A stretch of 64,000 bases of DNA from Desulfosudaceae bacterium (lineage in GTDB: Bacteria > Desulfobacterota > Desulfobacteria > Desulfobacterales > Desulfosudaceae), in contig CAXXDV010000003.1 in the NCBI GenBank assembly GCA_963674745.2, forward strand, positions 2,656,853 through 2,720,852, in the 5' to 3' direction. This document shows positions 1 through 64,000 of the stretch, piece by piece. The position numbers were made by a program, and so were the translations under genes. Under the pieces are notes generated by a model. It worked only from the letters and a program-made list of their open reading frames with translations. It was not told where the DNA came from and did not search any database. Each line of letters begins with the position of its first letter. Position 1 is the stretch's first letter.

Positions 1-39
1 GGAACTGAGGTTTAAATACAGGCAGCTTTTTCAATCTGA

Positions 40-441
40 TTACAAGACCTCGGTGAATTCGGCCAGAATGCCCATCAGTGTCCTGGGATGGATAAAGGCC
101 ATGACACCGCCCAGCTCACCCATTATCTGAAGGCCTTTGCTTTCAAAATCAGCCTTTGTTTCACTGAAATTATCCACCTTCAGGGAGATATGATGAATCC
201 CCTGCCCCCGCTCCTTTAAAAACTTGCCCACCGGCCCCAGTCCCGCCTGGGTCGGCTGCATCAGCTCAAAGGCCAGGGTACCGACGCGAACGATAGCCGA
301 TATATGCAGACCAAAATTCAGTTTGCCGTCAGCCGCGCGGGATGTGTCCAGTTCCGCACCAAGTTTTTCCCGGAAAAAAGCGATAGCCTCATCAATATTT
401 TCAACCGCAATACCCACATGGGCCAAACCCTCAATTGCCAT
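40..441 (-). CDS. VOC-family protein, methylmalonyl-CoA epimerase-like
   Basis: HVGIAV, ELMQP, GKFLKERGQGIHHISL, FIHP...E motifs; start placed at MAIEG after a GGAGG-like RBS. Confidence 0.8.
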   Translation of the reverse strand: MAIEGLAHVGIAVENIDEAIAFFREKLGAELDTSRAADGKLNFGLHISAIVRVGTLAFELMQPTQAGLGPVGKFLKERGQGIHHISLKVDNFSETKADFESKGLQIMGELGGVMAFIHPRTLMGILAEFTEVL

Positions 442-494
442 ATCCGCCTCCTGTTTATTTGTTCGTGTGCCTGCTGTTTCATTCTTTGTCCTTT

Positions 495-1874
495 TCATTT
501 CCCGGTTTGCCCGGAGAACACCAGGACTTTAAGACCGGGATAAAACATGTACATCAGGGTATCTTTGACCCATTGTCGATACTGACGGCTACCGGACTTC
601 ATGCCCAGTACCCGGGCATGATAGGCGGAGGCGCCCACACAGTTGAAAACCACGATACCGAATCCATACAGCCACATGCGTGTGCGTTCGTCCTCAGCGG
701 GCAAGGGCAGAAATTCCTGAAAAAGGGCCAACGAATCCAGCAGAAACCGTATCAGAACGTCAAATCCCGGCAAGTCTTCAAACCGGTCGACCTGGGCAAT
801 GTTCTGCATGGCGCCCATCATTACGTCCGGGTTTGAAAAACCGTAATCCATCAGCCGGTCAATCATCTGCCGGGCATTATCGCGCAGAGGGCCGTCTTCC
901 AGTTCACCGATGATCGACCTGATGGCCCGGGTGTGTTCATCCAGCTGTTGCCTGACCACGGCCTCGAACAGTTCGGCCTTGGTGGGAAAATAATGATACA
1001 GCAGGGTAAAATCAAAACCGCCTTCGGTCCCTATCATGCGGATGCTGGTGGCATTATAGGGATACCTGGAAAAGACCCGGCGGGCCACGGCCATGACCCG
1101 CCGCCGGGTGGCTTCCCCCTTGGTTCCGCTGGCTTTGCCCAGCCTAATCTTGCACCCCCCAGATCGCGACCGTCGGGGTTTGCCGGCGGCCGACCGATGC
1201 CGCTCATCACCATCCCTGCCATTCTGTCCGACGTCCTTGCTTGAGAACACCAGTCGCTTGATAACCGGGTATAACAAAAACACAAACAGGCCTTTGACCC
1301 ATTTACGATATGCCAGCCCCTGCGGATCCATGTCCAGGATCTTTCCGAAAAAACGGGATGCCCCGACACAATTGGCCAGGATAACACTGGAGCAGAAAAA
1401 TACCCGGTTGACCTCATCCTTGGGTGCACTGAAGAAATCACTGGCCGAAAAAAGGGCCAGGGTATTCTCATGAAACGCCCTTAAATAGCGCATACCGGGA
1501 AAAGCGCCCTTAACATGGCCCACCGCCCCCACATTCAGCATCATCACGTAAAAGGCATCCGGATGATCAAAGGCAAAATCCACAAACCGGTCGACCAGGA
1601 TCTCCGTATTTCGCAACAGGGGACCGTCCAGCCCCTGGAGCAGGCCATCGGCCACACTGGTATACTGAACGATCAGGTCTTTTGATACCGCTTCGAACAG
1701 GTTGGCCTTGGACCTGAAATGGTAACGAATATAGGAATGGTTGAAACCGCCTTCCCGGCCGATGGTCCGGGTTCCGGCAGCGCCATAGGGATACCGGGTA
1801 AACACCTTGCTGGCGGCTTCGATAATCCGAAGGCGGGTGATCTCGTTCTTGGCTGTGCGTCTGGTTGCTTTCAC
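495..1874 (-). CDS. TetR/AcrR-family regulator with two tandem TetR modules
   Basis: Two repeats of TR.R...A..VF.RYPY.A...R.IG.EGGF.....YHF/YF..KA.LFEAV joined by a basic linker. Confidence 0.85.
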   Translation of the reverse strand: MKATRRTAKNEITRLRIIEAASKVFTRYPYGAAGTRTIGREGGFNHSYIRYHFRSKANLFEAVSKDLIVQYTSVADGLLQGLDGPLLRNTEILVDRFVDFAFDHPDAFYVMMLNVGAVGHVKGAFPGMRYLRAFHENTLALFSASDFFSAPKDEVNRVFFCSSVILANCVGASRFFGKILDMDPQGLAYRKWVKGLFVFLLYPVIKRLVFSSKDVGQNGRDGDERHRSAAGKPRRSRSGGCKIRLGKASGTKGEATRRRVMAVARRVFSRYPYNATSIRMIGTEGGFDFTLLYHYFPTKAELFEAVVRQQLDEHTRAIRSIIGELEDGPLRDNARQMIDRLMDYGFSNPDVMMGAMQNIAQVDRFEDLPGFDVLIRFLLDSLALFQEFLPLPAEDERTRMWLYGFGIVVFNCVGASAYHARVLGMKSGSRQYRQWVKDTLMYMFYPGLKVLVFSGQTGK

Positions 1875-1889
1875 AGAATCAATTTTTTC

Positions 1890-1940
1890 TTGACAACAAA
1901 ATTTTTATCCGATAGTTGAAATTCATCCAATCGTTGAAAT
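1890..1940. promoter_or_regulatory. Divergent promoter with two tandem 18-bp operator-like boxes
   Basis: TTGACA at 1890-1895, then TTATCCGATAGTTGAAAT (1905-1922) and TCATCCAATCGTTGAAAT (1923-1940). Confidence 0.5.
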
Positions 1941-1998
1941 TTTTATCGGTATCTGGCAACACTTGTCAAGAACAATATGCTCACATCAGGAGTCCGAT

Positions 1999-3090
1999 AT
2001 GGATTTTTCATTGTCCCGCCAGCAGAAAATGGTCAAAGACGAATTTGCCCGGCTTGTCAAAGAAGTCGTTATACCCCGGGCCCAGGAGAATGACAGAAAC
2101 GGCTGCATCCCGGATGACGCCCTTCAAAAGGTCTGGGAACTCGGCGTCTCCGTGTCCATGATACCGGAAGAATTCGGGGGATACGGCAGCCCGGCTTCAG
2201 CAGTGGAAAGCGCCATTATCTTAGAGGAACTGGCCTATGGTGAAATGGCCTTTGCCATGGCGGCCACCGCCCCTTCCCTGTTTCTTCATCCGATTGCCGA
2301 AATGGGCACCGAAAAACAAAAGAAAAAATATCTTCCCCTGTATTGCCGGGATACCTTCAAGTCCTGCACCATGGCCGTCAATGAACCGCATTACGGTTTT
2401 GATGCCGTGGCGCTGAAAACCGCCGCCGCGAAAAAAAATGGCGCATTTGTTCTCAATGGTGACAAATGCTTTGTTCCCCTGGCGGCAAAATCAGATCACA
2501 TGCTGGTGGCTGCCGAACTGGACGGGAAAAACGCGTTGTTTATTATCAGCAACGACAACCCGGGCCTGGTCATCGACGAAAAAGAGACCAACCTGGGCTA
2601 TTATTCGCTGGAAACCCACGAGTTAAAACTGAACAACTGCGAAATCCCGGCCGAAGACCGTCTGGGCGAAGCGGGTGGGTGCAATTTTGACCGGATTCTG
2701 CAGCAATGCCGTGTGGCCATGTCGGCCATGGCCACGGGCCTGGCCCGGGCCGCGTTTGACCATGCCCGGGATTACGCCAAAAACCGGCATCAGTTCGGCG
2801 AACCCATTGCCTGCCGCCAATCAATCGCCTTTATGATCGCCGAAATGGCCTATGAAGTCGAGGCCATGCGGCATCTGACCTGGAAGGCGGCCTCCCGCCT
2901 TGACGCCGGTCGGGACGCCCGTCGAGAGGCCTACCTGGCCAGGCTTTACGCCGGGGAAAAGGCCATGCGCATTACGGACTTCGGGCTCCAGATTTACGGC
3001 GGCCACGGTTATATCCGGGAATACCCCATGGAACGGTTTTACCGGGATGCCCGGGGAGTGGCCATTTTAGAAGGCATGGCCACAGTTTAA
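1999..3090 (+). CDS. Acyl-CoA dehydrogenase
   Basis: PEEFGG, LNGDKCFV, RHQFGEPI, QIYGGHGY, ILEG; start at MDFSLS. Confidence 0.93.
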   Translation: MDFSLSRQQKMVKDEFARLVKEVVIPRAQENDRNGCIPDDALQKVWELGVSVSMIPEEFGGYGSPASAVESAIILEELAYGEMAFAMAATAPSLFLHPIAEMGTEKQKKKYLPLYCRDTFKSCTMAVNEPHYGFDAVALKTAAAKKNGAFVLNGDKCFVPLAAKSDHMLVAAELDGKNALFIISNDNPGLVIDEKETNLGYYSLETHELKLNNCEIPAEDRLGEAGGCNFDRILQQCRVAMSAMATGLARAAFDHARDYAKNRHQFGEPIACRQSIAFMIAEMAYEVEAMRHLTWKAASRLDAGRDARREAYLARLYAGEKAMRITDFGLQIYGGHGYIREYPMERFYRDARGVAILEGMATV

Positions 3091-3179
3091 CCCGAAAAGC
3101 TTATGAAATGTCCGGTATGGCCCGAATATTTCATGGTTTTTTCGACACGGATCAACAGTTTCGTTTTATGGAGGATGGT

Positions 3180-4370
3180 ATGATAAACCTGGAATTCACC
3201 GACAGCATGATTAAAATGCAGGAAGGCGTCAAAATGGTCGCCCGGAACATGCTGCGCCCCATTGCCCGCAAATACGATCAGCAGGAACATGTTTATCCCA
3301 AAGAACTGGATGTTTTCCGGGGTGCCCCGCTTTTTTCCCGCGCCAGAAAGAAAAAAGACAGCGACAAAAAAACCAGGCCCGAAGCCGGCAAGACCGGCCC
3401 CAACCTGGGTCAGATCATCAGCGTCGAAGCCATGTGCTGGGGCGACTGCGGATTGCTGATGTCCATCCCCAATGCCGGTGTGGGCAATGCCGCCCTGGTG
3501 GCCGTAGGTACGGACGAACAGGTGAAAAAATTCGGCGGCAAATGGATCGCCTTTGCCAATACCGAGCCGGAAGCCGGCTCTGACGCCGGAGCGATCAACA
3601 CCACGGCCGAACGGGACGGTGATCAATGGGTCATCAACGGTGAAAAAATCTTTGTCACCTGCGCCGACCGCTGCGATGCGGTAGTCGTCTGGGCCACGAT
3701 CGATAAAAGCGCCGGTAAAGCCGGCATAAAGCCCTTTCTGGTGGAAAAAGGCACGCCGGGTATGACGCTTGAGCACCTGGAATCCAAATGCGGTCTGCGG
3801 GCATCGGACACCGGTACGTTTGTGTTTAAAGACTGCCGCATCCCCAAAGAAGATATCCTGGGCAGCGCCGAAATCGATCAGAGCGGTCAAGGTTTCAAGG
3901 GCGTCATGAAGACCTTTGACATGACCCGCCCCATGGTGGCTTCCATGGCCAACGGGCTGGCCGGTGCCGCCCTGGACATGACCCGGGAAGTCATGGAAAA
4001 AAATGGTGGGAACCTGGATTACGGTAAAGCACCCAACCGGGTCAGCGCAGCCGAAAAAGAGTACTATCTTATGGAAGCCGAACTGGAAGCCATGAAAATG
4101 CTGGCCTACAAGGCGGCCTGGATGGCGGACAACGACCAGCCGAACAGCCTGGAAGCATCCATGGCCAAGGCCAAATCCGGTCGGTGTGCCACCCTCATCG
4201 CCCAGAAGTGCTGCGAGCTTTTAGGGCCTTTGGGACTGACCACAAGGGAACTGGCCGAAAAATGGATGCGGGACGTAAAGATCATGGATATTTTTGAAGG
4301 GACCGGTCAGATCCAGCACCTGATCGTGGCCCGAAACATCTTAAAACTGTCCAGCAAAGAATTGAAGTAG
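3180..4370 (+). CDS. Acyl-CoA dehydrogenase
   Basis: TEPEAGSD, WVINGEKIFVT, GLRASDT, DIFEGTGQIQ; start at MINLEF. Confidence 0.93.
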   Translation: MINLEFTDSMIKMQEGVKMVARNMLRPIARKYDQQEHVYPKELDVFRGAPLFSRARKKKDSDKKTRPEAGKTGPNLGQIISVEAMCWGDCGLLMSIPNAGVGNAALVAVGTDEQVKKFGGKWIAFANTEPEAGSDAGAINTTAERDGDQWVINGEKIFVTCADRCDAVVVWATIDKSAGKAGIKPFLVEKGTPGMTLEHLESKCGLRASDTGTFVFKDCRIPKEDILGSAEIDQSGQGFKGVMKTFDMTRPMVASMANGLAGAALDMTREVMEKNGGNLDYGKAPNRVSAAEKEYYLMEAELEAMKMLAYKAAWMADNDQPNSLEASMAKAKSGRCATLIAQKCCELLGPLGLTTRELAEKWMRDVKIMDIFEGTGQIQHLIVARNILKLSSKELK

Positions 4371-4379
4371 GGAGGCAAC

Positions 4380-4577
4380 ATGAAAGCGCTCAAAACAAAA
4401 ATTTTTACTTACTATACCGCCAACATCAGTCCGCCCAATGAACTGCAAATCAATCAATGGCTGGCCGACAATCCGGACATTGAAATCGTCGACATGCTGC
4501 AGTCCGAATCCATGGCCTCACGCACCGGGCAGCTGGAACGAAACCTGAGCATTACCATCCTTTACCGCGAGCCCTGA
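4380..4577 (+). CDS. Small hypothetical protein
   Basis: GGAGG RBS; tightly packed in the operon. Confidence 0.6.
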   Translation: MKALKTKIFTYYTANISPPNELQINQWLADNPDIEIVDMLQSESMASRTGQLERNLSITILYREP

Positions 4578-4587
4578 AGGAAACATC

Positions 4588-5625
4588 ATGACATACCAAT
4601 ACCTGAAGACGCGACAGGTCAACCAGACCATCTGGGTGGAAATACACAATCCGCCGGTCAACTTCATTATCACCGACATGCTGGCGGAAATGCATGACCT
4701 GATCAAAAAAGTCAGCAAGGACGACACCATCCGGGTTTTTATCCTGACCGGGGGGCGTGAGGATTCCTACATCATGCATTTCTCCATTCACGAACTAATG
4801 ATGCTGACCACCCATCTCAAGCGTTTGCTCCTGCATCTCATGGTCCGGTACCGGCCCACCAGCGCCCTGCTGAAATACTACATAACCTTTACCAACTGGC
4901 TCATGGACCTGTTCCCCTGGTATGAAACCCTGATGCTCAAACAGGCAAAAACCATTCGCGGTTACTCGTCGGGTATGTTTCTGTGGTTTCAGATGACGCG
5001 GACTTATCTGGCCATCGAGCGCATGAACAAGGTCACCATTGCCGCCATCAACGGCTCCTGTAACGGCGGGGGAACGGAAATGGCGGCCTGCTTTGATTTC
5101 CGGTTCATGGTCGGAGACCAGGGATTCACCATCGGCCAGCCCGAGGTGCTGGTCAATATCGTGCCCGGCGGCGGCGGTACCCAGCGCCTGCCACGGCTGA
5201 TGGGCCGGGCCAGGGCCCTTGAACTGATGCTGCGCGGATGTCAGTGGACACCGCAGGAGGCCAGGCAGGCAGGCCTGCTGAGCGACGTGTTTGACAAGGC
5301 GGAATTTACCCAAAAGGTCCAGGCTTTCGCCGACCTGATGAGCAAGCGACCGCCGGTGGCCATTGACGCCATCAAAAAATCCGTGGTCCAGGGCGAAAGC
5401 GCCTCGCTCAGCCACGGCCTGAGCATTGAGCTGGAGCAAAGCGTGCGATGTTTCGACACCAAAGATACGGCCATGGCCCTGCGGAACTACCTCAGGTACA
5501 TCGAAGAAAATATCAATACCCTGGACTACGAGAAGGCCACCACAGAAGATATTGTGAACCTGCTGCACACCACCCTGGAGATAATGGAAAACGCCAAAAT
5601 ATTTGACCGTTTTGAGGGGAAATAA
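4588..5625 (+). CDS. Enoyl-CoA hydratase/isomerase family protein
   Basis: NPPVN, IAAING..GGG.E, GQPEV...VPGGGGTQRLPRL. Confidence 0.9.
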   Translation: MTYQYLKTRQVNQTIWVEIHNPPVNFIITDMLAEMHDLIKKVSKDDTIRVFILTGGREDSYIMHFSIHELMMLTTHLKRLLLHLMVRYRPTSALLKYYITFTNWLMDLFPWYETLMLKQAKTIRGYSSGMFLWFQMTRTYLAIERMNKVTIAAINGSCNGGGTEMAACFDFRFMVGDQGFTIGQPEVLVNIVPGGGGTQRLPRLMGRARALELMLRGCQWTPQEARQAGLLSDVFDKAEFTQKVQAFADLMSKRPPVAIDAIKKSVVQGESASLSHGLSIELEQSVRCFDTKDTAMALRNYLRYIEENINTLDYEKATTEDIVNLLHTTLEIMENAKIFDRFEGK

Positions 5626-5653
5626 GGTCAGACAGGAATCAAAGGAAGCCATC

Positions 5654-6268
5654 ATGATTTACCTGGATACCCTGTTACAGGCAGACAATTTCAGGCGTAC
5701 TGTTGATGAATTAGCCTCAGACTTTCGAGAAAAGTACAACCTGGGTCCCATCAACCAGCTGGGACTGGTGGTTCCGGAAGTGGAAACGGCGGCCGGGCAA
5801 TTGGAGAAAAGGGGCATCGGCCCTTTCCTTATCCTGTCCGGCAGCCTGGCGCGATGGGACGAACAGGGCAAACCGGGGCATTTCCGGGGAAAACTCGGTC
5901 TTGCCAGACACCAGGGAGTGGACCTGGAGTTGCTTGAACCCGGAGAGGGATCCGATTTTTATCGTCAGGATGTTGATCCCGAAGACCGCATCGTTGTCCA
6001 GCACCTGGGCTTTCTTGTCAGGGATGTTGATAAGCAGATGAAAACGATGAATGATGACGGGCATCCCACCCGGGTCAGGGGTAAAATTAAAAACGGCCCG
6101 CTTTCTGTTGAATTCGCCTATATGGACACGGTTTCAACGGCCGGCCTTATCATCGAGCTGATCAGCTTCCGTCTTCTGGGTGTGGGTGTTAAACCCTTTG
6201 GCCCGATTTATCATTTTATGGGAAGGCTTGAAAAACGTTGCGGTATCCGTTGCATCAATATGCCCTGA
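5654..6268 (+). CDS. VOC (glyoxalase-like) family protein
   Basis: QLGLVV, ELLEP, QHLGFLV, FAYMDT...IIELI. Confidence 0.75.
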   Translation: MIYLDTLLQADNFRRTVDELASDFREKYNLGPINQLGLVVPEVETAAGQLEKRGIGPFLILSGSLARWDEQGKPGHFRGKLGLARHQGVDLELLEPGEGSDFYRQDVDPEDRIVVQHLGFLVRDVDKQMKTMNDDGHPTRVRGKIKNGPLSVEFAYMDTVSTAGLIIELISFRLLGVGVKPFGPIYHFMGRLEKRCGIRCINMP

Positions 6269-6382
6269 CCATTGCATGACACAAAAACCTGTTGACAGAC
6301 AGAATTAAAAATATTAAATTATTCATAAAAACAGGTTCTTATATCACCATCGAACCGTAAACAGAAACAAAAAGGCCTTGTT

Positions 6383-6574
6383 ATGAAACTTTTCTTAAAA
6401 CTACTGATATTGCTGGCGATATTGACGTTTTTAAACGGCTGTGTCCTGACAAAGCTGATTACGGTTCCCTTGCGATTAACCGGGGCAGTCGTATCCATCG
6501 TGCCGATTGCCGGCAATACCGCCCATGATGCCATTGACAAGGCGGCGGAAATTGTAGACGACATCCCGATCTAA
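6383..6574 (+). CDS. Small lipoprotein
   Basis: Signal peptide with lipobox LNGC. Confidence 0.65.
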   Translation: MKLFLKLLILLAILTFLNGCVLTKLITVPLRLTGAVVSIVPIAGNTAHDAIDKAAEIVDDIPI

Positions 6575-6604
6575 GAACCTTTGGGCTTTGATTGTTGGGT
6601 AATG

Positions 6605-9600
6605 TCACGATTTTATATACTCAAGGACAGGCCCAAACACATCCAGGGCGATTCGTTGAGACTTCTCGTCATTCAGTATGGTCTCGTCAAAACACCGGCT
6701 GATATGAACATCCTCGCCTTCTCCGGTGTGCCATTTACCCGGTCGCCACTGGCCAGCGGCTGTTGATTTTGCCTTATCCAGGGGCTTGCCGGCGGCAATG
6801 CTTTCCGCCAGGGCATATGACGTCTCCGGGAAAAAGCATACCGGTTCACTCAGCCCTTTGAAAAAAAGGTCTGCCAGCTCTGCCAGGTATGACCGTGCCA
6901 CTTCTTCTGCCATTTCCGAGAATTCGATCACATCATCGGAGCCGACCAGACGGGTTATCCGGGCCGGCCGGTCTTTTCCCGTTGCATTCAACGCCAGATG
7001 ATAGATCCAGGCGTTCAGAATATCCATGGCTTTGATTTTAGCACACCGGTAAAAGATCTGCCCGCCGGCATAAAGACTGTTCAGGGTCCCGCTGATGTTT
7101 GTGTTTCGGGCATCGTTCAACCGGCATTCGATATGTTCCGGTTCAGCCGGACCGCCTTCCAGAAACGGAGATATCTTTTCCATAAACACCCGCACCGACT
7201 GTTCGCATTTCGTCCAGGCGACTTCCCCCAGGCTGCCGTGCGGCAGTCTGCCCGAAGCCATTACGAGGTCAAATGCCGATTCCGTTTTCCCGCCGCGAAC
7301 AAGTGTTTCGATCATGTCCTGCTTGATCATATAGGCCTGCAACGCATCCAGATCAAAAGGCTCCCTGTCGTCAACGCGCCCATCTGCTTCTGCCGCGAGG
7401 TTCAGGTTGAGACGGTTTTTCATGATAAAAGCAGCGGGGTTTTTAAAGAAGACCGCCAGGAGGTCAAGGGTAAGCGGCTGCCACATGCCGGCCGGTGGAT
7501 CCGGTAACGGCTGATCAAAAAGACACGGTGGCGTAACTTTTGCTTCAAGGTTACGGCAGGCGGCGGCGCAATTTTCTTCCGAATAGCTGGAGAATCGACC
7601 GCTGTTTTGGAAATACCGGGCGGAAAACGGCTGCAGGGGATGACGGTTGATCACCTGTTGCAATACATGGTTGCCGTCTTCGGTGATAAACCGCTGCGAC
7701 AGGTATTCCAAAAGCTCACTGACCGCTGAAGCGGGCGGCAGGGAGCTGTTCTCCCGAATATCCTGCCCGATATAACTGATGATCAGGGCTTTTCTGGCGG
7801 ACAAAAGGCTTTCTAAAAACAGATAACGGTCTTCGAACATCTTGGAAAAATCACAGGGGCGGCGTCTTTTTTCCAGCAGGTCGAATCCGGGGCGGCGACC
7901 GGCCCTGGGGAAAGCCCCGTCATTCATGCCCAGCATGCCGACCACTTTAAAGGGTATGCTCCGCATGGGCAGAAGGGTACAGAACGTCACCCCATTACTG
8001 ATAAACCCGGTTGTCCGGGACGTTCCGGCCAATCGCGCTTCCAGATAATCACGCATGACATCCAGCGACACCGGGTCTTCGTATCCGGTTGTTTCCCGGA
8101 TGCCGGACAACCCGTCGTCCAGAACCGTGCGGCGGATTTCCAGAATATCGTTTGCCGCGGCGTCATTATCAGCCAGAAAAAACCCGGTCAGGATATCGTT
8201 CAGTACCATTATCCATTCCGGAACCGTTTTCGGGGCTTTCAATGACCGGCAGCGGTCAAAAAGCGTTCGGGCGAAGTGCGCCACTTTTCCCAGAACCAGA
8301 GTGTTTTCCGCTTCAAATTGTCCCCAGGGTAAAATACCGCCAAACATTTGTTCGTCCGGTGTCGGGAAAAGGGCATGCCCCAGAAGCATGCGGTCCAACC
8401 CGAAAGCCCAGGTATGCTCTTCAAAACCGGGCAATCCCAGGCCGCCCCGGTATTGACCGTCTATACCCCAGCGGATACCGACCGCCACCACCCAGTCTTT
8501 GACTCGATCAAGGTCGTGTTCATTAAGACCGAATCGATTGCGAACCGCCGGTTTGTCAAGCAGATCCAGAACATCAGGGGCACGATAGCGGTTACGATCC
8601 ATGGAAAGGATGCTCAGCATCGCATCGGCAACATTGTTGGCCTGCCTGACGGTGGCATCCGCAATGGAATAGGCGATCCGCTTTGCCGGGCTTTCCGGGT
8701 TGTCGAACACCGCCTGAATCAGCGGCGCGTAGGCTGAGACATCCGGCATCATGACGACGATATCCCGGGGCTGAACGTCCGGATAAATTTCCATGGTCCT
8801 CAGCAACGTGTCATACAACACTTCCACTTCCCGGATCAGGCTATGGCAGGCATTGACCTGGATACTGGTATCGTTCGATAAAACCGGCTGCGGCTTTTCT
8901 AAACCCGTATCCACCAGGTTCAATATATCCGATTGGATGGTCGTCAACATATCACCGCATCCCGGGTCCTCAAACAGGTCCTCGCCGATATCGCCCACCC
9001 GGCCGAGCAGCAGGCTGAAAAACTCCCGTCCGGCGGTTCCCATCGAGGCCAGCAACCGGTTGCCTTCTTCCATATAGGCCGCCTCTTCGGGCACACCGTC
9101 GACGGTAAACCGTGCCAGTTCTTTCTGGCTGTAGACATATTCCCAGTATTGACGGCAGGGATTCATGTAATACAGATCCATATCCGCCTGTCGCGCCATC
9201 CGGATAAACACATCGACATAATAGGGTGCCAGGGTAGATATACCAAAAACAGATATCCTTGACGGCAGGCCGGGCAGAGGATCCGGTGATTGCATCAACC
9301 GCTGCTTTAACGCGGCCGGATCAAGGGCGCGCGTTTCCTCCGGACAGTTCTCAAGCAGGCGTCTCCACAGGATGGCCTGCCATCGGGCAGCTTCGTCTGT
9401 AAGCGGATTTTCGCCCCGGCTCCAGGCGAGGATGACATCCGGCCGCAACAGGGCATACCTGGCCAGTGTTTCGGCGATCTGCCGGCCCAGCTGAAAAAGC
9501 TTCAAGCCCGAGGGATCACTTTCAAGATAATGGCTGAGGCTGCTGAAGGAGCGTTCATCAAGAAGGCCCGGCAAAACCTTCATGACAGACCAGGTCAATG

Positions 9601-9871
9601 CTTCCGTAGAAAAATAAGCCGTGCTTTGGGCGTTTAAAGCGTCTTTGAAAACCTTATGTACCAGGGTCTTGGGGAACATAAAGGCGACATTGGCAAAAAT
9701 ACCATGGGTATCTGCCAATTGAAGGCTCAACCATTTCTGCATGCCATCGCTCTGGACGACGATCAGTTCCTGCTGCAGCGGCGGCAGGGGCCGATCTTTC
9801 ATCCGCCCGGCCAATGCCTCTTTTAAATGTTCCAGTCGGTTGCTGGTAAATAAATGTAACCCCGCCATCAA
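6605..9871 (-). CDS. recC: Exodeoxyribonuclease V gamma subunit
   Basis: SNRLEHL, VQSDGMQKWL, NPCRQYW, REVEVLYD, FCTLLPMRSIPFKVV, HPLQPFS. Confidence 0.95.
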   Translation of the reverse strand: MMAGLHLFTSNRLEHLKEALAGRMKDRPLPPLQQELIVVQSDGMQKWLSLQLADTHGIFANVAFMFPKTLVHKVFKDALNAQSTAYFSTEALTWSVMKVLPGLLDERSFSSLSHYLESDPSGLKLFQLGRQIAETLARYALLRPDVILAWSRGENPLTDEAARWQAILWRRLLENCPEETRALDPAALKQRLMQSPDPLPGLPSRISVFGISTLAPYYVDVFIRMARQADMDLYYMNPCRQYWEYVYSQKELARFTVDGVPEEAAYMEEGNRLLASMGTAGREFFSLLLGRVGDIGEDLFEDPGCGDMLTTIQSDILNLVDTGLEKPQPVLSNDTSIQVNACHSLIREVEVLYDTLLRTMEIYPDVQPRDIVVMMPDVSAYAPLIQAVFDNPESPAKRIAYSIADATVRQANNVADAMLSILSMDRNRYRAPDVLDLLDKPAVRNRFGLNEHDLDRVKDWVVAVGIRWGIDGQYRGGLGLPGFEEHTWAFGLDRMLLGHALFPTPDEQMFGGILPWGQFEAENTLVLGKVAHFARTLFDRCRSLKAPKTVPEWIMVLNDILTGFFLADNDAAANDILEIRRTVLDDGLSGIRETTGYEDPVSLDVMRDYLEARLAGTSRTTGFISNGVTFCTLLPMRSIPFKVVGMLGMNDGAFPRAGRRPGFDLLEKRRRPCDFSKMFEDRYLFLESLLSARKALIISYIGQDIRENSSLPPASAVSELLEYLSQRFITEDGNHVLQQVINRHPLQPFSARYFQNSGRFSSYSEENCAAACRNLEAKVTPPCLFDQPLPDPPAGMWQPLTLDLLAVFFKNPAAFIMKNRLNLNLAAEADGRVDDREPFDLDALQAYMIKQDMIETLVRGGKTESAFDLVMASGRLPHGSLGEVAWTKCEQSVRVFMEKISPFLEGGPAEPEHIECRLNDARNTNISGTLNSLYAGGQIFYRCAKIKAMDILNAWIYHLALNATGKDRPARITRLVGSDDVIEFSEMAEEVARSYLAELADLFFKGLSEPVCFFPETSYALAESIAAGKPLDKAKSTAAGQWRPGKWHTGEGEDVHISRCFDETILNDEKSQRIALDVFGPVLEYIKS

Positions 9872-10054
9872 GCCCTTCCCCGGAATAGCCGAATGCGTCC
9901 CGGTGAGGCATCAAACGCCCGCTTTTGATTTCCGTTAACCAATGGTCGTTTTCGTCCTTAACCCGGACATTTCACCCTTCGGGCGTGTCACCCTGAAGGT
10001 TTCTGCTGTGTTGCAGGCCGCTCACGGATGCTGCATACCTCTTTTCAAAAAATG

Positions 10055-11554
10055 TTATGTCGCGGGCCGGGCACGGCCTTCAGCCCATTTTCTCAGTTCC
10101 GCGATCGATTCCTGGTAGGTCACGGCAAGCGGAACCGTTTCTTCGATTTCCTGTAGAATGTCATCGTTGTGAAGATCTCTGCCTTCTGCAAAAGCGTGGT
10201 AGAGGCCGGAAATAATCAGCTGCTCGATTTCCGCGCCGGTAAAGCTCTCTGATTTTTTCGTAAACAACGCGATATCAAAAGATTCCGGCCGGCGTTTTCG
10301 TTTGCTGATATGAATTTTAAAGATGCTTTCTCTTTCCTGCGCATTGGGCAGATCAATAAAAAATATTTCGTCAAACCGCCCTTTTCTCAAAAGTTCCGGC
10401 GGGAGGTTCCGGATATTATTGGCGGTGGCGATCACAAACACAGGGACCGTTTTTTCCTGCATCCATGTCAGAAATGTGCCGAAGACCCTGGCGGAAGCCC
10501 CGGAATCGGCGGAATGTTGAGACCCCATGCCGGAAAAAGCCTTGTCTATTTCATCCATCCAGAGGATGTTCGGGGACAGCGCTTCAGCGACCTTGATGGC
10601 CTCCCGGATATTTTTTTCAGAGGACCCCAGGTAGGCGTCGAAGATTTTGCCGACATCCAGTTTTAACAACGGCAGGTTCCAGAGGGTGGCGGTAACCTTT
10701 GCGGCCAGAGATTTGCCGCACCCCTGGACGCCCAGCAGCATCAGCCCTTTCGGCTCGGGAAGACCGAAGTCCCGTGCTTTCCGGGAAAAAGCCAGACCGC
10801 GTTTCTCCAGCCATACTTTCAGCCTGTCCAGCCCCCCGACCGAGCCGATATGTTCTGAAAAGTCATAGTACTCGAGAAGCCCGGATTTGCGGATAAGTTT
10901 TTTCTTTTCAGCCACGACCACCGGCAAATCCCTTTCGTCAAAGGCCTTATCGTTAACCACCAGCTTGGCATACAGATTTTCGACCTCGCTTTCGGTAAGC
11001 CCGCGTGAAGCGTTAATAATCTTTTCGATCAACTGCTCGTCAAAATCGGCCGTGATTTTTCCGGCCTTTTGTAAGGGTTTGACGATCTGGGCCAGGATAG
11101 CCCTTAATTCGTCCGGGGAAGGAAGCGGGATATCAACCGGGGTAATACTTTTTTCAAGCCCCGGCGGCAAAACCAGTACCGGCGAAACAATAAAAAGTGT
11201 CTTATAACTTTTCTTCAGGTCTGCCACAATATCCCGGAGTTTCCTGATAATGTCCGGATCTTCAAGATAGGCATGAAAATCTTTCAGGATGAACAACCCC
11301 GGTTCAGTATAGTTTAAAATCGTATCAAGTGCTTTTTCCGGCGTTTTACTGTTCCCGAATTTATCGGACGTATAAAACCCCCGGGTAACGCTCCAGAAAA
11401 AACACTTTTTTTTCGCAGCTTCAGCCGCCTGCATGATCAGTCGCTCTGCCCTGCTTTCTTCTGAAGTTACAAGATAAATAAGCGGGTACCGCGATTTGAT
11501 ATAAAGTATAATCTCCTCAAGCAGTTCTTTCATAAAAAGCTCCTCGAAAATCAT
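10055..11554 (-). CDS. AAA+ ATPase, Ycf46-like
   Basis: ILKDFH N-domain, GVQGCGKS, WMDEIDK, LPPELLRKGRFDEIFF. Confidence 0.9.
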   Translation of the reverse strand: MIFEELFMKELLEEIILYIKSRYPLIYLVTSEESRAERLIMQAAEAAKKKCFFWSVTRGFYTSDKFGNSKTPEKALDTILNYTEPGLFILKDFHAYLEDPDIIRKLRDIVADLKKSYKTLFIVSPVLVLPPGLEKSITPVDIPLPSPDELRAILAQIVKPLQKAGKITADFDEQLIEKIINASRGLTESEVENLYAKLVVNDKAFDERDLPVVVAEKKKLIRKSGLLEYYDFSEHIGSVGGLDRLKVWLEKRGLAFSRKARDFGLPEPKGLMLLGVQGCGKSLAAKVTATLWNLPLLKLDVGKIFDAYLGSSEKNIREAIKVAEALSPNILWMDEIDKAFSGMGSQHSADSGASARVFGTFLTWMQEKTVPVFVIATANNIRNLPPELLRKGRFDEIFFIDLPNAQERESIFKIHISKRKRRPESFDIALFTKKSESFTGAEIEQLIISGLYHAFAEGRDLHNDDILQEIEETVPLAVTYQESIAELRKWAEGRARPAT

Positions 11555-13449
11555 AATTCCAGGTACCGGGAAAAATGAGGCTGGTGCCCTGTTGGTTTTT
11601 CATTCAACGGGATATAACGCAGGCTGTCACGAAAAAGCAAGACCAGTCCGTTTGCCGTCAACGCCCATTCATTTAAAGATGCCTTCATTTGATATCGCCA
11701 TAGCGGTTGTTCATTTTCATAACAGATAATCATGCCCTGACGACTTATTATTTCATAGACATTGTCATGGTCGGCAAAAAAAAGCGCGTCCGAAGATCTG
11801 GTATTACGAACAGCCAGGACAGAAAGATTATTATCCATCCGGTAAAGCTTTTCTTTGCCAAGAGCCAGAACAGGATCAAGGGAAATCAGCGTCAGGTCCT
11901 CATCCGCGTTACTGATCACCGTTTTTTTTCTGTTTCCGCTGATCGTGTTGATCAAAAATACCGTTGCCGAACGGTTCAACACCCCTCCCAGTTGATCATT
12001 ACCGAACATCAACCCGTGGGCACCTCCGCTGGCCTTGAATTTATACGTCACTTCCCCGAACGCGGAATATCCGGTCATGCCCCGGGTATGGGCAACCATA
12101 ATTCCGGCCGCCTCGCATGAAATGCCGTCTGTTACCTCTCCGGCACAATCGGAATCAAGCGGCATGATTTTTTCTATTGTTCCGTCAAACTCCTGTATAA
12201 TCAGCCTGTGATCTCGTGTTATCAGGAATATTTTCTGATGATGATAATTAACAATCGGCCGGCGATAATAGGGATGCTCGTTTAAAATGAGTTTCGATTT
12301 CTTGTGCCCGATATCCACGATCGATATTTGCGCGCCACCGCAGATATACCCGAAAGATTCGTCATCGCTGATTCCGATCGCATTCGCGGGAGATGACAGA
12401 CCGGCCTCAAACCGAACCTTACCCGTCTCATCCAGAAAATGCACATTCCCGTTCCGGCCGATCAACCCCATCAAGGACCCCGAACGATTAACCGTCAATC
12501 TGCGCAGATCAAAACGCGGCATTTCAAAACCAGGTGACTTTTCCCAGGCAGGTACCATATCCTCAACCCGCCTGTTCTCATCGAGCTCGTAAAAATCTCC
12601 GGTCGTGGTTCCGTCAGCTGTGACCAGGTAGCACGTCAGGATACCTTCATCATCAACTATGAAATAACGACTGTTATCATGTGAAATGCCCATCCGGGAG
12701 ACAGTGTGGCTGATGAACGTATGAACCAGAGAATTATACCCGCTGTCAAATAAATTCAGATAATGATTCCCGTCCAGAACCAGTAAAAACCGCCCGTCGG
12801 GTGAAAGTGAGAACTGTGCGGCCGCCGTATCCAGATTCAGCAGATAAAAACCATCACCGCCGGCGTCGAACCGCACCAGGTCTCCGGACTGGTTCTTATA
12901 ATAGCTGTAGCATCCACCGGTCATCATCATATTTTCGGAAACATTAATCCCGTATGCTTCCCATTCGATCTCACCCCGTATATCCGTGCAGACCAGACAA
13001 TGATTCTGCAGATACGCGATAATATTTTCCGTCCCGGGAAAAACGCCGAAACACCGGACCAGATCATCAAAAACAATTTTCTCCCGCGTTGTCCCACCCG
13101 GCGTGATCACCGCAACCTCACGCATATATCCGCCCAGGACGGCACAATTTTTATACAGTTCCAGAAGACGGAATCTTTCATCAACCGGGATTTCGCGCCG
13201 TTGCCTGGTCCACAGGTCAAAGTAAAACAGTTGGCCTTCCCCCAGAAGCGCGAGCGTTGTCCCTTCGGCGTTGACCCTGAACGTCAACGGCCGGAAGGGG
13301 ATCGGATCTTCCCATTCGATTCGGCCTTCGGATGACAGGAATTGCAACCGGCCGTCATTCAAAAGAACAATTATCCCGTTGGTCGTAGGATGAAATTCAG
13401 CCCATATTACCTGATTGCCGGTTGGAACCTGAAAAATGGATGATGTCAT
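11551..13449 (-). CDS. Beta-propeller (WD40/PQQ-like) repeat protein
   Basis: Repeated blade-like motifs (SPDGRFLLV, GRIEWE, GEIEWE); 4-bp overlap with the AAA gene. Confidence 0.6.
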   Translation of the reverse strand: MTSSIFQVPTGNQVIWAEFHPTTNGIIVLLNDGRLQFLSSEGRIEWEDPIPFRPLTFRVNAEGTTLALLGEGQLFYFDLWTRQRREIPVDERFRLLELYKNCAVLGGYMREVAVITPGGTTREKIVFDDLVRCFGVFPGTENIIAYLQNHCLVCTDIRGEIEWEAYGINVSENMMMTGGCYSYYKNQSGDLVRFDAGGDGFYLLNLDTAAAQFSLSPDGRFLLVLDGNHYLNLFDSGYNSLVHTFISHTVSRMGISHDNSRYFIVDDEGILTCYLVTADGTTTGDFYELDENRRVEDMVPAWEKSPGFEMPRFDLRRLTVNRSGSLMGLIGRNGNVHFLDETGKVRFEAGLSSPANAIGISDDESFGYICGGAQISIVDIGHKKSKLILNEHPYYRRPIVNYHHQKIFLITRDHRLIIQEFDGTIEKIMPLDSDCAGEVTDGISCEAAGIMVAHTRGMTGYSAFGEVTYKFKASGGAHGLMFGNDQLGGVLNRSATVFLINTISGNRKKTVISNADEDLTLISLDPVLALGKEKLYRMDNNLSVLAVRNTRSSDALFFADHDNVYEIISRQGMIICYENEQPLWRYQMKASLNEWALTANGLVLLFRDSLRYIPLNEKPTGHQPHFSRYLEL

Positions 13450-13572
13450 TTGACCGACAATATAGCAGTACCGTATTTAAAATTCAATTTTTCCAAAAGC
13501 ACGTCCAGCCATGGAAATTGTGTAGTTGGATTGCCGATAAAAGCATGCAGGAAAAGTGGATTTCCTTTCATC

Positions 13573-13653
13573 AGGCGGCCACAGGGGGCCGTCCTTACAA
13601 CATTCGCAAGCGGCCTGCCACACAGCAGTAAGGGCATCCCCCGGGATGCCCCT
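13573..13653. repeat. Degenerate REP-like palindromes
   Basis: AGGCGGCCACAGGGGGCCGTCCTTAC and GTAAGGGCATCCCCCGGGATGCCCCT, similar to the cluster at 39568-39694. Confidence 0.5.
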
Positions 13654-13692
13654 GCGTCTTACCCAAAGGGTGAAATATTCGGGCACGAGATA

Positions 13693-14037
13693 CTAATCAT
13701 CCAGTTTCTGTAACGGCCTGGGGAATCCCAGCTTGGCAGCCGCCTTGTATTTACTTAAAACATAAGGCTCATAAACCGTTGGATCGGCCTGGAATTGGCT
13801 TAAGACTCGGTCTGCTTCCTGCCGTCTTTTACTCTCAATCCACTTTTTCCAATCATCAACGGAGTCCCAGGTGCTGATCACCATCACTTTGTTCGTATCC
13901 TCGATACAGATCAGGGTTTCACCTGAAATATACCCTTCCTTGTGCATGGCATTGGCCCGAAGATTTCTGAGTGCCTCGAAGAATGCTTTTTCCTTGCCTT
14001 CCGCAATCGTCCTTTTGATAACGACTTTTAAAATCAT
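13693..14037 (-). CDS. Antibiotic biosynthesis monooxygenase (ABM) family protein
   Basis: EGYISGETL...VISTWDSVDDWKKW. Confidence 0.85.
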   Translation of the reverse strand: MILKVVIKRTIAEGKEKAFFEALRNLRANAMHKEGYISGETLICIEDTNKVMVISTWDSVDDWKKWIESKRRQEADRVLSQFQADPTVYEPYVLSKYKAAAKLGFPRPLQKLDD

Positions 14038-14437
14038 GCCATCCCCCTTTCTGTTTTGGTTAATAATGATGCTGCATCCAAATTTATGATTACAACCTGT
14101 TACAACAGGCCGTGCTGATCAATCCGGTTCAGCCGACAGCATCTCCTGAAGGGCTGGATTCGATTTAAGCTGAGCAGTTACGCCGTAGGGCAGGAAAAAG
14201 AGATGTTAAATTTATAGCAAAAACGGCCTTTTAAGTCAATGTTATTCCGATTATAAAGACGAAATAATATTGACGCATACACCCGTCCTTGTTATAGATT
14301 TCGGTCAGGGGAAGGATTTATTATCGCTATCTTTATATTTAAAATTATTCACCACATCAAGACCGCACAAGGAGATCGTGCCCCCTTATCCACGGCCTGT
14401 TTCGTGAATTGATTTAAACGATTTGAGGGAGTTCAAA

Positions 14438-15631
14438 ATGGTTAAGGCAAAACTGCTTGCATTAATTGTTATCACTGCAATGGTTTGGGGTTGTGGTGAA
14501 AGTGCCGAAGAAAGACGTCTTGAAGAAGAACGCCTCATTGACGAGGTTGTGATATTGAAGTCAATTGCGGCCGCAAAAGAATATATTAATCGTTATCCCG
14601 ATGGGGAAAAAGCCGATTTTTGCAAAAACATAATCAATGAAGATGCCGCCTTTAGCAATGCTTCAAACGCAGGAACGCTTGAGCCCCTGATAAAATATCT
14701 GGATATGTACCCGTCAGGATTCCATGCCGAGGAAGCCAATGAAAGCATACAACAGATAATGTTTTCAATCGGCGATCGAGATATCGCCATAACCGAGCAG
14801 AAAAAAATCCTGGAAGACTACCTTCGGCTTGCCCCTGACGGAAAGTTTAGCGCACGGGCCGCCAGTGCCATCGACAATATCCGCTGGCTGGAGACCTGTT
14901 GCCAGGATAACGCTGTCGCTTATATCAACTACATGGGGAAAGGGGGGAAATACGACACTGACGCGAGCCTGCGGATCAAGGAAAAAGATGGACGCCCTGA
15001 GCTTCAAGAGCTGCGCCTGGGCATGACGGCTGACGAGGTAGAAAAAATTTTAGGGCCCCATTTATATGAATCAAGACTGTTTTCGGATGTCGGCGGAATA
15101 AGTCAATATGGTTCCTTTTACGCCATGAAGTATCCTGAAGCAGGTGTTCATTGCCATGTTCGCAACCATTCAGGACGAAAACTGGTTTATGAACTCCATC
15201 TGTACGAACCGTTCTCTTCATTCTACAATGGAATAAACATCGGTATGCCATTGGAAAAGATCAGGGGAATGTTCCCAGAGGCTACAACGGAAACCAGCCT
15301 TAGTGACAAGAAGGCTTATCTTTTCAAAGGTAATCAGCGTACGCTCTATGTCGGGCTTTCCCGTTCACCGGGCATCAGTACTCCGCCCCGTTACTTGAGA
15401 GTAACAACAGACAAGGGGCAACTTTACTTCCCGCAATATTCATACAACGCAAGTAGGGCGCTCCCATATATTGACGGTACACTGATGTTGAACCGCTGGA
15501 ACGCTGATCGTGTTCTAAGCGGTAAAAAGCTGTATGCCAGAATGAACTACGAGAAGGACAGCGTGATCAGTATCCATAATACGTCCGACAGTCTTCGTGG
15601 TGGTTTCATGATATTCCAATCCCCCAAATAG
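14438..15631 (+). CDS. Hypothetical lipoprotein
   Basis: Lipobox VWGC; repeated Y(I/L)..YP.G helical motifs. Confidence 0.65.
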   Translation: MVKAKLLALIVITAMVWGCGESAEERRLEEERLIDEVVILKSIAAAKEYINRYPDGEKADFCKNIINEDAAFSNASNAGTLEPLIKYLDMYPSGFHAEEANESIQQIMFSIGDRDIAITEQKKILEDYLRLAPDGKFSARAASAIDNIRWLETCCQDNAVAYINYMGKGGKYDTDASLRIKEKDGRPELQELRLGMTADEVEKILGPHLYESRLFSDVGGISQYGSFYAMKYPEAGVHCHVRNHSGRKLVYELHLYEPFSSFYNGINIGMPLEKIRGMFPEATTETSLSDKKAYLFKGNQRTLYVGLSRSPGISTPPRYLRVTTDKGQLYFPQYSYNASRALPYIDGTLMLNRWNADRVLSGKKLYARMNYEKDSVISIHNTSDSLRGGFMIFQSPK

Positions 15632-15703
15632 CTTGGCGAGACGAAGGCCTGTGCCGATTGTTAAATGCCCCGCTGCAAGCGTGGGTGTCAGTGTTTGAAA
15701 AAT

Positions 15704-17146
15704 TCATGAAACCGGGCCGTCCAATCTCAGCGTATGGTTGATGCAGGCCGGCAGGGTTTCCTGCTGGTGGGTAACGTAAATGATGCCCAGATCACCGGTT
15801 TCGGCAATCCTGTCAATCAGGCTTCGGAAATGCTGCTGCTGGTCGTTGTCAAACCCCAGGCAGGGTTCATCCAGCATCAATAAATACGGGTTTTTTACCA
15901 ACGCCCGGGCCAGAAGGCACTGACGCTGCCGGCTGGTCGACACGTCGCGCATGGGAACGGTTTTGGTGGATGACAACCCCATGATCGCCATCCACTGTTC
16001 GGCAATTTCCCTGTTTTCCGGACGGCTTTTGGAAAACAACCCGATGGAGTCGTAAAAACCCGACTCCACCACCTGCAGGCAGGTAAAGTCATAAGCGAAA
16101 TACTGGTGCAGCTCCGGAGACATGAACCCGATTTTCCGCTTGATATCCCAGATGCTTTCACCGCTGCCGCGCTTGCGGTCAAACAGAACGATATCATTGG
16201 CATAGGCCTGTGGGTGATCGCCATTAATCAGGCTCAACAGGGTCGATTTCCCCGACCCGTTGGGCCCGGACAGGGCCCAGCATTCTTTGGGGCGGACCTG
16301 CCAATTGACATTATCAAATATAACCGTGGGGCCGTATGCGACCCGGACGTTTTTCATGGCCACCAGCACATCACACCGCGCCCGTTCACCGCGATTGAGT
16401 AATTGATGAAGTGCCCCGGTATCCAGTTTTACCTCCGTCCCGATTTCACAGGGGGCAACAGAAAAATCCCGTTTTTTATATACCCGCATCTGCCGCCGGC
16501 CGTTTAAGGCGGCCACATGCGTAATGACCGCCGGGATCTCAGCGGGATTGGTTGACAGAACAAGACAGACCCCCGAAGCGGCAATCCGATTAAAGATTTC
16601 ATCAAATTCCGCCCGGATATCTGTATCCAGGCCGGCCAGGGGATTGTCCAGCAAGAGCAGCAGGGGGTCTTTCAGCAGGGCGGCGCCGATGCGCAAACGC
16701 TTGGTTTCACCATTGGACAGCATGATCAAGCGCTTATCGCCAAGCGGTCTCAGATGGAACGTCTCATAAACTTCGTCCAGGGTCCATTTTGTACCCGGAC
16801 GTTGCTGCACGACCTGCCGGTTTAAATAATCGTCTACCGTGGGCGCCTGTTCGACATACCCGGCGTTGAAGCGCTGCTGATAAAAGAATTCCGACGTATT
16901 GGAAACATTTTTGAAATTGTGCCTGGCATCCACGTAGGCAATCAGGCGGCGATGGGGAAAAAACGTATACTCAATACGTCCTTTGGAAATAAAATACCGG
17001 CCGGCCAGTGTCTGCAACAGGGCGCTTTTTCCGGAACCGCTTTTACCCACTACGGCCCAATGCTCGTTTTCCCGGATAAACAAATTCAGCCCGGTAAACA
17101 GCACCTGGTCGCGAAACTTTATGGTGGCATTCTGGATAGTCAGCAT
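15704..17146 (-). CDS. modF: ModF-like ABC ATPase with two ATP-binding domains
   Basis: GKSGSGKS and GPNGSGKS; GDHPQAYAND; GSGESIWDIKRKIG. Confidence 0.85.
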   Translation of the reverse strand: MLTIQNATIKFRDQVLFTGLNLFIRENEHWAVVGKSGSGKSALLQTLAGRYFISKGRIEYTFFPHRRLIAYVDARHNFKNVSNTSEFFYQQRFNAGYVEQAPTVDDYLNRQVVQQRPGTKWTLDEVYETFHLRPLGDKRLIMLSNGETKRLRIGAALLKDPLLLLLDNPLAGLDTDIRAEFDEIFNRIAASGVCLVLSTNPAEIPAVITHVAALNGRRQMRVYKKRDFSVAPCEIGTEVKLDTGALHQLLNRGERARCDVLVAMKNVRVAYGPTVIFDNVNWQVRPKECWALSGPNGSGKSTLLSLINGDHPQAYANDIVLFDRKRGSGESIWDIKRKIGFMSPELHQYFAYDFTCLQVVESGFYDSIGLFSKSRPENREIAEQWMAIMGLSSTKTVPMRDVSTSRQRQCLLARALVKNPYLLMLDEPCLGFDNDQQQHFRSLIDRIAETGDLGIIYVTHQQETLPACINHTLRLDGPVS

Positions 17147-17162
17147 TGATGGTATGCCCGGA

Positions 17163-17822
17163 TCAAATAAGGCCGGATCCTTCCAGCGCCGCGACAACCC
17201 CCTCGACTCCGTATACGCGTTGGGATTTCATGCCGCAGGCCAGGGCGGCATCCACGTTGATCTGATTGTCATCAAGAAACACAATGGTCTCAGCCGGCAC
17301 TCCGAGCTGCTCAACAACGTGCAAAAAGGCTTCTTTATCCGGTTTGACCATACCCATTTGAAACGAGGCAAAAGTGGTGTCAAAACAATCCAGCACCCGG
17401 TAATCGCGGCCCATGATTTCCCAGTGGATATGGTTGGTGTTGGAAAAACAGGCCAGGTGATAACGCGATGACAACCTTTCCAGCAGGTCCCTGGCGCCGG
17501 GGAAAAGGCCCGCGATCCAGGCCGTAAAAACGGATGTGAACGACGCATCATCAACTGAAAGTTTCAGTTCCGTCTTCAACTGCTCACGAAACACGGGGAA
17601 CTCGATATGCCCGCTTTCAAAGGCCCGAACAGCCGGGGAGACCAGCCATTTATCGACCAGTTCCTGGGGAGTCAGATCGTCTTTTGTCCACTCACACACA
17701 AGACCGGCACCGGATAACTGAAACAGGACTCCGCCCAGATCAAAAAGAATGGTGGATATGGATGACGCGTCATGGGAAACCATTATGTTCTCCAATACTT
17801 TTTCCGCCGGCCGCTTTGACAA
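17163..17822 (-). CDS. HAD-superfamily phosphatase (YihX-like)
   Basis: FDLGGVL, SNTN, KPD, FLDD; start codon uncertain. Confidence 0.88.
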   Translation of the reverse strand: MSKRPAEKVLENIMVSHDASSISTILFDLGGVLFQLSGAGLVCEWTKDDLTPQELVDKWLVSPAVRAFESGHIEFPVFREQLKTELKLSVDDASFTSVFTAWIAGLFPGARDLLERLSSRYHLACFSNTNHIHWEIMGRDYRVLDCFDTTFASFQMGMVKPDKEAFLHVVEQLGVPAETIVFLDDNQINVDAALACGMKSQRVYGVEGVVAALEGSGLI

Positions 17823-17881
17823 CGGCAGACTTTAATGTATATTAAAATTTTAATTCTATACGAAAAGTCATGAGGGCCACA

Positions 17882-18298
17882 ATGAAAAGTTTCCGTAAAG
17901 AATTGACCTTCAATGTGCCGTCCCGGCGGGGATTTATCAATATCACGCCGCAGGTGGACCAGTGCCTGGCCGAAAGCGGCATCCGCGAAGGGCTGGTGCT
18001 GGTCAACGCCATGCACATTACGGCTTCGGTGTTTATCAATGATGATGAATCCGGCCTTCATCATGATTACGACAAATGGCTGGAAAAACTGGCGCCCCAC
18101 GCGCCGGTGGACCAGTATCGTCACAACGTGGGTGAGGATAACGCCGACGCCCACATGAAGCGACAGATCATGGGGCGGGAAGTAGTGGTGGCGATCACAG
18201 ACGGCAGGCTTGATTTCGGTACCTGGGAACAGATCTTTTATGGCGAGTTCGACGGTCGCCGTCCTAAAAGAGTGTTGATCAAAATTATCGGGGAATAA
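17882..18298 (+). CDS. yjbQ: UPF0047/YjbQ family protein
   Basis: [33 protein letters not shown]. Confidence 0.92.
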
Positions 18299-18591
18299 AA
18301 TAAAAACAACGGAACAACCGCCGTACAGAATTATTTGAACGCCGGCTTCCTTCCATGACATGGTATTGCAGGGAATTGGAAGGCCTGTCACGAACGACAG
18401 CACTTGTCGGGTCGCTTCCGGACACATCACTGTGCCGGCCGTTATCAGATCATTTTGACAAGGCCATTGCTGCCAGGCTCAGCACCGGGGAAAACGTCTT
18501 CCGGACCGGACCAGCAGCGGCATGGAACGAAACGCTTCGCCGCTGACAATTCGAGCTAAGCTTCTTTCACCGACAACAACGGAGAGCACTT

Positions 18592-20385
18592 ATGCCTAAC
18601 GGACCCGAATCGACGTTTCTGCAGGATCTTCAAGGCCGTATTAACTTAAAGGATATCCCTTTCAGCGAACGCGGCTCACGGTTACTGGTTTTCCGCAACG
18701 GCTCCACCTTGAACGTTCGCCTCGCCGAGCGCTGGGCGAAATGGGAACAGGAGGTGGGGCATTATCGGTTTCGCAAACCGGTGCTCGACCAATTTGCGCT
18801 CATGGATGAAGGCGGGCATCCGATTGATTTTCAGTTGCAGGCCTTTCCCCATGCCCTGTATTTTGAGACACCTCTCGGACAGGCGTGGCTCGCCTTTATG
18901 GATGAAGAGACGCTTTATATCCGATTACCCCGGGCTTCATGCGGTTTTTCTTTTCGCGTGTACGCAACTCATGGGCAAACGGATCGTCGTGGAGGAGAAT
19001 TCAAAGGCGATCCGGAACACCGGCAGACCCATCGGAATATCGCCTATAGCACAAACGCCCGCCCGGTAAGCAACGCCATCACCCGGGAAGGGGACGGCTA
19101 TCTGCGCGTTCAGATGCAGGTGGATGCGACTCAAGATTCAGGCCTGGTGCTCAACATAACACCCCGCCTGGGGTTAAACCGTCGCGTGCCTCCGGGTGAT
19201 CAGGTCATGCAACAGGCGGAGCGATGCTGGCACAACTGGTTTGCGGCTGCGCCCCGGGTGGACAAAAAGTATGAAAAACAATACTACTACGCCTGGTGGA
19301 TTCTGCGGGCCGGCCTGTTGAGTTCACGTTTTCACCTGACACGTGAAGCCATGGTCCCATCAATGAACCATTATGTGGGCGTCTGGGCCTGGGATGCTTT
19401 TTTTCACGCTTTGGCTTACCGGCATATCGATCAGCCGCTGGCCGAGAATCAGTTGCGTATCTTGTTAGATCACCAACAGGACAACGGTCTGGTCCCCGAT
19501 GCGGTACATGACGAAGGCGTAGTGACTTCATGGAAACTGCCCGATTTATCTGGAACGGCACCCGTTACCAAACCGCCCCTGATCGGGTGGACCGCCATGA
19601 AGCTCTACCAGACAACCGGAAACCGTGATTTTATGGATGAAATATACGAACCCATCAGCCGATGGAATCGCTGGTGGTTTAATGAAAATGACGATGATTC
19701 GGACGGAATCGTTCAATACAACCATCCCTATTCATCCGGGTTGGACGACAGCCCGCTCTGGGATCAGGGTGTTCCGGTGGAGTCGCCTGACATCAATACC
19801 TATTTGGTCATGCAGATGGATGCCCTTGCCCGCATGGCTGATGTCCTGGGACTGGAGAAAGAATCCCGCCAGTGGAAGGCGAGTGCCAAAATACTGACGG
19901 AAAAAATGATTTCTCATTTCTGGGATGAAAAGGCAGGATTGTTCTGGGCCATGCGGGACCATCACCCCATCCGGGTAATCACGCCGTTTAATTTATACCC
20001 CTTGATCACCGGCCGCCTTGATCAGAAAATGGTAAAACGACTGATAACCCACCTTGAGGACAAAGATAAATTCTGGACAAAATATCCCCTTGCGACTGTC
20101 GCCAGAACCGACCCCGAATACAATCCCGACCAAATGTGGAGAGGCCCCACCTGGGTCAATGTCAACTATCTGTTCATCGAAGGACTGGTGCGCTGCGGCC
20201 ACCATGACCTGGCCCGGAAGCTACGGGATAAGACTTTGGAATTACTGATGTTACACAACGATATTTATGAATACTACAACCCCGATACCGGTTCGCCACC
20301 GCCCAAGGCAGCGTCGGTTTTCGGCTGGTCAAGCGCCGTTTTTGTCGATCTGGCCATCAAGGCCTCGCAAGGAGAAATCATTTGA
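18592..20385 (+). CDS. (alpha/alpha)6 glycoside hydrolase, GH63/MGH1-like
   Basis: WAWDAFF, TKPP, SSGLDDSP, WRGPTWVNVNY, EYYNP, FGWS. Confidence 0.85.
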   Translation: MPNGPESTFLQDLQGRINLKDIPFSERGSRLLVFRNGSTLNVRLAERWAKWEQEVGHYRFRKPVLDQFALMDEGGHPIDFQLQAFPHALYFETPLGQAWLAFMDEETLYIRLPRASCGFSFRVYATHGQTDRRGGEFKGDPEHRQTHRNIAYSTNARPVSNAITREGDGYLRVQMQVDATQDSGLVLNITPRLGLNRRVPPGDQVMQQAERCWHNWFAAAPRVDKKYEKQYYYAWWILRAGLLSSRFHLTREAMVPSMNHYVGVWAWDAFFHALAYRHIDQPLAENQLRILLDHQQDNGLVPDAVHDEGVVTSWKLPDLSGTAPVTKPPLIGWTAMKLYQTTGNRDFMDEIYEPISRWNRWWFNENDDDSDGIVQYNHPYSSGLDDSPLWDQGVPVESPDINTYLVMQMDALARMADVLGLEKESRQWKASAKILTEKMISHFWDEKAGLFWAMRDHHPIRVITPFNLYPLITGRLDQKMVKRLITHLEDKDKFWTKYPLATVARTDPEYNPDQMWRGPTWVNVNYLFIEGLVRCGHHDLARKLRDKTLELLMLHNDIYEYYNPDTGSPPPKAASVFGWSSAVFVDLAIKASQGEII

Positions 20386-20559
20386 TTTGAGTTGGCGGAT
20401 TCATTCCCCTTCTAAAAAAAATATTTTTGGGCGCCCATTGCTTTTCCCTGCGCCATAACTATATTTCATAACATTCTGATCTGTTATTTACACTTCTCTA
20501 TTCTTGATCCTGGCTGGATCTCCTTTACATTTTTTGCCTAAGCAAGAAGGACGAACCCC

Positions 20560-21681
20560 ATGAAACTTCATCTGGACTGGTTGCAGAAATCTTTTTTATT
20601 AAAAGAGTTTAACCCCGGAGATGCTCCGGATGAATTGTGGCAGGCCTTCTTCACCCTGTCGGAATCTGTTTTCCGTGAGTTTAACCCCGGCGCCCGCCTG
20701 CCGGACAGGGAGGTCACCAGAAGGCGGCTGCTGGCAGCCAGCCCCCTGTATACCATTGATAGAGGACTTGTTTTTGATGAAGATCGGGTACCGGTCGCTT
20801 TCTCCTATATCGCCTACGATACCGAGCTGTCACCGAGCTATGAGCATGACAGTCATATCTGTCAGATCCATATAAGGGTGACAGAAAATCTTCGGAGGAA
20901 AAGAGTCGCGGCAGCACTTTTGAATATACTGCTTGATGTTGCTGAAGGCCTGGATAAAGACATTATTCAAATCGAGGCCGACAATACCACCGGGAAAGCG
21001 TTCTGCCGGTCGCTGAAAGGCGAACTGGTTCACAAGGAGATCCAGCACCGGCTGTACATGGAGGAAGCAAACTGGCAGACCGCGGAAGAATGGCTGGCTT
21101 TCGGCCGGCAAAAATTCCCTGACACGGAATTTGTTTTTTTCAGGGACTGCCCGGACGATTACATTGAATCGTTCTGCCGGACCTACACGGAAATCATCAA
21201 CCAGCGCCCCACCGGCGAAATGGAGCAGACCATCGTGACCACCCCGGAATCACGCCGGATCGAAGAACAGGATATGAGAAAACGGGGTGTTGAGTGGCAT
21301 ACCCTGATCAGCCTGGAAAGCAGCGGCGAGGTCAGCGGCCTGACGGACATCATGTATAATCCCCGGGAACCGCATAAAATTATGCAATACTTTACCGGTG
21401 TCTCCACCAGGCACCGCCGCAAGGGACTGGCCAAACGCCTCAAGGCGGAGATGCTGGCCGTGATCAAAAAACAGTTCCCGGACGTTGAATACATCACCAC
21501 CACCATGGCCCCGGACAACCGCCCCATGCAGGCGATCAACGCCCAGTTGGGATTCAAATCCCGGAAAAGCAGTCACATGTACCAATGGTCCCTGCCGGAT
21601 CTCAGGCACCAGGTCAATAAACGGCTCCGGAAGCCAATGAGAAAACGGAAAACGGATGGTCGAAGGGATTGCCCTGTGTAA
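20560..21681 (+). CDS. Tandem-domain GNAT acetyltransferase
   Basis: RRKRVA and TGV..RHRRKGLAKRLK; N.PM.AIN.QLGF. Confidence 0.85.
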   Translation: MKLHLDWLQKSFLLKEFNPGDAPDELWQAFFTLSESVFREFNPGARLPDREVTRRRLLAASPLYTIDRGLVFDEDRVPVAFSYIAYDTELSPSYEHDSHICQIHIRVTENLRRKRVAAALLNILLDVAEGLDKDIIQIEADNTTGKAFCRSLKGELVHKEIQHRLYMEEANWQTAEEWLAFGRQKFPDTEFVFFRDCPDDYIESFCRTYTEIINQRPTGEMEQTIVTTPESRRIEEQDMRKRGVEWHTLISLESSGEVSGLTDIMYNPREPHKIMQYFTGVSTRHRRKGLAKRLKAEMLAVIKKQFPDVEYITTTMAPDNRPMQAINAQLGFKSRKSSHMYQWSLPDLRHQVNKRLRKPMRKRKTDGRRDCPV

Positions 21682-22657
21682 TATGGAACTGAAGATTTTT
21701 CAGGTCCATAATAACCGTGGTGACCGTGATCGAAGTATCATCCGTCAGCCAGGGATGGGAAAACCGCCGGCGGCAGATGGGATAGTCTTCGTTGGCATGG
21801 TCCAGGAGGATCGCCTTCATTGCCCCGGCAGACGGCTTTTCCATTTCGGCAAGCAGTTCGGCGGCGCGCTTGTAGCGCCCCATGGTGTTCGGAAACAGCT
21901 TGAGGTCATAATCGACCTTGGTCAGGTAGTGGTTGGTGTGAGCAAACCGGTCTCCGACCGGAATTGAAAAAAAATCTTCGCCAGCCAGTTCGATATTTTC
22001 GGCCTGCCCCTTCCCGTTGGCGATCAGAATATTGCCGACCTTTCCGGCTGAGCCCGAATAAACGACGGAACTGGCCGCGGACAGGCTGTCACTGTCAAGG
22101 ATGGCACGAAGCAGGACATGTAACGGGACCCCGTCCGGCTGATAGTTTTCAATGCTCATGAAGTTCAGGCAGACCCCCACCCCCTGGTTGTTCATCCCGA
22201 TCTTGGCGATCATGCCGGGTTCGGTCATGGTCATAATCCGGTGGCCTTTGCCGTTCTCGATTTCAAGGATAACCGCCAGTTCCTCCATTTCCATGTCCCA
22301 GTCCCAGTTCTGCCCGATCAGCCCGGCATTTTTAAAGGCCAGGGACGTGCATTCGGCGGGAATAATATTGAGGAGTTCCGTTCGCCCGTTTAAGGCATAA
22401 ATCCATAGCGGGTCAACCCCGGCCGCCCGGGACAAGGCCTCGATCTCGACATACAGTTCTTCACTAAAAGCGCGGGTCTTTTCACGGAAACGGCCGGCAA
22501 CGGACATGATCGCATCTTCCGGCAGAGAAAACTGTTTTTGATAAAAAGCAACGGTCCGGTGAATTCTATCTTTCAGGATGATTCCGTGCTGCCGACCGCG
22601 TTCTTCGGCCGAACCGCTTATTTTAATTACCGGAAGATTGTTGCCCATGTAATGCAT
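21614..22657 (-). CDS. Peptidase C45 / acyl-CoA:6-APA acyltransferase family (Ntn hydrolase)
   Basis: ERGRQHG, ECTS nucleophile, GQNWDW, GMNNQG, HTNHY. Confidence 0.88.
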   Translation of the reverse strand: MHYMGNNLPVIKISGSAEERGRQHGIILKDRIHRTVAFYQKQFSLPEDAIMSVAGRFREKTRAFSEELYVEIEALSRAAGVDPLWIYALNGRTELLNIIPAECTSLAFKNAGLIGQNWDWDMEMEELAVILEIENGKGHRIMTMTEPGMIAKIGMNNQGVGVCLNFMSIENYQPDGVPLHVLLRAILDSDSLSAASSVVYSGSAGKVGNILIANGKGQAENIELAGEDFFSIPVGDRFAHTNHYLTKVDYDLKLFPNTMGRYKRAAELLAEMEKPSAGAMKAILLDHANEDYPICRRRFSHPWLTDDTSITVTTVIMDLKNLQFHITQGNPFDHPFSVFSLASGAVY

Positions 22658-22978
22658 CCTTCATTCTGAATAGTTCTATATCTTATGATGTATGGATTTT
22701 GACCCAGAATCATTTATACCGAATAATACTAGATATCAACTTATTTTATTAACCAGCAAATAGGAGAACGTCTTTATTGAAAACAAACACTTTTTGCTTT
22801 ATAACTGATCCAACAAATAAAAATGGTTCTTCGGGCAGACGCTATAAACCGGGACTGATAAAATTTAGTATTCGATCAGAAACAGGTTCTGTGAAAAAGG
22901 TTTTTAAAAGTGCCTGTCAATAACTTCTTTTACACAATCGTTCGACAATATCAACACACCCAGGAATTCACGGAGCGT

Positions 22979-23466
22979 ATGATGAAAAAAAAATTTTGTT
23001 TGCCTATATGATTTTATACATATCTGTTTGCTTTTTATCCCCCGAGTCCTTGTATGCGGAAGAAGCGGCCAAACTATCGGATGGGCAGACGATTTATGTT
23101 CCAGCTTATTCCCATATTTATTCTGGAGATCGTGAAACCCCGGTACTGTTAACGGTAACTTTAAGTATCAGAAATATTGATCAACAACACTCAATACAGG
23201 TTAAAAAAGTCGATTACTATGAAACACAGGGCAAACTTGTGAAAACTTACATAGATTCGCCTGTTAATTTAAAACCTTTGGAATCGATCAGATATGTTAT
23301 CCCCCGAAAGGACAAAGTCGGCGGTTCCGGGGCTAATTTCATTGTTGAGTGGACATCTGCCCAACCCGTCAATTCCCCCATTGTCGAAACGGTAATGATT
23401 GCGACAGAATCTCAACAAGGAATCTCTTTTACCTCCCGTGGTCAGGTACTTATTAAAAAAGAATAA
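22979..23466 (+). CDS. DUF3124 family exported protein; natural start is out of frame at an A9 tract
   Basis: GQTIYVPAYSHIY, LSIRN, GGSGANFIVEW; RBS-linked ATG (22979/22982) is one base out of frame with the body. Confidence 0.75.
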
Positions 23467-23487
23467 AAAAACAAAGGAGGATGAAAT

Positions 23488-23640
23488 ATGGGATACAAGG
23501 ATGTATTAAGAAATTCCATACGGACGTTTGAGGATCTTGAAAAATGGCTTACCGGTCAGAAAGCCAGGGTCGATCCCAGGTTAAAAGACGTCATCGAAAA
23601 ATACCCCATGCGGGTAAACAGCTATTACCTCGGCCTGGTC
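23488..23640 (+). pseudogene. N-terminal fragment of a KamA-family radical SAM gene
   Basis: AGGAGG RBS; SIRTFEDL...VIEKYPMRVNSYYLGLV resembles the KamA N-terminus, then the resemblance stops. Confidence 0.6.
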
Positions 23641-23766
23641 GTCAGTCACGTTTTCCAGAATACTGACCCCGGTTGACGCCTCTTTCTCGAAAAACGATTC
23701 AACAACAGGCAGCAAGGGGTTAACGTTTTTAACAGGTACGTCCGGCTTTTGGGAATCCATGCTCAT
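23630..23766 (-). pseudogene. N-terminal fragment of a probable MgtE magnesium transporter gene
   Basis: GGAGG RBS right after the cdaA-cdaR stop; PLLPVVESFFEKE....SILE resembles MgtE N-termini from memory; truncated. Confidence 0.4.
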
Positions 23767-23782
23767 CCTCCCCGCTTGCGTA

Positions 23783-25216
23783 TTATTTTTTCTTGTCTAT
23801 TGTTTTGACATTGATGGATACTTCTACGTCCGGCACTCTTTTTTCTAAAAGCTGAAAAGACGGCGGTACAATGAGTTTACAATACAATTTCATATCCTGT
23901 TTCAGGTTCTCCAAATAAATCGGTGTTGTTTTAAAATGCTGGGCGGCCGTATTCTCATTGTTTACAGGTACCAGGGCAGCTATTCTGGGCGGGGTAACCT
24001 CAACTGAAACTATTTCCAGGCCTTCCGGCAAACTGCCGACAAGCTGCGGTTCAATAACGACCATCTCACGGACAATTGCCGCCAGGGTAAGGTCCAGAAC
24101 AGGGGGATCAACATCGATAAGCCGGATGTTTTTGGGCAGCTTCAGGTTTTCTTCCGTAATCATAAAAGACTGTCTACCGGCCACCGCTTCTGAAAGATCG
24201 ATTTTAACAGGCAGTTGCTCAGGCGTCAGTGTGTCCAGATCTGCCTTCGGGCCTGAGATATGCAGCCGGATCTCGTTGGGCCTGTCCCCCACAAGCATTA
24301 CGTTTTCAGATGTAACCGTGTATTGCACGGGAGTTGAAATGATTTTTTCCAGGCGTTCACTTTGTGAGAAAAACAGAACAGACCAGATCATCAAGGCCAC
24401 AAGCAGACTCGCGCCCACCTGAACAGATGATTGCATCTTATTCCCTTTGACATCCAGAGGGAAAACCGCATTTTCATGCCAATGCCCGATTATTGTGGCC
24501 TTAACATCCGCCGGTTCGGACACTTTTGTCATCCGCCCGTTTTGAAAGCAGCTCAAGCGGCCCCGCTCCTCTGAGACCACGATAATCAGGGCATCGGTTT
24601 TTTCCGCCAGCCCCATAGCCGCATGATGTCGTGTGCCGTATTCATTTCCCAGGCTTGCGGTTTGTGAAATCGGCAGTCGGACCCCGAACATGGCCAGACG
24701 TCCATTCCTGATGATCATGGCGCCATCATGCCCGGGGGAGTGGGGGTCAAACACGCTCATAATCAAGGGGTCGCTGAGCAGGCCGTCTAAAGGATAACCC
24801 CCTGAAAGGTATTCCTCGATTGGTTCACGCCCCGGGATAACAATGAGCGCACCGCGACGTTGAGCGACCAGTTCCTCTAGGCTTCTTGCGATAATTTCTG
24901 TTGTTTCTTCTGTCTGATCAATGTCTTTAGAACGTTGAAACAATGCCGCCCTTTCAAAAAATTTCCTCAGTTCGGGTTGAAAAAGCACAATTAATGCGAG
25001 CAAAGCCACATGGCTGACATTACGGTAGACCCACGTTATCCCTTTTAAATCGAGCAGGCTGGCGATAAAGAATATACCGACGGCCAGAAGTACCCCCGTG
25101 ATTATTTTCCATGTGCCCAGGCGCAATAAAGTCCGGTAAAGGAAGAATATTCCTCCGGCGAGCAGTAGAATATCCAGGATGGAATGCCAGTTGAGTAGTT
25201 GGTTCAGGATCAGCAT
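23783..25216 (-). CDS. dacA: Diadenylate cyclase (CdaA-type DAC) fused to YbbR/CdaR domains
   Basis: Three N-terminal TM helices, FQPELR, HDGA, GTRHHAA, VVSEERG, then a TM helix and YbbR-like repeats. Confidence 0.88.
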   Translation of the reverse strand: MLILNQLLNWHSILDILLLAGGIFFLYRTLLRLGTWKIITGVLLAVGIFFIASLLDLKGITWVYRNVSHVALLALIVLFQPELRKFFERAALFQRSKDIDQTEETTEIIARSLEELVAQRRGALIVIPGREPIEEYLSGGYPLDGLLSDPLIMSVFDPHSPGHDGAMIIRNGRLAMFGVRLPISQTASLGNEYGTRHHAAMGLAEKTDALIIVVSEERGRLSCFQNGRMTKVSEPADVKATIIGHWHENAVFPLDVKGNKMQSSVQVGASLLVALMIWSVLFFSQSERLEKIISTPVQYTVTSENVMLVGDRPNEIRLHISGPKADLDTLTPEQLPVKIDLSEAVAGRQSFMITEENLKLPKNIRLIDVDPPVLDLTLAAIVREMVVIEPQLVGSLPEGLEIVSVEVTPPRIAALVPVNNENTAAQHFKTTPIYLENLKQDMKLYCKLIVPPSFQLLEKRVPDVEVSINVKTIDKKK

Positions 25217-25439
25217 AATTTATTCTCGACTTATTTCCTTTTATTAACCGCCCGCCATCCGCCAAGAGGTGTTGCAACCGGCCGTAACATCTTGCTTATT
25301 CCACGGGCCTGCTCAATTACGTAAAATGCCTGATCATCATGGACACATCGCAGACCCTTGCCAGAAAAACCAGTGCACCGGTCAACAGTATGGAAGTATC
25401 AAACATCATAATTGGACACTAATGAAAGATATTCTTTAA

Positions 25440-27017
25440 TCATTCCGCGCCCAGATTTTTCTGATAAATCACCTTATCGTCTTTTGGGCCGTAGAAATCA
25501 GGTAACAGGGAAGCTGCCTCATACCCGCAACGTTCGTAAAACAGACGGGTTTTCTCATACTGGGGACGTCCGGATGTATCGGCATATATCCGTCGCCCTC
25601 CCGCTTCGGCAATCAGGCGTTCGGTTTCAGCCATCAGCCTTTGACCATATTTTTCATTCTGGAAATCCGGATGAACGGCAATCCAGTAAAGGTCATAACT
25701 GGATTGCGTGCATGGAATCGGGCCGAAACAGGTATAACCGAACAGGCGAGACCGGCTTTCACAGAACACGAAAAAATATCCGCTCAACGGTCCTTTGGCA
25801 AGGTTTTCTTCAATCAATTCAGTCGCCATGATCACTTCATCTTCATGGAAAAACCCGGTAGCAGAGAGGAGGTCATGAATACGGAAAACATCATCCGGCT
25901 CAGTATCATATCGGAACAAAGACGAATTCTCTTCAAAGGGGATATTGGGGGGCTGTTCTTTTAAAAAAGGACCGGGCTCTTCCGGCACAGACGGCTTTTC
26001 CACTCTGTTGAAGGCGGACTGAACAATATAGTCAACAGCACTGGTGTATGGTATGCCGGCTCTCTCCAGTGCCGCGGCAAACCCCGCGTCAGGAGAAATG
26101 CAGGGGTTGGCGTTGATTTCAAGGACCCAGGGAACACCGTTTTCGTCTACGCGAAAATCCACCCGCGCATACCCGTTGAGACAGAACAGATCCCAGCATT
26201 CCAGAGCCGTTTTCTCCAGTAACTTTATAAGCGGCAAATCCATATCCGGAAAATCAAAGCACCTGGACGTGTGGGCGTATTCAAAAGACTGCGGGTCCCA
26301 TTTTGCCTTGTACCCGACAATGCGGGGTTGATTTCCCCGAAAACCCTTAAAAACGATTTCCGCCGGCGGAAGCACCACCGGACCGCCGTCCATTTCCAGG
26401 AGCGACAGGTTAAACTCCCGGCCCTCGATATAGCATTCGGCAAAGCAATCGCCCGGGACTTCAGGCGCTCTTTTTTTCAGGCAATCAATAACATCACCCA
26501 CGGTGTCCGAATGGACGATGGCTCCGTAATCGAGTCCCACAGAAGCGTGCTCCCAGACCGATTTTACAATCCACGAAGGTGACGAAAGTTTCTCTGAAGG
26601 GTTCAGCCGGATATGTTTTGACAAGATCAGAGAATAAGGCCCAATCCATGGCGAAGTCGGAATTCCCCACTGGTTCATCCGCTCCTTGGCGGTTATCTTA
26701 TTGGAAGTCAGGTAGATTGCTTCCGACGAGGAGCCGGTATAAGGTATGCCTCTCGAATCCAGCAGAAACGGCACGGCATGAATCATCCGGCCCCGGCCGT
26801 CCAGCGATTCAACCAGGTTGAAAACCAGATCCGGCGAAAGCCGCAGCAAGTCCCGGCGCAGCGACGCCAGGTTCAGCCCGCATGCTATGGGAACCGTTTC
26901 ATGGCCGAGAGAAACCAGTGCCTCGGAAACAGAACCGGCCTGCTGAAGCGCATCCGCTTGATCCGGAGAACTCTCTTTGCCGACAATATCATGCAGGATT
27001 ACAATCCGCATTGTCAT
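25440..27017 (-). CDS. D-Ala-D-Ala-ligase-like ATP-grasp protein fused to a C-terminal GNAT domain
   Basis: VFNLVES, IPYTGS, YIEGREF, GYARVDFR, LEINANP; GNAT LYWIAVHP...RLFYERCGY. Confidence 0.88.
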   Translation of the reverse strand: MTMRIVILHDIVGKESSPDQADALQQAGSVSEALVSLGHETVPIACGLNLASLRRDLLRLSPDLVFNLVESLDGRGRMIHAVPFLLDSRGIPYTGSSSEAIYLTSNKITAKERMNQWGIPTSPWIGPYSLILSKHIRLNPSEKLSSPSWIVKSVWEHASVGLDYGAIVHSDTVGDVIDCLKKRAPEVPGDCFAECYIEGREFNLSLLEMDGGPVVLPPAEIVFKGFRGNQPRIVGYKAKWDPQSFEYAHTSRCFDFPDMDLPLIKLLEKTALECWDLFCLNGYARVDFRVDENGVPWVLEINANPCISPDAGFAAALERAGIPYTSAVDYIVQSAFNRVEKPSVPEEPGPFLKEQPPNIPFEENSSLFRYDTEPDDVFRIHDLLSATGFFHEDEVIMATELIEENLAKGPLSGYFFVFCESRSRLFGYTCFGPIPCTQSSYDLYWIAVHPDFQNEKYGQRLMAETERLIAEAGGRRIYADTSGRPQYEKTRLFYERCGYEAASLLPDFYGPKDDKVIYQKNLGAE

Positions 27018-27025
27018 GACACCTG

Positions 27026-28021
27026 TTATGACTTTCCCTGCTTGACGCGCGTTTCCGCCGATCGGACAATCCTCGCGACAAGCTCCTGGTAGGGTATGCC
27101 TGCCATATCGCAGATTATCGGCAGGTCTGAATACCCGGGACGCAGACCGGCCAGGGGGTTGACCTCCAGAAAACCCGGACGGCCCCGGTCATCGCAGCGC
27201 AAATCGACACGACCGGCGTCTCTGCAGCCAAGCGTACGCCATATACCCAGGGCCATCGATTCTGCTTCGCTGACAACCGGATCTTCTCCCGGACGGATGA
27301 AACGATATTCAACAAGGCCCTCCCAATGTTCTTTATTATGATATGAATAGGCCTTGTCTTCTGCCTGGGGCCGGATGAGGATTTCCATGGTACCTGCGGC
27401 TTCGGCGTCCGTTCCCGTCCCCAGGATACCCGTCGTGAACTCCCTTCCGGAGAAATACTGCTCAACCAGGACCGGCTGACGATAGACCGACAGCAATCGG
27501 CTGCAGATCCCGGACAATTCCGATTGTTCAGTAACAACCGAGGCCTCGGTTATGCCCTTACCTGTCCCTTCCGCCGCCGGTTTGACAAAATAAGGCGGAT
27601 CAAATGAGATCGAAAACAGGTCATCCGGCCTTTCAACGACCTGGAAGGCCGGAGTGTGGTATCCGCAGTTCGCTGCTACATGTTTTGTCATTCCCTTGTG
27701 CAGCGTCAGGCTCATTACCAGCGGGTCGGAAAAAGTATAGGGGATATCGTATACATCCAGAATCGCCGGCACCTGTGCTTCCCGGGCAATCCCGTGAAGG
27801 CCTTCGGCGATATTGAAAACAAGATCCCAGCGGTCGCCGGCGGAAACCCTTGCCATCAAATCCCTGGCCGAGCCGATCCGGTCCGTGGTGTGCCCCAGTG
27901 CCCCCAGGGCGTCCTCAATGGCCAGGATCGTGTCATCCCTGTCAAATTCGGCCGTCTCCTCCTCCCCATACCCCATTTTGAGATAATCCGAACGCAAATC
28001 ATAGGTCAGCCCGATGTTCAT
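27026..28021 (-). CDS. D-Ala-D-Ala-ligase-like ATP-grasp protein
   Basis: VFNIAEG, VKP.AEGTGKGI, GREFT, RVDLR, LEVNPLAG; ATGA overlap with the kamA-like stop. Confidence 0.88.
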   Translation of the reverse strand: MNIGLTYDLRSDYLKMGYGEEETAEFDRDDTILAIEDALGALGHTTDRIGSARDLMARVSAGDRWDLVFNIAEGLHGIAREAQVPAILDVYDIPYTFSDPLVMSLTLHKGMTKHVAANCGYHTPAFQVVERPDDLFSISFDPPYFVKPAAEGTGKGITEASVVTEQSELSGICSRLLSVYRQPVLVEQYFSGREFTTGILGTGTDAEAAGTMEILIRPQAEDKAYSYHNKEHWEGLVEYRFIRPGEDPVVSEAESMALGIWRTLGCRDAGRVDLRCDDRGRPGFLEVNPLAGLRPGYSDLPIICDMAGIPYQELVARIVRSAETRVKQGKS

Positions 28022-29394
28022 CCGATTCGTTCTCCAGCAAAAACTGGTACTTGTTGACATCCTTCCGCCACCGGCAATCCGTTCTCGACCACTTCCGCCA
28101 TATCCGGGTAGGAGAACAACCTGTTTTCATAGTTTTGCAGCACCAGCCCGGTATTATCGTGACTGACCACAGCGTTCGGCAAAAGTGGGATCTTGCCACC
28201 GCCGCCGGGCGCGTCAACAACATAGGTGGGTACGGCATAGCCGGAGGTGTGGCCGCGCAGGCCCCGAATAACCTCCAGGCCCTTTGATATTGAAGTCCGG
28301 AAATGCCCGGAACCGATCACCGGATCACACTGATACAAATAGTACGGTTTGACCCGCATCTTCATCAGTCGGTGCATAAGGGATTTAATGGTCATGACAT
28401 CATCATTGATCCCTTTTAACAGAACCGTCTGAGAGCCCAGCGGAATGCCCGCATCCGCCAATTGCTCACAGGCTTCATGCGTTTCCGGGGTGCATTCATC
28501 CGGATGGGTAAAATGGAGGCTCATCCATAAGGGATGATATTTCCTCAACATCCGGACAAGCTCCGGCGTAATCCGTTGCGGAAGGACCGCCGGCGTCTTT
28601 GTTCCGATACGGATGATTTCTACATGTGGGATCTCCCGGATTTGGCTCAGGATCCAGTCCAGTTTCTCGTCGCTCATGGTCAACGGATCGCCGCCTGACA
28701 ACAGCACGTCCCGAACCGAAGGCGTACAACGGATATAGTCAATCGCTTTTTCAAGACGCGCCCGAGAGGGATAATATTTTCCGTGGCCGACAATACGTGA
28801 TCTCGTACAGTACCGGCAGTATGTCGCACAGAAACCCGATACGAGAAAAAGGACGCGGTCGGGATAACGATGAACAAGCCCGGGCAACCGGGTATGTTCT
28901 TCTTCCCCAAGCGGGTCCTTCCCTTCCCCGGGAAGCTGGAAAAATTCATGAACAGTCGGTACGACTGTCCGTCTCAGGGGGTCACCCGGTTTGGACCCAT
29001 AGAGCAGGCTTAAATAATAAGGGGTAATTCCCAGCGGCAGCTTCGTCTTGGATTCCGCAAAAGTACCCATTTCATCAAGGGACAGATCAAGAAATCGGGC
29101 AAGCATTCGCGGAGAAGTTATCCTGTTCTGGACTTGCCACTGCCAACTGTGCCATTGACGGTCCTTTGTCCGGGGATAATACCTGCTTCTGAAAACCTCT
29201 GTTTTCCGGTTGACCGGAGGGCAGGTTCTGAAATAACATGAAGATTCAGGGGGTGCTGTGGATAGCGGGGTGGGAGAGAGAACAGGAGGAAGAGAAGACG
29301 GGTCGGGAGGCTCGTCATCCTTTCGGCTGGGAGGTTCGTCATCCTTTTCCATAATGTACGTCCGGCTTGTCTGACTATTTATTATCTGATACAT
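28018..29394 (-). CDS. KamA-family radical SAM aminomutase (lysine 2,3-aminomutase-like)
   Basis: LVHRYPDRVL, CATYCRYC, SGGDPL, QTVLLKGIND, PYYLYQCD, DAPGGGGKIP; start may be 29352. Confidence 0.92.
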   Translation of the reverse strand: MYQIINSQTSRTYIMEKDDEPPSRKDDEPPDPSSLPPVLSPTPLSTAPPESSCYFRTCPPVNRKTEVFRSRYYPRTKDRQWHSWQWQVQNRITSPRMLARFLDLSLDEMGTFAESKTKLPLGITPYYLSLLYGSKPGDPLRRTVVPTVHEFFQLPGEGKDPLGEEEHTRLPGLVHRYPDRVLFLVSGFCATYCRYCTRSRIVGHGKYYPSRARLEKAIDYIRCTPSVRDVLLSGGDPLTMSDEKLDWILSQIREIPHVEIIRIGTKTPAVLPQRITPELVRMLRKYHPLWMSLHFTHPDECTPETHEACEQLADAGIPLGSQTVLLKGINDDVMTIKSLMHRLMKMRVKPYYLYQCDPVIGSGHFRTSISKGLEVIRGLRGHTSGYAVPTYVVDAPGGGGKIPLLPNAVVSHDNTGLVLQNYENRLFSYPDMAEVVENGLPVAEGCQQVPVFAGERIG

Positions 29395-29903
29395 GTTGTC
29401 TCCTTACGTTAAAAAATTATTTGCCCATGCAACATTCTTACGACGTAATTATGGGTTATATTTTAAAAAAGTAAATGTTTTTTTACTTATCTTGAAAAAA
29501 TCTTTTCTCTTCTGATCGTGCCCTATTTATTTAAAATAACAGGGTGTTGAGGATTTACTAAATTCGGCCTTTTACTAACCATCCTCCTTGTAGAAGCCTG
29601 CTGAATAATCTTTTTAAGCTCGGTTAAGTCATAAAGAATCGGTTCCAGCTGTTTTAAGAAAGGCCGTCATGTCGAAGGCGTTATTCTCATGGTATTGAGG
29701 GAATTATTTTTTTAAACTCATTATCATCAAATGACGGAGAGCTATCACATGGCATCAGTTTTTCTGTTCATGATTGTTATTCTCCTGTCTTTGGTTTTAC
29801 GAAAAATGGTTCGGGGTAGATAGTGGTTGAATTTTTTATAATCAGCGTATATTTGTTAAATATTGATAGCCCTTAACAGAGAAGTAACTATTTTTTTTGG
29901 AAC

Positions 29904-30145
29904 CGCCATGCATATTACAGCATGGCTGGAAAAACTGGCCGCCCACACGCCGGTTGACCGGTATCGTCATAACGCGAGCGAAGATAATGCCGACGCGCAC
30001 ATGAAGCGGCAGATCATGGGGCGGGAAGTAGTGGTGGCGGTCACAGACGGCAGGCTTGATTTCGGCACCTGGGGAACAGATATTCTACGGAGAATTTGAC
30101 GGCCGGCGGCCCAAAAGAGTGTTGATAAAAATTATCGGGGAATAA
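29904..30145 (+). pseudogene. Degenerate partial second copy of yjbQ
   Basis: Near-identical to the 3' part of 17882-18298, with an internal deletion and a +1 G frameshift (ACCTGGGGAACAG); abuts nadE. Confidence 0.85.
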
Positions 30146-30146
30146 C

Positions 30147-30926
30147 ATGAAAACTGATCAGGTTATTAATTACATTGTTGGCTGGTTGAAGGATTACTGC
30201 GAAAACGCCGGTTCCCGGGGATATGTTGTCGGCATATCCGGCGGCATTGATTCGGCCGTAACATCCACCCTGTGCGCGAAAACCGGTAAAAGCGTCATCG
30301 TATTGAACCTGCCCATCCTCCAGGATCCGGGTCAACTCACACTGGCACAGGACCATATTAGTTGGCTGACCAAAAACTTTACCAATGTTACTGCGGATCG
30401 TATCGACCTGACCGGGGCTTTCCAGGTTTTTGTCCAGGCGCTGCCTGAAGAATCAAGGGAAGATCTGGCCCTGGCCAATTCCCGCTCCAGGCTGAGAATG
30501 GCAGCCCTTTACGCCATGGCCACCCATCATAAGCTGCTGGTGGCCGGCACCGGTAACAAGGTTGAAGATTTCGGGGTGGGTTTTTTTACCAAATACGGGG
30601 ACGGCGGCGTGGATGTCTCTCCGGTCGCCGATCTTTTAAAAACAGAAGTATATGATATCGCCGGCCACCTGGGTATAATTCAGGAGATCATGGACGCGCC
30701 ACCAACTGACGGGCTGTGGGCGGACAGCCGAACCGATGAAAGCCAGATCGGCGCTTCCTACCCGGAGCTGGAATGGGCCATGTCCGTTGACGACGCCGAC
30801 CTGGATGAAAGTTCTTTGACACCGCGCCAGCTGGAAGTTCTCAAGATTTACCGCCGGTTCAACAGCGCCAATCGTCACAAAATGGATCCCATCCCGGTCT
30901 GCGAAATACCGGATGAATTGCGTTAA
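30147..30926 (+). CDS. nadE: NH3-dependent NAD+ synthetase
   Basis: GISGGIDS, RSRLRM, GTGNKVE, FFTKYGDGG, PTDGLW, TDESQIG. Confidence 0.95.
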   Translation: MKTDQVINYIVGWLKDYCENAGSRGYVVGISGGIDSAVTSTLCAKTGKSVIVLNLPILQDPGQLTLAQDHISWLTKNFTNVTADRIDLTGAFQVFVQALPEESREDLALANSRSRLRMAALYAMATHHKLLVAGTGNKVEDFGVGFFTKYGDGGVDVSPVADLLKTEVYDIAGHLGIIQEIMDAPPTDGLWADSRTDESQIGASYPELEWAMSVDDADLDESSLTPRQLEVLKIYRRFNSANRHKMDPIPVCEIPDELR

Positions 30927-30935
30927 GGACACATC

Positions 30936-31745
30936 ATGAGCTACGCCACCCTTCTGCTTGACATCACAGACAGCATTGCCGTTATCACCTTGAACCGGCC
31001 GGACAGAATGAACGCCTGGAACGATCAAATGGCCATAGACCTCAGCAATGCCCTGGCCGCCTGCGACAAGAATGACGACGTACGGGCGGTGGTGATTACC
31101 GGTGCAGGACGGGCGTTCTGCGCCGGTTCTGATTTCTTTTCCGGTGACAAAGCCGAGTTTGAAAAAGGCGACGATAACAGCAGCGATCTGCCGCCGAGCT
31201 GGCCCAAGGTCATGCCCTGGCATGTAAGAAAGCCCGTACTGGCCGCCATTAACGGTCATGCCATCGGCGTCGGCATTACCTTTCCCATGACCTGCGATAT
31301 CCGCTTTGTGGCCGAGGAAGCCAAGGTCCAGTTCGCCTTTGTCCGCCGAGGCGTCCTGCCCGAACTGGCCTCACATGTGATTGTGCCGCGCATTGCCGGA
31401 TTCTCCAATGCCGCCGACCTGCTGCTGACCGGACGCATGATCAGCGGCCGGGAACTGGCCGACATGGGGCTGGCCTCTGCGGCCCTTCCCGTGGACCAGG
31501 TGCTCGAGGCAACTATCGACCGGGCCAGAGAAACCATCAAGGCTGCGCCGGTTTCCGTGGCAATGTCCAAACGTCTGCTCTGGGAAGGTCTTACCATGCC
31601 CGTGGAGGACATGCTCCGCCGGGAAGTACCGCTGTTTTTCCATGCCGCCGAGCAGGACGACGCCATCGAGGGCTTTTCTTCTTTTCTGGAGAAAAGGGAT
31701 CCAATCTGGAAGCTGAAGGCCGGCAAAGATATGCCGGACATGTAG
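30936..31745 (+). CDS. Enoyl-CoA hydratase/isomerase
   Basis: LNRPDRMNA, GRAFCAGSD, AAINGHAIGVG. Confidence 0.9.
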   Translation: MSYATLLLDITDSIAVITLNRPDRMNAWNDQMAIDLSNALAACDKNDDVRAVVITGAGRAFCAGSDFFSGDKAEFEKGDDNSSDLPPSWPKVMPWHVRKPVLAAINGHAIGVGITFPMTCDIRFVAEEAKVQFAFVRRGVLPELASHVIVPRIAGFSNAADLLLTGRMISGRELADMGLASAALPVDQVLEATIDRARETIKAAPVSVAMSKRLLWEGLTMPVEDMLRREVPLFFHAAEQDDAIEGFSSFLEKRDPIWKLKAGKDMPDM

Positions 31746-31924
31746 TCCGGCTTTCTTTTCCTGGAGAAAGGATGCGCTGCAACGGCCAGGAAAAATTTGT
31801 TGTCATCTGCACTTCATCAAAGCCACGGTATTGACTTCACCCACCGGATACGATTAAAATATTAAGAAATATCCTCTTGGGGAGAGGGCATACTGTTAAA
31901 AAAAAGAATACGGGAGAAAAGATA

Positions 31925-32179
31925 ATGTCTCCGACATATCGCGAAATTCCAACCCACCTTCGATGTTTTTACTGCGGGTGTGACAGGGCGCTATCAAAAT
32001 ACAGCGGACGCGCCCCGCTTAATTGCGATCCATCGCTTTTCCGGCACACACAGGACCCGTCAATGCCTTTTCACAGCATTGCCTGCCCTTGCGGCCATTA
32101 TACGAGCTATGGCCACATCGATGTCCATGATAAAAGCCTAGAATTAAAGAAGTTAAAAAACAAAACCGAAAAAGATTAG
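31925..32179 (+). CDS. Small putative zinc-binding protein
   Basis: GGGAG RBS; CFYC...CPCGH. Confidence 0.5.
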   Translation: MSPTYREIPTHLRCFYCGCDRALSKYSGRAPLNCDPSLFRHTQDPSMPFHSIACPCGHYTSYGHIDVHDKSLELKKLKNKTEKD

Positions 32180-32199
32180 AAAAGGAACAGCAGCCCCCC

Positions 32200-34473
32200 T
32201 TATAGCAATGCCAGCTGCTGGTTCTCGAGAATTTCCACCCGGTCCACGTTCTGAAATCCCCTGGGCAATTTTCTGCCGCGCTGGCCGCGCTTACCCTTGA
32301 ATGCCTCAAGGTTTCCCGGCTTGAGTGTCAGTGTGCGTTTTCCCGCAAACAACGTGAAATCATGCCCGAGCGGCAGTATGAATAAATGGGTTATATGGTC
32401 TTTCCGGCTCGCAATATCCTTGGGCGGAATCTGAATAATCTTGTTCCCTTTCCCCCGGGGGAGCACCGGCATCTCGTTTAACGGGAAAAGAAGCATGCGG
32501 CCTTCTCTGGTAATGGCGACAAGCTGATCAGACGCCTGGTTCGTGATAAATACGGGTTGTAAAACCCGGCCGCCTTTGGGAATGGTAATCAGGGCTTTGC
32601 CGTTTCTGTTTTTGGTATAAAGATTGGACAATTCGGAAATAAACCCGTAACCGGCATCACTTCCCAGAAAAAGCAGGCATTCCGGATCTCCGGTCAAAGC
32701 CGTTTCAAAGGTCTGGCCCGGCGGAAGGTTAAAATGACCGCTCAATGGTTCGCCCTGTCCCCTGGCCGATGGCAAGGCATGGGGGCTGATTGAGTAACTT
32801 CGGCCGGATGAATCGATGAACACCGCCAGCTGATTGCTTTTACCCAGGGCAGCGGTTTTAAAACTGTCACCGGATCTGTAATTCAGTTTTTCGCCGTCAA
32901 TCTCATGGCCTTTGCCTAGCCGGACCCAGCCGTTTTTGGACATGATGATCGTGACCGGCTCCACCGGCTTGATCTCTTCCTGGCTCAAGGCCTTGGCCTC
33001 TTCCCTGGTTTTGATGGGCGACCGTCTGTCATCACCAAAGGCCTTTGCATCCGCCTTGATTTCTTTTCTGATCAATGATTTTAAACGCGCCTTGGAATTC
33101 AATATCTTTTCCAGTTCATCCCGTTCTGTTGACAGTTTGTCGAGTTCTCCCTTGATCTTAATTTCTTCCAGTTTGGCCAGATGACGCAGCTTCATTTCCA
33201 GGATGGCTTCAGCCTGGCGATCGCTCAATTTGAATTTCTTCATGAGCACGGGTTTGGGTTCATCCTCACGCCGGATGATGGCAATGACCTCATCGATATT
33301 GAGATAAGCGACCAACAGCCCTTCAAGCACGTGGATTCTTTCCCGGACCTTGTTCAGCCGGTACTGTAATCTTCTGGTGACAATATCTTTCCTGAATTCC
33401 AGCCACTCGGTTAAAAGCGTCGACAGGTCATAGACCCTGGGCCGCCCGGACAGGCCGATGACATTGATGTTCACCCGATAGGTTTTCTCCAGATCGGTGG
33501 TAGCAAAAAGATGGGCCATCAAGGCCTCTTTATCCACCCGGTTCGATCTGGGAACGATAATCAGCCGGGTCGGATCTTCATGATCGGATTCGTCGCGTAA
33601 ATCCTCGATCATGGGAAGCTTTTTTTTCTGCATCTGGGCGGCGATCTGTTCCAGTACTTTTGCGCCCGACACCTGATGGGGGAGCGCGGAGATAACGATA
33701 TCCCCGTTTTCACAATCAAAAACCGCCCGCATTCTGAGGCTGCCGGTGCCCGTTTTGTACATTTCAGCCAACTGGTCTTTGGGGGTAATGATCTCCGCGT
33801 CGGTGGGAAAGTCCGGTCCCTTGACAAATTCGCACAGGTCTTCAACCGACGCATCGGGATGATCGAGAAGATGAATCAGGGCATCCGCCACCTCACGAAG
33901 ATTGTGCGGCGGAATATCCGTTGCCATGCCCACAGCGATACCCGTTGAGCCGTTTAAAAGCACATTGGGCAGCCTGGCCGGCAGGATGCACGGTTCATCC
34001 AGGGTACCATCAAAATTGGGAATCCAATCAACTGTGCCCTGCCCCAGTTCGGCCAGCAACGTCTCCGAGTACCGGGTAAGCCGGGACTCCGTGTAACGCA
34101 TGGCGGCAAAGGATTTCGGATCGTCCGGTGATCCCCAGTTGCCCTGGCCGTCAATCAGGTGATAGCGGTAGGAAAAAGACTGGGCCATCAGCACCATGGC
34201 TTCGTAACAGGCGGAATCCCCGTGGGGGTGGAATTTACCGATCACATCCCCGACGGTTCTGGCGGATTTTTTAAACTTGGCCGTGGCCTTCAGGCCGAGT
34301 TCGCTCATGGCATAGATGATCCGCCGCTGGACGGGTTTCAAGCCGTCACCGATATTGGGCAGGGCCCGGTCCAGAATGACGTACATCGAGTATTCAAGAT
34401 AGGCTTTTTCAGAAAAAACCTGAATCGGAATTTGTTCAACGCCCTCTATCTGTACTAAATCAGTTTGTTCCAT
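32200..34473 (-). CDS. parC: DNA topoisomerase IV subunit A
   Basis: [41 protein letters not shown]. Confidence 0.95.
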
Positions 34474-34532
34474 TTTTTAATGCACTCGTAAGTTTGTATG
34501 GAAAAATAAAAAATTCCTTCTTAAGAGGATCT

Positions 34533-36467
34533 CTAGATGTCCGTCAACGTATCCAAAAGGTGCCCCTTGGTTTCAAGCCACTCGCGCCTGTCTTTAGCCC
34601 GGCTTTTTGCCAAAAGCATATCCATCATTTCCGAGGCGTTATCTTCTTCCGCCCGAGACGGGTCCGCAGTTTCCATGGCCTCCGGTATAACCAGTTGAAT
34701 CAGCCGCCGGGTATCCGGGTTCATCGTGGTTTCACGAAGCTGAAGCGGATTCATTTCACCCAGCCCCTTGAAACGCTGTACGTTTACTTTGGCCCCGTTT
34801 TTTTCTTCTGCCGTGATGCGATCGATGATGCCCTGCTTTTCCGCATCATCTAAGGCATAAAACACCTTTTTCCCCACATCGATCCGGTATAACGGCGGCA
34901 TGGCCACAAAGACGTGTCCTTTTTCCACCAATGGCCTGAAGTGCTTAAGAAACAAGGCGCAAATCAGGGTGGCGATATGAAGGCCATCCGAGTCGGCGTC
35001 CGCCAGGATACAGATTTTTCCGTATCGTAACCCCTCCAGATTAAAAGAGGCCGGGTCGATTCCGATGGCCACCGAAATATCATTGATCTCTTTGGAGCTT
35101 AAAATATCGGCGGACTGGGATTCCCAGGTGTTCAGTATTTTTCCCCGAAGCGGCATAATCGCCTGGAATTGACGGTCCCTGGCCTGTTTGGCCGATCCGC
35201 CGGCCGAATCACCTTCCACCAGGAACAGCTCGGTCCTTGAGGCGTCCTGGGAAACGCAGTCGGCCAGTTTGCCCGGCAGGGCGGGACCGCTCACGACCCG
35301 TTTACGCGCGACCTTTTTGCTGGCCTGTAACCGTTTCTGGGCACTGGTAATTATAATTTCAGCCAGTTGCTCACCGATGTCGGTATTCTTGTTAAGCCAC
35401 AGGCTGAACGCGTCTTTGACCACTCCGGACACAAAAACCGAACACTGCCGGGAGGTCAGCCGCTCCTTGGTCTGACCGGAAAATTGCGGGTCCTTGAGCT
35501 TGACGGACAGCACATAGCTGCATTTGTCCCAGATATCCTCGGGGGACAGCTTGATTCCCCTGGGCAACAACTTTCTGAATTCGCAAAACTCCCTGATGGC
35601 GGAAAGCAGGCCGGTACGAAACCCGTTGACATGGGTGCCGCCCTGAGAGGTCGGAATCAGGTTGACATAGCTCTCCATGACCGGCTCCCCGCCTTCCGGA
35701 AGCCATGTCACCGCCCAGGCGGCCATTTCTTCATTTCCGGAAAAATCACCGGTAAAGGGGTCTGTGGGGATGGTATTAAACTCGGCCAGACTTTCAACCA
35801 GATAGTCCTTGAGCCCGTCCTGAAAACACCATTCTTCTTTTTCCTTTGTGGCTTCATTGAAAAACGTGACCGTCAGCCCGGGGCACAACACGGCTTTGGC
35901 TCTGAGCACATGTTTGAGACCGCGCACGGAAAATTTGGGGTATTCAAAATATTTAGGATCCGGCCAGAACCGGACCGTCGTGCCGGTGTTTCTTTTGCCG
36001 ACCGTCTGGACGACTTCCAGGTCTCTGGTTTTCAAACCGTTTTCAAAAACCATAAGGTACTGTTCGCTATCCCGCTTGATATAGACTTCCAGTTTTGAAG
36101 ACAGGGCATTGACTACGGAAACCCCCACCCCGTGAAGACCGCCGGAGAACTGGTAGTTTTTGTCCGAAAATTTGGCCCCGGCATGCAGGCGGGTCATGAT
36201 CAACTCGACCCCGGAAATTTTTTCTTCCGGATGTATATCGACCGGCATGCCCCGGCCGTTGTCGGACACTTCAAGAGAGTTGTCCTTGTGAAGGATGACG
36301 TCGACCTTGTTCGCAAACCCGGCAATGGCCTCGTCCACACTGTTATCAATGGCTTCCTGCCCCAGGTGATTGGGCCGCTGGGTATCGGTATACATGCCGG
36401 GCCTTCTTTTTACAGGCTCAAGACCCTTTAAAACCTCAATGGATTCAGCATTATAGTCTGTACTCAT
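34533..36467 (-). CDS. parE: DNA topoisomerase IV subunit B
   Basis: RRPGMYTD, DNGRGMPVD, SGGLHGVG, EGDSAGGS, PLRGKILN, DADSDG; start MSTDYNAES. Confidence 0.95.
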   Translation of the reverse strand: MSTDYNAESIEVLKGLEPVKRRPGMYTDTQRPNHLGQEAIDNSVDEAIAGFANKVDVILHKDNSLEVSDNGRGMPVDIHPEEKISGVELIMTRLHAGAKFSDKNYQFSGGLHGVGVSVVNALSSKLEVYIKRDSEQYLMVFENGLKTRDLEVVQTVGKRNTGTTVRFWPDPKYFEYPKFSVRGLKHVLRAKAVLCPGLTVTFFNEATKEKEEWCFQDGLKDYLVESLAEFNTIPTDPFTGDFSGNEEMAAWAVTWLPEGGEPVMESYVNLIPTSQGGTHVNGFRTGLLSAIREFCEFRKLLPRGIKLSPEDIWDKCSYVLSVKLKDPQFSGQTKERLTSRQCSVFVSGVVKDAFSLWLNKNTDIGEQLAEIIITSAQKRLQASKKVARKRVVSGPALPGKLADCVSQDASRTELFLVEGDSAGGSAKQARDRQFQAIMPLRGKILNTWESQSADILSSKEINDISVAIGIDPASFNLEGLRYGKICILADADSDGLHIATLICALFLKHFRPLVEKGHVFVAMPPLYRIDVGKKVFYALDDAEKQGIIDRITAEEKNGAKVNVQRFKGLGEMNPLQLRETTMNPDTRRLIQLVIPEAMETADPSRAEEDNASEMMDMLLAKSRAKDRREWLETKGHLLDTLTDI

Positions 36468-36792
36468 AGCAATTGTCCGTATCGCTTCGGATATGGCCTC
36501 ACCCACTGTCGGGCAAGGCCGGGTTACATGGTGCATCGGTCAAGCATCATATGCGCATCGTTCTTGTTTTTCAAACCAAATTTTATGAGGGAAATGCATC
36601 AGAAACCGGTTGACGGACGGAATATCGACAGTAATCGAATGGTTATCATCTAGATGGCATCAGATCTGCGGTATTGATTTCATCACTCATTTAGGATTAA
36701 ATGTTTTTAGAACGTAGAGGTCTGAGTGCGAATCATAACCATTTAAAAATATAATATGTATTAAATTGTAATGATCAAAAACGGAGACGACA

Positions 36793-37290
36793 ATGAAACA
36801 TTTAGACCATATGGCCGTGGCCGAAGAAGCCATGGCGAAAATAAGCAAGGGGGGGTTTTTAACCGTCATGGCGAACGGGCAGCTTAATACCATGACCATT
36901 GGCTGGGCCATGCTGGGGAATGTATGGTTCAAATCCGTGATGATGGTCGCCGTCCGTAATACCAGGCACACCTTCGGCATCATCGAAAAGGCGGCTGATT
37001 TTACGGTGTCTGTTCCCGCAGACAAAATGGCAGAAGAGATCGGCTTTTGCGGCACCAAATCCGGCCGGGATTATGACAAGTTCAAGGAATGCGGCCTGAC
37101 AGAGGCGCCGGCCCAGAAAACCGTTTCACCGGTCATCAACGTGCCGGGCATCCACTTTGAATGCAAAATCATCTATAAATCCGCCATGGACCCGGCCTTC
37201 CTGGATGCCGCCTTAAATCAGAAAATCTACCCCCAAAAGGATTTTCACACACTCTATTTCGGGGAAATCGCTGCCTGCTATGAGATTTAG
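36793..37290 (+). CDS. Flavin reductase-like (flavoredoxin) protein
   Basis: NTMTIGW, FCGTKSGRDYDK, HTLYFGEI. Confidence 0.85.
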   Translation: MKHLDHMAVAEEAMAKISKGGFLTVMANGQLNTMTIGWAMLGNVWFKSVMMVAVRNTRHTFGIIEKAADFTVSVPADKMAEEIGFCGTKSGRDYDKFKECGLTEAPAQKTVSPVINVPGIHFECKIIYKSAMDPAFLDAALNQKIYPQKDFHTLYFGEIAACYEI

Positions 37291-37337
37291 TGTGGACTTT
37301 TCTTTGACGCAAAGAAACGTACAATAAAAAAGAAAAA

Positions 37338-37895
37338 TTATTCCCAGGTAATCTCAAACGTTGTTATGGGTGAGCCTTCCCACTGCCTGGCGAGAATTAA
37401 TACGTTGCCGTTTTTCCCACCGTTCATTTCGACCAGTTTTTCAAACATGCCTGCCAGCTGGTGACAGTAGGGTACATTATTCCTGTCCTCAGAACTGTAT
37501 TCATGATGGACTTTGACCTTGTTTGTGTCTACTTCCTCGAACTGCAGGGAACTGAAATTAAAAAAGCTGCTATAGGTGAGAACGAACTTGCGTAATGCCT
37601 GATGCGGGTCCTGGATTTTCACCAGGGACACATATGTGGTTTCAAAAAGTGTTTGGGCCATTATCTGGCCGTTGATGCGTGCCATCTCAAGGTCGCCTTT
37701 TCCGACCACATTGAACGCGGCCCAGCCCAATCTGGAATAAAAATCAAATGGATACCATTTTGCGGACAAAATAATCGAGTGGATGATGTCCCAATCCTCA
37801 GGTTGCATATAAGCGTCCCAATCAAGATCTTTATTGGATCGAATCATGCGTACATAATCAATCAACATGGACCCCTTAACCTTTTTTTCTTCCAC
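37338..37895 (-). CDS. Hypothetical protein (DUF2378-like)
   Basis: KVKG...IL..KWYP pattern; GTG start with GAGAGG RBS. Confidence 0.55.
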   Translation of the reverse strand: MEEKKVKGSMLIDYVRMIRSNKDLDWDAYMQPEDWDIIHSIILSAKWYPFDFYSRLGWAAFNVVGKGDLEMARINGQIMAQTLFETTYVSLVKIQDPHQALRKFVLTYSSFFNFSSLQFEEVDTNKVKVHHEYSSEDRNNVPYCHQLAGMFEKLVEMNGGKNGNVLILARQWEGSPITTFEITWE

Positions 37896-37936
37896 GATTA
37901 ACCTCTCTTCTAATGGGTGGATCTTAACGGCCACCA

Positions 37937-39262
37937 TCACAGGCGAATGTTGAAAAGTTTTATGAAACATTCGGGTTCAGGTTCGGTGCTAGTAATAAAA
38001 CAAAAGCCCCCGCTACTACTTTCATCGGTGTTTTCAATATTAACACTACAGGTGTCAGTATCTACCAGTCCACCTGAATCCGTAACCGTTAGCTCAAAGG
38101 TCAGAGCAACACCTTCGGCACTCACATCCGGTGCCGTAAAAGTCGGCTGAACAGCAGTTGCGTTTGAGAGAGTTACACTGGGGCCGACAGTTTGCCGCCA
38201 TTGGTAGCCGGCAATGCCGTCATCCGGATCAAAAGAATTGCTGCCGTCAAGCGTTACCGTTGTTTCTTCGGCTACTGCCTGGACGGGCCCGGCATTGGCC
38301 GTGGGTGGGATATTGTTCCAGGTGACATTAACCGTACAGGTGTCAGTATCTACCAGTCCACCTAAATCCGTAACCGTCAATTCAAATGTCAAGGCAGCGC
38401 CATCAGCATTCACATCCGGTGCCAAGAAACTAGGCTGAACAGCCGTTGCGTTTGAGAGGGTTACACTGGGACCGCTGGTTTGCCGCCATTGGTAGGCTGC
38501 AATACCATCATCCGGATCAAAAGAATTGCTGCCGTCAAGCGTTACCGTTGTTTCTTCGGCAACTGTCTGGACAGGCCCGGCATTCGCCGTGGGTGGGACA
38601 TTGTTCCAGGTGACATTAACTGTACAGGTGTCAGTATCTGTAAGTCCGCCTGAATCCGTAACCGTTAGCTCAAAGGTCAGAGCAACACCTTCGGCACTCA
38701 CGTCCGGTGCCGTAAAAGTCGGCTGAACAGCAGTTGCGTTTGAGAGAGTTACACTGGGGCCGCTGATTTGCCACCATTGGTAGGCAACAATGCCATCATC
38801 CGGATCAAAAGAATTGCTGCCGTCAAGGACTACAGTTTCTTCTTCAAACACTGTCTGGTCGGTTCCGGCATTGGCCGTGGGGGGCTGATTATCTATTCCC
38901 TCTTGATATACAGTGAAAATTTCACCGCTAATGTTTATGGTCCCGCTTCTGGCTAGGCCGGTGTTCACGGATACGGAATAGTAGATGGTAATAGAACAAT
39001 TGGTTAAATCAAGGCCGTTACCCCGTACCCCGGAGTGAGTTATCCAGTCGGCGTTGTACACCCAGGAAGGGTCAAGTCCAACATGCTCAATACTGCCGTC
39101 GCCGCCGCTGGCCGGAAAGTATGCATCGGTCGGGCCGACTATCCCTGCCGCTGATTGATTCGCTTGGATTAACAGTATGAGCATAAGTAAACAGATTGAA
39201 GATTTGATTACCAGCACTCGTTTTTTTTGCATTATCAATTTCCCCGTGGATTTTTCAGACAC
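37937..39262 (-). CDS. Secreted protein with three PKD-like repeats and a C-terminal GGxCFI motif
   Basis: Signal peptide; three 96-aa PPTANAG...LDGSNSFDPDDGI..YQW repeats with a 288-bp period; SSSGGFCFI tail. Confidence 0.8.
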   Translation of the reverse strand: MSEKSTGKLIMQKKRVLVIKSSICLLMLILLIQANQSAAGIVGPTDAYFPASGGDGSIEHVGLDPSWVYNADWITHSGVRGNGLDLTNCSITIYYSVSVNTGLARSGTINISGEIFTVYQEGIDNQPPTANAGTDQTVFEEETVVLDGSNSFDPDDGIVAYQWWQISGPSVTLSNATAVQPTFTAPDVSAEGVALTFELTVTDSGGLTDTDTCTVNVTWNNVPPTANAGPVQTVAEETTVTLDGSNSFDPDDGIAAYQWRQTSGPSVTLSNATAVQPSFLAPDVNADGAALTFELTVTDLGGLVDTDTCTVNVTWNNIPPTANAGPVQAVAEETTVTLDGSNSFDPDDGIAGYQWRQTVGPSVTLSNATAVQPTFTAPDVSAEGVALTFELTVTDSGGLVDTDTCSVNIENTDESSSGGFCFITSTEPEPECFIKLFNIRL

Positions 39263-39567
39263 TGATATATTGTCTTTGCCTTGTATATCTCATTGCTTTT
39301 ATTATTTAATCATATCGAAGGGTTTTCATTGTATTGACGCATATAGGTGGGAAAATTTCAATCAATCACGATATCCCCCCCCCCAATAAACATGAAAAAT
39401 TTAACAAATTCTATCACATCACACTGGTGAAATCAATGCTGTGGACTTGCTGTAATTTGAAGAAAGGCCGAACTTCTCCCCTGCCCGTTGCAACGCGGCC
39501 CCTGTTGGGACCGGCTTTTTCGGTAATAGTGGGCAGACTGTTTGAGCAAAGTGGTCCGCCTTACAGC

Positions 39568-39694
39568 GTAGGGGCAACCCCCTGTGGTTGCCCTTTAATC
39601 CCAGGGCAGGCACAGGGACCTGCCCCTACAAGGCACAAGACAGAAAAAAATCACAGGGGCCAGCCCCTGCGATGTAGGGACGGTTCGCCCCTAC
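39568..39694. repeat. GTAG-type REP cluster (BIME-like)
   Basis: GTAGGGGCAACCCCCTGTGGTTGCCCT, inverted AGGGCAGGCACAGGGACCTGCCCCTAC and further partial copies. Confidence 0.7.
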
Positions 39695-39708
39695 GGGATA
39701 AAAAAACG

Positions 39709-40629
39709 CTACTGGGACAATCTGTTGATCCAGGCCCAGTTCCGATCCACATCTTTTTGAAAGGCGTCGACGATATGTTGGTTCTCGGGTTTCTGGAGGT
39801 GCTTGAACCGTCCCTGGAGAAACATCCATTCTGCGACCGGCACCTTTTCCTTGGGCGTATAATTGATTTTGTATTGGCCGTCGATCACTTCGTATAACGG
39901 CCAATAATTGGTTTCAACGCCCAGCCGGGCCAGTTCGACCGCCATGTCCGGTCCGATTTTCCAGCCCGGGATGCAGGGACAGTGGATATTGATAAAAGCC
40001 GGGCCGTCGACTTCGATGGCTTTTTTCAGTTTATCGGACAGGTCAACCGGATCATGAATACTGGCCTGGGCCACATAAGGGATATTGTGGGCCACCATTA
40101 TCCGGGTCAGGTCTTTCTTGCTTCCCTGCCGGCCGGCGCTGTTTCTGCCCGTGGGCGTGGTGGTGGTGTTGGCGCCCGGCGGTGTGGCGCTGCTTCGCTG
40201 CACGCCGGTATTCATGTAGGCGCCGTTGTCATAACAGATATAGACCAGGTCGTGACCCCGCTCCATGGCGCCGGAAAGGGACTGAAAGCCGATATCATAG
40301 GTGCCGCCATCCCCGCCTATGGCGATAAACTTATAGGTTTTGGTTATTTTACCGCGTTTTTTCAAGGCCCGGTACATGGTCTCGACACCGCTCATGGAGG
40401 CCCCGGCATTTTCAAAGGCGGTATGAATCCAGGGAATTTTCCAGGCGGAATAGGGAAAAATGGATGAAGCCACCTCAAGGCAGCCGGTGGCATTGCCGGC
40501 GACGATTTCATAGCCGTCGGTCACGCGGGTCAGCATCTTTGTGAATATGGGCACCGGACAGCCCGCGCACATTCTATGCCCGCCCGCGAAAGCGCCTTCT
40601 TTTTGTGCCATTTGCTGTAAGCTGGGCAT
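39709..40629 (-). CDS. porB: Pyruvate/2-oxoacid:ferredoxin oxidoreductase beta subunit
   Basis: GHRMCAGC, TGCLE, GGDGGTYDIG, DNGAYMNTG. Confidence 0.92.
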   Translation of the reverse strand: MPSLQQMAQKEGAFAGGHRMCAGCPVPIFTKMLTRVTDGYEIVAGNATGCLEVASSIFPYSAWKIPWIHTAFENAGASMSGVETMYRALKKRGKITKTYKFIAIGGDGGTYDIGFQSLSGAMERGHDLVYICYDNGAYMNTGVQRSSATPPGANTTTTPTGRNSAGRQGSKKDLTRIMVAHNIPYVAQASIHDPVDLSDKLKKAIEVDGPAFINIHCPCIPGWKIGPDMAVELARLGVETNYWPLYEVIDGQYKINYTPKEKVPVAEWMFLQGRFKHLQKPENQHIVDAFQKDVDRNWAWINRLSQ

Positions 40630-40631
40630 AT

Positions 40632-41813
40632 TTAACCTCCCCTGACATTCAGATAATCAAATACCTTGTCCACCCTGCCGGCTTCAAGATATGACTTGTT
40701 CTCTTCAAAAAGTTGATGAATATCGGACATAAACAGGTCCCTGCCGCCAAGACCGTACATGCGGTTATATACCAGCGGCTTTTCCGCCGCATCGTACAGG
40801 GCCGTCCGTATTTCGCCAAAAAGCGGCCCATAGGCGCCCATGCTTTCGGAACGATCAAGAACGGTCACGATCTTTACCCCCTGGAGCGCCTTTTTAATCT
40901 CCTCATATGGGAAAGGCCGGAATGAACGGATTTTTAACAGCCCGACCTTATCGCCCTTTGCCCGCCGGTCATCGACGACTTCCTTGATCTCTCCGGCAAT
41001 GGAATTGATAGCAATGATCACCCGTTCGGCGTCATCTAATTGATAGGATTCAAAAAGCGCGTATTTTCGGCCGAAGGTTTGATAAAAATCTTCGCTAACC
41101 TGTTCTATGACACGTTTGGCGTTCTGCATGGCCATGTGCTGGGCCCGTTTATGCTCGATGTAATAATCCTGAAGATCAAGAGCGCCCCAGGTGGCGGGAT
41201 TTTCCGTGTCCAGAACCGGATAGGTTGACGTAAATTCTCCAATAAAGGCTTTGACCTGATCATCATCTTCTGTCTGCATGGTCTGGACACAATGAGAAAT
41301 AATAAACCCGTCCATGCAAATCATTACGGGCAGCCGCACATCCATATGCTCGGCGATTTTCGGCGCCATAATCAGGTTGTCATAGGCTTCCTGGTTGTTT
41401 TCGGAATAAAGCTGGATCCAGCCCGCATCACGGGCGCCCATGGAATCGCTGTGGTCGGCGTGGATATTGATCGGCGCCGACAGGGCGCGATTGATCAGCG
41501 TCATTACAACCGGCTGCCGCATACTCGAGGCGATGTAAAGCATCTCCCACATTAGCGCCATACCGGCCGAACTGGTGGCTGTCATGACCCTGCCGCCGGC
41601 GGCGGCAGCGCCGATACAGGCGCTCATGGCGCTGTGCTCACTTTCAACCGGGATCAGTTCCGTATCGACTTTACCGTCCGCGATAAATTGTGAGAAATCC
41701 TCAATCACCTGGGTAGACGGGGTAATCGGAAAGGCGGGGACCACGTCGGGGTTCATCTGACGCATGGCCTCGCTCATTGCCCCGGCACCTGTTATGGCTA
41801 CTATTTTACTCAT
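40632..41813 (-). CDS. porA: Pyruvate/2-oxoacid:ferredoxin oxidoreductase alpha subunit
   Basis: FPITPST, VESEHSAMS, TATSSAG, YGLGGRD. Confidence 0.92.
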   Translation of the reverse strand: MSKIVAITGAGAMSEAMRQMNPDVVPAFPITPSTQVIEDFSQFIADGKVDTELIPVESEHSAMSACIGAAAAGGRVMTATSSAGMALMWEMLYIASSMRQPVVMTLINRALSAPINIHADHSDSMGARDAGWIQLYSENNQEAYDNLIMAPKIAEHMDVRLPVMICMDGFIISHCVQTMQTEDDDQVKAFIGEFTSTYPVLDTENPATWGALDLQDYYIEHKRAQHMAMQNAKRVIEQVSEDFYQTFGRKYALFESYQLDDAERVIIAINSIAGEIKEVVDDRRAKGDKVGLLKIRSFRPFPYEEIKKALQGVKIVTVLDRSESMGAYGPLFGEIRTALYDAAEKPLVYNRMYGLGGRDLFMSDIHQLFEENKSYLEAGRVDKVFDYLNVRGG

Positions 41814-41865
41814 ACCATCTCCATTGACTTTGCCATCTCAATTATGCCTTTTTGCGGCCAGAACA

Positions 41866-42204
41866 TCAGCTGACTTCAGCGACCATCTCTATGGTGATTT
41901 TCTTGCCTTTTTTATTGACCGGACACTCTTTGGCGCAAAGACCGCAACCCTTGCAATGAAAATAGTTGATCTCTGCCACTTCCTTGCGCGGTTTGCCCTG
42001 TTTGGTTGTCCCGTCCTTTAAAATAATGGCGTCTTCCGGACAGAACACCCAGCAAGTCAGGCAATTGATACAATTTTCTTGGTTCCATACGGGCCGGGTC
42101 GTTCTCCAGGTCCCGGTTTCATAGTACCGGGAGTTTCCTCCCTCGGGGACAACACCGCCCAGCGGGAGTTCCTGCCAGTCTTTTAACCTGAACTTATCGC
42201 TCAT
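41866..42204 (-). CDS. porD: Pyruvate/2-oxoacid:ferredoxin oxidoreductase delta subunit (2x[4Fe-4S])
   Basis: TGTWR, CINCLTCWVFCP, CKGCGLCAKECP. Confidence 0.92.
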   Translation of the reverse strand: MSDKFRLKDWQELPLGGVVPEGGNSRYYETGTWRTTRPVWNQENCINCLTCWVFCPEDAIILKDGTTKQGKPRKEVAEINYFHCKGCGLCAKECPVNKKGKKITIEMVAEVS

Positions 42205-42776
42205 ACCATATCTCCTGATTCATAACCTCTTCGCATGGCTTCAAGGTTTTTCTCAACCAGCTCCGGGGGAAGCATTTTGGAGAACACACGACCGGCTTCT
42301 TTGACCAGCTGATCAATGGTAATAATATGATCGCTGGTTTTGGCAAAGGCCCCCATCATGGCGGAATTGGGAATGGTTCTTTTGAACAGTTCCCTGGAAA
42401 TGCTGTTGGCCGGCGTTGTGAAAACCGTCTGCGTATCGGCGCCAAGGCGTTCCTTGACCGCTTGAGCGGGTTTGGACGTATTCACAATATAGATGGTGTC
42501 GGGTTTTACCCCGGAGACAATGGCCCCGCTGCCGATCAGTGTCGGGTCGACCACAACGACCACATCCGGCCGCTGAATCGGCGTATGAATTTTAATGGCC
42601 TCGTCCGAAAACCGGTTATAGGCCCTTAACGGCGCGCCTCTTCTTTCCGGGCCATAGTCCGGAAAGGCGACCACGAATTTCCCGACCCCCTGGACCGCTT
42701 CACCCAGGGATTTGGCGCCGGTGACCGTGCCCTGGCCGCCCCGGCCATGCCACCTGACCTCATAATATTTTGACAT
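42201..42776 (-). CDS. porC: Pyruvate/2-oxoacid:ferredoxin oxidoreductase gamma subunit
   Basis: HGRGGQG, YGPERRGAP. Confidence 0.92.
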   Translation of the reverse strand: MSKYYEVRWHGRGGQGTVTGAKSLGEAVQGVGKFVVAFPDYGPERRGAPLRAYNRFSDEAIKIHTPIQRPDVVVVVDPTLIGSGAIVSGVKPDTIYIVNTSKPAQAVKERLGADTQTVFTTPANSISRELFKRTIPNSAMMGAFAKTSDHIITIDQLVKEAGRVFSKMLPPELVEKNLEAMRRGYESGDMV

Positions 42777-42877
42777 ATATTTCCTCCCGGCCCTCGAAAA
42801 TGCTTAGCATTTCCGGGCCAAACCATCAGTAAAAATTCAAACCGTAACCTGCTTACGTACAACAAATAGAAATGATA

Positions 42878-42914
42878 ATCAAGGGCACCTCTAAAAATTA
42901 GAGGTGCCCTTGAT
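42878..42914. repeat. Perfect 17-bp inverted repeat
   Basis: ATCAAGGGCACCTCTAA-AAA-TTAGAGGTGCCCTTGAT. Confidence 0.8.
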
Positions 42915-43094
42915 GCCTGGTTTTCTCTGAATATTTGGAAAAGGAATATAAGCCGTCAAAACAGGCCATTGGGAAGAGATTGGGGTCGTAAAGCAGCTAT
43001 TTAAAAAATGCGTTGTATGGACGGATTAATAAGCCTCGTTTCCCTGAAAGGGACACGTCGTATAGCCGGTGGCTTTAACCACCGGCATAAGATA

Positions 43095-43706
43095 TCAGGG
43101 CGCAATGACACTATCTGCTTCAACTGCGGTGCTGGCTTTCAAGGGGTATTTTCCTTCAACATCTTTATAAAAATCACGGATCTGCACCATATCAGCGTCA
43201 ATATCTCCGGTCGGCATGACGGCCGGACCGATGCCGCCGGTTTTTCGGCCGTAATCCAGGTAACCCAGCACGATGGGGACGCCGGCGCCGTTGGCGATAT
43301 GATAAAACCCGGTTTTCCAGTACATGACCTTGCTTCGGGTGCCGGAGGGCGGGATAATCATGATTAGTTCTTCGTTCTGATTAAAAGCCTCAACAGATTG
43401 GGCCACGACATTATTCGCTTTTTCCCGGTCAATGGGGATAGTGCCCAGCCATTTGAAAAACGGCCCCATGGGCCAGCGGAACCAGTCCGCCTTCATCATG
43501 ATAAAGGGTTTGATCCTGAAAACGAATGCCAGGCAGACGGTGAACAGAAAATCCCAGTTGGAGGTATGGGGGGCGGCAATAATGACATAGCGGGGGATAT
43601 CGGGTTTCTGCCCTTCGGTTTTCCACCCGAACATCTTTAAGATACAAATGGCCAGCCACCGCATCAGGGTCCTGATGACAGGTGTGTCGTGTACAGTAAA
43701 CCACAT
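43095..43706 (-). CDS. Lysophospholipid acyltransferase (PlsC-like)
   Basis: PHTSNWD (HxxxxD), PSGTR, WKTGFY. Confidence 0.88.
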   Translation of the reverse strand: MWFTVHDTPVIRTLMRWLAICILKMFGWKTEGQKPDIPRYVIIAAPHTSNWDFLFTVCLAFVFRIKPFIMMKADWFRWPMGPFFKWLGTIPIDREKANNVVAQSVEAFNQNEELIMIIPPSGTRSKVMYWKTGFYHIANGAGVPIVLGYLDYGRKTGGIGPAVMPTGDIDADMVQIRDFYKDVEGKYPLKASTAVEADSVIAP

Positions 43707-43985
43707 AATCTTTTATTTCCTTTACTTCGTTTATTTCAGCCGGGGACCAGCCATTGTCGGAAAACTGCCAGAAACATCCGAACCAGTGGAACCAATGGAA
43801 CTGCTGATGGTTTAATGATAAGCCATCAAGCTTTATTATTACAGCGTCAAATGCGGTATTACATTTCTTTTACAATATGCCGCCAAAACGCAAAACCCCG
43901 GCAAACCTTGACAGAAAAACGTGCCCCTGATAAATATTACGACCAACAATATAAAATCATTGCATTTTATGGGGGGACATCCAGG

Positions 43986-45026
43986 GTGGCCGCTTTCAAA
44001 CGAGACCGGATTTTAACCATTGTGTTTTTGCTTTCAATGGCGTTTTTGCCCGTCGACACTTCGGCCCAGGGTCTGGGGCCGTTTCATCTGCCGGCCGTGG
44101 GATTCAATGAGATGTTCCGCGAAACCCCCATGTTTATAAGCCCTTATGATCATTGCCAGGGAAAAGTTCAATTGAATATGACCGTGCGCTGGTTTAACGT
44201 GTGGACGCTCAATATTGAAGCCGAGGAAAAATATGACTGGGACACCCCCCCCGAAGATTTTCCTTTTCAACACGGCAGTTTTCTGCTCGACATGGAAACG
44301 GTTTCCATCAATCCCCGGATTTCCATAAAAATGTCCGAACGATTCAGCCTTAATGCCACCATTCCCGTCGTTCATCAATGCGGGGGGGTTCTGGACGGAT
44401 TTATTGAAGGATTTCATGACACTTTCGACATCGGCCAACACGATCGGGACAAGTGGGAACGAAACGGCACCTCCCTGCTATACGTATCCCGGGAGGGAAA
44501 GATCAACGATTACAGTGATCAGGTTCCGGGAACGTTTCTGGGGAATATCGTTGTCGGCGGTTCTTACCGCATAAGAAGTGCCCCGCCGGCTCTGGGGCTT
44601 CACCTGCTGTGCAAGCTGCCCACATCCAATATGGAGGACGGCTGGGAACAGAACGGCATTGATACGACGATCCAGGTTTCACTGGCCTGGCACCACGATT
44701 CTTTTTTTGGATACCACGGCGCCGGTATAACCTTTTACGGATCCGACGGCATAGATGAACTGGAACTGAAACGGCACCGCTATTCCATGCTCAATACCTT
44801 TGAGTATATGCTTTCGCCCACATTTTCATTACTGGCCCACCTGGTGGCCGCCTCTGCTGCGGCCGACTATCCGGAGCTGGACAATCCGGTTGTCGAACTG
44901 ACCCTGGGGTTTAAGAAACGGATGGGCAGGGGCATGCTGGAGTTCGGGTTGATCGAAAACCTGTTCTTTTATGACAACAGCCCGGATATCGGCGTGCATG
45001 TGGCTTATACCTTTGCCGCGTTTTAA
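43986..45026 (+). CDS. Outer-membrane protein, DUF3187-like
   Basis: Signal peptide, GG.LD.FIE.FHD.F, EN....NSPD, C-terminal Phe; start uncertain. Confidence 0.65.
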   Translation: MAAFKRDRILTIVFLLSMAFLPVDTSAQGLGPFHLPAVGFNEMFRETPMFISPYDHCQGKVQLNMTVRWFNVWTLNIEAEEKYDWDTPPEDFPFQHGSFLLDMETVSINPRISIKMSERFSLNATIPVVHQCGGVLDGFIEGFHDTFDIGQHDRDKWERNGTSLLYVSREGKINDYSDQVPGTFLGNIVVGGSYRIRSAPPALGLHLLCKLPTSNMEDGWEQNGIDTTIQVSLAWHHDSFFGYHGAGITFYGSDGIDELELKRHRYSMLNTFEYMLSPTFSLLAHLVAASAAADYPELDNPVVELTLGFKKRMGRGMLEFGLIENLFFYDNSPDIGVHVAYTFAAF

Positions 45027-45071
45027 AGCCGGGGCCGATTCCGTCTCAAAACTTCTTTCCCGTGAAAATGA

Positions 45072-46835
45072 TCATACGGCCCGGGGTGCCCGTTTTTCAT
45101 GAAGAACCGCCAGTTTTTGATCAAGAAAGAGCTGCCGGTAATATCGCCGCCGCGGTTTGCCGCTGGATGTTTTCTCGAGGCTCCGGGGTTCCACGAACGC
45201 CACGGATCGCACCGACAGGCCATGTCCCTTGGAAACAGCCCCCTGAACCGTCTTTACGGCCTCGTCCCAGAAGGCATCCAGACATGCCGGGTCGGGGTTC
45301 TCGGATTTTGCGTCCGCCGGGAACCGGCGTTCATCCACCTCCGCAATAATCACAAGCTCTTCTAAACCGTCGACATTCTCCGAAACCGCCGCGCAGGACC
45401 CCGCACGAACCGGCGCACCGGACTGCTGAACCGTGAGTTCGATATCGTTCGGATAGTGATTTCGCCCGGCAATGATAATCATATCCTTCAAGCGGCCGGT
45501 CACGTAAACCTCGCCATCGGCCACAAACCCCATGTCTCCGGTACGGAGAAAGGGGCCCTCGTTCGTATCGGCCAGAAAGTTGCCGAATGTATCCGCAGAC
45601 TCTTCGGGCAGCCCCCAGTAACCGCCGGGCACACTTGGACCCCGGACCCACAATTCGCCGACCCGGTCGGGACCGGCTTTGGTGAGGGTGTCAGGCTCAA
45701 CGGCAATCACCTCATGACCGGCCCCCGGTTTGCCGCAACTGATGATATTGCGACCTTCGGCATCATTGTCGGCCAGGGCACAGACCGTGTGGGTTTCCAG
45801 ATCCGGCGCACTTAACGTGAGCACTTTGGGCGGATCGGACATCGATTTCAGCCCGGCCACGAACAGCACGGACTCGGCCATGCCGTAGGTGGGCATAAAG
45901 GTCTGGGGCCGGAACCCGTAGGGCTTGAATTTTTCGATGAACCGTTCCAGGGTCTGTTGAAGTACCGGCTCACCGCCGTTTCCCGCGATCAGCCAGTGGC
46001 TCAGATCAAGCCCCTGGCAGTCTTCGGGTTTGACCCGCCGGATCGTGTACTCGTAACCGAAATTCGGACAGGCGGTATTGGCCACCTTGTAATGGCTCAT
46101 GGCGCGCAGCCAGCGGACCGGTTTTTTGAGAAACTCCATGGGAGACATCAGGGTGGACTCATAACCGTAATACACCGGTCCCAGCACAAACCCGACCAGA
46201 CACAGGTCATGGTAGTGGGGTGCCCACACCATGGCCGGTTTTTCCGGGTTAAGGCGCAGCATCTCACCCATGACCCGAACGTTTGACACGGCATTTAAAT
46301 GGCTGACAGAAACCCCTTTGGGATGCCCGGTGGAACCCGAAGTAAACTGCAGGTAAGCGATCTCTTCCATCCCGGCCCAGGGACCGGCCCAGTCGTCGGC
46401 AAGCCGGTCGGTCACCGCTCTTAATTCAACCGGCAGATCAGCCGCCATGGCTGCGACCATCTCGGCCAGTTCCCGGGTGGTCAGGACCGTTGAGGCACCG
46501 CAGGCAGCGGCTGTATTGATAATCCGTCCCAGCGGGTTCTTGCTGCGGGGGTTGGGCAGCGGTACGGGAACCGCCCTGGCACCGGCCAGAAGGCACCCGT
46601 AAAAGGCCTTCACAAATTCAAGCCCGGGAGGGAAAGCAAGCAACACACTGGCGCCTGTCAGTCCCTGTTCGACGAGGTCTTGGGCCACCCCGGCGCTCTG
46701 GCGATAAAGTTCTGAAAAGGTCCACTCGGTGATCGGCCCGTCTACTTCGCCGTTTTCCAAAAAGCGAAAGGCCAGATCATTGGCGTTTTTCGTGGCCCGT
46801 TCTCTTAAAAAATCGATAATCGTCATATTAACCAC
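45072..46835 (-). CDS. Fatty acyl-AMP ligase
   Basis: LQFTSGSTGHPKGV, PNFGY, YGMAE, FLRTGD, GRNHYPNDIE, KTSSGK. Confidence 0.9.
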   Translation of the reverse strand: MVNMTIIDFLRERATKNANDLAFRFLENGEVDGPITEWTFSELYRQSAGVAQDLVEQGLTGASVLLAFPPGLEFVKAFYGCLLAGARAVPVPLPNPRSKNPLGRIINTAAACGASTVLTTRELAEMVAAMAADLPVELRAVTDRLADDWAGPWAGMEEIAYLQFTSGSTGHPKGVSVSHLNAVSNVRVMGEMLRLNPEKPAMVWAPHYHDLCLVGFVLGPVYYGYESTLMSPMEFLKKPVRWLRAMSHYKVANTACPNFGYEYTIRRVKPEDCQGLDLSHWLIAGNGGEPVLQQTLERFIEKFKPYGFRPQTFMPTYGMAESVLFVAGLKSMSDPPKVLTLSAPDLETHTVCALADNDAEGRNIISCGKPGAGHEVIAVEPDTLTKAGPDRVGELWVRGPSVPGGYWGLPEESADTFGNFLADTNEGPFLRTGDMGFVADGEVYVTGRLKDMIIIAGRNHYPNDIELTVQQSGAPVRAGSCAAVSENVDGLEELVIIAEVDERRFPADAKSENPDPACLDAFWDEAVKTVQGAVSKGHGLSVRSVAFVEPRSLEKTSSGKPRRRYYRQLFLDQKLAVLHEKRAPRAV

Positions 46836-47089
46836 AACAACTCCTTCGCATTTCCGCCATCGGCAGGGACAACAATAAAAAAATTAAGAAAATTTTACGC
46901 TCGGTGGTAATTCTTATCCGAATTTTTCACATTTTGCCATTATTTTTATCAATTACAAACGATTTGCACTAAACGCCATATCGGCCCCATTTATTGCTGA
47001 TATCACTTCTTTTTTTATTTTACTAAAAAAACTTGCAATACGGTAAATTGAAAGCCATCGTTTCAATATGCAAGGTTATATAAACAGAT

Positions 47090-47392
47090 TCACCTAATAG
47101 CCTTTTCGATTTCTTTTATATCATCTTTTACCTGTTTCAGTTTTTGTTTATAACTTTTTCTACGGGTTACCTGCTCCATTATATTGCGGGCATCTTCTGA
47201 ATCAACCGACCCTATATAGTTAAATTTTACCCTTCCCTCTTGACGGCTTGCAAGGTAAAGATATTCCCGTTTATTGCGTTTTTTTATTGATATCGTTCCT
47301 TTGGGCAATGAGTCGATTATATCTGAATACTTGTGGCAAAGCGCTTGTAAACGATCATGCTCTTCCTGCAAAATATTTTTTACATAACCCAT
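47090..47392 (-). CDS. Conserved hypothetical protein
   Basis: LPKGTI.IK...Y.YL..R..G.VK..YIG pattern followed by a coiled coil. Confidence 0.6.
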   Translation of the reverse strand: MGYVKNILQEEHDRLQALCHKYSDIIDSLPKGTISIKKRNKREYLYLASRQEGRVKFNYIGSVDSEDARNIMEQVTRRKSYKQKLKQVKDDIKEIEKAIR

Positions 47393-47479
47393 ACAGGCCC
47401 CCGGAACATTGCCTAACATTTACAAATAAATATTATATTGTTAGGCAATTCCTGTCAAGCCAAAATCAAAAATAAAGAG

Positions 47480-47682
47480 CATCTAGGAGAAAGTCCATTC
47501 AGGCATGTCTTAAAATGCATTGAAACGCACCACAATCAACAACGACCTCACCAGGGAATTGATAATAAGATACCGGATATGGGTTTGATTATCCGGACAA
47601 ACCGGCCGATTCCGAAGACGTCCGCTGTCAGTCTATGTTTGGTGGCCTGCTTAATCACTACTACGTAAAAAGGGCTGCCTGA
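47480..47682 (+). pseudogene. 3' remnant of the integrase/transposase at 49117-50193
   Basis: DNA closely matches ~49995-50193 (RHVLKCIETHHNQQRPHQGI...KRAA*) with a frameshift. Confidence 0.85.
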
Positions 47683-47930
47683 TAGCGGCCTTTACCTTCA
47701 TGTCATTGCCCGACTTGATCGGGCAATCCAGCCAATTTTACCTGAATCATCCGGTCGTTTTCCTTTTAAGCCCTCGACGTGACTGTTTTTATCGTTGTAT
47801 GAATATTTGTATATTACAAGGCTGGTTGTCTTCACCCCAATCAAAATCGATAAATAATCTTTGACATATTTGTTATAATTTATAATACTTATAGTTGTCG
47901 GCACTAATGATTAGACGTTGAGGTAACAGC

Positions 47931-48173
47931 ATGGAAACAGACAAAATATATAATGACATATCAAATCTTCCCCCGGAAGCGCAGCGGCAGATAGTTGATT
48001 TCATCGATTTCTTAAAACTTCGCTATCAAAAACCACTGCAAACGAAATCATCTCAAAAAGGAAGAATTACCGATTCTCCTTTTATCGGTATTTGGAAAGA
48101 CCGCAAGGATATGGAAGATAGTACCAAGTGGGTTCGTAACCTCAGAGGCTCTGAGTGGGGCGGAACTTCCTGA
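47931..48173 (+). CDS. Antitoxin (DUF2281-like)
   Basis: LPPEAQRQIVDFIDFL...FIGIWKDR; immediately upstream of a PIN toxin. Confidence 0.75.
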   Translation: METDKIYNDISNLPPEAQRQIVDFIDFLKLRYQKPLQTKSSQKGRITDSPFIGIWKDRKDMEDSTKWVRNLRGSEWGGTS

Positions 48174-48175
48174 AT

Positions 48176-48565
48176 ATGATAATTGTTGATACAGATATCT
48201 TGATCGATGCCGGCCGCAATGTTGATGATGCATTGGCCTGTCTTGAACAACTGGAAGAGAAATTTCAAATAGCAATAAGCAGCATTACCCAAATGGAGCT
48301 TATTGTTGGATGTGAGAATAAAAACGAATTACAGTCTCTGGGGCTTTTTTTAGAAAACCTTCAGGTTTTTCATGTAAATGAACAAATCTCTGATACTGCT
48401 ACAGACTTGTTAAAAACCTACCGCTTGAGTCACGGTCTGCTCATACCTGATGCGCTTATCGCCGCAACATCCATAACCACTGATATCCCTTTTATTTCAA
48501 AAAATCAGCGTGACTATCGGTTTATAGAAAAATTACAGCTTCTTCCGTACCCCAATCCATTTTAA
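48176..48565 (+). CDS. vapC: VapC/PIN-domain toxin
   Basis: IVDTDILID, ELIVG, DALIAAT, N.RDY. Confidence 0.9.
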   Translation: MIIVDTDILIDAGRNVDDALACLEQLEEKFQIAISSITQMELIVGCENKNELQSLGLFLENLQVFHVNEQISDTATDLLKTYRLSHGLLIPDALIAATSITTDIPFISKNQRDYRFIEKLQLLPYPNPF

Positions 48566-48667
48566 TCAACTGGTTGACATACGACAAAACAGTTCAGACA
48601 GAGTCTCTTTCTCTGGGATGGAACTAACGGAAGAACGAAAGAAGGATTATTTAAGGAGGAAAAAGAA

Positions 48668-48943
48668 ATGAGTGATGTTCAGAAATATATCAAAAAAAGA
48701 AAGGCAAAGGATAAAGCTTTTGCCAAAGGGTTTGATTCAGGATACGAACAGTTTAAAGTCGGCGTGATGCTGAAAATGGCACGTGAAGAAGCAGGCCTAA
48801 CCCAGGAAGAGCTTGCAAAAAAAATGAATACCAAAAAATCCGCCATTTCTAGAATTGAAAATCACGCTGAAGATATCAAGCTTTCCACTTTAGAAAAATT
48901 TGCCAATGCGCTCGGCAAGCAGATCGAATTAAAGGTTGCCTAA
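48668..48943 (+). CDS. HigA-like Xre antitoxin (orphan)
   Basis: [27 protein letters not shown]...LSTL; only the last codons of a toxin-like frame precede it. Confidence 0.8.
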
Positions 48944-49116
48944 AACAGCCCCTCCCTTCACCCGAATCAAACTGGGTCCCTCTCCCGTGGATGGCATTTA
49001 CTGCGGATCTTTTTCAAATCAGAGATATTGACATGACTTTCTCTACCATGATAATGCCGAACCACAGTCAATAACGAACCCTAAAACATCAAAACCTTCT
49101 CATATGAAAGAAAGCC

Positions 49117-50193
49117 ATGGAAGGCAAGTTATCGCTTCAGGCAACACAGTTTTTAGCGGCTATCGGCCGATTATTCAAATCCCGAATCGCTCTTGAAAAT
49201 GCTTACCTGCTGCAGGAGAATAAAATCCTGCGCAGCAAAATTGGCAAGCGCGTTCCATTGACAGACGCGGAACGCCGGATTCTGGTCAGCGTTGGTATGC
49301 CCATAAAGGATCGGCTGGCCCAGATCATCTCTATTGTAAAACCCGAGACTTTGCTGGCCTTGCACCGGCGCATGAAAAAAGCCAAGTGGACGTATGATAA
49401 TACCCGCAAAAAACCTGGACGGCCAAAGACGCCGGAACAAACGGAAAGCCTTGTCCTGCAAATCGCCCATGAAAATAATATTGGCTATACCCGTATCGCC
49501 GGTGAGCTGATGAAACTGGGCCACTGCCTCTCACCCACTACTGTGGCCAACATCTTAAAAAAGCACGGCCTGCCGCCAGCACCTCAACGCAAAGGCCTGC
49601 CTTGGGCAACCTTCATTAAGTCTCATTTGAACGTCATCTGGGCCACCGACTCTTTTACTGAAGAAGTCTGGACGGCAAGAGGCTTGGTTACATTCTACGT
49701 GCTGTTTTTCATTCACCTTGGCACCTGTAGCGTGCATATCGCCGGCTGCACGCCTCACCCGAATGCTGCCTGGATGAAACAGCAGGCCAGAAACCTGTCC
49801 ATGAAACTTGCCGACGACCAGGCGCCCTGCAGGTATATTATTCATGATCGGGATTCAAGTTTTATACCGTTTGATCAAATCATCAAAACCGACGGCATCA
49901 AAATCGTCAAGACACCACCCAAAACGCCTATGTGTAATGCCTATGCCGAACGATTTGTCCGGGAAGCCAGAGAGACTCTGAACAATATCATCCCTTTGGG
50001 GGAAAGGCATTTTCGGCATGTTCTTAAATGTATTGAAACGCATCACAATCAACAACGACCTCACCAGGGTATAAACAATCGCATACCAGACGGGTTTGAT
50101 TTTCCCGACAAACCCGCCGATCCCGAAGACGTTCGCTGCCAACCCATGCTCGGCGGACTGCTTAATCATTACTACGTAAAAAAGGCTGCCTGA
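49117..50193 (+). mobile_element. DDE (rve) integrase-core transposase
   Basis: PGRP, GYTRIAGEL, WATD, IHDRD, N.YAERFV, N.QRPHQG, LGGLL.HY. Confidence 0.85.
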
Positions 50194-50211
50194 TAGCAGC
50201 CTTTACCTCCA

Positions 50212-50420
50212 CGTCATTGCCCGACTTGCCTTGGATGTCATTGCCTGACGCCCACCTCTGTCATTGCCCGGCTTGACCGAGCAATCCAGCAAAACCGACT
50301 GCCATATATATTGAATCCGGCCAATTTTACTCTGGATCATCCGGTCGAGCCGATGACGTGCAGGGGCGTCATTACCCGGCACTTACCACTGTCATTGCCC
50401 GGCATGATCGGGCAATCCAG
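50212..50420. repeat. Cluster of GTCATTGCCCG-N-CGGGCAATCCAG palindromic repeats
   Basis: Several full and partial copies; same family at 47701-47730 and 59010-59740. Confidence 0.8.
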
Positions 50421-50531
50421 TCATCCGACAGGCCAAACAAACCACAAAAACGGATGAGATATTCCTGTCTTTCTCCTTTTAAACCCTCAGCCTGCCTTTT
50501 TTTATCGCCGTATGAATATTTGTATAGTACA

Positions 50532-50700
50532 CGGCAGAATGGGTGCGCTTTTTGCGGGCGCGGCGCAAAAAGGCAAAAACCCTGGAATATACAAATTGAC
50601 CTCCCACCTTGTACATTCCAGGGTTTTTGAGTTTTTTCTGGAATAAGATTGATCCGCTTCCGCTTATCTGTTCCAGAAAAAACCGTCACCCACTAACACA
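50532..50700. other. Conserved structured non-coding element, copy 1
   Basis: Homologous to 59818-59987; three hairpins in a GGGTG/CACCC closing stem, with compensatory changes between copies. Confidence 0.75.
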
Positions 50701-50761
50701 CATGAAACGAGAAAGAACAAATGTGAAAATATAAAGGGCGTTCCCTACTCCGTCTCGTCCC

Positions 50762-51595
50762 CTACTCCGTCTGGATTGTCCCCATCTTTTTATCAAACTG
50801 CTTTATAATATTGTCACTTAAAATATTTTTAATAAATAAATCCATATCAGAAGAAGATTCAACAGTTTGTTCATATACTACGGCTCCCCCGTCAACCTCT
50901 ATGGCTTTAATATTTAAACTAGACTTCTTCATTCCTTGAATTATAAGAGCACCGTTAGCCGCTTTAAGTTTGCCCATTTTTTGTTTGAAGGTTTTTTGCC
51001 GTTTGCTGACAGCAAAAGATTCTTGGAGAAATAGGCATTCTTCAACATATCTTCGTGTAAGAATGGAAATGCCCTCGGTTTTAATAAGACGAGTAATAAA
51101 AAGGGAACTCAGATTATTACAGGGGTCATTTCTTATTATTGATAGATTTATTCCTTTTAATTCTCCATGAACAAATTTTTCGTTGTAATTTTCAATTATT
51201 TTAAAGATAGCATTTTTATTATCCCTGAAACTACTGATCAAATTAGCGCCTTCTTGCATTTGATGAAATATTATTATCCCATTTTTGGCATTTATTATTT
51301 CAGTAGAAATAAATATCTGATTAGAAGAATCTTTACATTTTCTCATAGTTATCAAAAACATCCTATCATCAGCAGTTATTCGTTTATATAACTGCAAAGT
51401 ATCATTAACTTCAAACATTTCGTTGCTTAATTCGCTAAATCCTTTCTCAAGGCATAATTTCTTAATTTCTATTTCCGCCTCAAGGCCACTTGAATTAAAA
51501 TCAAATCCAATAATCAGCTCACCAGCGCTTACATTAATTGCTAACAGAATCATAAGGATAAAAAATGAATAAAGAGTTATAGTTTTCATTTTCAA
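50762..51595 (-). CDS. Putative immunity/partner protein of Rhs tip 1, exported
   Basis: AT-rich; directly downstream of the Rhs tip; signal peptide ending NVSA. Confidence 0.6.
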   Translation of the reverse strand: MKMKTITLYSFFILMILLAINVSAGELIIGFDFNSSGLEAEIEIKKLCLEKGFSELSNEMFEVNDTLQLYKRITADDRMFLITMRKCKDSSNQIFISTEIINAKNGIIIFHQMQEGANLISSFRDNKNAIFKIIENYNEKFVHGELKGINLSIIRNDPCNNLSSLFITRLIKTEGISILTRRYVEECLFLQESFAVSKRQKTFKQKMGKLKAANGALIIQGMKKSSLNIKAIEVDGGAVVYEQTVESSSDMDLFIKNILSDNIIKQFDKKMGTIQTE

Positions 51596-51613
51596 CTTTA
51601 CACCCCTAAATAT

Positions 51614-52432
51614 TTATTGTCCGGTAAGGTAATTGTTCGGTGTTGATTGATATGGTGATGGTTTAATTAGTTTAAGTAGAAAGTTGTGGGTTCTAATTTC
51701 ACCATAATTGAGTTCTGAAACGTATTTTTCACTGGATGAGCTACGATCGACTCCATATAATTCCGCATCAGGATTATATATAGGCGGCATAAATCGTCCA
51801 TTCATTTTTACTATTTCAAGCATGTCATCAGAGTTTACAAACACTTCGAACTTATACTTTTCTGGTACTATAAAAGCGTAATTTCCTTTTTCATTAGTTA
51901 AGCTATAGTAGCAACAATCTCCATCAAGAATATCTAAAAGGACCGTTGCATTTTGCACTGGTGTTAAACGCACCGTATTAAAAATGGCGTTAACTCGACC
52001 TTTTATCACACCATATACTTTGACTTTAAAAATATCCCCGGGTTGAATTAAATCTGGAAGATTATGTCGTCCCGGCGCTGGCTCTTCAAGAGATAACCAT
52101 TGAGGCCAATCGCCTAGTGACAAATTTGACAATTTCTCTTCTTTAATTCTATCAATTAAACCCGATATTGTATCATTACACTCCGCTTCCCATTCTTCCC
52201 AAGTTAATTCATCCGCAGCAATATCACTTCCGTTTTGGACTCGTTTTAGGAGGACTTTAACTATACGATACGAAATCTCCTTCCATAGTCCTATAGGGTC
52301 ATAATAACTAGAAGGAGCATTTACAATGAAACAATATAGATTCAAGCCGCCTGTTTCCTCAATTGGATCCCGATTAATCCATCTTCCCATCTCAGCAGAA
52401 TAGTATCTGTAACCAGATATTACAACGCGCAT
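51614..52432 (-). CDS. Rhs core C-terminus plus variable tip 1 (LysM-like and carboxypeptidase-regulatory-like domains)
   Basis: GYRYYSAEMGRWINRDPIEETGGLNLYCF..N.P..YYDPIGL followed by a unique AT-rich tip. Confidence 0.88.
   Translation of the reverse strand: MRVVISGYRYYSAEMGRWINRDPIEETGGLNLYCFIVNAPSSYYDPIGLWKEISYRIVKVLLKRVQNGSDIAADELTWEEWEAECNDTISGLIDRIKEEKLSNLSLGDWPQWLSLEEPAPGRHNLPDLIQPGDIFKVKVYGVIKGRVNAIFNTVRLTPVQNATVLLDILDGDCCYYSLTNEKGNYAFIVPEKYKFEVFVNSDDMLEIVKMNGRFMPPIYNPDAELYGVDRSSSSEKYVSELNYGEIRTHNFLLKLIKPSPYQSTPNNYLTGQ
52401..52432. other. Candidate recombination (att) site, copy 1
   Basis: TGTAA-CCAGATA-TTACA (52408-52424); DNA identity with copy 2 ends at 52401. Confidence 0.7.
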
Positions 52433-52599
52433 CCCCCCTAAGAAGCTTGTTTTTTGACCCCCCTGGGCTTGCCTGTCAAAGAACGAACTGTTTTAAAAAT
52501 TAGAACATTTTCCCCAATAATGCAAGAACTGACGGCAGTTAAAAAAGGAAAGGTTTCTTTCTTAACTGCCGTTTGCGGATTATGGTTCCGGCCCGGATA

Positions 52600-53511
52600 T
52601 TATAATCCGGGGTGATACTTCTTGTGGATTTCTTTTAAGTCGTTGATGGTAACGCGGGTGTATATCTGTGTGGATTCTAAAGATTCATGGCCAAGCATTT
52701 CTTGAAGATGGCGGATGGGAGCGCCGTTTTTTAGCATATGGGTGGCGCAGGTATGGCGGAACGTGTGGACGGTGATGTTTTGCCGGAGACCGGCCAGGTG
52801 GGCGCACTGCTTGATATTCTTCCAAATGGTATGGGTTTTGATCTGGCCGCCCTTGTCGTTTAAAACAAGCCAGCCCATATCCTTGCCTTTCAGCAGTCCC
52901 GGCCGGATGCCAAGAATATAGGTGTTGATCAGTTCACAGACGTTTGTGCTTAACGGAACGACACGTTCCTTGTTGCCTTTGCCCAGCACCTTGACAAAGC
53001 CTGTCTCAAGTTCAAGGTCATACAGTTTGATATGGCTGAGTTCCGCTCTTCTGATGGCAGTATCATAAAGGATCTCTAACATGATCCGGTCCCGGTAGCC
53101 GCTGTTTGTCCGCATGTCCGGAGCGTTCATGATTTGCTTTATCTCCTGTCGGCTCATGATGGCCCTGGGCAGTCGCCGGGGCTCTTTGGGCAGCTTGATG
53201 CCTGATCCGGGATCGGATATAAGATAATCTTTTTCTTTTAAGTACCGGGTAAACAGCATGACAGTGCTCAAACTTTTTGACTGGGTCCGGGCTGACAGGG
53301 GCGTTCCCTTGGCTGTTACGGTAAAGGCAAGTTCCTGCTGGTAGTCTTCCAGCACCTCCCGGCTGAGGTCTTCAATATTTGTAAGGCCGTTATCTTCAAG
53401 GTAACGGGCAAAACGGCGCAATATAAACCGTGCTCCCCTGACCGTAAAGTATGACCGGCCCTGGGCCTGCATGTGGGTCAGGTATGCCGGGATAATAGTG
53501 TTTATGTTCAC
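52600..53511 (-). CDS. Xer-type tyrosine recombinase B, copy 1
   Basis: TAIRRAE, GKGNKER, HTFRH, LGH, TQIYT; GTG start with GGAGG RBS overlapping the upstream TGA. Confidence 0.92.
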   Translation of the reverse strand: MNINTIIPAYLTHMQAQGRSYFTVRGARFILRRFARYLEDNGLTNIEDLSREVLEDYQQELAFTVTAKGTPLSARTQSKSLSTVMLFTRYLKEKDYLISDPGSGIKLPKEPRRLPRAIMSRQEIKQIMNAPDMRTNSGYRDRIMLEILYDTAIRRAELSHIKLYDLELETGFVKVLGKGNKERVVPLSTNVCELINTYILGIRPGLLKGKDMGWLVLNDKGGQIKTHTIWKNIKQCAHLAGLRQNITVHTFRHTCATHMLKNGAPIRHLQEMLGHESLESTQIYTRVTINDLKEIHKKYHPGL

Positions 53512-54419
53512 GGTTCCTCCTGTGTGTTGGGGTGGGTTCTGGTGTGGGTGTCCTTGATCTCGACGGGCATGACTTTTGTATATTGCTGGGTGGTCTTTAA
53601 ATACTTGTGGCCCAGCAGTTTCTGGATATAGCGGATGTCCGCGCCCTGCTGAAGCATGTGGGTCGCGCATGATCGCCGGAACGCATGAAGCCCCACCGGC
53701 TCTTTTATCCCGGCTTTTCTGCGATAAGTATCAAGGCTTACGCGCAGGCTTCCCCAGGTCAGGGGACGGCCTTCAACCGTCAAAAACAGTTTTCTTTCCC
53801 TGGGGTTTCTTCGCGCGTGCTTTGGCCGGATGTGTTCAAGGTATTCTTTTAGATAGTGGACGGCGGATTTGCCCAGGGGAACAACACGTTGTCTTTTGCC
53901 TTTGCCTTTGCGGATATAAAGCACGTTGTCCCTTGTGTCCACGTCATATATATGCAGGTTTAAAAGTTCGTTTGACCGGATGCCGGTGGAGTACAGCACT
54001 TCCATGACGGCCCGATCCCGGATCTGGGCGTTTAAAGAAAGGTTTGGCTGATCAAAAAGGAGTTTGATTTCTTGTCTTGTTAACACCCGGCCGATGGTTC
54101 TTTTTTTGCGTCCGGTCTCCTTGATCCCTTCGGCCGGGTTGATTAAAAGCCGGTGGGTCTCTGTCAGATGTTCAAACAGCCGCTTGACAGCCCTGATCCT
54201 TATGGCCCTGGTCTCGGCGGCTTTGGGCAGCCCCATGACCTCCGCCTGGTACTCCTGCATGATCCGGTCATTAACCTGCCTGATGTCCGTTATTTCTATT
54301 TTGGTAAGAAAGGAAACAAAACATTTTAAGCCGTATTGATAAGCCTCTATCGTTTTAGGGGCATAGCCCCTGACTTTAAGATATTGCTTGAACTCCCCTA
54401 CAACTACGACGACCTCCAT
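53508..54419 (-). CDS. Xer-type tyrosine recombinase A, copy 1
   Basis: STGIRSNE, GKGKRQR, HAFRR, LLGH, TQQYT. Confidence 0.92.
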   Translation of the reverse strand: MEVVVVVGEFKQYLKVRGYAPKTIEAYQYGLKCFVSFLTKIEITDIRQVNDRIMQEYQAEVMGLPKAAETRAIRIRAVKRLFEHLTETHRLLINPAEGIKETGRKKRTIGRVLTRQEIKLLFDQPNLSLNAQIRDRAVMEVLYSTGIRSNELLNLHIYDVDTRDNVLYIRKGKGKRQRVVPLGKSAVHYLKEYLEHIRPKHARRNPRERKLFLTVEGRPLTWGSLRVSLDTYRRKAGIKEPVGLHAFRRSCATHMLQQGADIRYIQKLLGHKYLKTTQQYTKVMPVEIKDTHTRTHPNTQEEP

Positions 54420-54459
54420 TTATACCCCCTCTCCCCCCCCGCTGTTTCTTGCTCCACAA

Positions 54460-54579
54460 CCTCGTAGTTGTTCGGCTTATGGTTTAACATCAATGCCTTA
54501 AGTGCCATTTTGCCGCCCCTCGTAGTTCCCTCGTAGTGGCTTTATTTACCCTCGTAGTTGCCCGGATTACCCTCGTAGT
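54460..54579. repeat. Five CCTCGTAGT direct repeats (iteron-like), copy 1
   Basis: Starts at 54460, 54518, 54529, 54550, 54571; an inverted partial copy AACTACGA lies near 54402. Confidence 0.85.
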
Positions 54580-54582
54580 CCG

Positions 54583-57240
54583 CTATTTTTTCTCTTTCTT
54601 CATCAGCTTTTTGATTTCTTCTGTCGGGGTCAGATTCAAATAAAACCGGGTATTGTCCTCGCCCTGGCCCTTGTAGTTCAAGGCGTAAGCGTATTCCTTG
54701 CCGCGAGCCCCGAACCGGACCAGCAGGTATTCCAGGTCTTCCAACTGGCTGATGTGGGCGCGGATCTGCCAGTCCGTCCAGTTGATTGATTCTCTGATCT
54801 GCCGCCGGGTAAAAAAGACTTCATCAACCGGAAGCTTCTGCTTTTTGGATATGTCCCTGACCATTTTGTAAATCCCGTCAAGTAAAAGCCGGGAAGGCCG
54901 GGCCAGCTCGTCCAGGCTCTGGCCCAGGACGTCATTGGCCAGGGTGTTGGCCTTGTCGATATCGTTTAAGGTAACTTCGATGTACTCCACGGCTTTTCCT
55001 TCAACCTGCACGGTCTTTGCCTGCCTCTGGTACTGGTGCAAAAAGGCAATGGCTTCGATCAGGCCCAGGTACTTGTCATGGTCCCTTCTGCTGATCAGCG
55101 ATTTTGTGGGATAGGACAGATACGGCGTAAAAGGATTGACTACGGCCACGGGCTTTAACATCTGCTGGGCGATCTGGTGGATACGTTCGATATGGGTTGA
55201 TTTAGTCCGGTTGACCAGGCCCTCCAACGTTCTGGCCTGCTTCTGCTTGTCATGGATGGCGGCCGTCATCTGCTCGGACTCGTCGATTGATAAAAAGATA
55301 AACCGGGAAGCTGTCTCGGCGTCGATGTCGGCCGCCGTGGTGGTCAGCATGACCGAGACCGGGCCTTCAACAGTATACGTTTCGGTCTTCATCTTGCCGG
55401 TGCCGGGGTCCTTTCCCGTGGCCGCCACCCTGATCCGGCCTTCTGATTGGATATTGCGGATAGAATAAGCAGCCCCGCCCACGCCCGCCTCCTCCTCGAT
55501 GGCCAGGATTTTATTTTTTAACGATCCTTCTTCCTTGTAAAAAAGGGCCTGGTCGGTCACGCGGGTGTATTTTTCTTGATGGCTTTCCGGAACAAAGCGG
55601 AGGATAGCGTTCTGCAATGTCGATTTGCCTGCCCCGCTTCTGGACTGGATCAACGTGGACAAGGGCTTGGCCAAAAGCCGGGACACGGCCGTCAGATAAC
55701 ACACGATCTTGTTTGTCTCCTCGCCCACAATGCCCATGATCAGTAAGGCGTCCAAAATAGCCTTGAACATGTCCGGGGATTTTAAAAAGGTCTCTGCGGC
55801 CTTCTTTTCTGTCTGGCTGGGCTCGATGGCCTTGGCCTCTTTTTCTTTGGGCTGGTAGTTCTCTACCAGGGTCAACAGCTTGCCGATGTCTTCCTTGACC
55901 AGCTCCTCGGCCGCTCCGAACAGATCGGCGCAGAGTTTCGCGAACCAGAGCCGGGACCGGGAAGAATAAAGATCAATGGTGGTCAGTTCAAACGGCAGGC
56001 TGCCCTCAACGTCCGGGGATGCCTTGATCACGGCTTTTAACTGGGTTTCTCCTCGGCAGATACCCTTGACATGGTATTGCCGTTCTCCGTATCCCACGAT
56101 AAAGCCGCTTTCCGTGTGTTTGAATAACGTTTTTTTGCGGGGATAGACATGGTCGGAGTGCTCCAATGATTTTGGGTTGGCCTGTTTTAACAAAGCCTCG
56201 AACTGCTCCGGCGTATGCCGGTTAAAGTAGATGTTCACGTCTTTTACCGGCAGCTCGACCGTATAGGGCGTGATCTGTTTATCTTTTAGCTGCAAGCCTA
56301 CGGCCTGGGCAGCTTTTTTGCCGGGGTCATCGGCATCAAACACAAGATAGGCTTCCTTTATTCTGCCTTTGCAGTATGCCAGATGATCGTCAATAAGGCC
56401 GTTGGTGCCATACAACGGCATGACGTTTTTAAAGCCCTGGTCGTAAAGGGTCAGGGCGTCAATGACAGACTCTGTTAAAAGAATAGCCTGGGAGCGTTTG
56501 ACGGCCTGACGGTTGACCAGGCCGGACCGGCTGCCCGGCAAGTACAAATGGGTCAGGTCGCAGGATTCGTCTATGTTGCGGCCGTAAAGATTGACCACGG
56601 CCCCGCTCCCGTCATAGAGCGGGAACACGACACAGTTTAAAAAGCGTTCGTTTCCTTTGGCGTTTAAGATGCCGATGGTTTTTAAATCACTGGTGATCTG
56701 ATCGTCATCCGGCAGGATGGACAATAAGGTGCCGTTGACATAGCCTGCCCCGAAGTCCTTTAAAGACTGGTTGCGGGTAATGCCTCTTTTGTTCTTGAGG
56801 TAATCCAGGCCCTGGGTGGTTTCTTCCAGGGTGTGCTGGTAATAGGCGATCACGCGGGCCAGGAGTTTCTTTTGTTTGACGGTCAGAGGTTTTGTATTGT
56901 CGGGATTTTCTTTGGGTTGTGGTTGTGGTGGGGGTTTTCTGGTTGGGGTTTTGCGCGGGGTCGTCATTTCATTGGCGGATAGTATCCGCACGGCCTCGGT
57001 AAAGTCCACCCGGTCAAACAGTTCGATAAACCGGATCACGTCCCCGGCTGCGCCGCAGCCAAAGCACTGCCAGAGGTTTGTTTTTGGATTGATGGAAAGG
57101 GAAGGATTTTTATCGTCATGGAAGGGACACAGGCCGAAGTAACCCCGGCCGTTCTTTTTCAACTTGATGCCCCTGGCCTCGGCCAGGGCCACCATGTCAA
57201 CAGTGGCTTTGATATGGTCTATCTTTTCTTGTTCTATCAT
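54583..57240 (-). CDS. DnaG-like primase-helicase (CHC2 zinc finger, Toprim, P-loop NTPase)
   Basis: CPFHDDKNPS...CFGC; ESVIDAL and FDADD Toprim motifs; SRSGAGKS Walker A. Confidence 0.9.
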   Translation of the reverse strand: MIEQEKIDHIKATVDMVALAEARGIKLKKNGRGYFGLCPFHDDKNPSLSINPKTNLWQCFGCGAAGDVIRFIELFDRVDFTEAVRILSANEMTTPRKTPTRKPPPQPQPKENPDNTKPLTVKQKKLLARVIAYYQHTLEETTQGLDYLKNKRGITRNQSLKDFGAGYVNGTLLSILPDDDQITSDLKTIGILNAKGNERFLNCVVFPLYDGSGAVVNLYGRNIDESCDLTHLYLPGSRSGLVNRQAVKRSQAILLTESVIDALTLYDQGFKNVMPLYGTNGLIDDHLAYCKGRIKEAYLVFDADDPGKKAAQAVGLQLKDKQITPYTVELPVKDVNIYFNRHTPEQFEALLKQANPKSLEHSDHVYPRKKTLFKHTESGFIVGYGERQYHVKGICRGETQLKAVIKASPDVEGSLPFELTTIDLYSSRSRLWFAKLCADLFGAAEELVKEDIGKLLTLVENYQPKEKEAKAIEPSQTEKKAAETFLKSPDMFKAILDALLIMGIVGEETNKIVCYLTAVSRLLAKPLSTLIQSRSGAGKSTLQNAILRFVPESHQEKYTRVTDQALFYKEEGSLKNKILAIEEEAGVGGAAYSIRNIQSEGRIRVAATGKDPGTGKMKTETYTVEGPVSVMLTTTAADIDAETASRFIFLSIDESEQMTAAIHDKQKQARTLEGLVNRTKSTHIERIHQIAQQMLKPVAVVNPFTPYLSYPTKSLISRRDHDKYLGLIEAIAFLHQYQRQAKTVQVEGKAVEYIEVTLNDIDKANTLANDVLGQSLDELARPSRLLLDGIYKMVRDISKKQKLPVDEVFFTRRQIRESINWTDWQIRAHISQLEDLEYLLVRFGARGKEYAYALNYKGQGEDNTRFYLNLTPTEEIKKLMKKEKK

Positions 57241-57496
57241 ATCTCGTCTCCCGATTTCTGAGTTGGTTAAAAAGGATGTCGCGTAAATGATTCAAGGACT
57301 CTCTGAACTGGACCGGATTTACCAAAGCATGGCCGTCCCGGTAGGCCCGGTCATGCTCGACCAGGTCCGGACCGGTGAACATAAAAGACGCGATCTGTTT
57401 GCCGTTGCCGTTAAAGCGGATGTCGTCCAGCCGCCCGCCCATGCACAGGTAAAACGCCCCGCGAAAGATGTCGGTTGTTTCTAACGTGGATGTCAT
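57197..57496 (-). CDS. Small hypothetical protein upstream of the primase
   Basis: AGGAGG RBS; overlaps the primase start. Confidence 0.65.
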   Translation of the reverse strand: MTSTLETTDIFRGAFYLCMGGRLDDIRFNGNGKQIASFMFTGPDLVEHDRAYRDGHALVNPVQFRESLNHLRDILFNQLRNRETRYDRTRKDRPYQSHC

Positions 57497-57758
57497 ACGG
57501 ATCACCTCCTTTCATTTGATTTTTTGCGGGAGATGAGATAGAAAAAGAAAAGGTTTTCAAAGGGTTTTGGCCCTTTGAGTTCCGATCTCGGCCATCAACC
57601 TCGTCCGCCAAGACAAAGTGGTTGATGGCCTTTTCTTCGCAAACCCCCGTCAATTAACTGTCAAGCAAAAAAAATGATGGATTTTATTTTTAAATCGTGA
57701 TTAACTTTATAGTGATTCACTTATAATGTCAAGCACAAAAATAAGTGTTTCCTAAAGT

Positions 57759-58154
57759 ATGAGATATAATATGTTCATGAAAAACAAAGATAAAAAATTC
57801 CCCAAGCCGATGATAATCGGCGATGAGACGTTTGGTCAGAGGCTTGCGAGGATAAGAAAAGAAAAAGGCTATACTCAGGTTGAGTTGTCAAAAAAAATGG
57901 ATATGATCCAGGTCCTGATTTCTGACTATGAACATGACAAACTCCGACCACATCACGAGATAATCGCCCGCTTTGCAAAAGCCCTTAGTGTATCTGCCGA
58001 CGCGCTTCTTGGGCTTGAGAAAGACGCGCAGAGCCAAAATACACCAAGCCTTAAAATTCAACGAAGAATGAATAAAATCGAACAGCTTCCGCCATCTCAA
58101 CAAAGGGCTCTCTTGCAAACCATTGATGCCTTTGTTAAAGGTGTCAGCAAATAA
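57759..58154 (+). CDS. Xre-family HTH regulator
   Basis: FGQRLARIRKEKGYTQVELS...ISDYE...ALSVSADALLG; divergent from the primase operon. Confidence 0.88.
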   Translation: MRYNMFMKNKDKKFPKPMIIGDETFGQRLARIRKEKGYTQVELSKKMDMIQVLISDYEHDKLRPHHEIIARFAKALSVSADALLGLEKDAQSQNTPSLKIQRRMNKIEQLPPSQQRALLQTIDAFVKGVSK

Positions 58155-58170
58155 GAAACCGAGGTGATTT

Positions 58171-58401
58171 ATGGAAAAATTTATCAATATCCACGTTGAG
58201 AAGTTGCCGGAAGGTGTTTATTTGGCAACATCCGATGATGTATCCGGACTGGTGGCCCAGGGACGGACGGCAACCGAAGCGTTAGAGATCGCGCGTGATG
58301 TGGCCCGTAAACTCCTTGAGGCAAAAGCCGAGAGAAGCGGCCAGATTAATCTTTCTGTAATTGGCGATTCTTTTGATTATCCCCTGATTGTGAACGCATA
58401 A
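58171..58401 (+). CDS. hicB: Short HicB-like antitoxin
   Basis: EGVYLATS.DVSGLVAQGRT..EALEIARD. Confidence 0.8.
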   Translation: MEKFINIHVEKLPEGVYLATSDDVSGLVAQGRTATEALEIARDVARKLLEAKAERSGQINLSVIGDSFDYPLIVNA

Positions 58402-58402
58402 C

Positions 58403-58626
58403 ATGGGACGATTAGCGGATTCCGATATAAAGAGATCACAAAACGATTAAAGGCACACGGGTTTTTATTCGATCGTCAGGCCGCCGGAAGCCATGAGATC
58501 TGGTATAACCCGCAAACTGATCGATATACCACCGTTCCCAATCATCCGGGAGAGATGCCCGAAGGTACGTTGAGGGCGATCTTAAAACAAGCCAATATTA
58601 CCCCTGACGAATTTCTGAAAAAATAA
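58403..58626 (+). pseudogene. hicA: HicA toxin, frameshifted near codon 6
   Basis: One extra G in GCGGATTC restores MGRLAGFRYKEITKRLKAHGF.FDRQAAGSHEIWY...VPNHPGEMPEGTLRAILKQA. Confidence 0.85.
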
Positions 58627-58755
58627 AAACAAAGGTAGGTCTCCGTGCTCGGGCTCCAGCCACGCTTATTATATTTATTGGCGTGGCTTCCGCTTCCTGC
58701 GCGCGGAGCCCGGTCCTGATTTTATATCTATTCCCACCCTCCACCCTAAAAGGAA

Positions 58756-58949
58756 GCCGCCGCGCGTTTATTTGGTTGTTCCCTGCCTGTCATGCCGTCT
58801 GCATCTTCTTACATAATCAAACCTTAATTATCGGTCGTTGCATCCATTTTAAAAAACCATAAGGCAGCAACAACCGATAATTCTGATTATGTAATCAGAC
58901 GCAAGCGTCACGCCAGGCAGGGGCGGACAGCCCCGGCAACAGCGGCGGC
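58756..58949. other. Long imperfect hairpin containing two inverted dif-like sites
   Basis: ACAACCGATAA-TTCTGA-TTATGTAATCA (58870-58897) and, on the minus strand, ACGACCGATAA-N11-TTATGTAAGAA (58838-58806). Confidence 0.65.
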
Positions 58950-59009
58950 GTCTGTTCTTTTCATTCTCCCGGCCGCCCTCCCCTGGATAAGGTAACGGTC
59001 AATTTTATT

Positions 59010-59740
59010 CTGGATTGCCCGGTCAAGCCGGGCAATGACGCGGAAGGAAGCCAAACCGAACCCGTGGCGACATAAAAACCGGGGTTTTTCGGCAAGGGTA
59101 AGGTATGGGTCCGGCCGGGATCGTCGTTTCTGCGGGCAATGAGGGGACCGGATTCTTTTGTCATCCCCTCGGCTTGAGCTTCCTTATGTCATCCTCCGGC
59201 TTGTCCGGGGGATCCAGGTAAAACGGAAGGCCGGACAGATTCCGGTAATGGGCGAAGGATTTTCTTTTTTAATTGCCGCTGCGAGCGGAAGGAGCGGAGC
59301 CCGCCGGTAGTTTGGCGGGCAAAGCCTGAGCACGCAGCAGAAAACAACAACCCGTAAAAGAGTTAAAGCCGAGGCAGAGGGGTGAGCCCGCCCGGCGGAG
59401 ACAGGGCTGGCGCGGGCCTTGCCCAACCGGGCAATTAAAAAGAAAAAAGGATGAAGACGGAAGACGGACGATTTTTAAAGAAAGAACCTACAAAAGCAAG
59501 GGCCGTGACAGCCCTGGCGAGGGGGAGAGGCGCGGGGGGCGGGCTTAAGATTGATCGCGTGGGGCGCACCTTTTTCTGCCGGCGCCGGATATTTTGCAAG
59601 GCAGGACTCGAAGCCACGGCAGAGCCTGGCGCGCGGCCTTGCATTTCCGCCGGTCATCCTCCGGCCTTTCTCCCTCGTCATTACCCGACTTGATCGGGTA
59701 ATCCATTATTCTGGATCCCCTGGTCAAGCCAGAGGATGAC
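59010..59740. repeat. GTCAT...ATCCAG palindromic repeats in both orientations
   Basis: CTGGATTGCCCGGTCAAGCCGGGCAATGAC (~59010), GTCATCCTCCGGCTTGTCCGGGGGATCCAG (~59188), GTCATTACCCGACTTGATCGGGTAATCCA (~59677), CTGGATCCCCTGGTCAAGCCAGAGGATGAC (~59711). Confidence 0.8.
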
Positions 59741-59817
59741 CAAAGGCATGCAAGGCGCGTGACAGGCGGGGCATACATCAAAACCCACTTACCCGCACGG
59801 CTACAGGCGAGGACGGC

Positions 59818-59987
59818 CGGCAGAATGGGTGCGCTTCGGGGGGCGTGGCCCCGAAGGCAAAAACCCTGGAATATACAAATTGACCTCCCACCTTGTACAT
59901 TCCAGGGTTTTTGAGTTTTTTTGACCATAAGATTGATCCCATTCCCTATGGCCGTTGGGCAAAAAAACCGTCACCCACTCACACACA
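59818..59987. other. Conserved structured non-coding element, copy 2
   Basis: Homologous to 50532-50700, at the same position just downstream of the immunity gene. Confidence 0.75.
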
Positions 59988-60028
59988 AAGACAATCATAT
60001 AAGCATAGTCAGCCCCTATTTGCCCCCT

Positions 60029-60751
60029 TTATACTTTAGGAATATTTTCTTCTAAATAGGGCAAAATGACATCACATATTTTGAGAAATTTATATAAATT
60101 CTCTTCTAAGTTTTCCGCGGAATCAAATTTAAATCCTTGTGTGTATGCATTCGGGTATAGCAAAGAAAAATCAATTTGCAATAATGGTTTTTCAAAACCA
60201 AAATTAAAATGTAGTTTAGAAATAATACTTCCACGCTCGATTAAAATATAAATTCTATTGCCATTTGCTATTTTCTTAGAAAATTTAGTTTCGCCTTTGA
60301 ATGAATACCCTTCATTGAATTTATATTCAGGTTTATTAGCCGCAAAAACTTTTTTTAATATACTATTAACATTAATTTTAATTTGTACAACACTTTTAGA
60401 GCGTTCCTTTTTTCGAAAATAATCTTCATCCCCTTTATTTTCTTTTAACCACTTAATTACTTCTTCGCGATTGTTACTGATTTCTTGAGTAATCTCTTTA
60501 GGGAAAGGTTCGTAATCCCTTAATAACCTATATCGTAAATCTTTATTAAAATATTTAATTTCAGAAATTAAAAATTTATTCTTTAATTTTTCATCGATTT
60601 CATCATAATACTTCATAAAATATTTAATATAGCTTCTATTATCTATAAGTTCTACTGGATATTCCTCAAAAGGAAATTCTTTATATAGAATTTTTCTTTG
60701 CATTTCAGAAAACAACTTTACCATTTTTTCCTCGAGGCTTTTATTCTCCAT
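60029..60751 (-). CDS. Putative cytoplasmic immunity protein of Rhs tip 2
   Basis: Very AT-rich; downstream of a nuclease-like tip; no signal peptide. Confidence 0.6.
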   Translation of the reverse strand: MENKSLEEKMVKLFSEMQRKILYKEFPFEEYPVELIDNRSYIKYFMKYYDEIDEKLKNKFLISEIKYFNKDLRYRLLRDYEPFPKEITQEISNNREEVIKWLKENKGDEDYFRKKERSKSVVQIKINVNSILKKVFAANKPEYKFNEGYSFKGETKFSKKIANGNRIYILIERGSIISKLHFNFGFEKPLLQIDFSLLYPNAYTQGFKFDSAENLEENLYKFLKICDVILPYLEENIPKV

Positions 60752-60891
60752 ACTTATGTATTCCTATATTTTTATTAATTTTATTATCCCCCATGTCTTT
60801 TATATTTTCACAAACTATTGTGGCATCTTCAAATTTTTATAATTTATTTTCATTGTATGTTTTACATTAATCACAATCATTTAAAAACAAT

Positions 60892-61680
60892 TTAGGGGAC
60901 AGGGATTCTAATACCACCAGGCAATGGAAAATATTTTTCTAATAATTTCCTAGTTTCTTCCCCTGCTTCAATAAATTCTTTTTCCAGTGCTTTGACTGAT
61001 TCGCTTTGATTTTGACTATTTGATTCTTCTAATCTCAATCCATAAAAAATAAAGCCTTTTCTACCATAGTTTTCACCAGGATAAACCCTAATCGAAAATT
61101 CATTACCAAACATATCTTTCACGTTATAATCATCAGGTAAATCTTCGTGCGGTGTGTTAAAAAAGTCTCTTGAGTCACCCATGCTATAACACTTATCGGT
61201 GATCTGTTCTAAATATCTTTCAATCTGCGAATCATCATTATCCCAAAAACTTGGTGCTTTATGTGTAATTGGCTTTATTTCCCAAAGATAGTTTTTGTCC
61301 ATATCTCTAGAAATTATATCAGGTCTTCGCATTGATATAAAACCATATGTTTTTAATGGTCTATCGTATTGCAAATTATTATATTTAGTATTAACATCAT
61401 CAATATAATCCATGATTGCAGTATGGCTAACTGTCCCAAGAAAGCCGGTATAAAATTTGATAAAACGACCAACAGGGTTTAAATAGGAAGCGTTTGACTC
61501 AAGTTCAACTTCAAAAGGATAAGGATCAGCCATCAGGCCAAGAATATCAAAATAATTTATAGAATTATTTAAGGCAAAGGAATAAAGATTTCTACCCCCT
61601 CTTTCCCCCAACGGATCCCTACTCAACCACCTCCCCAATTCCGCCGAGTAGTATCTGTAACCAGATATTACAACGCGCAT
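60892..61680 (-). CDS. Rhs core C-terminus plus variable tip 2 (PD-(D/E)xK nuclease-like toxin)
   Basis: GYRYYSAELGRWLSRDPLGERGGRNLYSF..N.....DILGL; tip carries H...RPDII...WEIKP...QIERY. Confidence 0.85.
   Translation of the reverse strand: MRVVISGYRYYSAELGRWLSRDPLGERGGRNLYSFALNNSINYFDILGLMADPYPFEVELESNASYLNPVGRFIKFYTGFLGTVSHTAIMDYIDDVNTKYNNLQYDRPLKTYGFISMRRPDIISRDMDKNYLWEIKPITHKAPSFWDNDDSQIERYLEQITDKCYSMGDSRDFFNTPHEDLPDDYNVKDMFGNEFSIRVYPGENYGRKGFIFYGLRLEESNSQNQSESVKALEKEFIEAGEETRKLLEKYFPLPGGIRIPVP
61649..61680. other. Candidate recombination (att) site, copy 2
   Basis: Identical to 52401-52432; core TGTAA-CCAGATA-TTACA at 61656-61672. Confidence 0.7.
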
Positions 61681-61873
61681 CCCCCCTAAGAAGCTTGTTT
61701 TTTGACCCCCCTGGGTTTGCCTGTCAAAGAACGGATTGTTTTAAAAATTAGAACAATTTACCCAATAATGCAAGGATTGACGAAGAACCGGCAAAGGATT
61801 GACGGCAGTTAAAAAAGGAAAGGTTTCTTTCTTAACTGCCGTTCACGGCTTATGGTTCCGCACGTGGATTCCG

Positions 61874-62785
61874 TTATGAACCGGGATGATACTTCTTGTG
61901 GATTTCTTTTAAGTCGTTGATGGTAACGCGGGTGTATATCTGTGTGGATTCTAAAGATTCATGGCCAAGCATTTCTTGAAGATGGCGGATGGGAGCGCCG
62001 TTTTTTAGCATATGGGTGGCGCAGGTATGGCGGAACGTGTGGACGGTGATGTTTTGCCGGAGACCGGCCAGGTGGGCGCACTGCTTGATATTCTTCCAAA
62101 TGGTATGGGTTTTGATCTGGCCGCCCTTGTCGTTTAAAACAAGCCAGCCCATATCCTTGCCTTTCAGCAGTCCCGGCCGGATGCCAAGAATATAGGTGTT
62201 GATCAGTTCACAGACGTTTGTGCTTAACGGAACGACACGTTCCTTGTTGCCTTTGCCCAGCACCTTGACAAAGCCTGTCTCAAGTTCAAGGTCATACAGT
62301 TTGATATGGCTGAGTTCCGCTCTTCTGATGGCAGTATCATAAAGGATCTCTAACATGATCCGGTCCCGGTAGCCGCTGTTTGTCCGCATGTCCGGAGCGT
62401 TCATGATTTGCTTTATCTCCTGTCGGCTCATGATGGCCCTGGGCAGTCGCCGGGGCTCTTTGGGCAGCTTGATGCCTGATCCGGGATCGGATATAAGATA
62501 ATCTTTTTCTTTTAAGTACCGGGTAAACAGCATGACAGTGCTCAAACTTTTTGACTGGGTCCGGGCTGACAGGGGCGTTCCCTTGGCTGTTACGGTAAAG
62601 GCAAGTTCCTGCTGGTAGTCTTCCAGCACCTCCCGGCTGAGGTCTTCAATATTTGTAAGGCCGTTATCTTCAAGGTAACGGGCAAAACGGCGCAATATAA
62701 ACCGTGCTCCCCTGACCGTAAAGTATGACCGGCCCTGGGCCTGCATGTGGGTCAGGTATGCCGGGATAATAGTGTTTATGTTCAC
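61874..62785 (-). CDS. Xer-type tyrosine recombinase B, copy 2
   Basis: Protein identical to copy 1 except the last residue (S vs L). Confidence 0.92.
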   Translation of the reverse strand: MNINTIIPAYLTHMQAQGRSYFTVRGARFILRRFARYLEDNGLTNIEDLSREVLEDYQQELAFTVTAKGTPLSARTQSKSLSTVMLFTRYLKEKDYLISDPGSGIKLPKEPRRLPRAIMSRQEIKQIMNAPDMRTNSGYRDRIMLEILYDTAIRRAELSHIKLYDLELETGFVKVLGKGNKERVVPLSTNVCELINTYILGIRPGLLKGKDMGWLVLNDKGGQIKTHTIWKNIKQCAHLAGLRQNITVHTFRHTCATHMLKNGAPIRHLQEMLGHESLESTQIYTRVTINDLKEIHKKYHPGS

Positions 62786-63693
62786 GGTTCCTCCTGTGTG
62801 TTGGGGTGGGTTCTGGTGTGGGTGTCCTTGATCTCGACGGGCATGACTTTTGTATATTGCTGGGTGGTCTTTAAATACTTGTGGCCCAGCAGTTTCTGGA
62901 TATAGCGGATGTCCGCGCCCTGCTGAAGCATGTGGGTCGCGCATGATCGCCGGAACGCATGAAGCCCCACCGGCTCTTTTATCCCGGCTTTTCTGCGATA
63001 AGTATCAAGGCTTACGCGCAGGCTTCCCCAGGTCAGGGGACGGCCTTCAACCGTCAAAAACAGTTTTCTTTCCCTGGGGTTTCTTCGCGCGTGCTTTGGC
63101 CGGATGTGTTCAAGGTATTCTTTTAGATAGTGGACGGCGGATTTGCCCAGGGGAACAACACGTTGTCTTTTGCCTTTGCCTTTGCGGATATAAAGCACGT
63201 TGTCCCTTGTGTCCACGTCATATATATGCAGGTTTAAAAGTTCGTTTGACCGGATGCCGGTGGAGTACAGCACTTCCATGACGGCCCGATCCCGGATCTG
63301 GGCGTTTAAAGAAAGGTTTGGCTGATCAAAAAGGAGTTTGATTTCTTGTCTTGTTAACACCCGGCCGATGGTTCTTTTTTTGCGTCCGGTCTCCTTGATC
63401 CCTTCGGCCGGGTTGATTAAAAGCCGGTGGGTCTCTGTCAGATGTTCAAACAGCCGCTTGACAGCCCTGATCCTTATGGCCCTGGTCTCGGCGGCTTTGG
63501 GCAGCCCCATGACCTCCGCCTGGTACTCCTGCATGATCCGGTCATTAACCTGCCTGATGTCCGTTATTTCTATTTTGGTAAGAAAGGAAACAAAACATTT
63601 TAAGCCGTATTGATAAGCCTCTATCGTTTTAGGGGCATAGCCCCTGACTTTAAGATATTGCTTGAACTCCCCTACAACTACGACGACCTCCAT
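62782..63693 (-). CDS. Xer-type tyrosine recombinase A, copy 2
   Basis: Protein identical to 53508-54419. Confidence 0.92.
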   Translation of the reverse strand: MEVVVVVGEFKQYLKVRGYAPKTIEAYQYGLKCFVSFLTKIEITDIRQVNDRIMQEYQAEVMGLPKAAETRAIRIRAVKRLFEHLTETHRLLINPAEGIKETGRKKRTIGRVLTRQEIKLLFDQPNLSLNAQIRDRAVMEVLYSTGIRSNELLNLHIYDVDTRDNVLYIRKGKGKRQRVVPLGKSAVHYLKEYLEHIRPKHARRNPRERKLFLTVEGRPLTWGSLRVSLDTYRRKAGIKEPVGLHAFRRSCATHMLQQGADIRYIQKLLGHKYLKTTQQYTKVMPVEIKDTHTRTHPNTQEEP

Positions 63694-63733
63694 TTATACC
63701 CCCTCTCCCCCCCCGCTGTTTCTTGCTCCACAA

Positions 63734-63853
63734 CCTCGTAGTTGTTCGGCTTATGGTTTAACATCAATGCCTTAAGTGCCATTTTGCCGCCCCTCGTAGT
63801 TCCCTCGTAGTGGCTTTATTTACCCTCGTAGTTGCCCGGATTACCCTCGTAGT
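63734..63853. repeat. Five CCTCGTAGT direct repeats, copy 2
   Basis: Same as 54460-54579. Confidence 0.85.
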
Positions 63854-63856
63854 CCG

Positions 63857-64000
63857 CTATTTTTTCTCTTTCTTCATCAGCTTTTTGATTTCTTCTGTCG
63901 GGGTCAGATTCAAATAAAACCGGGTATTGTCCTCGCCCTGGCCCTTGTAGTTCAAGGCGTAAGCGTATTCCTTGCCGCGAGCCCCGAACCGGACCAGCAG
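63857..64000 (-). CDS. 3' end of primase-helicase, copy 2 (partial)
   Basis: Matches 54583-54726. Confidence 0.9.
   Translation of the reverse strand: MLVRFGARGKEYAYALNYKGQGEDNTRFYLNLTPTEEIKKLMKKEKK

Follow-up and report, generated by a model that had tools for sequence, protein, structure and literature searches.

Tandem primase-Xer elements that appear to exchange toxin tips at the core codons of rhs genes

How does an Rhs protein come by a new toxin tip, and what becomes of the old one? Homologous recombination is the explanation usually given, both for the arrival of new tips in Rhs and other polymorphic toxins and for the pile-up of old ones. The available portion of PMC5361080 states that evidence for tip acquisition by an integrase is lacking, and a literature search returned no description of elements that insert in rhs genes to swap tips; we could not find such a route to new Rhs tips described. 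The question is posed by the last part of a stretch of 64,000 nucleotides, referred to here as the window, in which Rhs tips stand next to genes for a primase-helicase and two recombinases. The preferred reading, to which a probability of roughly 0.8 is assigned, is that of two tandem integrative, probably self-replicating elements of ≈ 9.2 kb, which swap rhs tips by means of an Xer-like recombinase pair acting at an att site of core codons.

Anatomy of the tandem array

On the minus strand, the first-pass annotation had read twice the order primase-helicase, iterons, XerA, XerB, att, Rhs tip, partner gene and structured element, and open reading frames together with Pfam matches bear this out. 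Base 64000 of the window is the end of contig C3, and the primase of the upstream unit is therefore cut, leaving its 3' end (63816–64000) with the last 60 codons (63998–63816); the suggestion to look past 64000 for more units accordingly yielded none on the same contig. A block of 10-nt iteron repeats (63784–63856) lies between this primase and XerA (62782–63693), followed by XerB (61874–62800) and by the right end of the element (61675–61873), with a hairpin, conserved boxes and a G-run/A-run motif extending up to att 2. The latter (61646–61674), assigned partly by analogy with the relatives L010 and L011 discussed below, comprises an element-side arm, an 8-nt central region and a right arm of Rhs core codons (GYRYY). 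Rhs tip 2 (60892–61680) is followed by partner 2 (60029–60751), a presumed immunity protein without signal peptide or known family, and by a conserved block (59758–59991) with a terminator-like hairpin of ≈ 22 bp. Between 58400 and 59760 there is no convincing open reading frame and no Rfam match.

Next, on the plus strand and divergent from the primase operon, lie two regulatory genes (57759–58401). The Xre-type repressor (57759–58154) was correctly called, and of the hicBA pair proposed beside it the HicB-like half (58171–58401; 76 residues; DUF1902 24.4 bits against a cut-off of 22) is present, but HicA was not found; with no HicA-like open reading frame recognised nearby, assignment as a HicAB toxin-antitoxin system was discarded. 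The minus strand continues with the complete primase-helicase (54583–57240, 885 residues), the iterons (≈ 54510–54582; four exact 10-nt copies and a partial one, candidate origin or accessory sites), XerA (53508–54419), XerB (52600–53526; the longest open reading frame starts at 53670), the right end with hairpin, conserved boxes and G-run motif (52427–52599), att 1 (52398–52426), Rhs tip 1 (51614–52432), which would be the oldest displaced tip of the array, and partner 1 (50762–51595), a presumed immunity protein with an N-terminal hydrophobic leader. A conserved block with hairpin (50532–50714) ends the array. The structured element noted after each partner gene is real, its stem of ≈ 22 bp giving z values of −5.0 and −6.3, and downstream of each XerB there is a further hairpin (z −4.8 and −5.7).

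A 14-nt word picked out by the annotation, which corresponds to the presumed att spacer plus right arm, has two matches, and no more, in the genome of 5.5 Mb; they lie at 52401 and 61649, which gives the proposed spacing of 9,248 bp. The backbones are nearly identical, as had been claimed (97.4% between 52333–54726 and 61581–64000); in the alignment all 83 differing columns fall within 52300–52700, while 52700–54726 is the same in both copies, the whole of XerA included. Such identity, and a contig end that falls inside the repeat, could be taken to mean that a single element was duplicated, or was doubled by faulty assembly, to give the tandem structure. This is very improbable, considering that the tips and partners of the two units are indeed unrelated (BLASTP E 0.074 for the C-terminal parts of the tips, 1.7 for the partners), that contigs from the source runs span both tip regions without mismatch, that backbone depth in run X15 is about twice that of the flank (14.4–17.5 versus 7.9), and that at least 8 of the 79 metagenome loci likewise have tandem copies.

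Both recombinases carry the Phage_integrase domain (PF00589, 142–152 bits) and the SAM-like N-terminal domain (PF02899, over cut-off), with the R, HxxR, H and Y residues of Xer-type tyrosine recombinases in place. They fall short of XerC/XerD orthologues (225–241 bits versus equivalog cut-offs of 330–335), and they are additional to a separate housekeeping XerD in the genome (367.5 bits); an integron integrase of the IntI type was likewise rejected (TIGR02249, 126.8 and 107.9 bits versus a cut-off of 265). In the primase-helicase, the CHC2 zinc ribbon, DNAG_N and Toprim score over the Pfam cut-offs, whereas the C-terminal P-loop half shows a Walker-A-like motif with DUF5906 below cut-off (17.7 versus 27.6 bits), and the dnaG domain model reaches 187.9 bits versus a cut-off of 283.6. 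Iteron variants are found in 33 of 61 primase-XerA spacers. No transfer genes are present on the element.

The two tips open with the same piece of Rhs core, limited to positions 33–76 of TIGR03696 (47.9 bits for tip 1, 51.5 for tip 2; cut-off 32.5) and with a DPxGL-type motif visible, and then diverge. The genes downstream of the recombinases are low in GC (25–39%), and Pfam provides no family for either tip or partner in the window. The tips would be toxins and the partners their immunity proteins; for tip 2 only, Atlas points to Tox-REase-9/VRR_NUC clusters, a lead towards a restriction-endonuclease-fold toxin. As to cargo, 44 tips fall into 40 clusters; of 40 tips of relatives, three have Peptidase_M23, TseH or Stv over cut-off and 36 lack a Pfam match.

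Exact ends of a relative and the proposed entry into rhs genes

The exact ends of such an element can be read from a related metagenome-assembled genome, in which a stretch of 6,892 bp occurs at two places, L010 and L011, of one 6.2-Mb contig with 99.97% identity, its ends lying 9 nt ahead of the tip's RYYDP codons and ≈ 190 nt past XerB. At L010 the copy sits inside an rhs open reading frame of 1,295 residues, which reads through the junction with the tip in frame, and a different, old tip lies behind XerB. At L011 the copy is inserted at a secondary site, inside a gene for a repeat protein that is not an Rhs protein, and the empty site can be deduced from two paralogous repeat units. Target and element share only ≈ 7 nt there, which places the crossover in a 7-nt spacer, and the two copies together show that insertion is site-specific and that the tip leads. 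Among relatives the architecture of att is conserved (element arm, short spacer, arm of Rhs codons), while the join point varies by clade.

It might be held that incoming DNA simply recombines with the rhs core by homology, RecA driving C-terminal displacement and the primase-Xer element being a passenger. Homology displacement is the textbook model, and tips and resident rhs genes do share 40–80 nt of core. Three observations speak against it and leave it hardly credible: the ≈ 7 nt common to insertion and target at L011; the onset of junction identity at the same base within each element class, beside a conserved non-coding arm; and the way in which the join classes track the XerB clades, with 8 changes on the tree versus a shuffled mean of 15.8, although labels are shared among relatives.

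Site-specific entry into Rhs core codons, with the element's own tip fused to the gene and the old tip pushed downstream, as the first-pass annotation had proposed, is thus supported by independent relatives rather than by experiment. An element would begin with its Rhs tip and run through the immunity gene, terminator hairpin, Xre/HicB-like regulators, primase-helicase, iterons, XerA and XerB to its right end. Its att would consist of the element-side arm just 3' of XerB, a short central region, and the Rhs core codons that open its own tip gene. XerA and XerB would recombine this att with the matching codons of an rhs gene already in the genome. On entry of the element into that gene, the Rhs shell would acquire the new tip in frame, and the former tip and immunity gene would be displaced behind XerB and kept as an orphan with the right end of the element. 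Repeated insertion would make the tandem array grow. A circular form, replicated by the primase at the iterons, is expected from this scheme.

Recurrence, head gene and orphan tips

The neighbourhood is a recurrent one. The combination of primase and two Xer genes was met in 3 of 80 XerB-related genome loci, each of the three with Rhs cores beside it, and the same gene order appears on contigs of 4 further genomes. A metagenome collection yielded 292 relatives, hence the family is not rare; a viral contig collection yielded none. In the metagenome set of 79 loci, XerB ends of at least 50% identity with at least 1,300 nt downstream are followed by a same-strand Rhs-core fragment in 20 of 21 cases, as expected if the backbone regularly abuts Rhs-core codons, the single exception carrying an insertion sequence at that place. 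An Rhs core likewise lies upstream of 17 of the 22 primase copies with at least 3,500 nt upstream, and all 53 core hits are on the primase strand. Two close relatives, L151 and L153, have no upstream core. Seven XerB ends with 596–902 nt of room have no core either, and these are not decisive because the offsets in positive loci span 234–2,020 nt. In a distant subfamily with the same backbone, a downstream Rhs core was found in none of 5 cases, and ordinary signalling genes occupy one of these loci (L160).

Where, then, is the rhs gene that heads the array in this genome? A full-length gene carrying the same codons had been predicted, and one of the same core class is indeed found at the end of contig C2, one base off the 14-nt word. 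It encodes 938 residues with the full core (TIGR03696, 81.7 bits) and a YD/RHS shell (RHS_repeat 56.9 bits, YD_repeat_2x), and is followed by a tip, a partner and sequence 85–97% like the left part of the element. This is probably the head gene of the window array; the link is drawn from homology and contig-level depth, since the left junction of the array is absent from the window's contig. No circle was seen in any read or contig. Two contigs, L179 and L188, have terminal overlaps, for which identical tandem copies, a form present in L198, are the alternative.

Elsewhere in the genome, nine orphan tips carry the right-end motif of the element with no backbone between them. The simple insertion model leaves such backbone-free arrays unexplained, and an extra step is needed, for instance deletion or movement in trans. 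In this context an integron-like or rAID-like platform has to be considered, in which primase and Xer pair stay fixed and capture tip-immunity cassettes downstream, the benefit being mainly a store of immunity rather than the arming of rhs genes. It would account for the backbone-free arrays with right-end motif downstream of the second Xer pair on C1 and behind an rhs gene on C3, for class II displaced tips that lack an in-frame start codon, and for the retention of partner genes; polyimmunity loci beside XerC/D and rAID-1 are on record in the available text of PMC3482391 and bioRxiv 10.1101/471110. A fixed platform is nevertheless rather unlikely, as the identical L010 and L011 copies move as a single unit, tip leading and XerB trailing, and as in many loci rhs open reading frames of 706–1,512 residues continue in frame into the tip that lies upstream of the primase, so that cargo also lies upstream of the recombinases, which such a platform does not predict. 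The two readings are compatible if cassettes also move in trans.

Along these lines, a tentative extension of the insertion model, doubtful as it is, would regard the array as a toxin magazine. Besides bringing in new tips, XerA and XerB would use any pair of att sites to cut out units and put them back, with or without backbone, and a clone could thereby switch the stored tip on its Rhs shell. Circles would replicate via primase and iterons, spread of the element through populations would be driven by the toxin-immunity pair as a greenbeard, and backbone-free cassettes would be non-autonomous riders served in trans.

Comparison with known systems

Elements that bring along a recombinase pair of their own as well as a replication module, and that have their att in the conserved codons of a toxin gene, would represent a concrete, testable mechanism of weapon exchange between bacteria, and would link orphan tip arrays to mobile DNA. 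The closest process is Rhs C-terminal displacement with orphan tip arrays, reportedly described by Jackson et al. in 2009 and Koskiniemi et al. in 2014. Common to both is that a fresh tip and its immunity gene become attached to the conserved core, their predecessors persisting downstream as an orphan pair. What would arrive in the present case, however, is a defined element equipped with two recombinases and a primase of its own, and a fixed att takes the place of a stretch of homology, for which the accessible part of PMC13183296 cites Jackson 2009.

With rAID-1 (bioRxiv 10.1101/471110, PMC12247911) and the XerC/D polyimmunity loci (PMC3482391), as far as the available texts describe them, the array shares an Xer-like recombinase by low-GC, co-oriented, toxin-related cassettes and repeated intergenic motifs. 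By the definition of rAID-1 in the available part of bioRxiv 10.1101/471110, there is only one recombinase, with an identity of 44% or more to the B. fragilis reference, and at least two co-oriented genes with a GC content of at most 41% come after it; the downstream genes here, at 25–39%, keep within this limit. In contrast to this arrangement, which the same partial sources give for Bacteroidales, with immunity genes beside the one recombinase and with no primase, the element has two recombinases and a primase. Insertion in a toxin gene, or a moving unit with defined ends, is not mentioned in those parts of the rAID-1 descriptions.

Integrons resemble the array in that new cassettes are inserted at a single site by a tyrosine recombinase, the older ones being moved further along. 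Here, however, there are two recombinases, both scoring far under the integron-integrase cut-offs; the att lies inside coding sequence, and the recombinase genes are carried along with the cargo. Temperate phages and islands of the Campbell type insert at the 3' end of tRNA or protein genes and carry a replacement 3' end; the gene remains intact because attP overlaps a copy of the 3' part of the target. The att described here overlaps the target in the same way, whereas the sequence brought in codes for another functional module, namely a new toxin tip, and insertion would therefore alter the action of the gene instead of preserving it. In shufflons (Rci and the PilV tips of plasmid R64), a tyrosine recombinase working within coding sequence likewise exchanges C-terminal protein tips, yet there resident segments are inverted, while the present tips would arrive by insertion on a mobile, replicating element. 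P4-like satellites and tycheposons, finally, are small integrative replicating elements. These, along with the IMEX/dif modules treated in the accessible part of PMC10210955, have in common with the array a tyrosine recombinase, primase-helicase, repressor and cargo, and a dif-like core site. Classification as an IMEX, which has no recombinase of its own and integrates at dif, does not fit an element that encodes two; in contrast to all of these, the target is the codons of an rhs gene and not a tRNA gene or dif, and the Xer pair is the element's own and not the host's.

Two tandem units in the window

The final base of the window is also the end of contig C3, and the two units that lead up to it are both encoded on the minus strand, as judged from the ORF listing and the Pfam matches. 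In these terms, unit 1 comprises a primase-helicase gene (57240-54583), a block of 10-nt iterons between this gene and XerA, the recombinase genes XerA (54419-53508) and XerB (53526-52600), a non-coding right end of 170 nt between XerB and the tip, tip 1 (52432-51614), the presumed immunity gene partner 1 (51595-50762), and, last, a conserved hairpin-bearing block (50714-50532). Unit 2 has the same order of parts, starting with the last 60 codons of a primase (63998-63816), including tip 2 (61680-60892) and partner 2 (60751-60029), and closing with a hairpin block (59991-59758). From 52700 to 54726 the units are identical, and all 83 differing columns fall in 52300-52700. Each tip starts with Rhs core positions 33-76; past these the two are unrelated, as are the partners. 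The two-unit arrangement described in the first-pass annotation is thereby confirmed by ORFs, Pfam and unit comparison, and the 14-nt word it had singled out at the att site, the junction of element arm and Rhs core codons, occurs in the whole genome only at 52401 and 61649. The stability of the hairpins greatly exceeds that of shuffled sequence; a search of Rfam with window 50000-64000 returned zero matches.

The space between the units contains a divergent Xre gene, which is present in relatives too, and a DUF1902/HicB-like ORF; of the hicBA pair proposed earlier the HicB-like part is thus present, but no HicA was seen between the units. The remainder (58400-59760) is a GC-rich stretch of ≈ 1.3 kb, with up to 58% GC and without convincing ORF or Rfam match, which contig C2 retains in part at its end (85%). 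REP- or MITE-like palindromic repeats of ≈ 30 nt are scattered within and around the array (47679-47731, 50237-50289, 50368-50420, 59010-59049 and 59165-59217), with one further copy on contig C1. Just past the array end, a duplicated stretch of 340-540 nt (47486-47822 and 49999-50535, identity 79-87%) lies on both sides of an IS-type transposase gene (rve_3, 49117-50193). An outward promoter in the right-end motif is unsupported, since none of the 30 sites from a promoter scan (19.7 ± 4.4 expected) fell within that motif.

The probable head of the array and other Rhs genes of the genome

A full-length rhs gene, the candidate target of insertion, was found at the end of contig C2, where an ORF of 938 aa has a complete core belonging to the same class as the window's and differs in its DNA from the 14-nt word by one base. 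This ORF is followed by a tip, a 121-aa ORF and 840 nt of element-like sequence up to the contig end, the latter corresponding, with order preserved, to the element's left part (window 59991 down to 59085, and 50714-50532) at 85-97% identity. Depth was taken from Logan contigs of the source runs. The backbone has about double the depth of the flank, at 14.4-17.5 vs 7.9 in run X15 and 26-28 vs 7.2 in run X16, which fits a second full backbone copy that is present in the assembly only in part. Because of the element-like sequence on C2 and the backbone depth, both contig-level data, the array would read: rhs gene on C2, tip 3, partner 3, backbone, att, tip 2, partner 2, backbone, att, tip 1, partner 1. 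In run X16, one of the two source runs, tip 2 (16.5) and the backbone (26.3) within window 59892-63567 lie above tip 1 (10.7) and the flank (7.2). This excess could reflect extra copies of one unit or library bias, contig depth being insufficient for a claim of extra copies.

A search of the genome with TIGR03696 gave 16 places, four of them with long frames (945 to 4,462 aa), including the 938-aa ORF near the end of C2. At a fifth place, C3:44566, the core is complete but the open frame around it spans just 317 aa and corresponds to a 239-aa rhs fragment; the surrounding locus (C3, 36-52 kb) was considered as a possible empty site and rejected, as the fragment lies amid IS copies and is uninformative. 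The remaining 11 places are orphan tips, both window tips among them, and every one of these (11/11) is preceded by the same non-coding motif of ≈ 60 nt that continues into Rhs codons, the join being at GYRYY codons for the two window tips and at PGQY codons for the other nine. A loose search for the motif matched only at those nine PGQY places and at six chance positions.

Contig C1 has a second primase-XerA-XerB set (C1:1412654-1427124), immediately after which come six of the orphans; this second element lineage has 75-82% DNA identity, a primase without zinc ribbon, and housekeeping genes upstream. The primase of this lineage directly adjoins genes for pyruvate:ferredoxin oxidoreductase and aconitase; XerA and XerB are followed by the six PGQY-class tips, with a DDE transposase within the array, and a full-length PGQY-class rhs gene is found nearby on the opposite strand. 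Three further orphans follow the 4,462-aa rhs gene on C3 (C3:2403562-2413240), with no recombinase or primase near. Some of their spacers resemble junctions in which the block after the immunity gene is joined to the right end of the element, and look like sites from which backbones may have been deleted.

Insertion into Rhs codons among relatives

The decisive comparison came from a scan for XerB in one genome per species, in which three of 80 loci had a primase and two Xer genes. Two of the three, L010 and L011, are located 2.1 Mb apart on a single contig (6.2 Mb) of a MAG that bears the label delta proteobacterium, and have 6,892 bp in common at 99.97% identity; the shared stretch starts 9 nt ahead of a tip's RYYDP codons and extends to ≈ 190 nt past XerB. 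The L010 copy sits within an rhs ORF of 1,295 aa that reads through the left junction, and at the right junction a different tip starts with the same codons. The L011 copy lies, out of frame, within a repeat-protein gene that it splits; the uninterrupted site is visible in two adjacent repeat units of the split gene, and the overlap of element and target is just ≈ 7 nt, with short inverted arms flanking it on the element side. The split gene (L011:3700-4242 and 11091-11631) encodes tandem repeats of 73 aa. This pattern is the signature of tyrosine-recombinase insertion at a primary and at a secondary site, and it shows the tip to be part of the element's leading edge.

The arrangement recurs more widely. 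Among 401 genomes surveyed in the phylum, three (G147, G223, G299) had full-length primase-helicase relatives and a fourth (G211) had a fragment; on their short contigs the series core, cargo, primase, XerA, XerB, core fragment is seen wherever the sequence is long enough. A metagenome scan with the primase alignment gave 292 relatives, of which 79 loci were kept, and tandem copies were seen in at least 8 of these 79; the same alignment found no relative in a viral contig collection. As to what follows XerB, a check proposed earlier, a same-strand Rhs core fragment was found 0.2-2 kb past the gene at 20 of 21 ends with room (≥50% identity, ≥1,300 nt downstream), the single exception having an IS at that place. 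Six ends with less downstream sequence were likewise positive, and seven with 596-902 nt, lengths too short to decide, showed no core. A core was also found within 6 kb upstream of 17 of 22 primase copies (≥3,500 nt upstream), often in ORFs of 700-1,500 aa, and all 53 core matches lie on the primase strand. In a distant subfamily (XerB 39-44% identical) none of five ends had a core downstream, and one continued with signalling genes. This branch seems to have another target, yet L123, which is grouped with it, sits in rhs. Loci L160, L162, L163, L164 and L167 of this branch have the same primase-XerA-XerB backbone with an iteron variant of their own but lack an Rhs core after XerB, and in L160 a sensor kinase and response regulators come after XerB.

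Junction listings show that the right end is common to elements from many samples, in the order G-run, A-run, repeated short box, second G-run, element-side arm, short central region and Rhs-coding arm; the apparent inverted arms of the att sites were described from the same listing. The central region is where identity to the locus's own full-length gene sets in. One class joins at model position 20 and another near 33; in L010 the join is at 36, in L123 at 50, and a further group is joined several hundred bases upstream. Join classes appear to track XerB clades (8 changes on the tree, shuffled mean 15.8), a statistic that is descriptive only because relatives share labels.

With respect to the cargo, 44 tips fell into 40 clusters at 40% identity. 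Forty tips entered the domain scan (three duplicates and one 40-aa piece were left out); three had effector-type domains above cut-off (Peptidase_M23, TseH, Stv), one had a CHAP match below cut-off, and 36 had no domain match. The window tips and partners gave only chance-level matches to Pfam at E up to 1. An Atlas search led from tip 2 to clusters with restriction-endonuclease-fold toxins, and for tip 1 gave scores of 0.84-0.86 with no usable lead. Complex prediction for tip 2 and partner 2 gave no usable answer (score 0.01), and AlphaFold2 without alignment gave an unusable mean pLDDT of 39 for the C-terminal domain of tip 2. Partner 1 has a hydrophobic leader, partner 2 has none. XerA and XerB retain the catalytic residues and score below the XerC/XerD and integron cut-offs; the genome has a separate housekeeping XerD. 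Of 61 primase-XerA spacers, 33 contain three or more occurrences of iteron variants.

Run X1, a marine-sediment metagenome, covers the backbone at ≥90% identity, with zero cover of both tips and partners; short contigs join core codons to the post-partner block, with unknown letters between, a hint that the same backbone may carry other cargo. As to a circular form, two of 79 metagenome contigs (L179, L188) have terminal direct overlaps, which do not show a circle, because identical units also occur in tandem, as in L198. The junction of a 9,248-bp circle would match that of the tandem units in sequence. L188 and L193 are the same element (99.9-100% identity), L193 being located behind a full core, and as a pair they provide an attP-like and an attL form that agree in their central region. 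The hairpin that follows XerB in this element carries two different insertions at a single base (L188:6988-7160 and L193:8479-8596), of which one is a small palindromic MITE-like piece and the other is unrelated sequence where the contig ends. In the Logan contigs, a joint from 59985 back 9307 to 50679 was rejected as a circle, since its support is 31 letters from a block that is itself repeated.

Relation to known systems

The first-pass interpretation, site-specific exchange of Rhs tips by a mobile element, is supported by comparison with the relatives; the biochemical steps are inferred. No description of an element inserting in the Rhs core was found in the openly accessible full-text literature. 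In that literature, rAID-1 is a Xer-adjacent system (bioRxiv 10.1101/471110, PMC12247911), polyimmunity loci adjoin XerC/D (PMC3482391), Xer systems beside poly-immunity loci are reported for Xenorhabdus and Photorhabdus, and no integrase was known to insert effector-immunity pairs (PMC5361080). The comparative evidence supports a tyrosine-recombinase integrative element whose target and consequence are unusual.

Follow-up and report, generated by a model that had tools for sequence, protein, structure and literature searches.

The window, a 64,000-nucleotide stretch of DNA from a Desulfosudaceae bacterium, contains a 9,248-bp element in tandem with a second, partial copy. Read along the minus strand, the complete copy (element 2) begins with tip1, an Rhs C-terminal tip carried as cargo at the left end (60892 to 61680, minus strand), followed by imm1, a presumed immunity gene of 240 codons without a family match (60029 to 60751, minus strand), a conserved box (59818 to 59987) and structured noncoding DNA. 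Next come a divergently transcribed gene for an XRE-type helix-turn-helix regulator (57759 to 58154, plus strand), orf102, which encodes an uncharacterized protein and is kept beside the primase gene in relatives (57197 to 57505, minus strand), and a gene for an 885-residue primase-helicase with a CHC2 zinc ribbon, a Toprim domain and a P-loop part (54583 to 57240, minus strand). The element is completed by two recombinase genes, recA′ (53508 to 54419, minus strand) and recB′ (52600 to 53517, minus strand), a hairpin and a leader of approximately 130 nt. The AT-rich hairpin, GGCAGTTAAGAAAGAAA..TTTCCTTTTTTAACTGCC (52532 to 52572, minus strand; z = −6.4), lies just past the recB stop codon, and the same hairpin follows recB in many relatives.

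Downstream of element 2 lie tip2, a displaced Rhs tip (51614 to 52432, minus strand), its presumed immunity gene imm2 (50762 to 51595, minus strand; 277 amino acids) and another copy of the conserved box (50532 to 50702, minus strand), which also recurs at positions 130805 to 130975 of contig C2 and in orphan arrays on C1 and C3. At the other side, the right part of element 1, comprising recB, recA and the C terminus of the primase (61874 to 64000, minus strand), is interrupted where the window reaches the contig end inside the second primase copy. Both tips match positions 33 to 76 of the 76-position TIGR03696 profile above the cutoff (E = 1e-13 for tip1 and 1.4e-12 for tip2), and in tip1 the match to the Rhs-associated core domain covers the first 49 amino acids. 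As in Rhs orphan tips, the C-terminal part of that domain is followed by an immunity-sized open reading frame (ORF), presumed to encode immunity. Pfam and NCBIfam had no match to orf102, imm1, imm2 or the toxin part of either tip, and a sequence search of the PDB returned no credible match for the two toxin parts. GC content was 25 to 36% in the cargo tip and immunity genes, in contrast to 50 to 54% in the element body, and was 25 to 31% in the bins from 60200 to 61399, which cover imm1 and most of tip1.

Profile searches and alignment indicated that both recombinases are Xer-like tyrosine recombinases with conserved catalytic residues. Translation of recB′ probably initiates at a GTG codon that overlaps the recA′ stop codon, the longest ORF extends to 53670, and the catalytic columns are invariant. 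The XerC/XerD equivalog profiles gave best scores of 233 to 281 bits, below their cutoffs of 330 to 371. The recombinase proteins of the two element copies are 100% identical. The recA and recB genes are borne by the element and were duplicated along with it.

A perfect repeat ends within Rhs codons

The two element copies aligned from 64000 to 61581 and from 54726 to 52333 with 97.4% identity across 2,420 nt, and the repeat ended in a perfect 67-nt block (52401 to 52467, minus strand, without mismatch to 61649 to 61715). The block comprises leader sequence with a G-run and an A-run, an ATG and the core site; counted from the A of the ATG, it spans −35 to +31, and it stops exactly at 52401. 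The ATG lies at 52432 in one copy and 9,248 nt higher, at 61680, in the other, both on the minus strand. The sequence at each is TAGGGGGG-ATGCGCGT-TGTAA-TATCTGG-TTACA-GATACTA, encoding MRVVISGYRYY, in agreement with an earlier note on this DNA, which had reported that the two tips start with this peptide from the same DNA. Beyond the block are two different Rhs tips, with identity of 67% from +33 to +92, 53% from +93 to +152 and 38% from +153 to +200. The divergence had been described as mostly synonymous, which was accurate for the four codons that differ first (TAT/TAC, TCT/TCG, GCT/GCG and GAG/GAA) but not over the first 50 codons, where 17 are the same in both tips, 15 show synonymous differences and 18 nonsynonymous ones.

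Rhs-homologous DNA begins at the GG of the glycine codon, and upstream of that point the leader is unrelated to either full-length Rhs gene (C2:127560-130376 and C3:~44.6 kb). Consistent with the earlier proposal that the element end donates the start codon and six codons (M R V V I S), element DNA reaches up to that GG. We conclude that both the 67-nt repeat and its boundary at a fixed position are far above chance.

The last 830 nt of C2 run into DNA that matches internal sequence of element 2 at 77% identity. This and the contig end within the second primase copy fit an array that would read Rhs core|tip0-imm0-element 1|tip1-imm1-element 2|tip2-imm2. The junction copy at 61680, with its core site at 61648 to 61672 (minus strand), is where the right end of element 1 meets the left end of element 2 and, because it joins the two, would be the equivalent of attP. 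The link between C2 and C3 is a putative one, since the left junction of the array is on another contig. A search for public sequencing runs listed no RNA data set. Contigs of three public runs with the same organism label were compared over 49000 to 64000, and unitigs broke off at the start of the repeat, at 52430 and 61678. These contigs (contigs, not reads) contained no excised circle, empty site or 61662-52414 joint for this copy. The sole backward joint of 9307 in the public-run contigs ran from 59985 to 50679 (side 31), inside the repeated box found after the immunity genes.

A relative defines the boundaries of the mobile unit

A relative with 58% identity in recB occurred as two copies in one metagenome-assembled genome (MAG), at loci L013 and L014. 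The copies share an identical 6,884-bp block that extends from R-A-R-Y-Y codons through the leader. At L013, the block lies at the end of a 1,295-amino-acid RHS-repeat ORF, inside the Rhs gene, and precedes a displaced tip. At L014, the block interrupts an unrelated InlB-B-repeat ORF, the flanks of which rejoin in frame with 0 stops. The junctions have only AGG(G)CAA in common. These copies therefore delimit a mobile unit that starts with the Rhs codons, carries the tip and immunity gene at its left end and finishes with the leader, and they place the crossover in a 7-nt core. We conclude that the relative inserted precisely; precise insertion with a short identical core at both ends was found in relatives and not for the copy in the window. 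Direct evidence from two sites comes from this one relative, at 58% recB identity. A candidate conserved leader peptide in L014, MRRYVIRARYYDP, was rejected, as it belongs to the flanking target gene.

Wider comparison supported a fixed position. Among 34 junctions adjacent to recB (32 distinct), a single register was found in which the leader is joined to RRTAY-N10-RTAYTWY. Anchoring by protein alone gave the same ungapped leader in 22 of 27 loci, ending in ..GCATCGGAATATAT immediately before the Rhs codons. The earlier note had asked for such an alignment and had held that scattered junctions would count against its reading; the related junctions are fixed in position, and no scatter was seen.

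The fixed register also bears on the published account of Rhs tip exchange. If tips were swapped solely by homologous recombination through the conserved core-coding DNA, the recombinases would serve movement of the element elsewhere. The tips are approximately 80% identical in DNA for some 80 nt past the junction, which would suit such exchange, and homologous recombination with circular intermediates was proposed by Jackson et al. (2009, PMC2935791), as far as the available text of that article goes. However, a core fragment of fixed length precedes every orphan, a non-Rhs leader abuts it at one register in 34 junctions, and the host gene at L014 has just 6 to 7 nt or so in common with the site. 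We regard homologous recombination alone as extremely improbable.

A 25-nt site is proposed around the leader-Rhs boundary

We infer a core, GTAATAT-CTGGTTACAG-ATACTAY, within which strand exchange would occur in GGTTACA(G). The putative left half-site, TGTAATAT (52417 to 52424, minus strand), is element DNA with the family consensus C-R-G-A-A-T-A-T and is conserved, ungapped, in 21 distinct protein-anchored leaders. The central N10, CTGGTTACAG (52407 to 52416, minus strand), contains the proposed crossover or overlap at 52414 to 52407, the counterpart of the AGG(G)CAA at which L013 and L014 cross over. The putative right half-site, ATACTAT (52400 to 52406, minus strand), consists of R-Y-Y codons from the Rhs core motif. 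In eight attL/attR pairs, the common core was 8 to 10 nt long, began at N10 position 1 to 3 and was finished by position 10; at L049 and L055, the sequence common to attL and attR stopped short of the right half-site. C2 reads GGCTACA where the leader has GGTTACA.

The dyad AATAY-N10-RTAYTAY matches at 6 of 7 positions in the window and at 7 of 7 in L047, the closest relative (73% identity in recB), with the qualification that its right arm is coding and that such short dyads are common by chance: dyads of 7/10/7 geometry with at most one mismatch numbered 139 in the window and 85 in shuffles. Both half-sites are short, and the tyrosine codons already constrain the right one. It is probable that the two Xer-like recombinases work together on the core, and any assignment of the individual cuts to one or the other enzyme would be provisional. 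An alternative dyad, GCAT-N8-ATGC, suits some family I leaders and was rejected because it fails in the window and puts the crossover to the left of the position seen in L013 and L014.

The earlier note had placed the recombination core differently, at an inverted pair of TGTAA (52424 to 52420) and TTACA (52412 to 52408) separated by TATCTGG (together 52408 to 52424, minus strand). In that reading, TGTAA and TTACA would be the recombinase half-sites and TATCTGG would be the strand-exchange overlap. Tyrosine recombinase cores typically have a 7-bp spacer, and the pair is present in both junction copies, straddling the boundary between leader and Rhs DNA. However, perfectly inverted 5-nt arms around a 7-nt spacer are found at chance frequency, with 93 in the 64-kb window (approximately one per 688 nt) compared with a mean of 64 in 20 shuffles. 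Nor are the arms conserved: in L047 the right arm is GTACA, they are lost in family I leaders and in the MAG element, and the two corresponding positions in other leader families read CAGAA / CGGAA and CCGGG / GGGCA. The main Rhs gene of C2, a target, differs from the leader at three of the seven spacer positions. Mapped crossovers fall to the right of TATCTGG, within the stretch that holds the proposed right arm and outside the proposed spacer. When the junction was folded as single-stranded DNA, TGTAA and TTACA were left unused, and the best local stem, TATCTG/CAGATA (z = −1.5), was matched by 16 of 200 shuffles. We conclude that the small palindrome is probably not the real recombination core, and we consider the half-site reading of TGTAA and TTACA very improbable.

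The broader idea in the earlier note, that of a hybrid att-type junction of a recombinase-bearing element within Rhs codons, fared better. We consider it likely that 52400 to 52480 is attR, the right-end junction of a 9,248-bp integrative element that spans about 52415 to 61662 on the minus strand and whose site lies in the Rhs G-Y-R-Y-Y codons.

The leader carries an in-frame ATG and a TTGACA for which the scan found no −10 partner

The ATG contributed by the element end (52430 to 52432, minus strand) is in frame and starts the 272-amino-acid tip2 ORF, and it may be used as a start codon. In 34 related leaders, the equivalent codon was ATG in 8, an in-frame stop was present in 3, and no canonical start was present in 21. 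The G-run upstream of the ATG leaves nearly no spacing to it and is kept also in leaders that lack the ATG. Since imm2 has a start of its own, 18 nt past the tip2 stop codon, the immunity gene needs transcription and not translation of the tip.

A TTGACA sequence (52473 to 52478, minus strand) lies inside a conserved leader box, CTTTGACA, that is found in many leaders at a variable distance from the A-run. Its presence without a clear −10 element had been pointed out before, and a sigma-70 scan likewise found no partner −10. A fixed sigma-70 promoter at TTGACA 52478 was dropped as a candidate because of the missing −10 partner and because the distance from TTGACA to the A-run ranged from 17 to 24 nt among leaders. 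No exact copy of the leader 22-mer was present in the metagenome contigs searched, and Rfam gave no match at E ≤ 0.1 over 49000 to 64000.

Orphan arrays and distribution of the element

Leaders also occur in arrays that lack an element body. C1 carries a truncated primase gene, recA and recB, then six leader-bearing tip/immunity cassettes, and C3:2.40-2.41 Mb carries three leader-bearing orphans after a 4,454-amino-acid Rhs gene with no recombinase. In both arrays, a leader precedes each tip, no element body lies between cassettes, and the spacers from cassette to cassette belong to a few recurring types. These arrays on C1 and C3 therefore call for a further process beyond integration of the element.

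A rival reading is an integron-like platform, in which a resident recombinase pair would capture free tip-immunity cassettes beside recB, the leader would be a site borne by the cassette, and integration of whole elements would be a minor route. Both arrays and their recurring spacer types fit this idea, for which rAID-1 and the polyimmunity loci beside XerC/D-type genes, as far as described in the available texts, are published precedents. The idea is opposed by the L013 and L014 copies, which move as a single 6,884-bp unit including cargo, primase and both recombinases, and by the window, where every cassette has its own full element body. Integron-integrase profiles were also far under their cutoffs, with scores for the two recombinases of 126.8 and 107.9 bits against 265 for TIGR02249 and of 62 and 52 bits against 435 for NF011946. 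On inspection, without a dedicated attC model, no attC-like imperfect palindrome was seen at cassette ends; cassettes end in a conserved box of approximately 40 nt and begin with the leader. We think the platform distinctly doubtful and favor integration of the whole element.

The gene order around recB was consistent with whole-element integration. In seven of eight loci with 10 kb of sequence upstream of recB, a same-strand Rhs C-terminal motif was found 5.7 to 8.9 kb upstream, and in six of those seven the motif closes a long open Rhs frame. A genome of the same genus (G129) has a 3,150-amino-acid Rhs gene followed by imm, XRE, orf102, primase, recA and recB and then by leader|orphan tip. 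Against it stand 34 of the 66 metagenome loci with at least 250 nt past recB, which were without an Rhs motif within 2 kb. Several of these 34 have 2 to 6 kb of downstream sequence.

In a sample of 401 genomes from the order, 15 had relatives of recB (E ≤ 1e-60); for the phylum the figure was 5 of 401 sampled (E ≤ 1e-75). The genome of the window is counted in both, and 248 metagenome stretches encode a relative. A scan of genome contigs with the single recB protein matched two MAG loci only. Relatives of the genome of the window are labeled delta proteobacteria. We conclude that the element family is sparse but widespread.

Discussion

Together with its relatives, the locus suggests a dedicated mobile element that has a putative attachment site in conserved Rhs coding sequence. 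We propose that the element would bring a toxin tip and its immunity gene at its left end and that its attachment site would lie within the codons at the end of the Rhs core. Given such a site and such cargo, integration would fuse the new tip to the Rhs shell and shift the old tip and immunity gene behind the right end. The window would then hold two such elements in tandem, with the copy at 52432 joining element 2 to the displaced tip2. This copy may be active, and the primase-helicase may replicate the excised circle.

Phages and islands that integrate at the 3′ ends of tRNA- and tmRNA-type genes have an attP that copies the 3′ part of the target, and the target is intact after integration. 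By contrast, the replacement 3′ end here differs, in that it carries a putative new toxin domain with its own presumed immunity gene, so that integration would change the function of the gene. Like XerC/XerD-dif and the elements that exploit it (IMEX), as far as the sources available describe them, the locus features two paralogous Xer-like recombinases, likely paired on unlike half-sites. Unlike that system, the pair is encoded by the element and scores under the XerC and XerD cutoffs, and its target would be Rhs coding sequence and not dif. Integrons resemble the locus in site-specific cassette capture beside a tyrosine recombinase and in stored cassette arrays. They differ in that here a whole replicon including its recombinases is mobile, as at L013 and L014, and in that the cassettes fuse in frame with a host gene.

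Polymorphic toxins, Rhs proteins included, are known to diversify by swaps of C-terminal tips that leave orphan tip/immunity arrays, and the accepted model invokes homologous recombination with hypothetical circles. In the available text of Jackson et al. (2009, PMC2935791), C-terminal displacement proceeds by homologous recombination, core fragments of variable length are predicted, and no integrase is said to be known to accompany Rhs. As here, a new tip arrives on a circle with a piece of core and becomes joined to the core already present, while the previous tip and immunity gene are shunted downstream to give orphan arrays. Unlike in that model as described there, the tip is accompanied by a recombinase pair, and its junction does not vary by a nucleotide.

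The nearest published likenesses on the immunity side are rAID-1 (Ross et al., bioRxiv 10.1101/471110) and the polyimmunity loci beside XerC/D genes (Zhang et al. 2012, PMC3482391), which, in the available parts of both articles, likewise have an Xer-like recombinase upstream of co-oriented, low-GC toxin-immunity cassettes with repeated spacers. By the definition in the available text, rAID-1 requires a recombinase at least 44% identical to the Bacteroides fragilis reference and at least two co-oriented downstream genes of at most 41% GC; tip2/imm2 and tip1/imm1, at 25 to 36% GC, and the six cassettes of the C1 array fall within the GC and gene limits. However, rAID-1 as published, to the extent of that text, has one recombinase, mainly immunity genes, no primase and no mapped site and is confined to Bacteroidales, whereas the locus here has two recombinases, a primase-helicase, complete tips and a predicted site within Rhs codons. 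For bee-gut bacteria, Steele et al. (2017, PMC5727410) noted in the text available that integrase genes recur beside Rhs genes and suggested a role in toxin capture; no site, junction or element is defined there, and the comparison is one of descriptions. In the article texts searched, no description was found of an element that integrates into Rhs codons.

A bolder extension is that the element is a self-replicating shuttle for toxin tips, an integron for polymorphic toxins. The Xer-like pair would integrate a whole replicon at the Y-Y codons of any compatible Rhs gene, replace the weapon and archive the old tip and immunity gene, and a second recombination between TTTTCTTTTTTAACTGCC arms would remove the vehicle, from XRE to recB, so that cassette and leader stay. 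Conserved TTTTCTTTTTTAACTGCC arms are present both after the cargo and after recB. We advance this extension tentatively and think it rather unlikely. If true, it would explain why C1 and C3 have orphan arrays with leaders and would give the C-terminal displacement model its missing integrase-driven circular intermediate.

The model of integration into Rhs codons is directly testable, as it names two enzymes as candidates and predicts both a 25-nt site and the place of the crossover, and it may explain assembly breaks at such loci. For the cell, one site-specific event would provide a new weapon and retain the old immunity gene.

Results

On the minus strand, the boundary between leader and Rhs codons (52445..52395) reads TAGGGGGG ATG CGC GTT GTA ATA TCT GGT TAC AGA TAC TAT, and the identical letters are found again 9,248 nt higher, where the ATG stands at 61680. 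The earlier note had reported identical DNA in the two copies, and the match is indeed perfect over 67 nt (52467..52401), stopping at 52401, the first coordinate of that finding. Past this point, identity between the copies is 67% (+33..+92), 53% (+93..+152) and 38% (+153..+200). Both open reading frames begin MRVVISGYRYY as described, and the first 49 residues of both tips, the C-terminal toxin parts of Rhs, match TIGR03696 positions 33-76 (Rhs-associated core profile, last part; E ~1e-12 to 1e-13). Divergence had been called mostly synonymous, which holds for the first four differing codons but not over 50 codons, where 17 are identical, 15 synonymous and 18 non-synonymous. The TTGACA noticed at 52478-52473 is present, likewise without a −10 partner.

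The window ends with its contig, C3, within the second primase copy, such that only a primase C terminus is left at the high end. From there, on the minus strand, follow recA (303 aa) and recB, Xer-like tyrosine recombinases whose stop and start overlap; a conserved hairpin and the leader; tip1 (262 aa) and imm1 (240 aa), a presumed immunity gene; and a conserved box of ~170 nt with ~1.6 kb of structured non-coding DNA. Next come a divergent XRE regulator gene, orf102, a primase-helicase gene (885 aa) and, again on the minus strand, recA' and recB', hairpin, leader, tip2 (272 aa) and imm2 (277 aa), then the box again and, at the low end of the array, an IS transposase. The copies at 64000-61581 and 54726-52333 are 97.4% identical across 2,420 nt, and their recombinase proteins are identical. 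GC content is 25-36% in the tips and immunity genes versus 50-54% elsewhere.

Several further features accompany this arrangement. The box (..GTGTGTTAGTGGGTGACGGTTTTTTTGCCCAACGRCCATA..) is found in all cassettes of the genome (50532-50702, 59818-59987, C2:130805-130975, and the arrays on contigs C1 and C3), each time behind an unrelated immunity gene. The IS-type transposase (rve_3 integrase core; 49117-50193, plus strand) lies directly downstream of tip2/imm2 and has related copies elsewhere on C3. A long imperfect hairpin of ~130 nt (58790-58935, minus strand; z = −7.7 versus shuffles) gave no Rfam match and is a candidate origin, transfer site or RNA; its type recurs in opposite orientation between recB and leader in L016, L018, L019, L032 and L037, loci with recB relatives. 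Small ORFs between this hairpin and the XRE gene (58171-58640, plus strand) possibly form a small module for addiction or regulation, and the 76-aa ORF among them (58171-58401) had no match in NCBIfam or PHROGs. An AT-rich inverted repeat (GGCAGTTAAGAAAGAAA / TTTCCTTTTTTAACTGCC) at 52532-52572 and 61806-61846 is conserved in many relatives at this place downstream of recB, and its arms also occur ~150 nt apart at 59432-59452 and 59258-59278, in the left part of element 2, the unit between the two junctions. It is precisely in this arm that some spacers of the orphan arrays change from one sequence to another.

One MAG, labelled "uncultured delta proteobacterium", has two copies of a recB relative (58% identical), at loci L013 and L014, which share an identical block of 6,884 bp. 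The block starts at the R-A-R-Y-Y-D-P codons of an Rhs tip, contains the tip, a 130-aa gene, a primase and both recombinases, and ends ..CGGAATACTTAGG. At L013 it lies where a 1,295-aa RHS-repeat ORF ends, and beyond it come a second, displaced tip and a small gene; at L014 it splits an unrelated ORF with InlB-B repeats (PF18998). When the block is removed from L014, the flanks join in frame without a stop, and the repeat unit continues over the joint. AGG(G)CAA is the sole sequence common to the four junctions. The block limits and this sequence thus indicate a moving unit whose left end carries the tip and immunity gene and whose right end carries the recombinases and leader; exchange would take place in a core of ~7 nt inside Rhs codons.

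Among 401 genomes sampled from the order, 15 have a recB relative (E <= 1e-60), and in a sample of 401 from the phylum there are 5 (E <= 1e-75), the own genome counted in each; 248 metagenome stretches also encode one, and 79 of these loci were kept. Of the 79, 66 have 250 nt or more of sequence after recB, and 32 of the 66 show an Rhs C-terminal motif within 2 kb. A G-run/A-run leader with RRTAY-N10-RTAYTWY behind it describes 34 recB-adjacent junctions (32 distinct); this pattern was our own filter, and hence a retest was made with a protein-only anchor, G-Q-Y-Y-D. The anchor was present in 27 loci, 22 of which (21 distinct) carry a common ungapped leader, ..GCATCGGAATATAT, directly before the Rhs codons; in the remaining 5, a longer, genuine core sequence takes the place of the leader. 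Many-junction alignment, which the earlier note had proposed, thus places the boundary in one fixed register. Separately, six loci (L085, L087, L091, L121, L123 and L022) are of a different arrangement, in which an Rhs fragment ~1.1 kb downstream of recB has upstream core (..NNLRFPGQYYD..) and no leader.

Three leader families can be aligned in one frame of left part, 3 nt, core and right part: GGAATA, CTT, AGGGCAA and GGTATTAT in the MAG; GTAATA, TCT, GGTTACA and GATACTAC in the window; and AGAATA, TAT, CCGGGCC and AATACTAC in family I. In eight loci with both an Rhs-side and a leader-side junction, the common sequence starts at N10 position 1-3, and in L049 and L055 it stops before the right half-site. 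These limits place the overlap within N10 positions 3-10, and the predicted overlap in the window is GGTTACA(G), 52414..52407.

The earlier note had instead taken TGTAA/TTACA with a 7-nt spacer as the recombination core. The palindrome is present in the window, but its role as core is not supported. The window has 93 palindromes of this 5/7/5 geometry and its shuffles 64 on average, and the best single-strand stem of the junction is another pair (z = −1.5). The left arm, TGTAA, overlaps the conserved left half-site, yet CAGAA, CGGAA or CATAA stands there elsewhere. The right arm, TTACA, lies inside the exchange region; in L047, the closest relative (recB 73% identical), it is GTACA, and that locus instead has a perfect GTAATAT-N10-ATATTAC dyad.

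That the element end supplies six codons was borne out, and the functional weight placed on the donated ATG was not. Only 8 of the 34 leaders have ATG at the junction codon (the window twice, L047, L049, L050, L051, L053 and L055), and imm2 has a start codon of its own. An in-frame stop follows the ATG position in 3 leaders, no canonical start is found in 21, and only more distant starts are found in 5. The in-frame ATG is a lineage trait. The G-run is conserved with or without the ATG and therefore speaks only weakly for a ribosome-binding site, and we consider it rather unlikely that translation starts at 52432. Rhs tips are released via cleavage at a DPxGL motif, and both tips keep a motif of this type ~40 residues past the junction.

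Upstream of recB, 5.5 kb or more of sequence was available in 27 loci, and 12 of these have a same-strand Rhs motif there. Where the full 10 kb was available, 7 of 8 loci had the motif, 5.7-8.9 kb from recB, and in 6 of those 7 it ends a long open Rhs frame (381-1,439 aa). A genome of the same genus has, in order, a 3,150-aa Rhs gene, an immunity-sized gene, XRE, orf102, primase (89% identical), recA and recB, followed by a leader/orphan tip junction, another orphan and housekeeping genes. One metagenome contig (L056; 7,598 bp, about one element long) runs from a leader/tip junction at its start to recB at its end; it represents a circular form or else a tandem array that has collapsed.

Two Rhs families are present in the genome. 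Family II (..ETG.YYYGYRYYSSELGRW..), to which tip1 and tip2 belong, is full-length at C2:127560-130376 (with RHS repeats) and near C3:44.6 kb. When the junction is compared with these genes, homology begins at the GG of the Gly codon and the sequence upstream of it is unrelated; at the boundary the C2 gene reads ..TTATTATGGCTACAGATACTAC.. and the leader ..GTAATATCTGGTTACAGATACTAC.. The fixed register and the homology starting at GG support the hybrid att site in Rhs codons proposed in the earlier note. Downstream of the C2 tip lie a 121-aa gene and a box 99.4% identical to 50702-50532, and the last 830 nt of C2, after the box, are 77% identical to the element 2 interior. In the simplest reading, C2 would join the C3 end via a collapsed element copy, and the array would run Rhs core/tip0-imm0-element 1/tip1-imm1-element 2/tip2-imm2. 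In the family II gene at C3:44-49 kb, the GYRYY codons are GGTTACAGATAT, which matches the proposed overlap perfectly, and recombinase remnants lie ~3.5 kb downstream of it (C3:48223-48406).

Family I (..FPGQYYDxETGLHYN..RYYDP..) forms orphan arrays with a homologous leader before each tip: six cassettes on C1 after a truncated primase-recA-recB, and three at C3:2.40-2.41 Mb after a 4,454-aa Rhs. The region C1:1408804-1427124 is a third, diverged element (primase without its first ~113 residues, recA 63% and recB 55% identical), and the six cassettes after it are convergent with a 2,812-aa Rhs gene. Spacers in the orphan arrays are of few recurring types. In one type (C1 near 1419.4 kb, C3 near 2411.5 kb), ~250 nt of element interior is retained, and the spacer then switches within the arm TTTTCTTTTTTAACTGCC to sequence normally found after the post-recB hairpin, as would be expected of the remnant of a deletion between two arm copies. 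Body-less orphan arrays require a further step, and because the remaining spacers end at differing points, a second site-specific system behind them is only possible.

Discussion

For recombinase-associated immunity arrays, the comparison works are the rAID-1 preprint (bioRxiv 10.1101/471110) and a 2025 follow-up. Steele 2017 (PMC5727410) describes integrase-like genes near Rhs, the role of which was untested there, and Zhang 2012 (PMC3482391) describes polyimmunity loci adjoining XerC/D genes. No description of an element integrating into Rhs codons was found in the literature searched. The boundary position was correctly spotted in the earlier note. We conclude, from sequence comparison, that the junction is very probably a real attachment junction and that it would belong to an apparently so far undescribed family of Rhs-targeting, tip-carrying integrative elements.

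Follow-up and report, generated by a model that had tools for sequence, protein, structure and literature searches.

Genes and features of the element

The window, i.e. the whole stretch of DNA that was analysed (64,000 nucleotides), is chromosomal and carries genes for topoisomerase subunits, RecC and metabolic functions. Two tandem units lie at its right end, 9274 bp apart, with positions 61581-64000 matching 52333-54726 at 97.4% identity. The homology between the units ends at 52333/61581, just past the conserved coding part of the Rhs core end, and at 50532/59818; these ends were considered as an att site and rejected, since the borders do not define one, and no tRNA genes that might act as att sites were found in the window. 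On the minus strand, the order in each unit is 102-aa protein, primase, two recombinases, an ORF for the Rhs core end and tip, and a small ORF beyond the tip that is probably an immunity gene. The features of the locus are as follows:

51614..52432, minus strand: Rhs core end with variable C-terminal tip, just downstream of the recombinases (twin at 60892-61680)
52600..53511, minus strand: second Xer-like tyrosine recombinase, 303 aa from a GTG at 53511 (XerD 1a0p, E = 2.6e-43)
53508..54419, minus strand: first Xer-like tyrosine recombinase, 303 aa (Pfam Phage_integrase, 1.7e-41)
54583..57240, minus strand: primase fused to a P-loop NTPase, 885 aa (Pfam Zn_ribbon_DnaG, DNAG_N and Toprim, weak DUF5906; PHROGs DNA primase)
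57197..57505, minus strand: conserved 102-aa protein upstream of the primase, no family match
57759..58154, plus strand: XRE-type regulator, divergent from the primase operon
58171..58625, plus strand: HicB-like (58171-58401) and HicA (58405-58625) genes, ending 128 nt before the hairpin
58636..58741, plus strand: M module, a structured conserved segment of ~100 nt between hicA and the hairpin, on the core-gene side of the latter
58732..58746, plus strand: C-rich box, left flank
58753..58952, no strand assigned: whole imperfect hairpin
58967..58981, plus strand: C-rich box, right flank, a direct copy of the left one
59337-59274, minus strand: second, weaker copy of the M module

The core module consists of the toxin-antitoxin pair, the regulator, the 102-aa protein, the primase and the two recombinases, and the primase/NTPase is the largest conserved gene of the unit. 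The best solved relative of the first recombinase was also E. coli XerD (1a0p, E = 1.7e-34). Both recombinases scored 225-280 bits against the NCBIfam XerC/XerD models (227-235 for the first one), under the cut-offs of 330-371. With the integron-integrase model (cut-off 265) they reached 126.8 and 108 bits. The Rhs core end and its twin matched NCBIfam Rhs_assc_core (1.4e-12 and 1.1e-13, respectively), and elements adjoin rhs genes both in the window and in the sister loci described below. The hairpin lies between convergent toxin-tip genes and the hicBA operon. The recombination site proposed by the first-pass annotation was said to be separate from the Rhs att, which agrees with its location inside the element and apart from the Rhs core-end junctions.

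Neither a rolling-circle Rep (HUH) nor a relaxase, transfer or phage gene, those of filamentous phages included, was found among the ORFs of the 9.3-kb unit. The unit holds no gene for making single strands, which is a counterpoint to any reading based on folded DNA. Plasmid records contained only two weak matches to the primase, and phage records none.

Structure and conservation of the hairpin

The first-pass annotation had described this region as a ~190-nt imperfect hairpin in which an 11-6-11 dif-like arm faces a counterpart with an 11-nt spacer. All four arm pairs that it had listed are present, the complete structure running for ~200 nt from an outermost G+C stem through to its partner, and both sites could be placed, at 58870-58897 on the plus strand (alpha) and at 58838-58806 on the minus strand (beta). 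The parts of the hairpin, including three arm pairs recovered by repeat search, are listed below:

58753-58763/58942-58952: arm pair, 11 nt, 91% complementary
58781-58819/58884-58922: arm pair, 39 nt, 79% complementary
58826-58841/58867-58882: arm pair, 16 nt, 94% complementary
58781..58805, no strand assigned: 5' half of the outer stem (T stem), partner 58898-58922, with two mismatch positions conserved family-wide
58806..58838, minus strand: long-spacer dif-like site beta (C arm 58838-58828, 11-nt central region 58827-58817, D arm 58816-58806)
58839..58869, no strand assigned: apical stem and A+T-rich loop, the pairing being kept among sister copies despite sequence variation
58870..58897, plus strand: short-spacer dif-like site alpha (C arm 58870-58880, 6-nt central region 58881-58886, D arm 58887-58897)
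58898..58922, no strand assigned: 3' half of the T stem, partner of 58781-58805

Alpha lies in the right arm in an 11-6-11 arrangement, and beta, in the left arm, joins the same two half-sites in an 11-11-11 arrangement. Folded as single-stranded DNA, positions 58740-58965 reached -49.1 kcal/mol on the plus strand (z = -7.1; shuffles with mean -26.6 and sd 3.2) and -59.3 kcal/mol on the minus strand (z = -9.6; shuffles with mean -29.6), and on both strands 0 of 200 shuffles were as good. In the predicted fold of the minus strand the half-sites pair with each other, the spacer ends pair as well, and 5 nt of the beta spacer bulge out.

The arm-core pattern, with gaps of 5-12 nt, had five matches in the window against 0.31 expected, a number reached in 0 of 100 shuffles, and two of the five are the hairpin's own sites. 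The hairpin is a single copy in the window: a second or half hairpin, sought because it would be expected at the end of a CTXphi-like array, was not found by nhmmer down to E = 100, separate arm models included. A match to the arm-spacer-arm pattern where the second recombinase gene begins (53491-53507 and 62765-62781) was attributed to chance, as it is not conserved there in the sister loci compared.

In order to evaluate the likeness to dif, the predicted sites of Desulfatibacillum alkenivorans, Desulfococcus oleovorans and Desulfobacterium autotrophicum were taken from Kono et al. 2011 (supplement, file 2; PMC3025954). Counted manually, and against the predicted dif of relatives, alpha matched that of D. 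alkenivorans at 8/11 positions in the C arm and 9/11 in the D arm (17/22), and beta at 9/11 and 8/11, respectively. The likeness to dif put forward by the first-pass annotation was thus closer than its own comparison with E. coli dif had indicated, given that alpha matched the latter at only 5/11 and 7/11 positions (12/22; manual count). Arms of sister copies reached up to 10/11 positions in manual counts against the predicted dif of Desulfobacterales relatives. The central regions, in contrast, are unlike that of dif. Regarding the definition of chromosomal dif as a single 28-bp 11-6-11 site at the terminus, only alpha has this layout and neither site belongs to the class: despite the shared 11-6-11 layout and the arms close to predicted Desulfobacterales dif, the hairpin sites differ from chromosomal dif/XerCD in their central region and are inverted duplicates, paired within a mobile element and present in several copies per genome (e.g. 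L056 and L058, on one chromosome of the cultured Desulfosarcina alkanivorans PL12). Alpha taken alone is a normal 11-6-11 duplex site that could act as dsDNA, a counterpoint to the folded reading.

Across 870,182 bases (window plus sister loci), the arm-spacer-arm pattern had 44 matches, 41 of them inside the hairpins; the remaining three correspond to a further inverted pair in L059 and to positions 14906-14927 of the window. No canonical dif was found in the window, in the 78 sister loci or in their flanks (10 kb at most), a candidate at window position 47076 being rejected for want of a C arm. The proposal of integration at chromosomal dif, made in the first-pass annotation, consequently found no support in the window or around the sister copies.

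Relatives of the primase were numerous in the protein collection (2143 sequences), the named ones coming from Desulfobacterales and many lying on contigs of 5-12 kb. Sister loci (78, nearly all from Desulfobacterota) were obtained by searching genomes, one for each species, with 15 aligned primases. Homologous hairpins were present in 21 of them, all Desulfobacterota: iterated nhmmer searches with the hairpin returned 24 sites in 20 of the 78 loci (E-values from 1.2e-36 to 5.4e-5), and that of L009 was added by motif scan. These copies are non-independent, as several loci share a genome bin or a chromosome. Among sister copies, the best-conserved parts of the hairpin were the half-sites, whose conservation in sister elements was one of the points on which the first-pass annotation had let its reading depend.

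The first-pass annotation had also called for an analysis of covariation, which supported the fold. RNAalifold predicted 34 pairs in 14 aligned copies, and in 19 of them both sides had changed with the pair kept. Standard pairs were formed in 91.1% of the cells vs. 74.7% in shuffles, and the covariation score was 0.410 vs. 0.121, values that 0 of 500 shuffles reached; when partners were slid by 1-3 columns as a control, pairing fell to 31-42%. The compensatory changes occurred mainly in the apical and outer stems, outside the conserved half-sites (helices 1, 2 and 5 lie outside both sites); in helix 5, the apical stem, 7 of 13 pairs had changes on both sides. Intermediates of G-U type were few. 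On this comparative evidence the predicted structure is well supported, and part of the arm-to-arm covariation could derive from copy-correction within the palindrome. A single truncated copy was found, in L068, with the break within the apical stem and not in the central region; partner sites or recombined half-sites were not found in the window or the loci.

Each copy combines one short spacer (6 or 7 nt) with one that is long (7, 9, 10, 11 or 12 nt). The central region has 6 vs. 11 nt in the window, with a 5-nt bulge, and either 6 vs. 9-12 nt or 7 vs. 7 mostly unpaired nt in the sister copies. Within an element, the two spacers share their first 1-3 and last 3-5 bases, which vary between elements; by manual reading, without a shuffle control, 71 of 85 such end positions were shared across 17 copies. 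The long spacer can therefore be described as a version of the short one extended by 4-5 inserted nt, which are bulged in the fold. In the 7/7 subtype only the two bases beside the XerC-side arm are shared, the rest forming a bubble. The D arm is mismatched over its distal 2 nt and the outer stem in two places; these mismatches are conserved, while the pairs next to them co-vary. Because of this conserved asymmetry in spacers and mismatches, the strand on which the long-spacer site reads from C to D folds better in 19 of 19 copies, by 2-14 kcal/mol.

Two connectivities were observed. In the type found in the window, the loop closes the duplex at the C-arm end and the outer T stem opens to the flanks. 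L009, L018 (two copies) and L022 show the reverse, with closure on the T-stem side and the C arms leading out to the flanks; this permuted type keeps the T stem, the D arm with its 2-nt mismatch, a 6-vs.-10 central region and the C arm. A T stem with the identical mismatch pattern also caps type II hairpins. The two connectivities are opposite arrangements of the sites on double-stranded DNA, yet one and the same object as folded strands, which fits a function of the folded duplex and not of a fixed dsDNA arrangement. The permuted connectivity is therefore taken as the strongest argument that selection acts on the folded form.

With the structure, conservation, covariation, dif mimicry, strand asymmetry and linkage to recombinase genes established here, the hairpin is on balance considered a probable folded-state recombination site for Xer-family tyrosine recombinases, acting as a single strand or an extruded cruciform. 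Xer-type recombinases are indicated by the half-sites and the distance between them. Folded DNA as the substrate is indicated by the covariation, strand bias and permuted connectivity, together with the conservation of bulge and mismatches. The two inverted dif-like sites would anneal within one strand, producing one duplex with a C arm, a D arm and a central region of 6 nt on one strand vs. 10-11 on the other (in the second subtype, 7 vs. 7 nt, mostly unpaired). Given the gene linkage, the likely enzymes would be the element's own two XerC/D-like recombinases, encoded ~4 kb away in the unit; host XerCD could also act, since the arms mimic the dif of the host clade. We infer that folding would occur in vivo, for which a single-strand stage is putative, and that binding by Xer proteins would lead to a reaction. 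Candidate types are integration and excision, the separation of units arranged in tandem, or an exchange of the toxin tips carried as cargo beyond the site.

Alternatively, alpha (58870-58897) could be an ordinary double-stranded att or resolution site, beta a non-reactive binding site or decoy, and the hairpin potential a by-product. This explanation is compatible with the canonical layout of the short-spacer site, with the need of tandem 9274-bp units for a resolution or att site and with the absence of an ssDNA-producing gene from the unit. It is nevertheless regarded as unlikely, because compensatory changes affect helices 1, 2 and 5, outside both sites, the strand bias extends to 19/19 copies, the connectivity is circularly permuted, and mismatches between the arms are conserved.

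Border positions and the alternative S block

Hairpin copies were confined to two border positions of the element family, none being found elsewhere in the 870 kb or in the 10-kb flanks. The first follows the second recombinase gene at a distance of 100-450 nt (L010, L012, L013, L014, L015, L023, L056, L058 and L059), and the second upstream of the toxin-antitoxin/regulator/primase side (the window, L011, L013, L019, L051, L054 and others). Units of 8-9 kb carry one or two sites, inverted where there are two; in L012 and L013, inverted hairpins at both places bracket 1.5-2.6 kb of cargo. The M module had 36 matches in the loci and window (iterated nhmmer). In L017, hicBA copies 79-87% identical to those of the window adjoin the hairpin, which is inverted relative to hicA when compared with the window (by nhmmer strand). 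A comparable inversion was seen between L014 and L015, contigs from one genome bin: genes and left flank are the same, and the inner ~150 nt are in opposite orientations.

The same two positions are occupied in 22 of 79 sequences (78 loci plus the window) by a different block of ~230-300 nt, the S block, composed of a closing stem, a C/C palindrome (two C arms around a spacer of 6-8 nt, usually a palindrome in its own right), a middle hairpin with the T-stem mismatch pattern and a D/D palindrome. Neither hairpin nor S block was detected in 40 of the 79 sequences, many of which are short contigs or distant relatives. The window is without an S block, and without any block after the second recombinase gene. 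The C-rich boxes flank the hairpin, and alternatively the S block, in sister loci too. L051 and L058 align at 80% identity on either side of the block, on one side over the stretch from the recombinase gene to M inclusive; one has an S block and the other a hairpin. Both kinds of block occur in five loci (L009, L018, L051, L057 and L058). The hairpin and the S block are interchangeable blocks of ~300 bp at the borders of the core module. Derivation of the hairpin from an S block through one recombination between the C/C and D/D palindromes was considered and rejected, as no simple scheme gives the observed order. The S block folds four-way (z = -7.8 and -8.5) with separate C/C and D/D hairpins and without a C/D duplex, so that a single folded C/D duplex is perhaps not essential, provided that hairpin and S block are equivalent.

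These flanks and blocks bear on another explanation, in which the palindrome would be a replication origin or single-strand initiation site for the primase/NTPase, serving as an unwinding or priming structure with the C-rich boxes as iteron-like repeats. Primases can recognise hairpins at single-strand initiation sites, the primase/P-loop NTPase fusion is the largest conserved gene of the unit, the C-rich boxes are direct repeats on both flanks, and the loop is A+T-rich. An origin is considered improbable all the same, as it leaves unexplained why both arms copy the dif arms of the host clade with dif spacing, and why the hairpin is replaced by a block of C/C and D/D palindromes. Both roles could coexist, since unwinding at an origin would supply the single strand for recombination.

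The direct C-rich repeats on both flanks, the inner ~150 nt lying in both orientations between the same flanks (L014 and L015, from one bin), the allelism with a different block and the mimicry of the dif of the host clade by the arms would also suit a small parasitic palindromic insert that exploits Xer, moved by host XerCD into the end block of the element and without a role for its carrier. The confinement of the copies to the two border positions of one element family, with none elsewhere in 870 kb, and the divergence of the hairpin together with its elements, whose primases are 45-70% identical, make such an insert quite improbable. A transcription insulator, terminator or structured RNA between the convergent toxin-tip genes and the hicBA operon is highly unlikely, despite the location between convergent transcription units and the T-rich runs that follow the outermost G+C stem on both strands, considering that a terminator scan made no call at the hairpin, Rfam gave no match at gathering score in window 57000-60200 or in L078 14700-15500 (best match, a plant microRNA model with 27.8 bits vs. 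an 83-bit cut-off), intermediates of G-U type are few, and the dif-like arms would be left unexplained.

Comparison with known recombination systems

To our knowledge, only two tyrosine-recombinase systems that act on folded single-stranded DNA are well established, integron attC and CTXphi attP. Integrons and CTXphi-type systems are central to the spread of resistance and virulence genes.

The closest known system to the probable folded recombination site described here is CTXphi attP(+). As set out in part of PMC4246890, attP1 and attP2 are inverted, 90 bp apart, with central regions of 12 bp and 5-7 bp, and attP(+) is folded in the phage single strand and cut by host XerC. The parallel drawn in the first-pass annotation between the unequal inverted spacers and CTXphi holds: in both cases two inverted dif-like sites lie on one molecule with unequal centres (12 and 5-7 bp in CTXphi, 11 and 6 nt here), annealing would give one duplex of a XerC arm and a XerD arm with an unpaired central part, and the arms resemble dif (that of the host in CTXphi, that predicted for related Desulfobacterales here). 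In the hairpin, however, the arms are 31 nt apart, vs. 90 bp in CTXphi. Further differences concern the biology of the elements. CTXphi encodes no recombinase, inserts at dif and has an ssDNA life cycle of the rolling-circle type, whereas the element analysed here encodes two Xer-like recombinases and a primase, adjoins rhs genes with no dif nearby, and showed no ssDNA-producing gene. Because it has its own recombinases, is not at dif and is without rolling-circle genes, the element is not a member of the CTXphi class. In the preferred reading, the site shares the architecture of CTXphi attP(+) and would be served by the element's own recombinases.

The hairpin resembles integron attC in being imperfect, with variable sequence, kept structure, conserved unpaired features and a preferred strand (three unpaired features are given for attC in PMC5027507). 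On the other hand, attC sites, the substrates of IntI, are shorter than the hairpin and come after every cassette in the same orientation, while the arms of the hairpin are dif-like and the recombinases are not integron integrases (127 and 108 bits vs. the cut-off of 265). An integron array has cassettes that are each followed by a site in the same orientation, in contrast to the one or two sites per unit found here, inverted where there are two.

The pdif modules and rAID-1 are looser parallels than CTXphi attP(+). In pdif modules of Acinetobacter plasmids, as described in part of PMC7399989, inverted Xer-type sites bracket exchangeable gene modules, an arrangement similar to the inverted hairpins around the cargo of L012 and L013; pdif sites differ in being single 28-bp duplex sites used by host XerCD, without hairpin pairs or element-encoded recombinases. 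The rAID-1 arrays of Bacteroidales combine a XerD-family recombinase with interbacterial toxin-immunity genes and have repetitive intergenic sequences "reminiscent of integrons" (bioRxiv 10.1101/471110, in part). The linkage of a XerD-family recombinase to toxin-immunity genes is common to both systems, but rAID-1, as described there, encodes a single recombinase and lacks a primase, no dif-like hairpin is reported for it, and its cargo consists of immunity genes and not of Rhs tips.

A broader and more tentative view, which is possible yet rather doubtful, would make of these elements a third type of single-strand recombination system, self-contained and next to those of integrons and CTXphi-type phages, with dif-mimic borders, an own Xer pair, a primase/NTPase and swapping of Rhs tips. 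The borders would be folded mimics of host dif read by the element's XerC/D-like pair, in at least three interchangeable architectures (C-arm-closed hairpin, T-stem-closed hairpin and three-hairpin S block); the primase/NTPase may expose the single strand or rebuild the duplex; and Rhs toxin tips, along with their immunity genes, would be mobilised and exchanged by the system. If true, this third family would differ from the other two in its own Xer-like pair, its presence in abundant environmental sulfate reducers and its link to Rhs toxin-tip exchange. Folding a dif mimic would then be a recurrent solution, the permuted natural substrates would provide a series for asking what recombinases recognise, and a mechanism would be offered for the shuffling of polymorphic toxin tips. 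A full-text literature search, which reached few subscription journals, did not turn up any account of these elements or of a dif-like hairpin accompanied by a dedicated Xer pair, and a term search in a survey of tyrosine recombinases (PMC8138268) returned neither "primase" nor "pairs".

Terminal overlaps of 21-151 nt were present in four loci that span whole contigs. They were considered as circular or attP forms and set aside, as they fit tandem copies equally; L017, for its part, starts inside an Rhs reading frame.

An alternative structure at the hairpin position

Among the 79 sequences analyzed (78 sister loci of the element, designated by L-numbers, plus the window), 22 carried a conserved structure of 230-300 nt, the S block, in the positions occupied by the hairpin of two inverted dif-like sites. 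The S block was closed by a stem and contained two palindromes, the first formed by a pair of dif C arms and the second by a pair of dif D arms; the hairpin between these palindromes showed the pattern of the T stem (the outer stem of the window hairpin). Comparison of L051 with L058 showed S block and hairpin to be allelic between conserved flanks.

L078:15058-15359, S block
L051:1641-1931 and 10582-10872, S blocks
L006, L007, L073, L077 and others, further S blocks

Flanks and orientation of the hairpin

Two C-rich boxes in direct orientation bordered the hairpin, and the same boxes were present in sister loci. On the better-folding strand, where the long-spacer site reads from C arm to D arm, they are G runs, which might form quadruplexes. 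A structured repeat of approximately 100 nt, the M module, adjoined hairpin or S block on the core-gene side; iterated nhmmer searches of the loci and the window recovered 36 matches, and comparison with Rfam yielded none.

58732-58746 and 58967-58981, C-rich boxes
58636-58741 (+) and 59337-59274 (-), M module

In two loci located on different contigs of a single genome bin (L014:4136-4296 and L015:4195-4341), the inner part of the hairpin, next to a shared left flank, was reversed between one and the other (flip and flop). Next to the window hairpin, a hicA ORF (58403-58625) was broken near its 5' end with respect to L017, which has an intact copy of 74 aa (2346-2570); the frame that matched HicA of Pfam was devoid of an ordinary start codon.

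A further arm-6-arm match to the dif-like pattern was found where the second recombinase gene begins (53491-53507 and 62765-62781), yet this candidate site was not kept in the sister loci compared and is, for that reason, probably a chance match.

Repeats at the unit borders and elsewhere in the window

A stretch of approximately 170 nt (50532-50702 and 59818-59987; 84% identity), conserved in both window units after the presumed immunity gene, contained a palindrome of approximately 45 nt. A repeat of approximately 60 nt was located at the first unit's left border (50468-50533), with its other copy (47762-47822) 2.7 kb leftward; between the copies were a toxin-antitoxin pair of the PIN-domain type, one transposase gene and palindromic REP-like repeats.

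49117-50193, transposase gene (rve_3)
47702-47731, 50260-50289, 50391-50420 and 59010-59039, palindromic REP-like repeats

Elsewhere, a 288-nt repeat occurred three times in tandem (38039-38902; 85-88% identity) within the gene of a PKD-domain protein (37937-39262).

Cargo and gene content of sister loci

In one tandem copy of L013 (12169-14553), the genes after the primase were not the two recombinase genes; their place was taken by a Y1 transposase gene (IS200-like) together with the C-terminal part of an Rhs protein. In L051, the segment separating S block and hairpin (2130-3679) contained two small Rhs-tip ORFs in succession, with a small membrane-like ORF after each of them, an arrangement that looks like an array of toxin-tip/immunity cassettes within the element.
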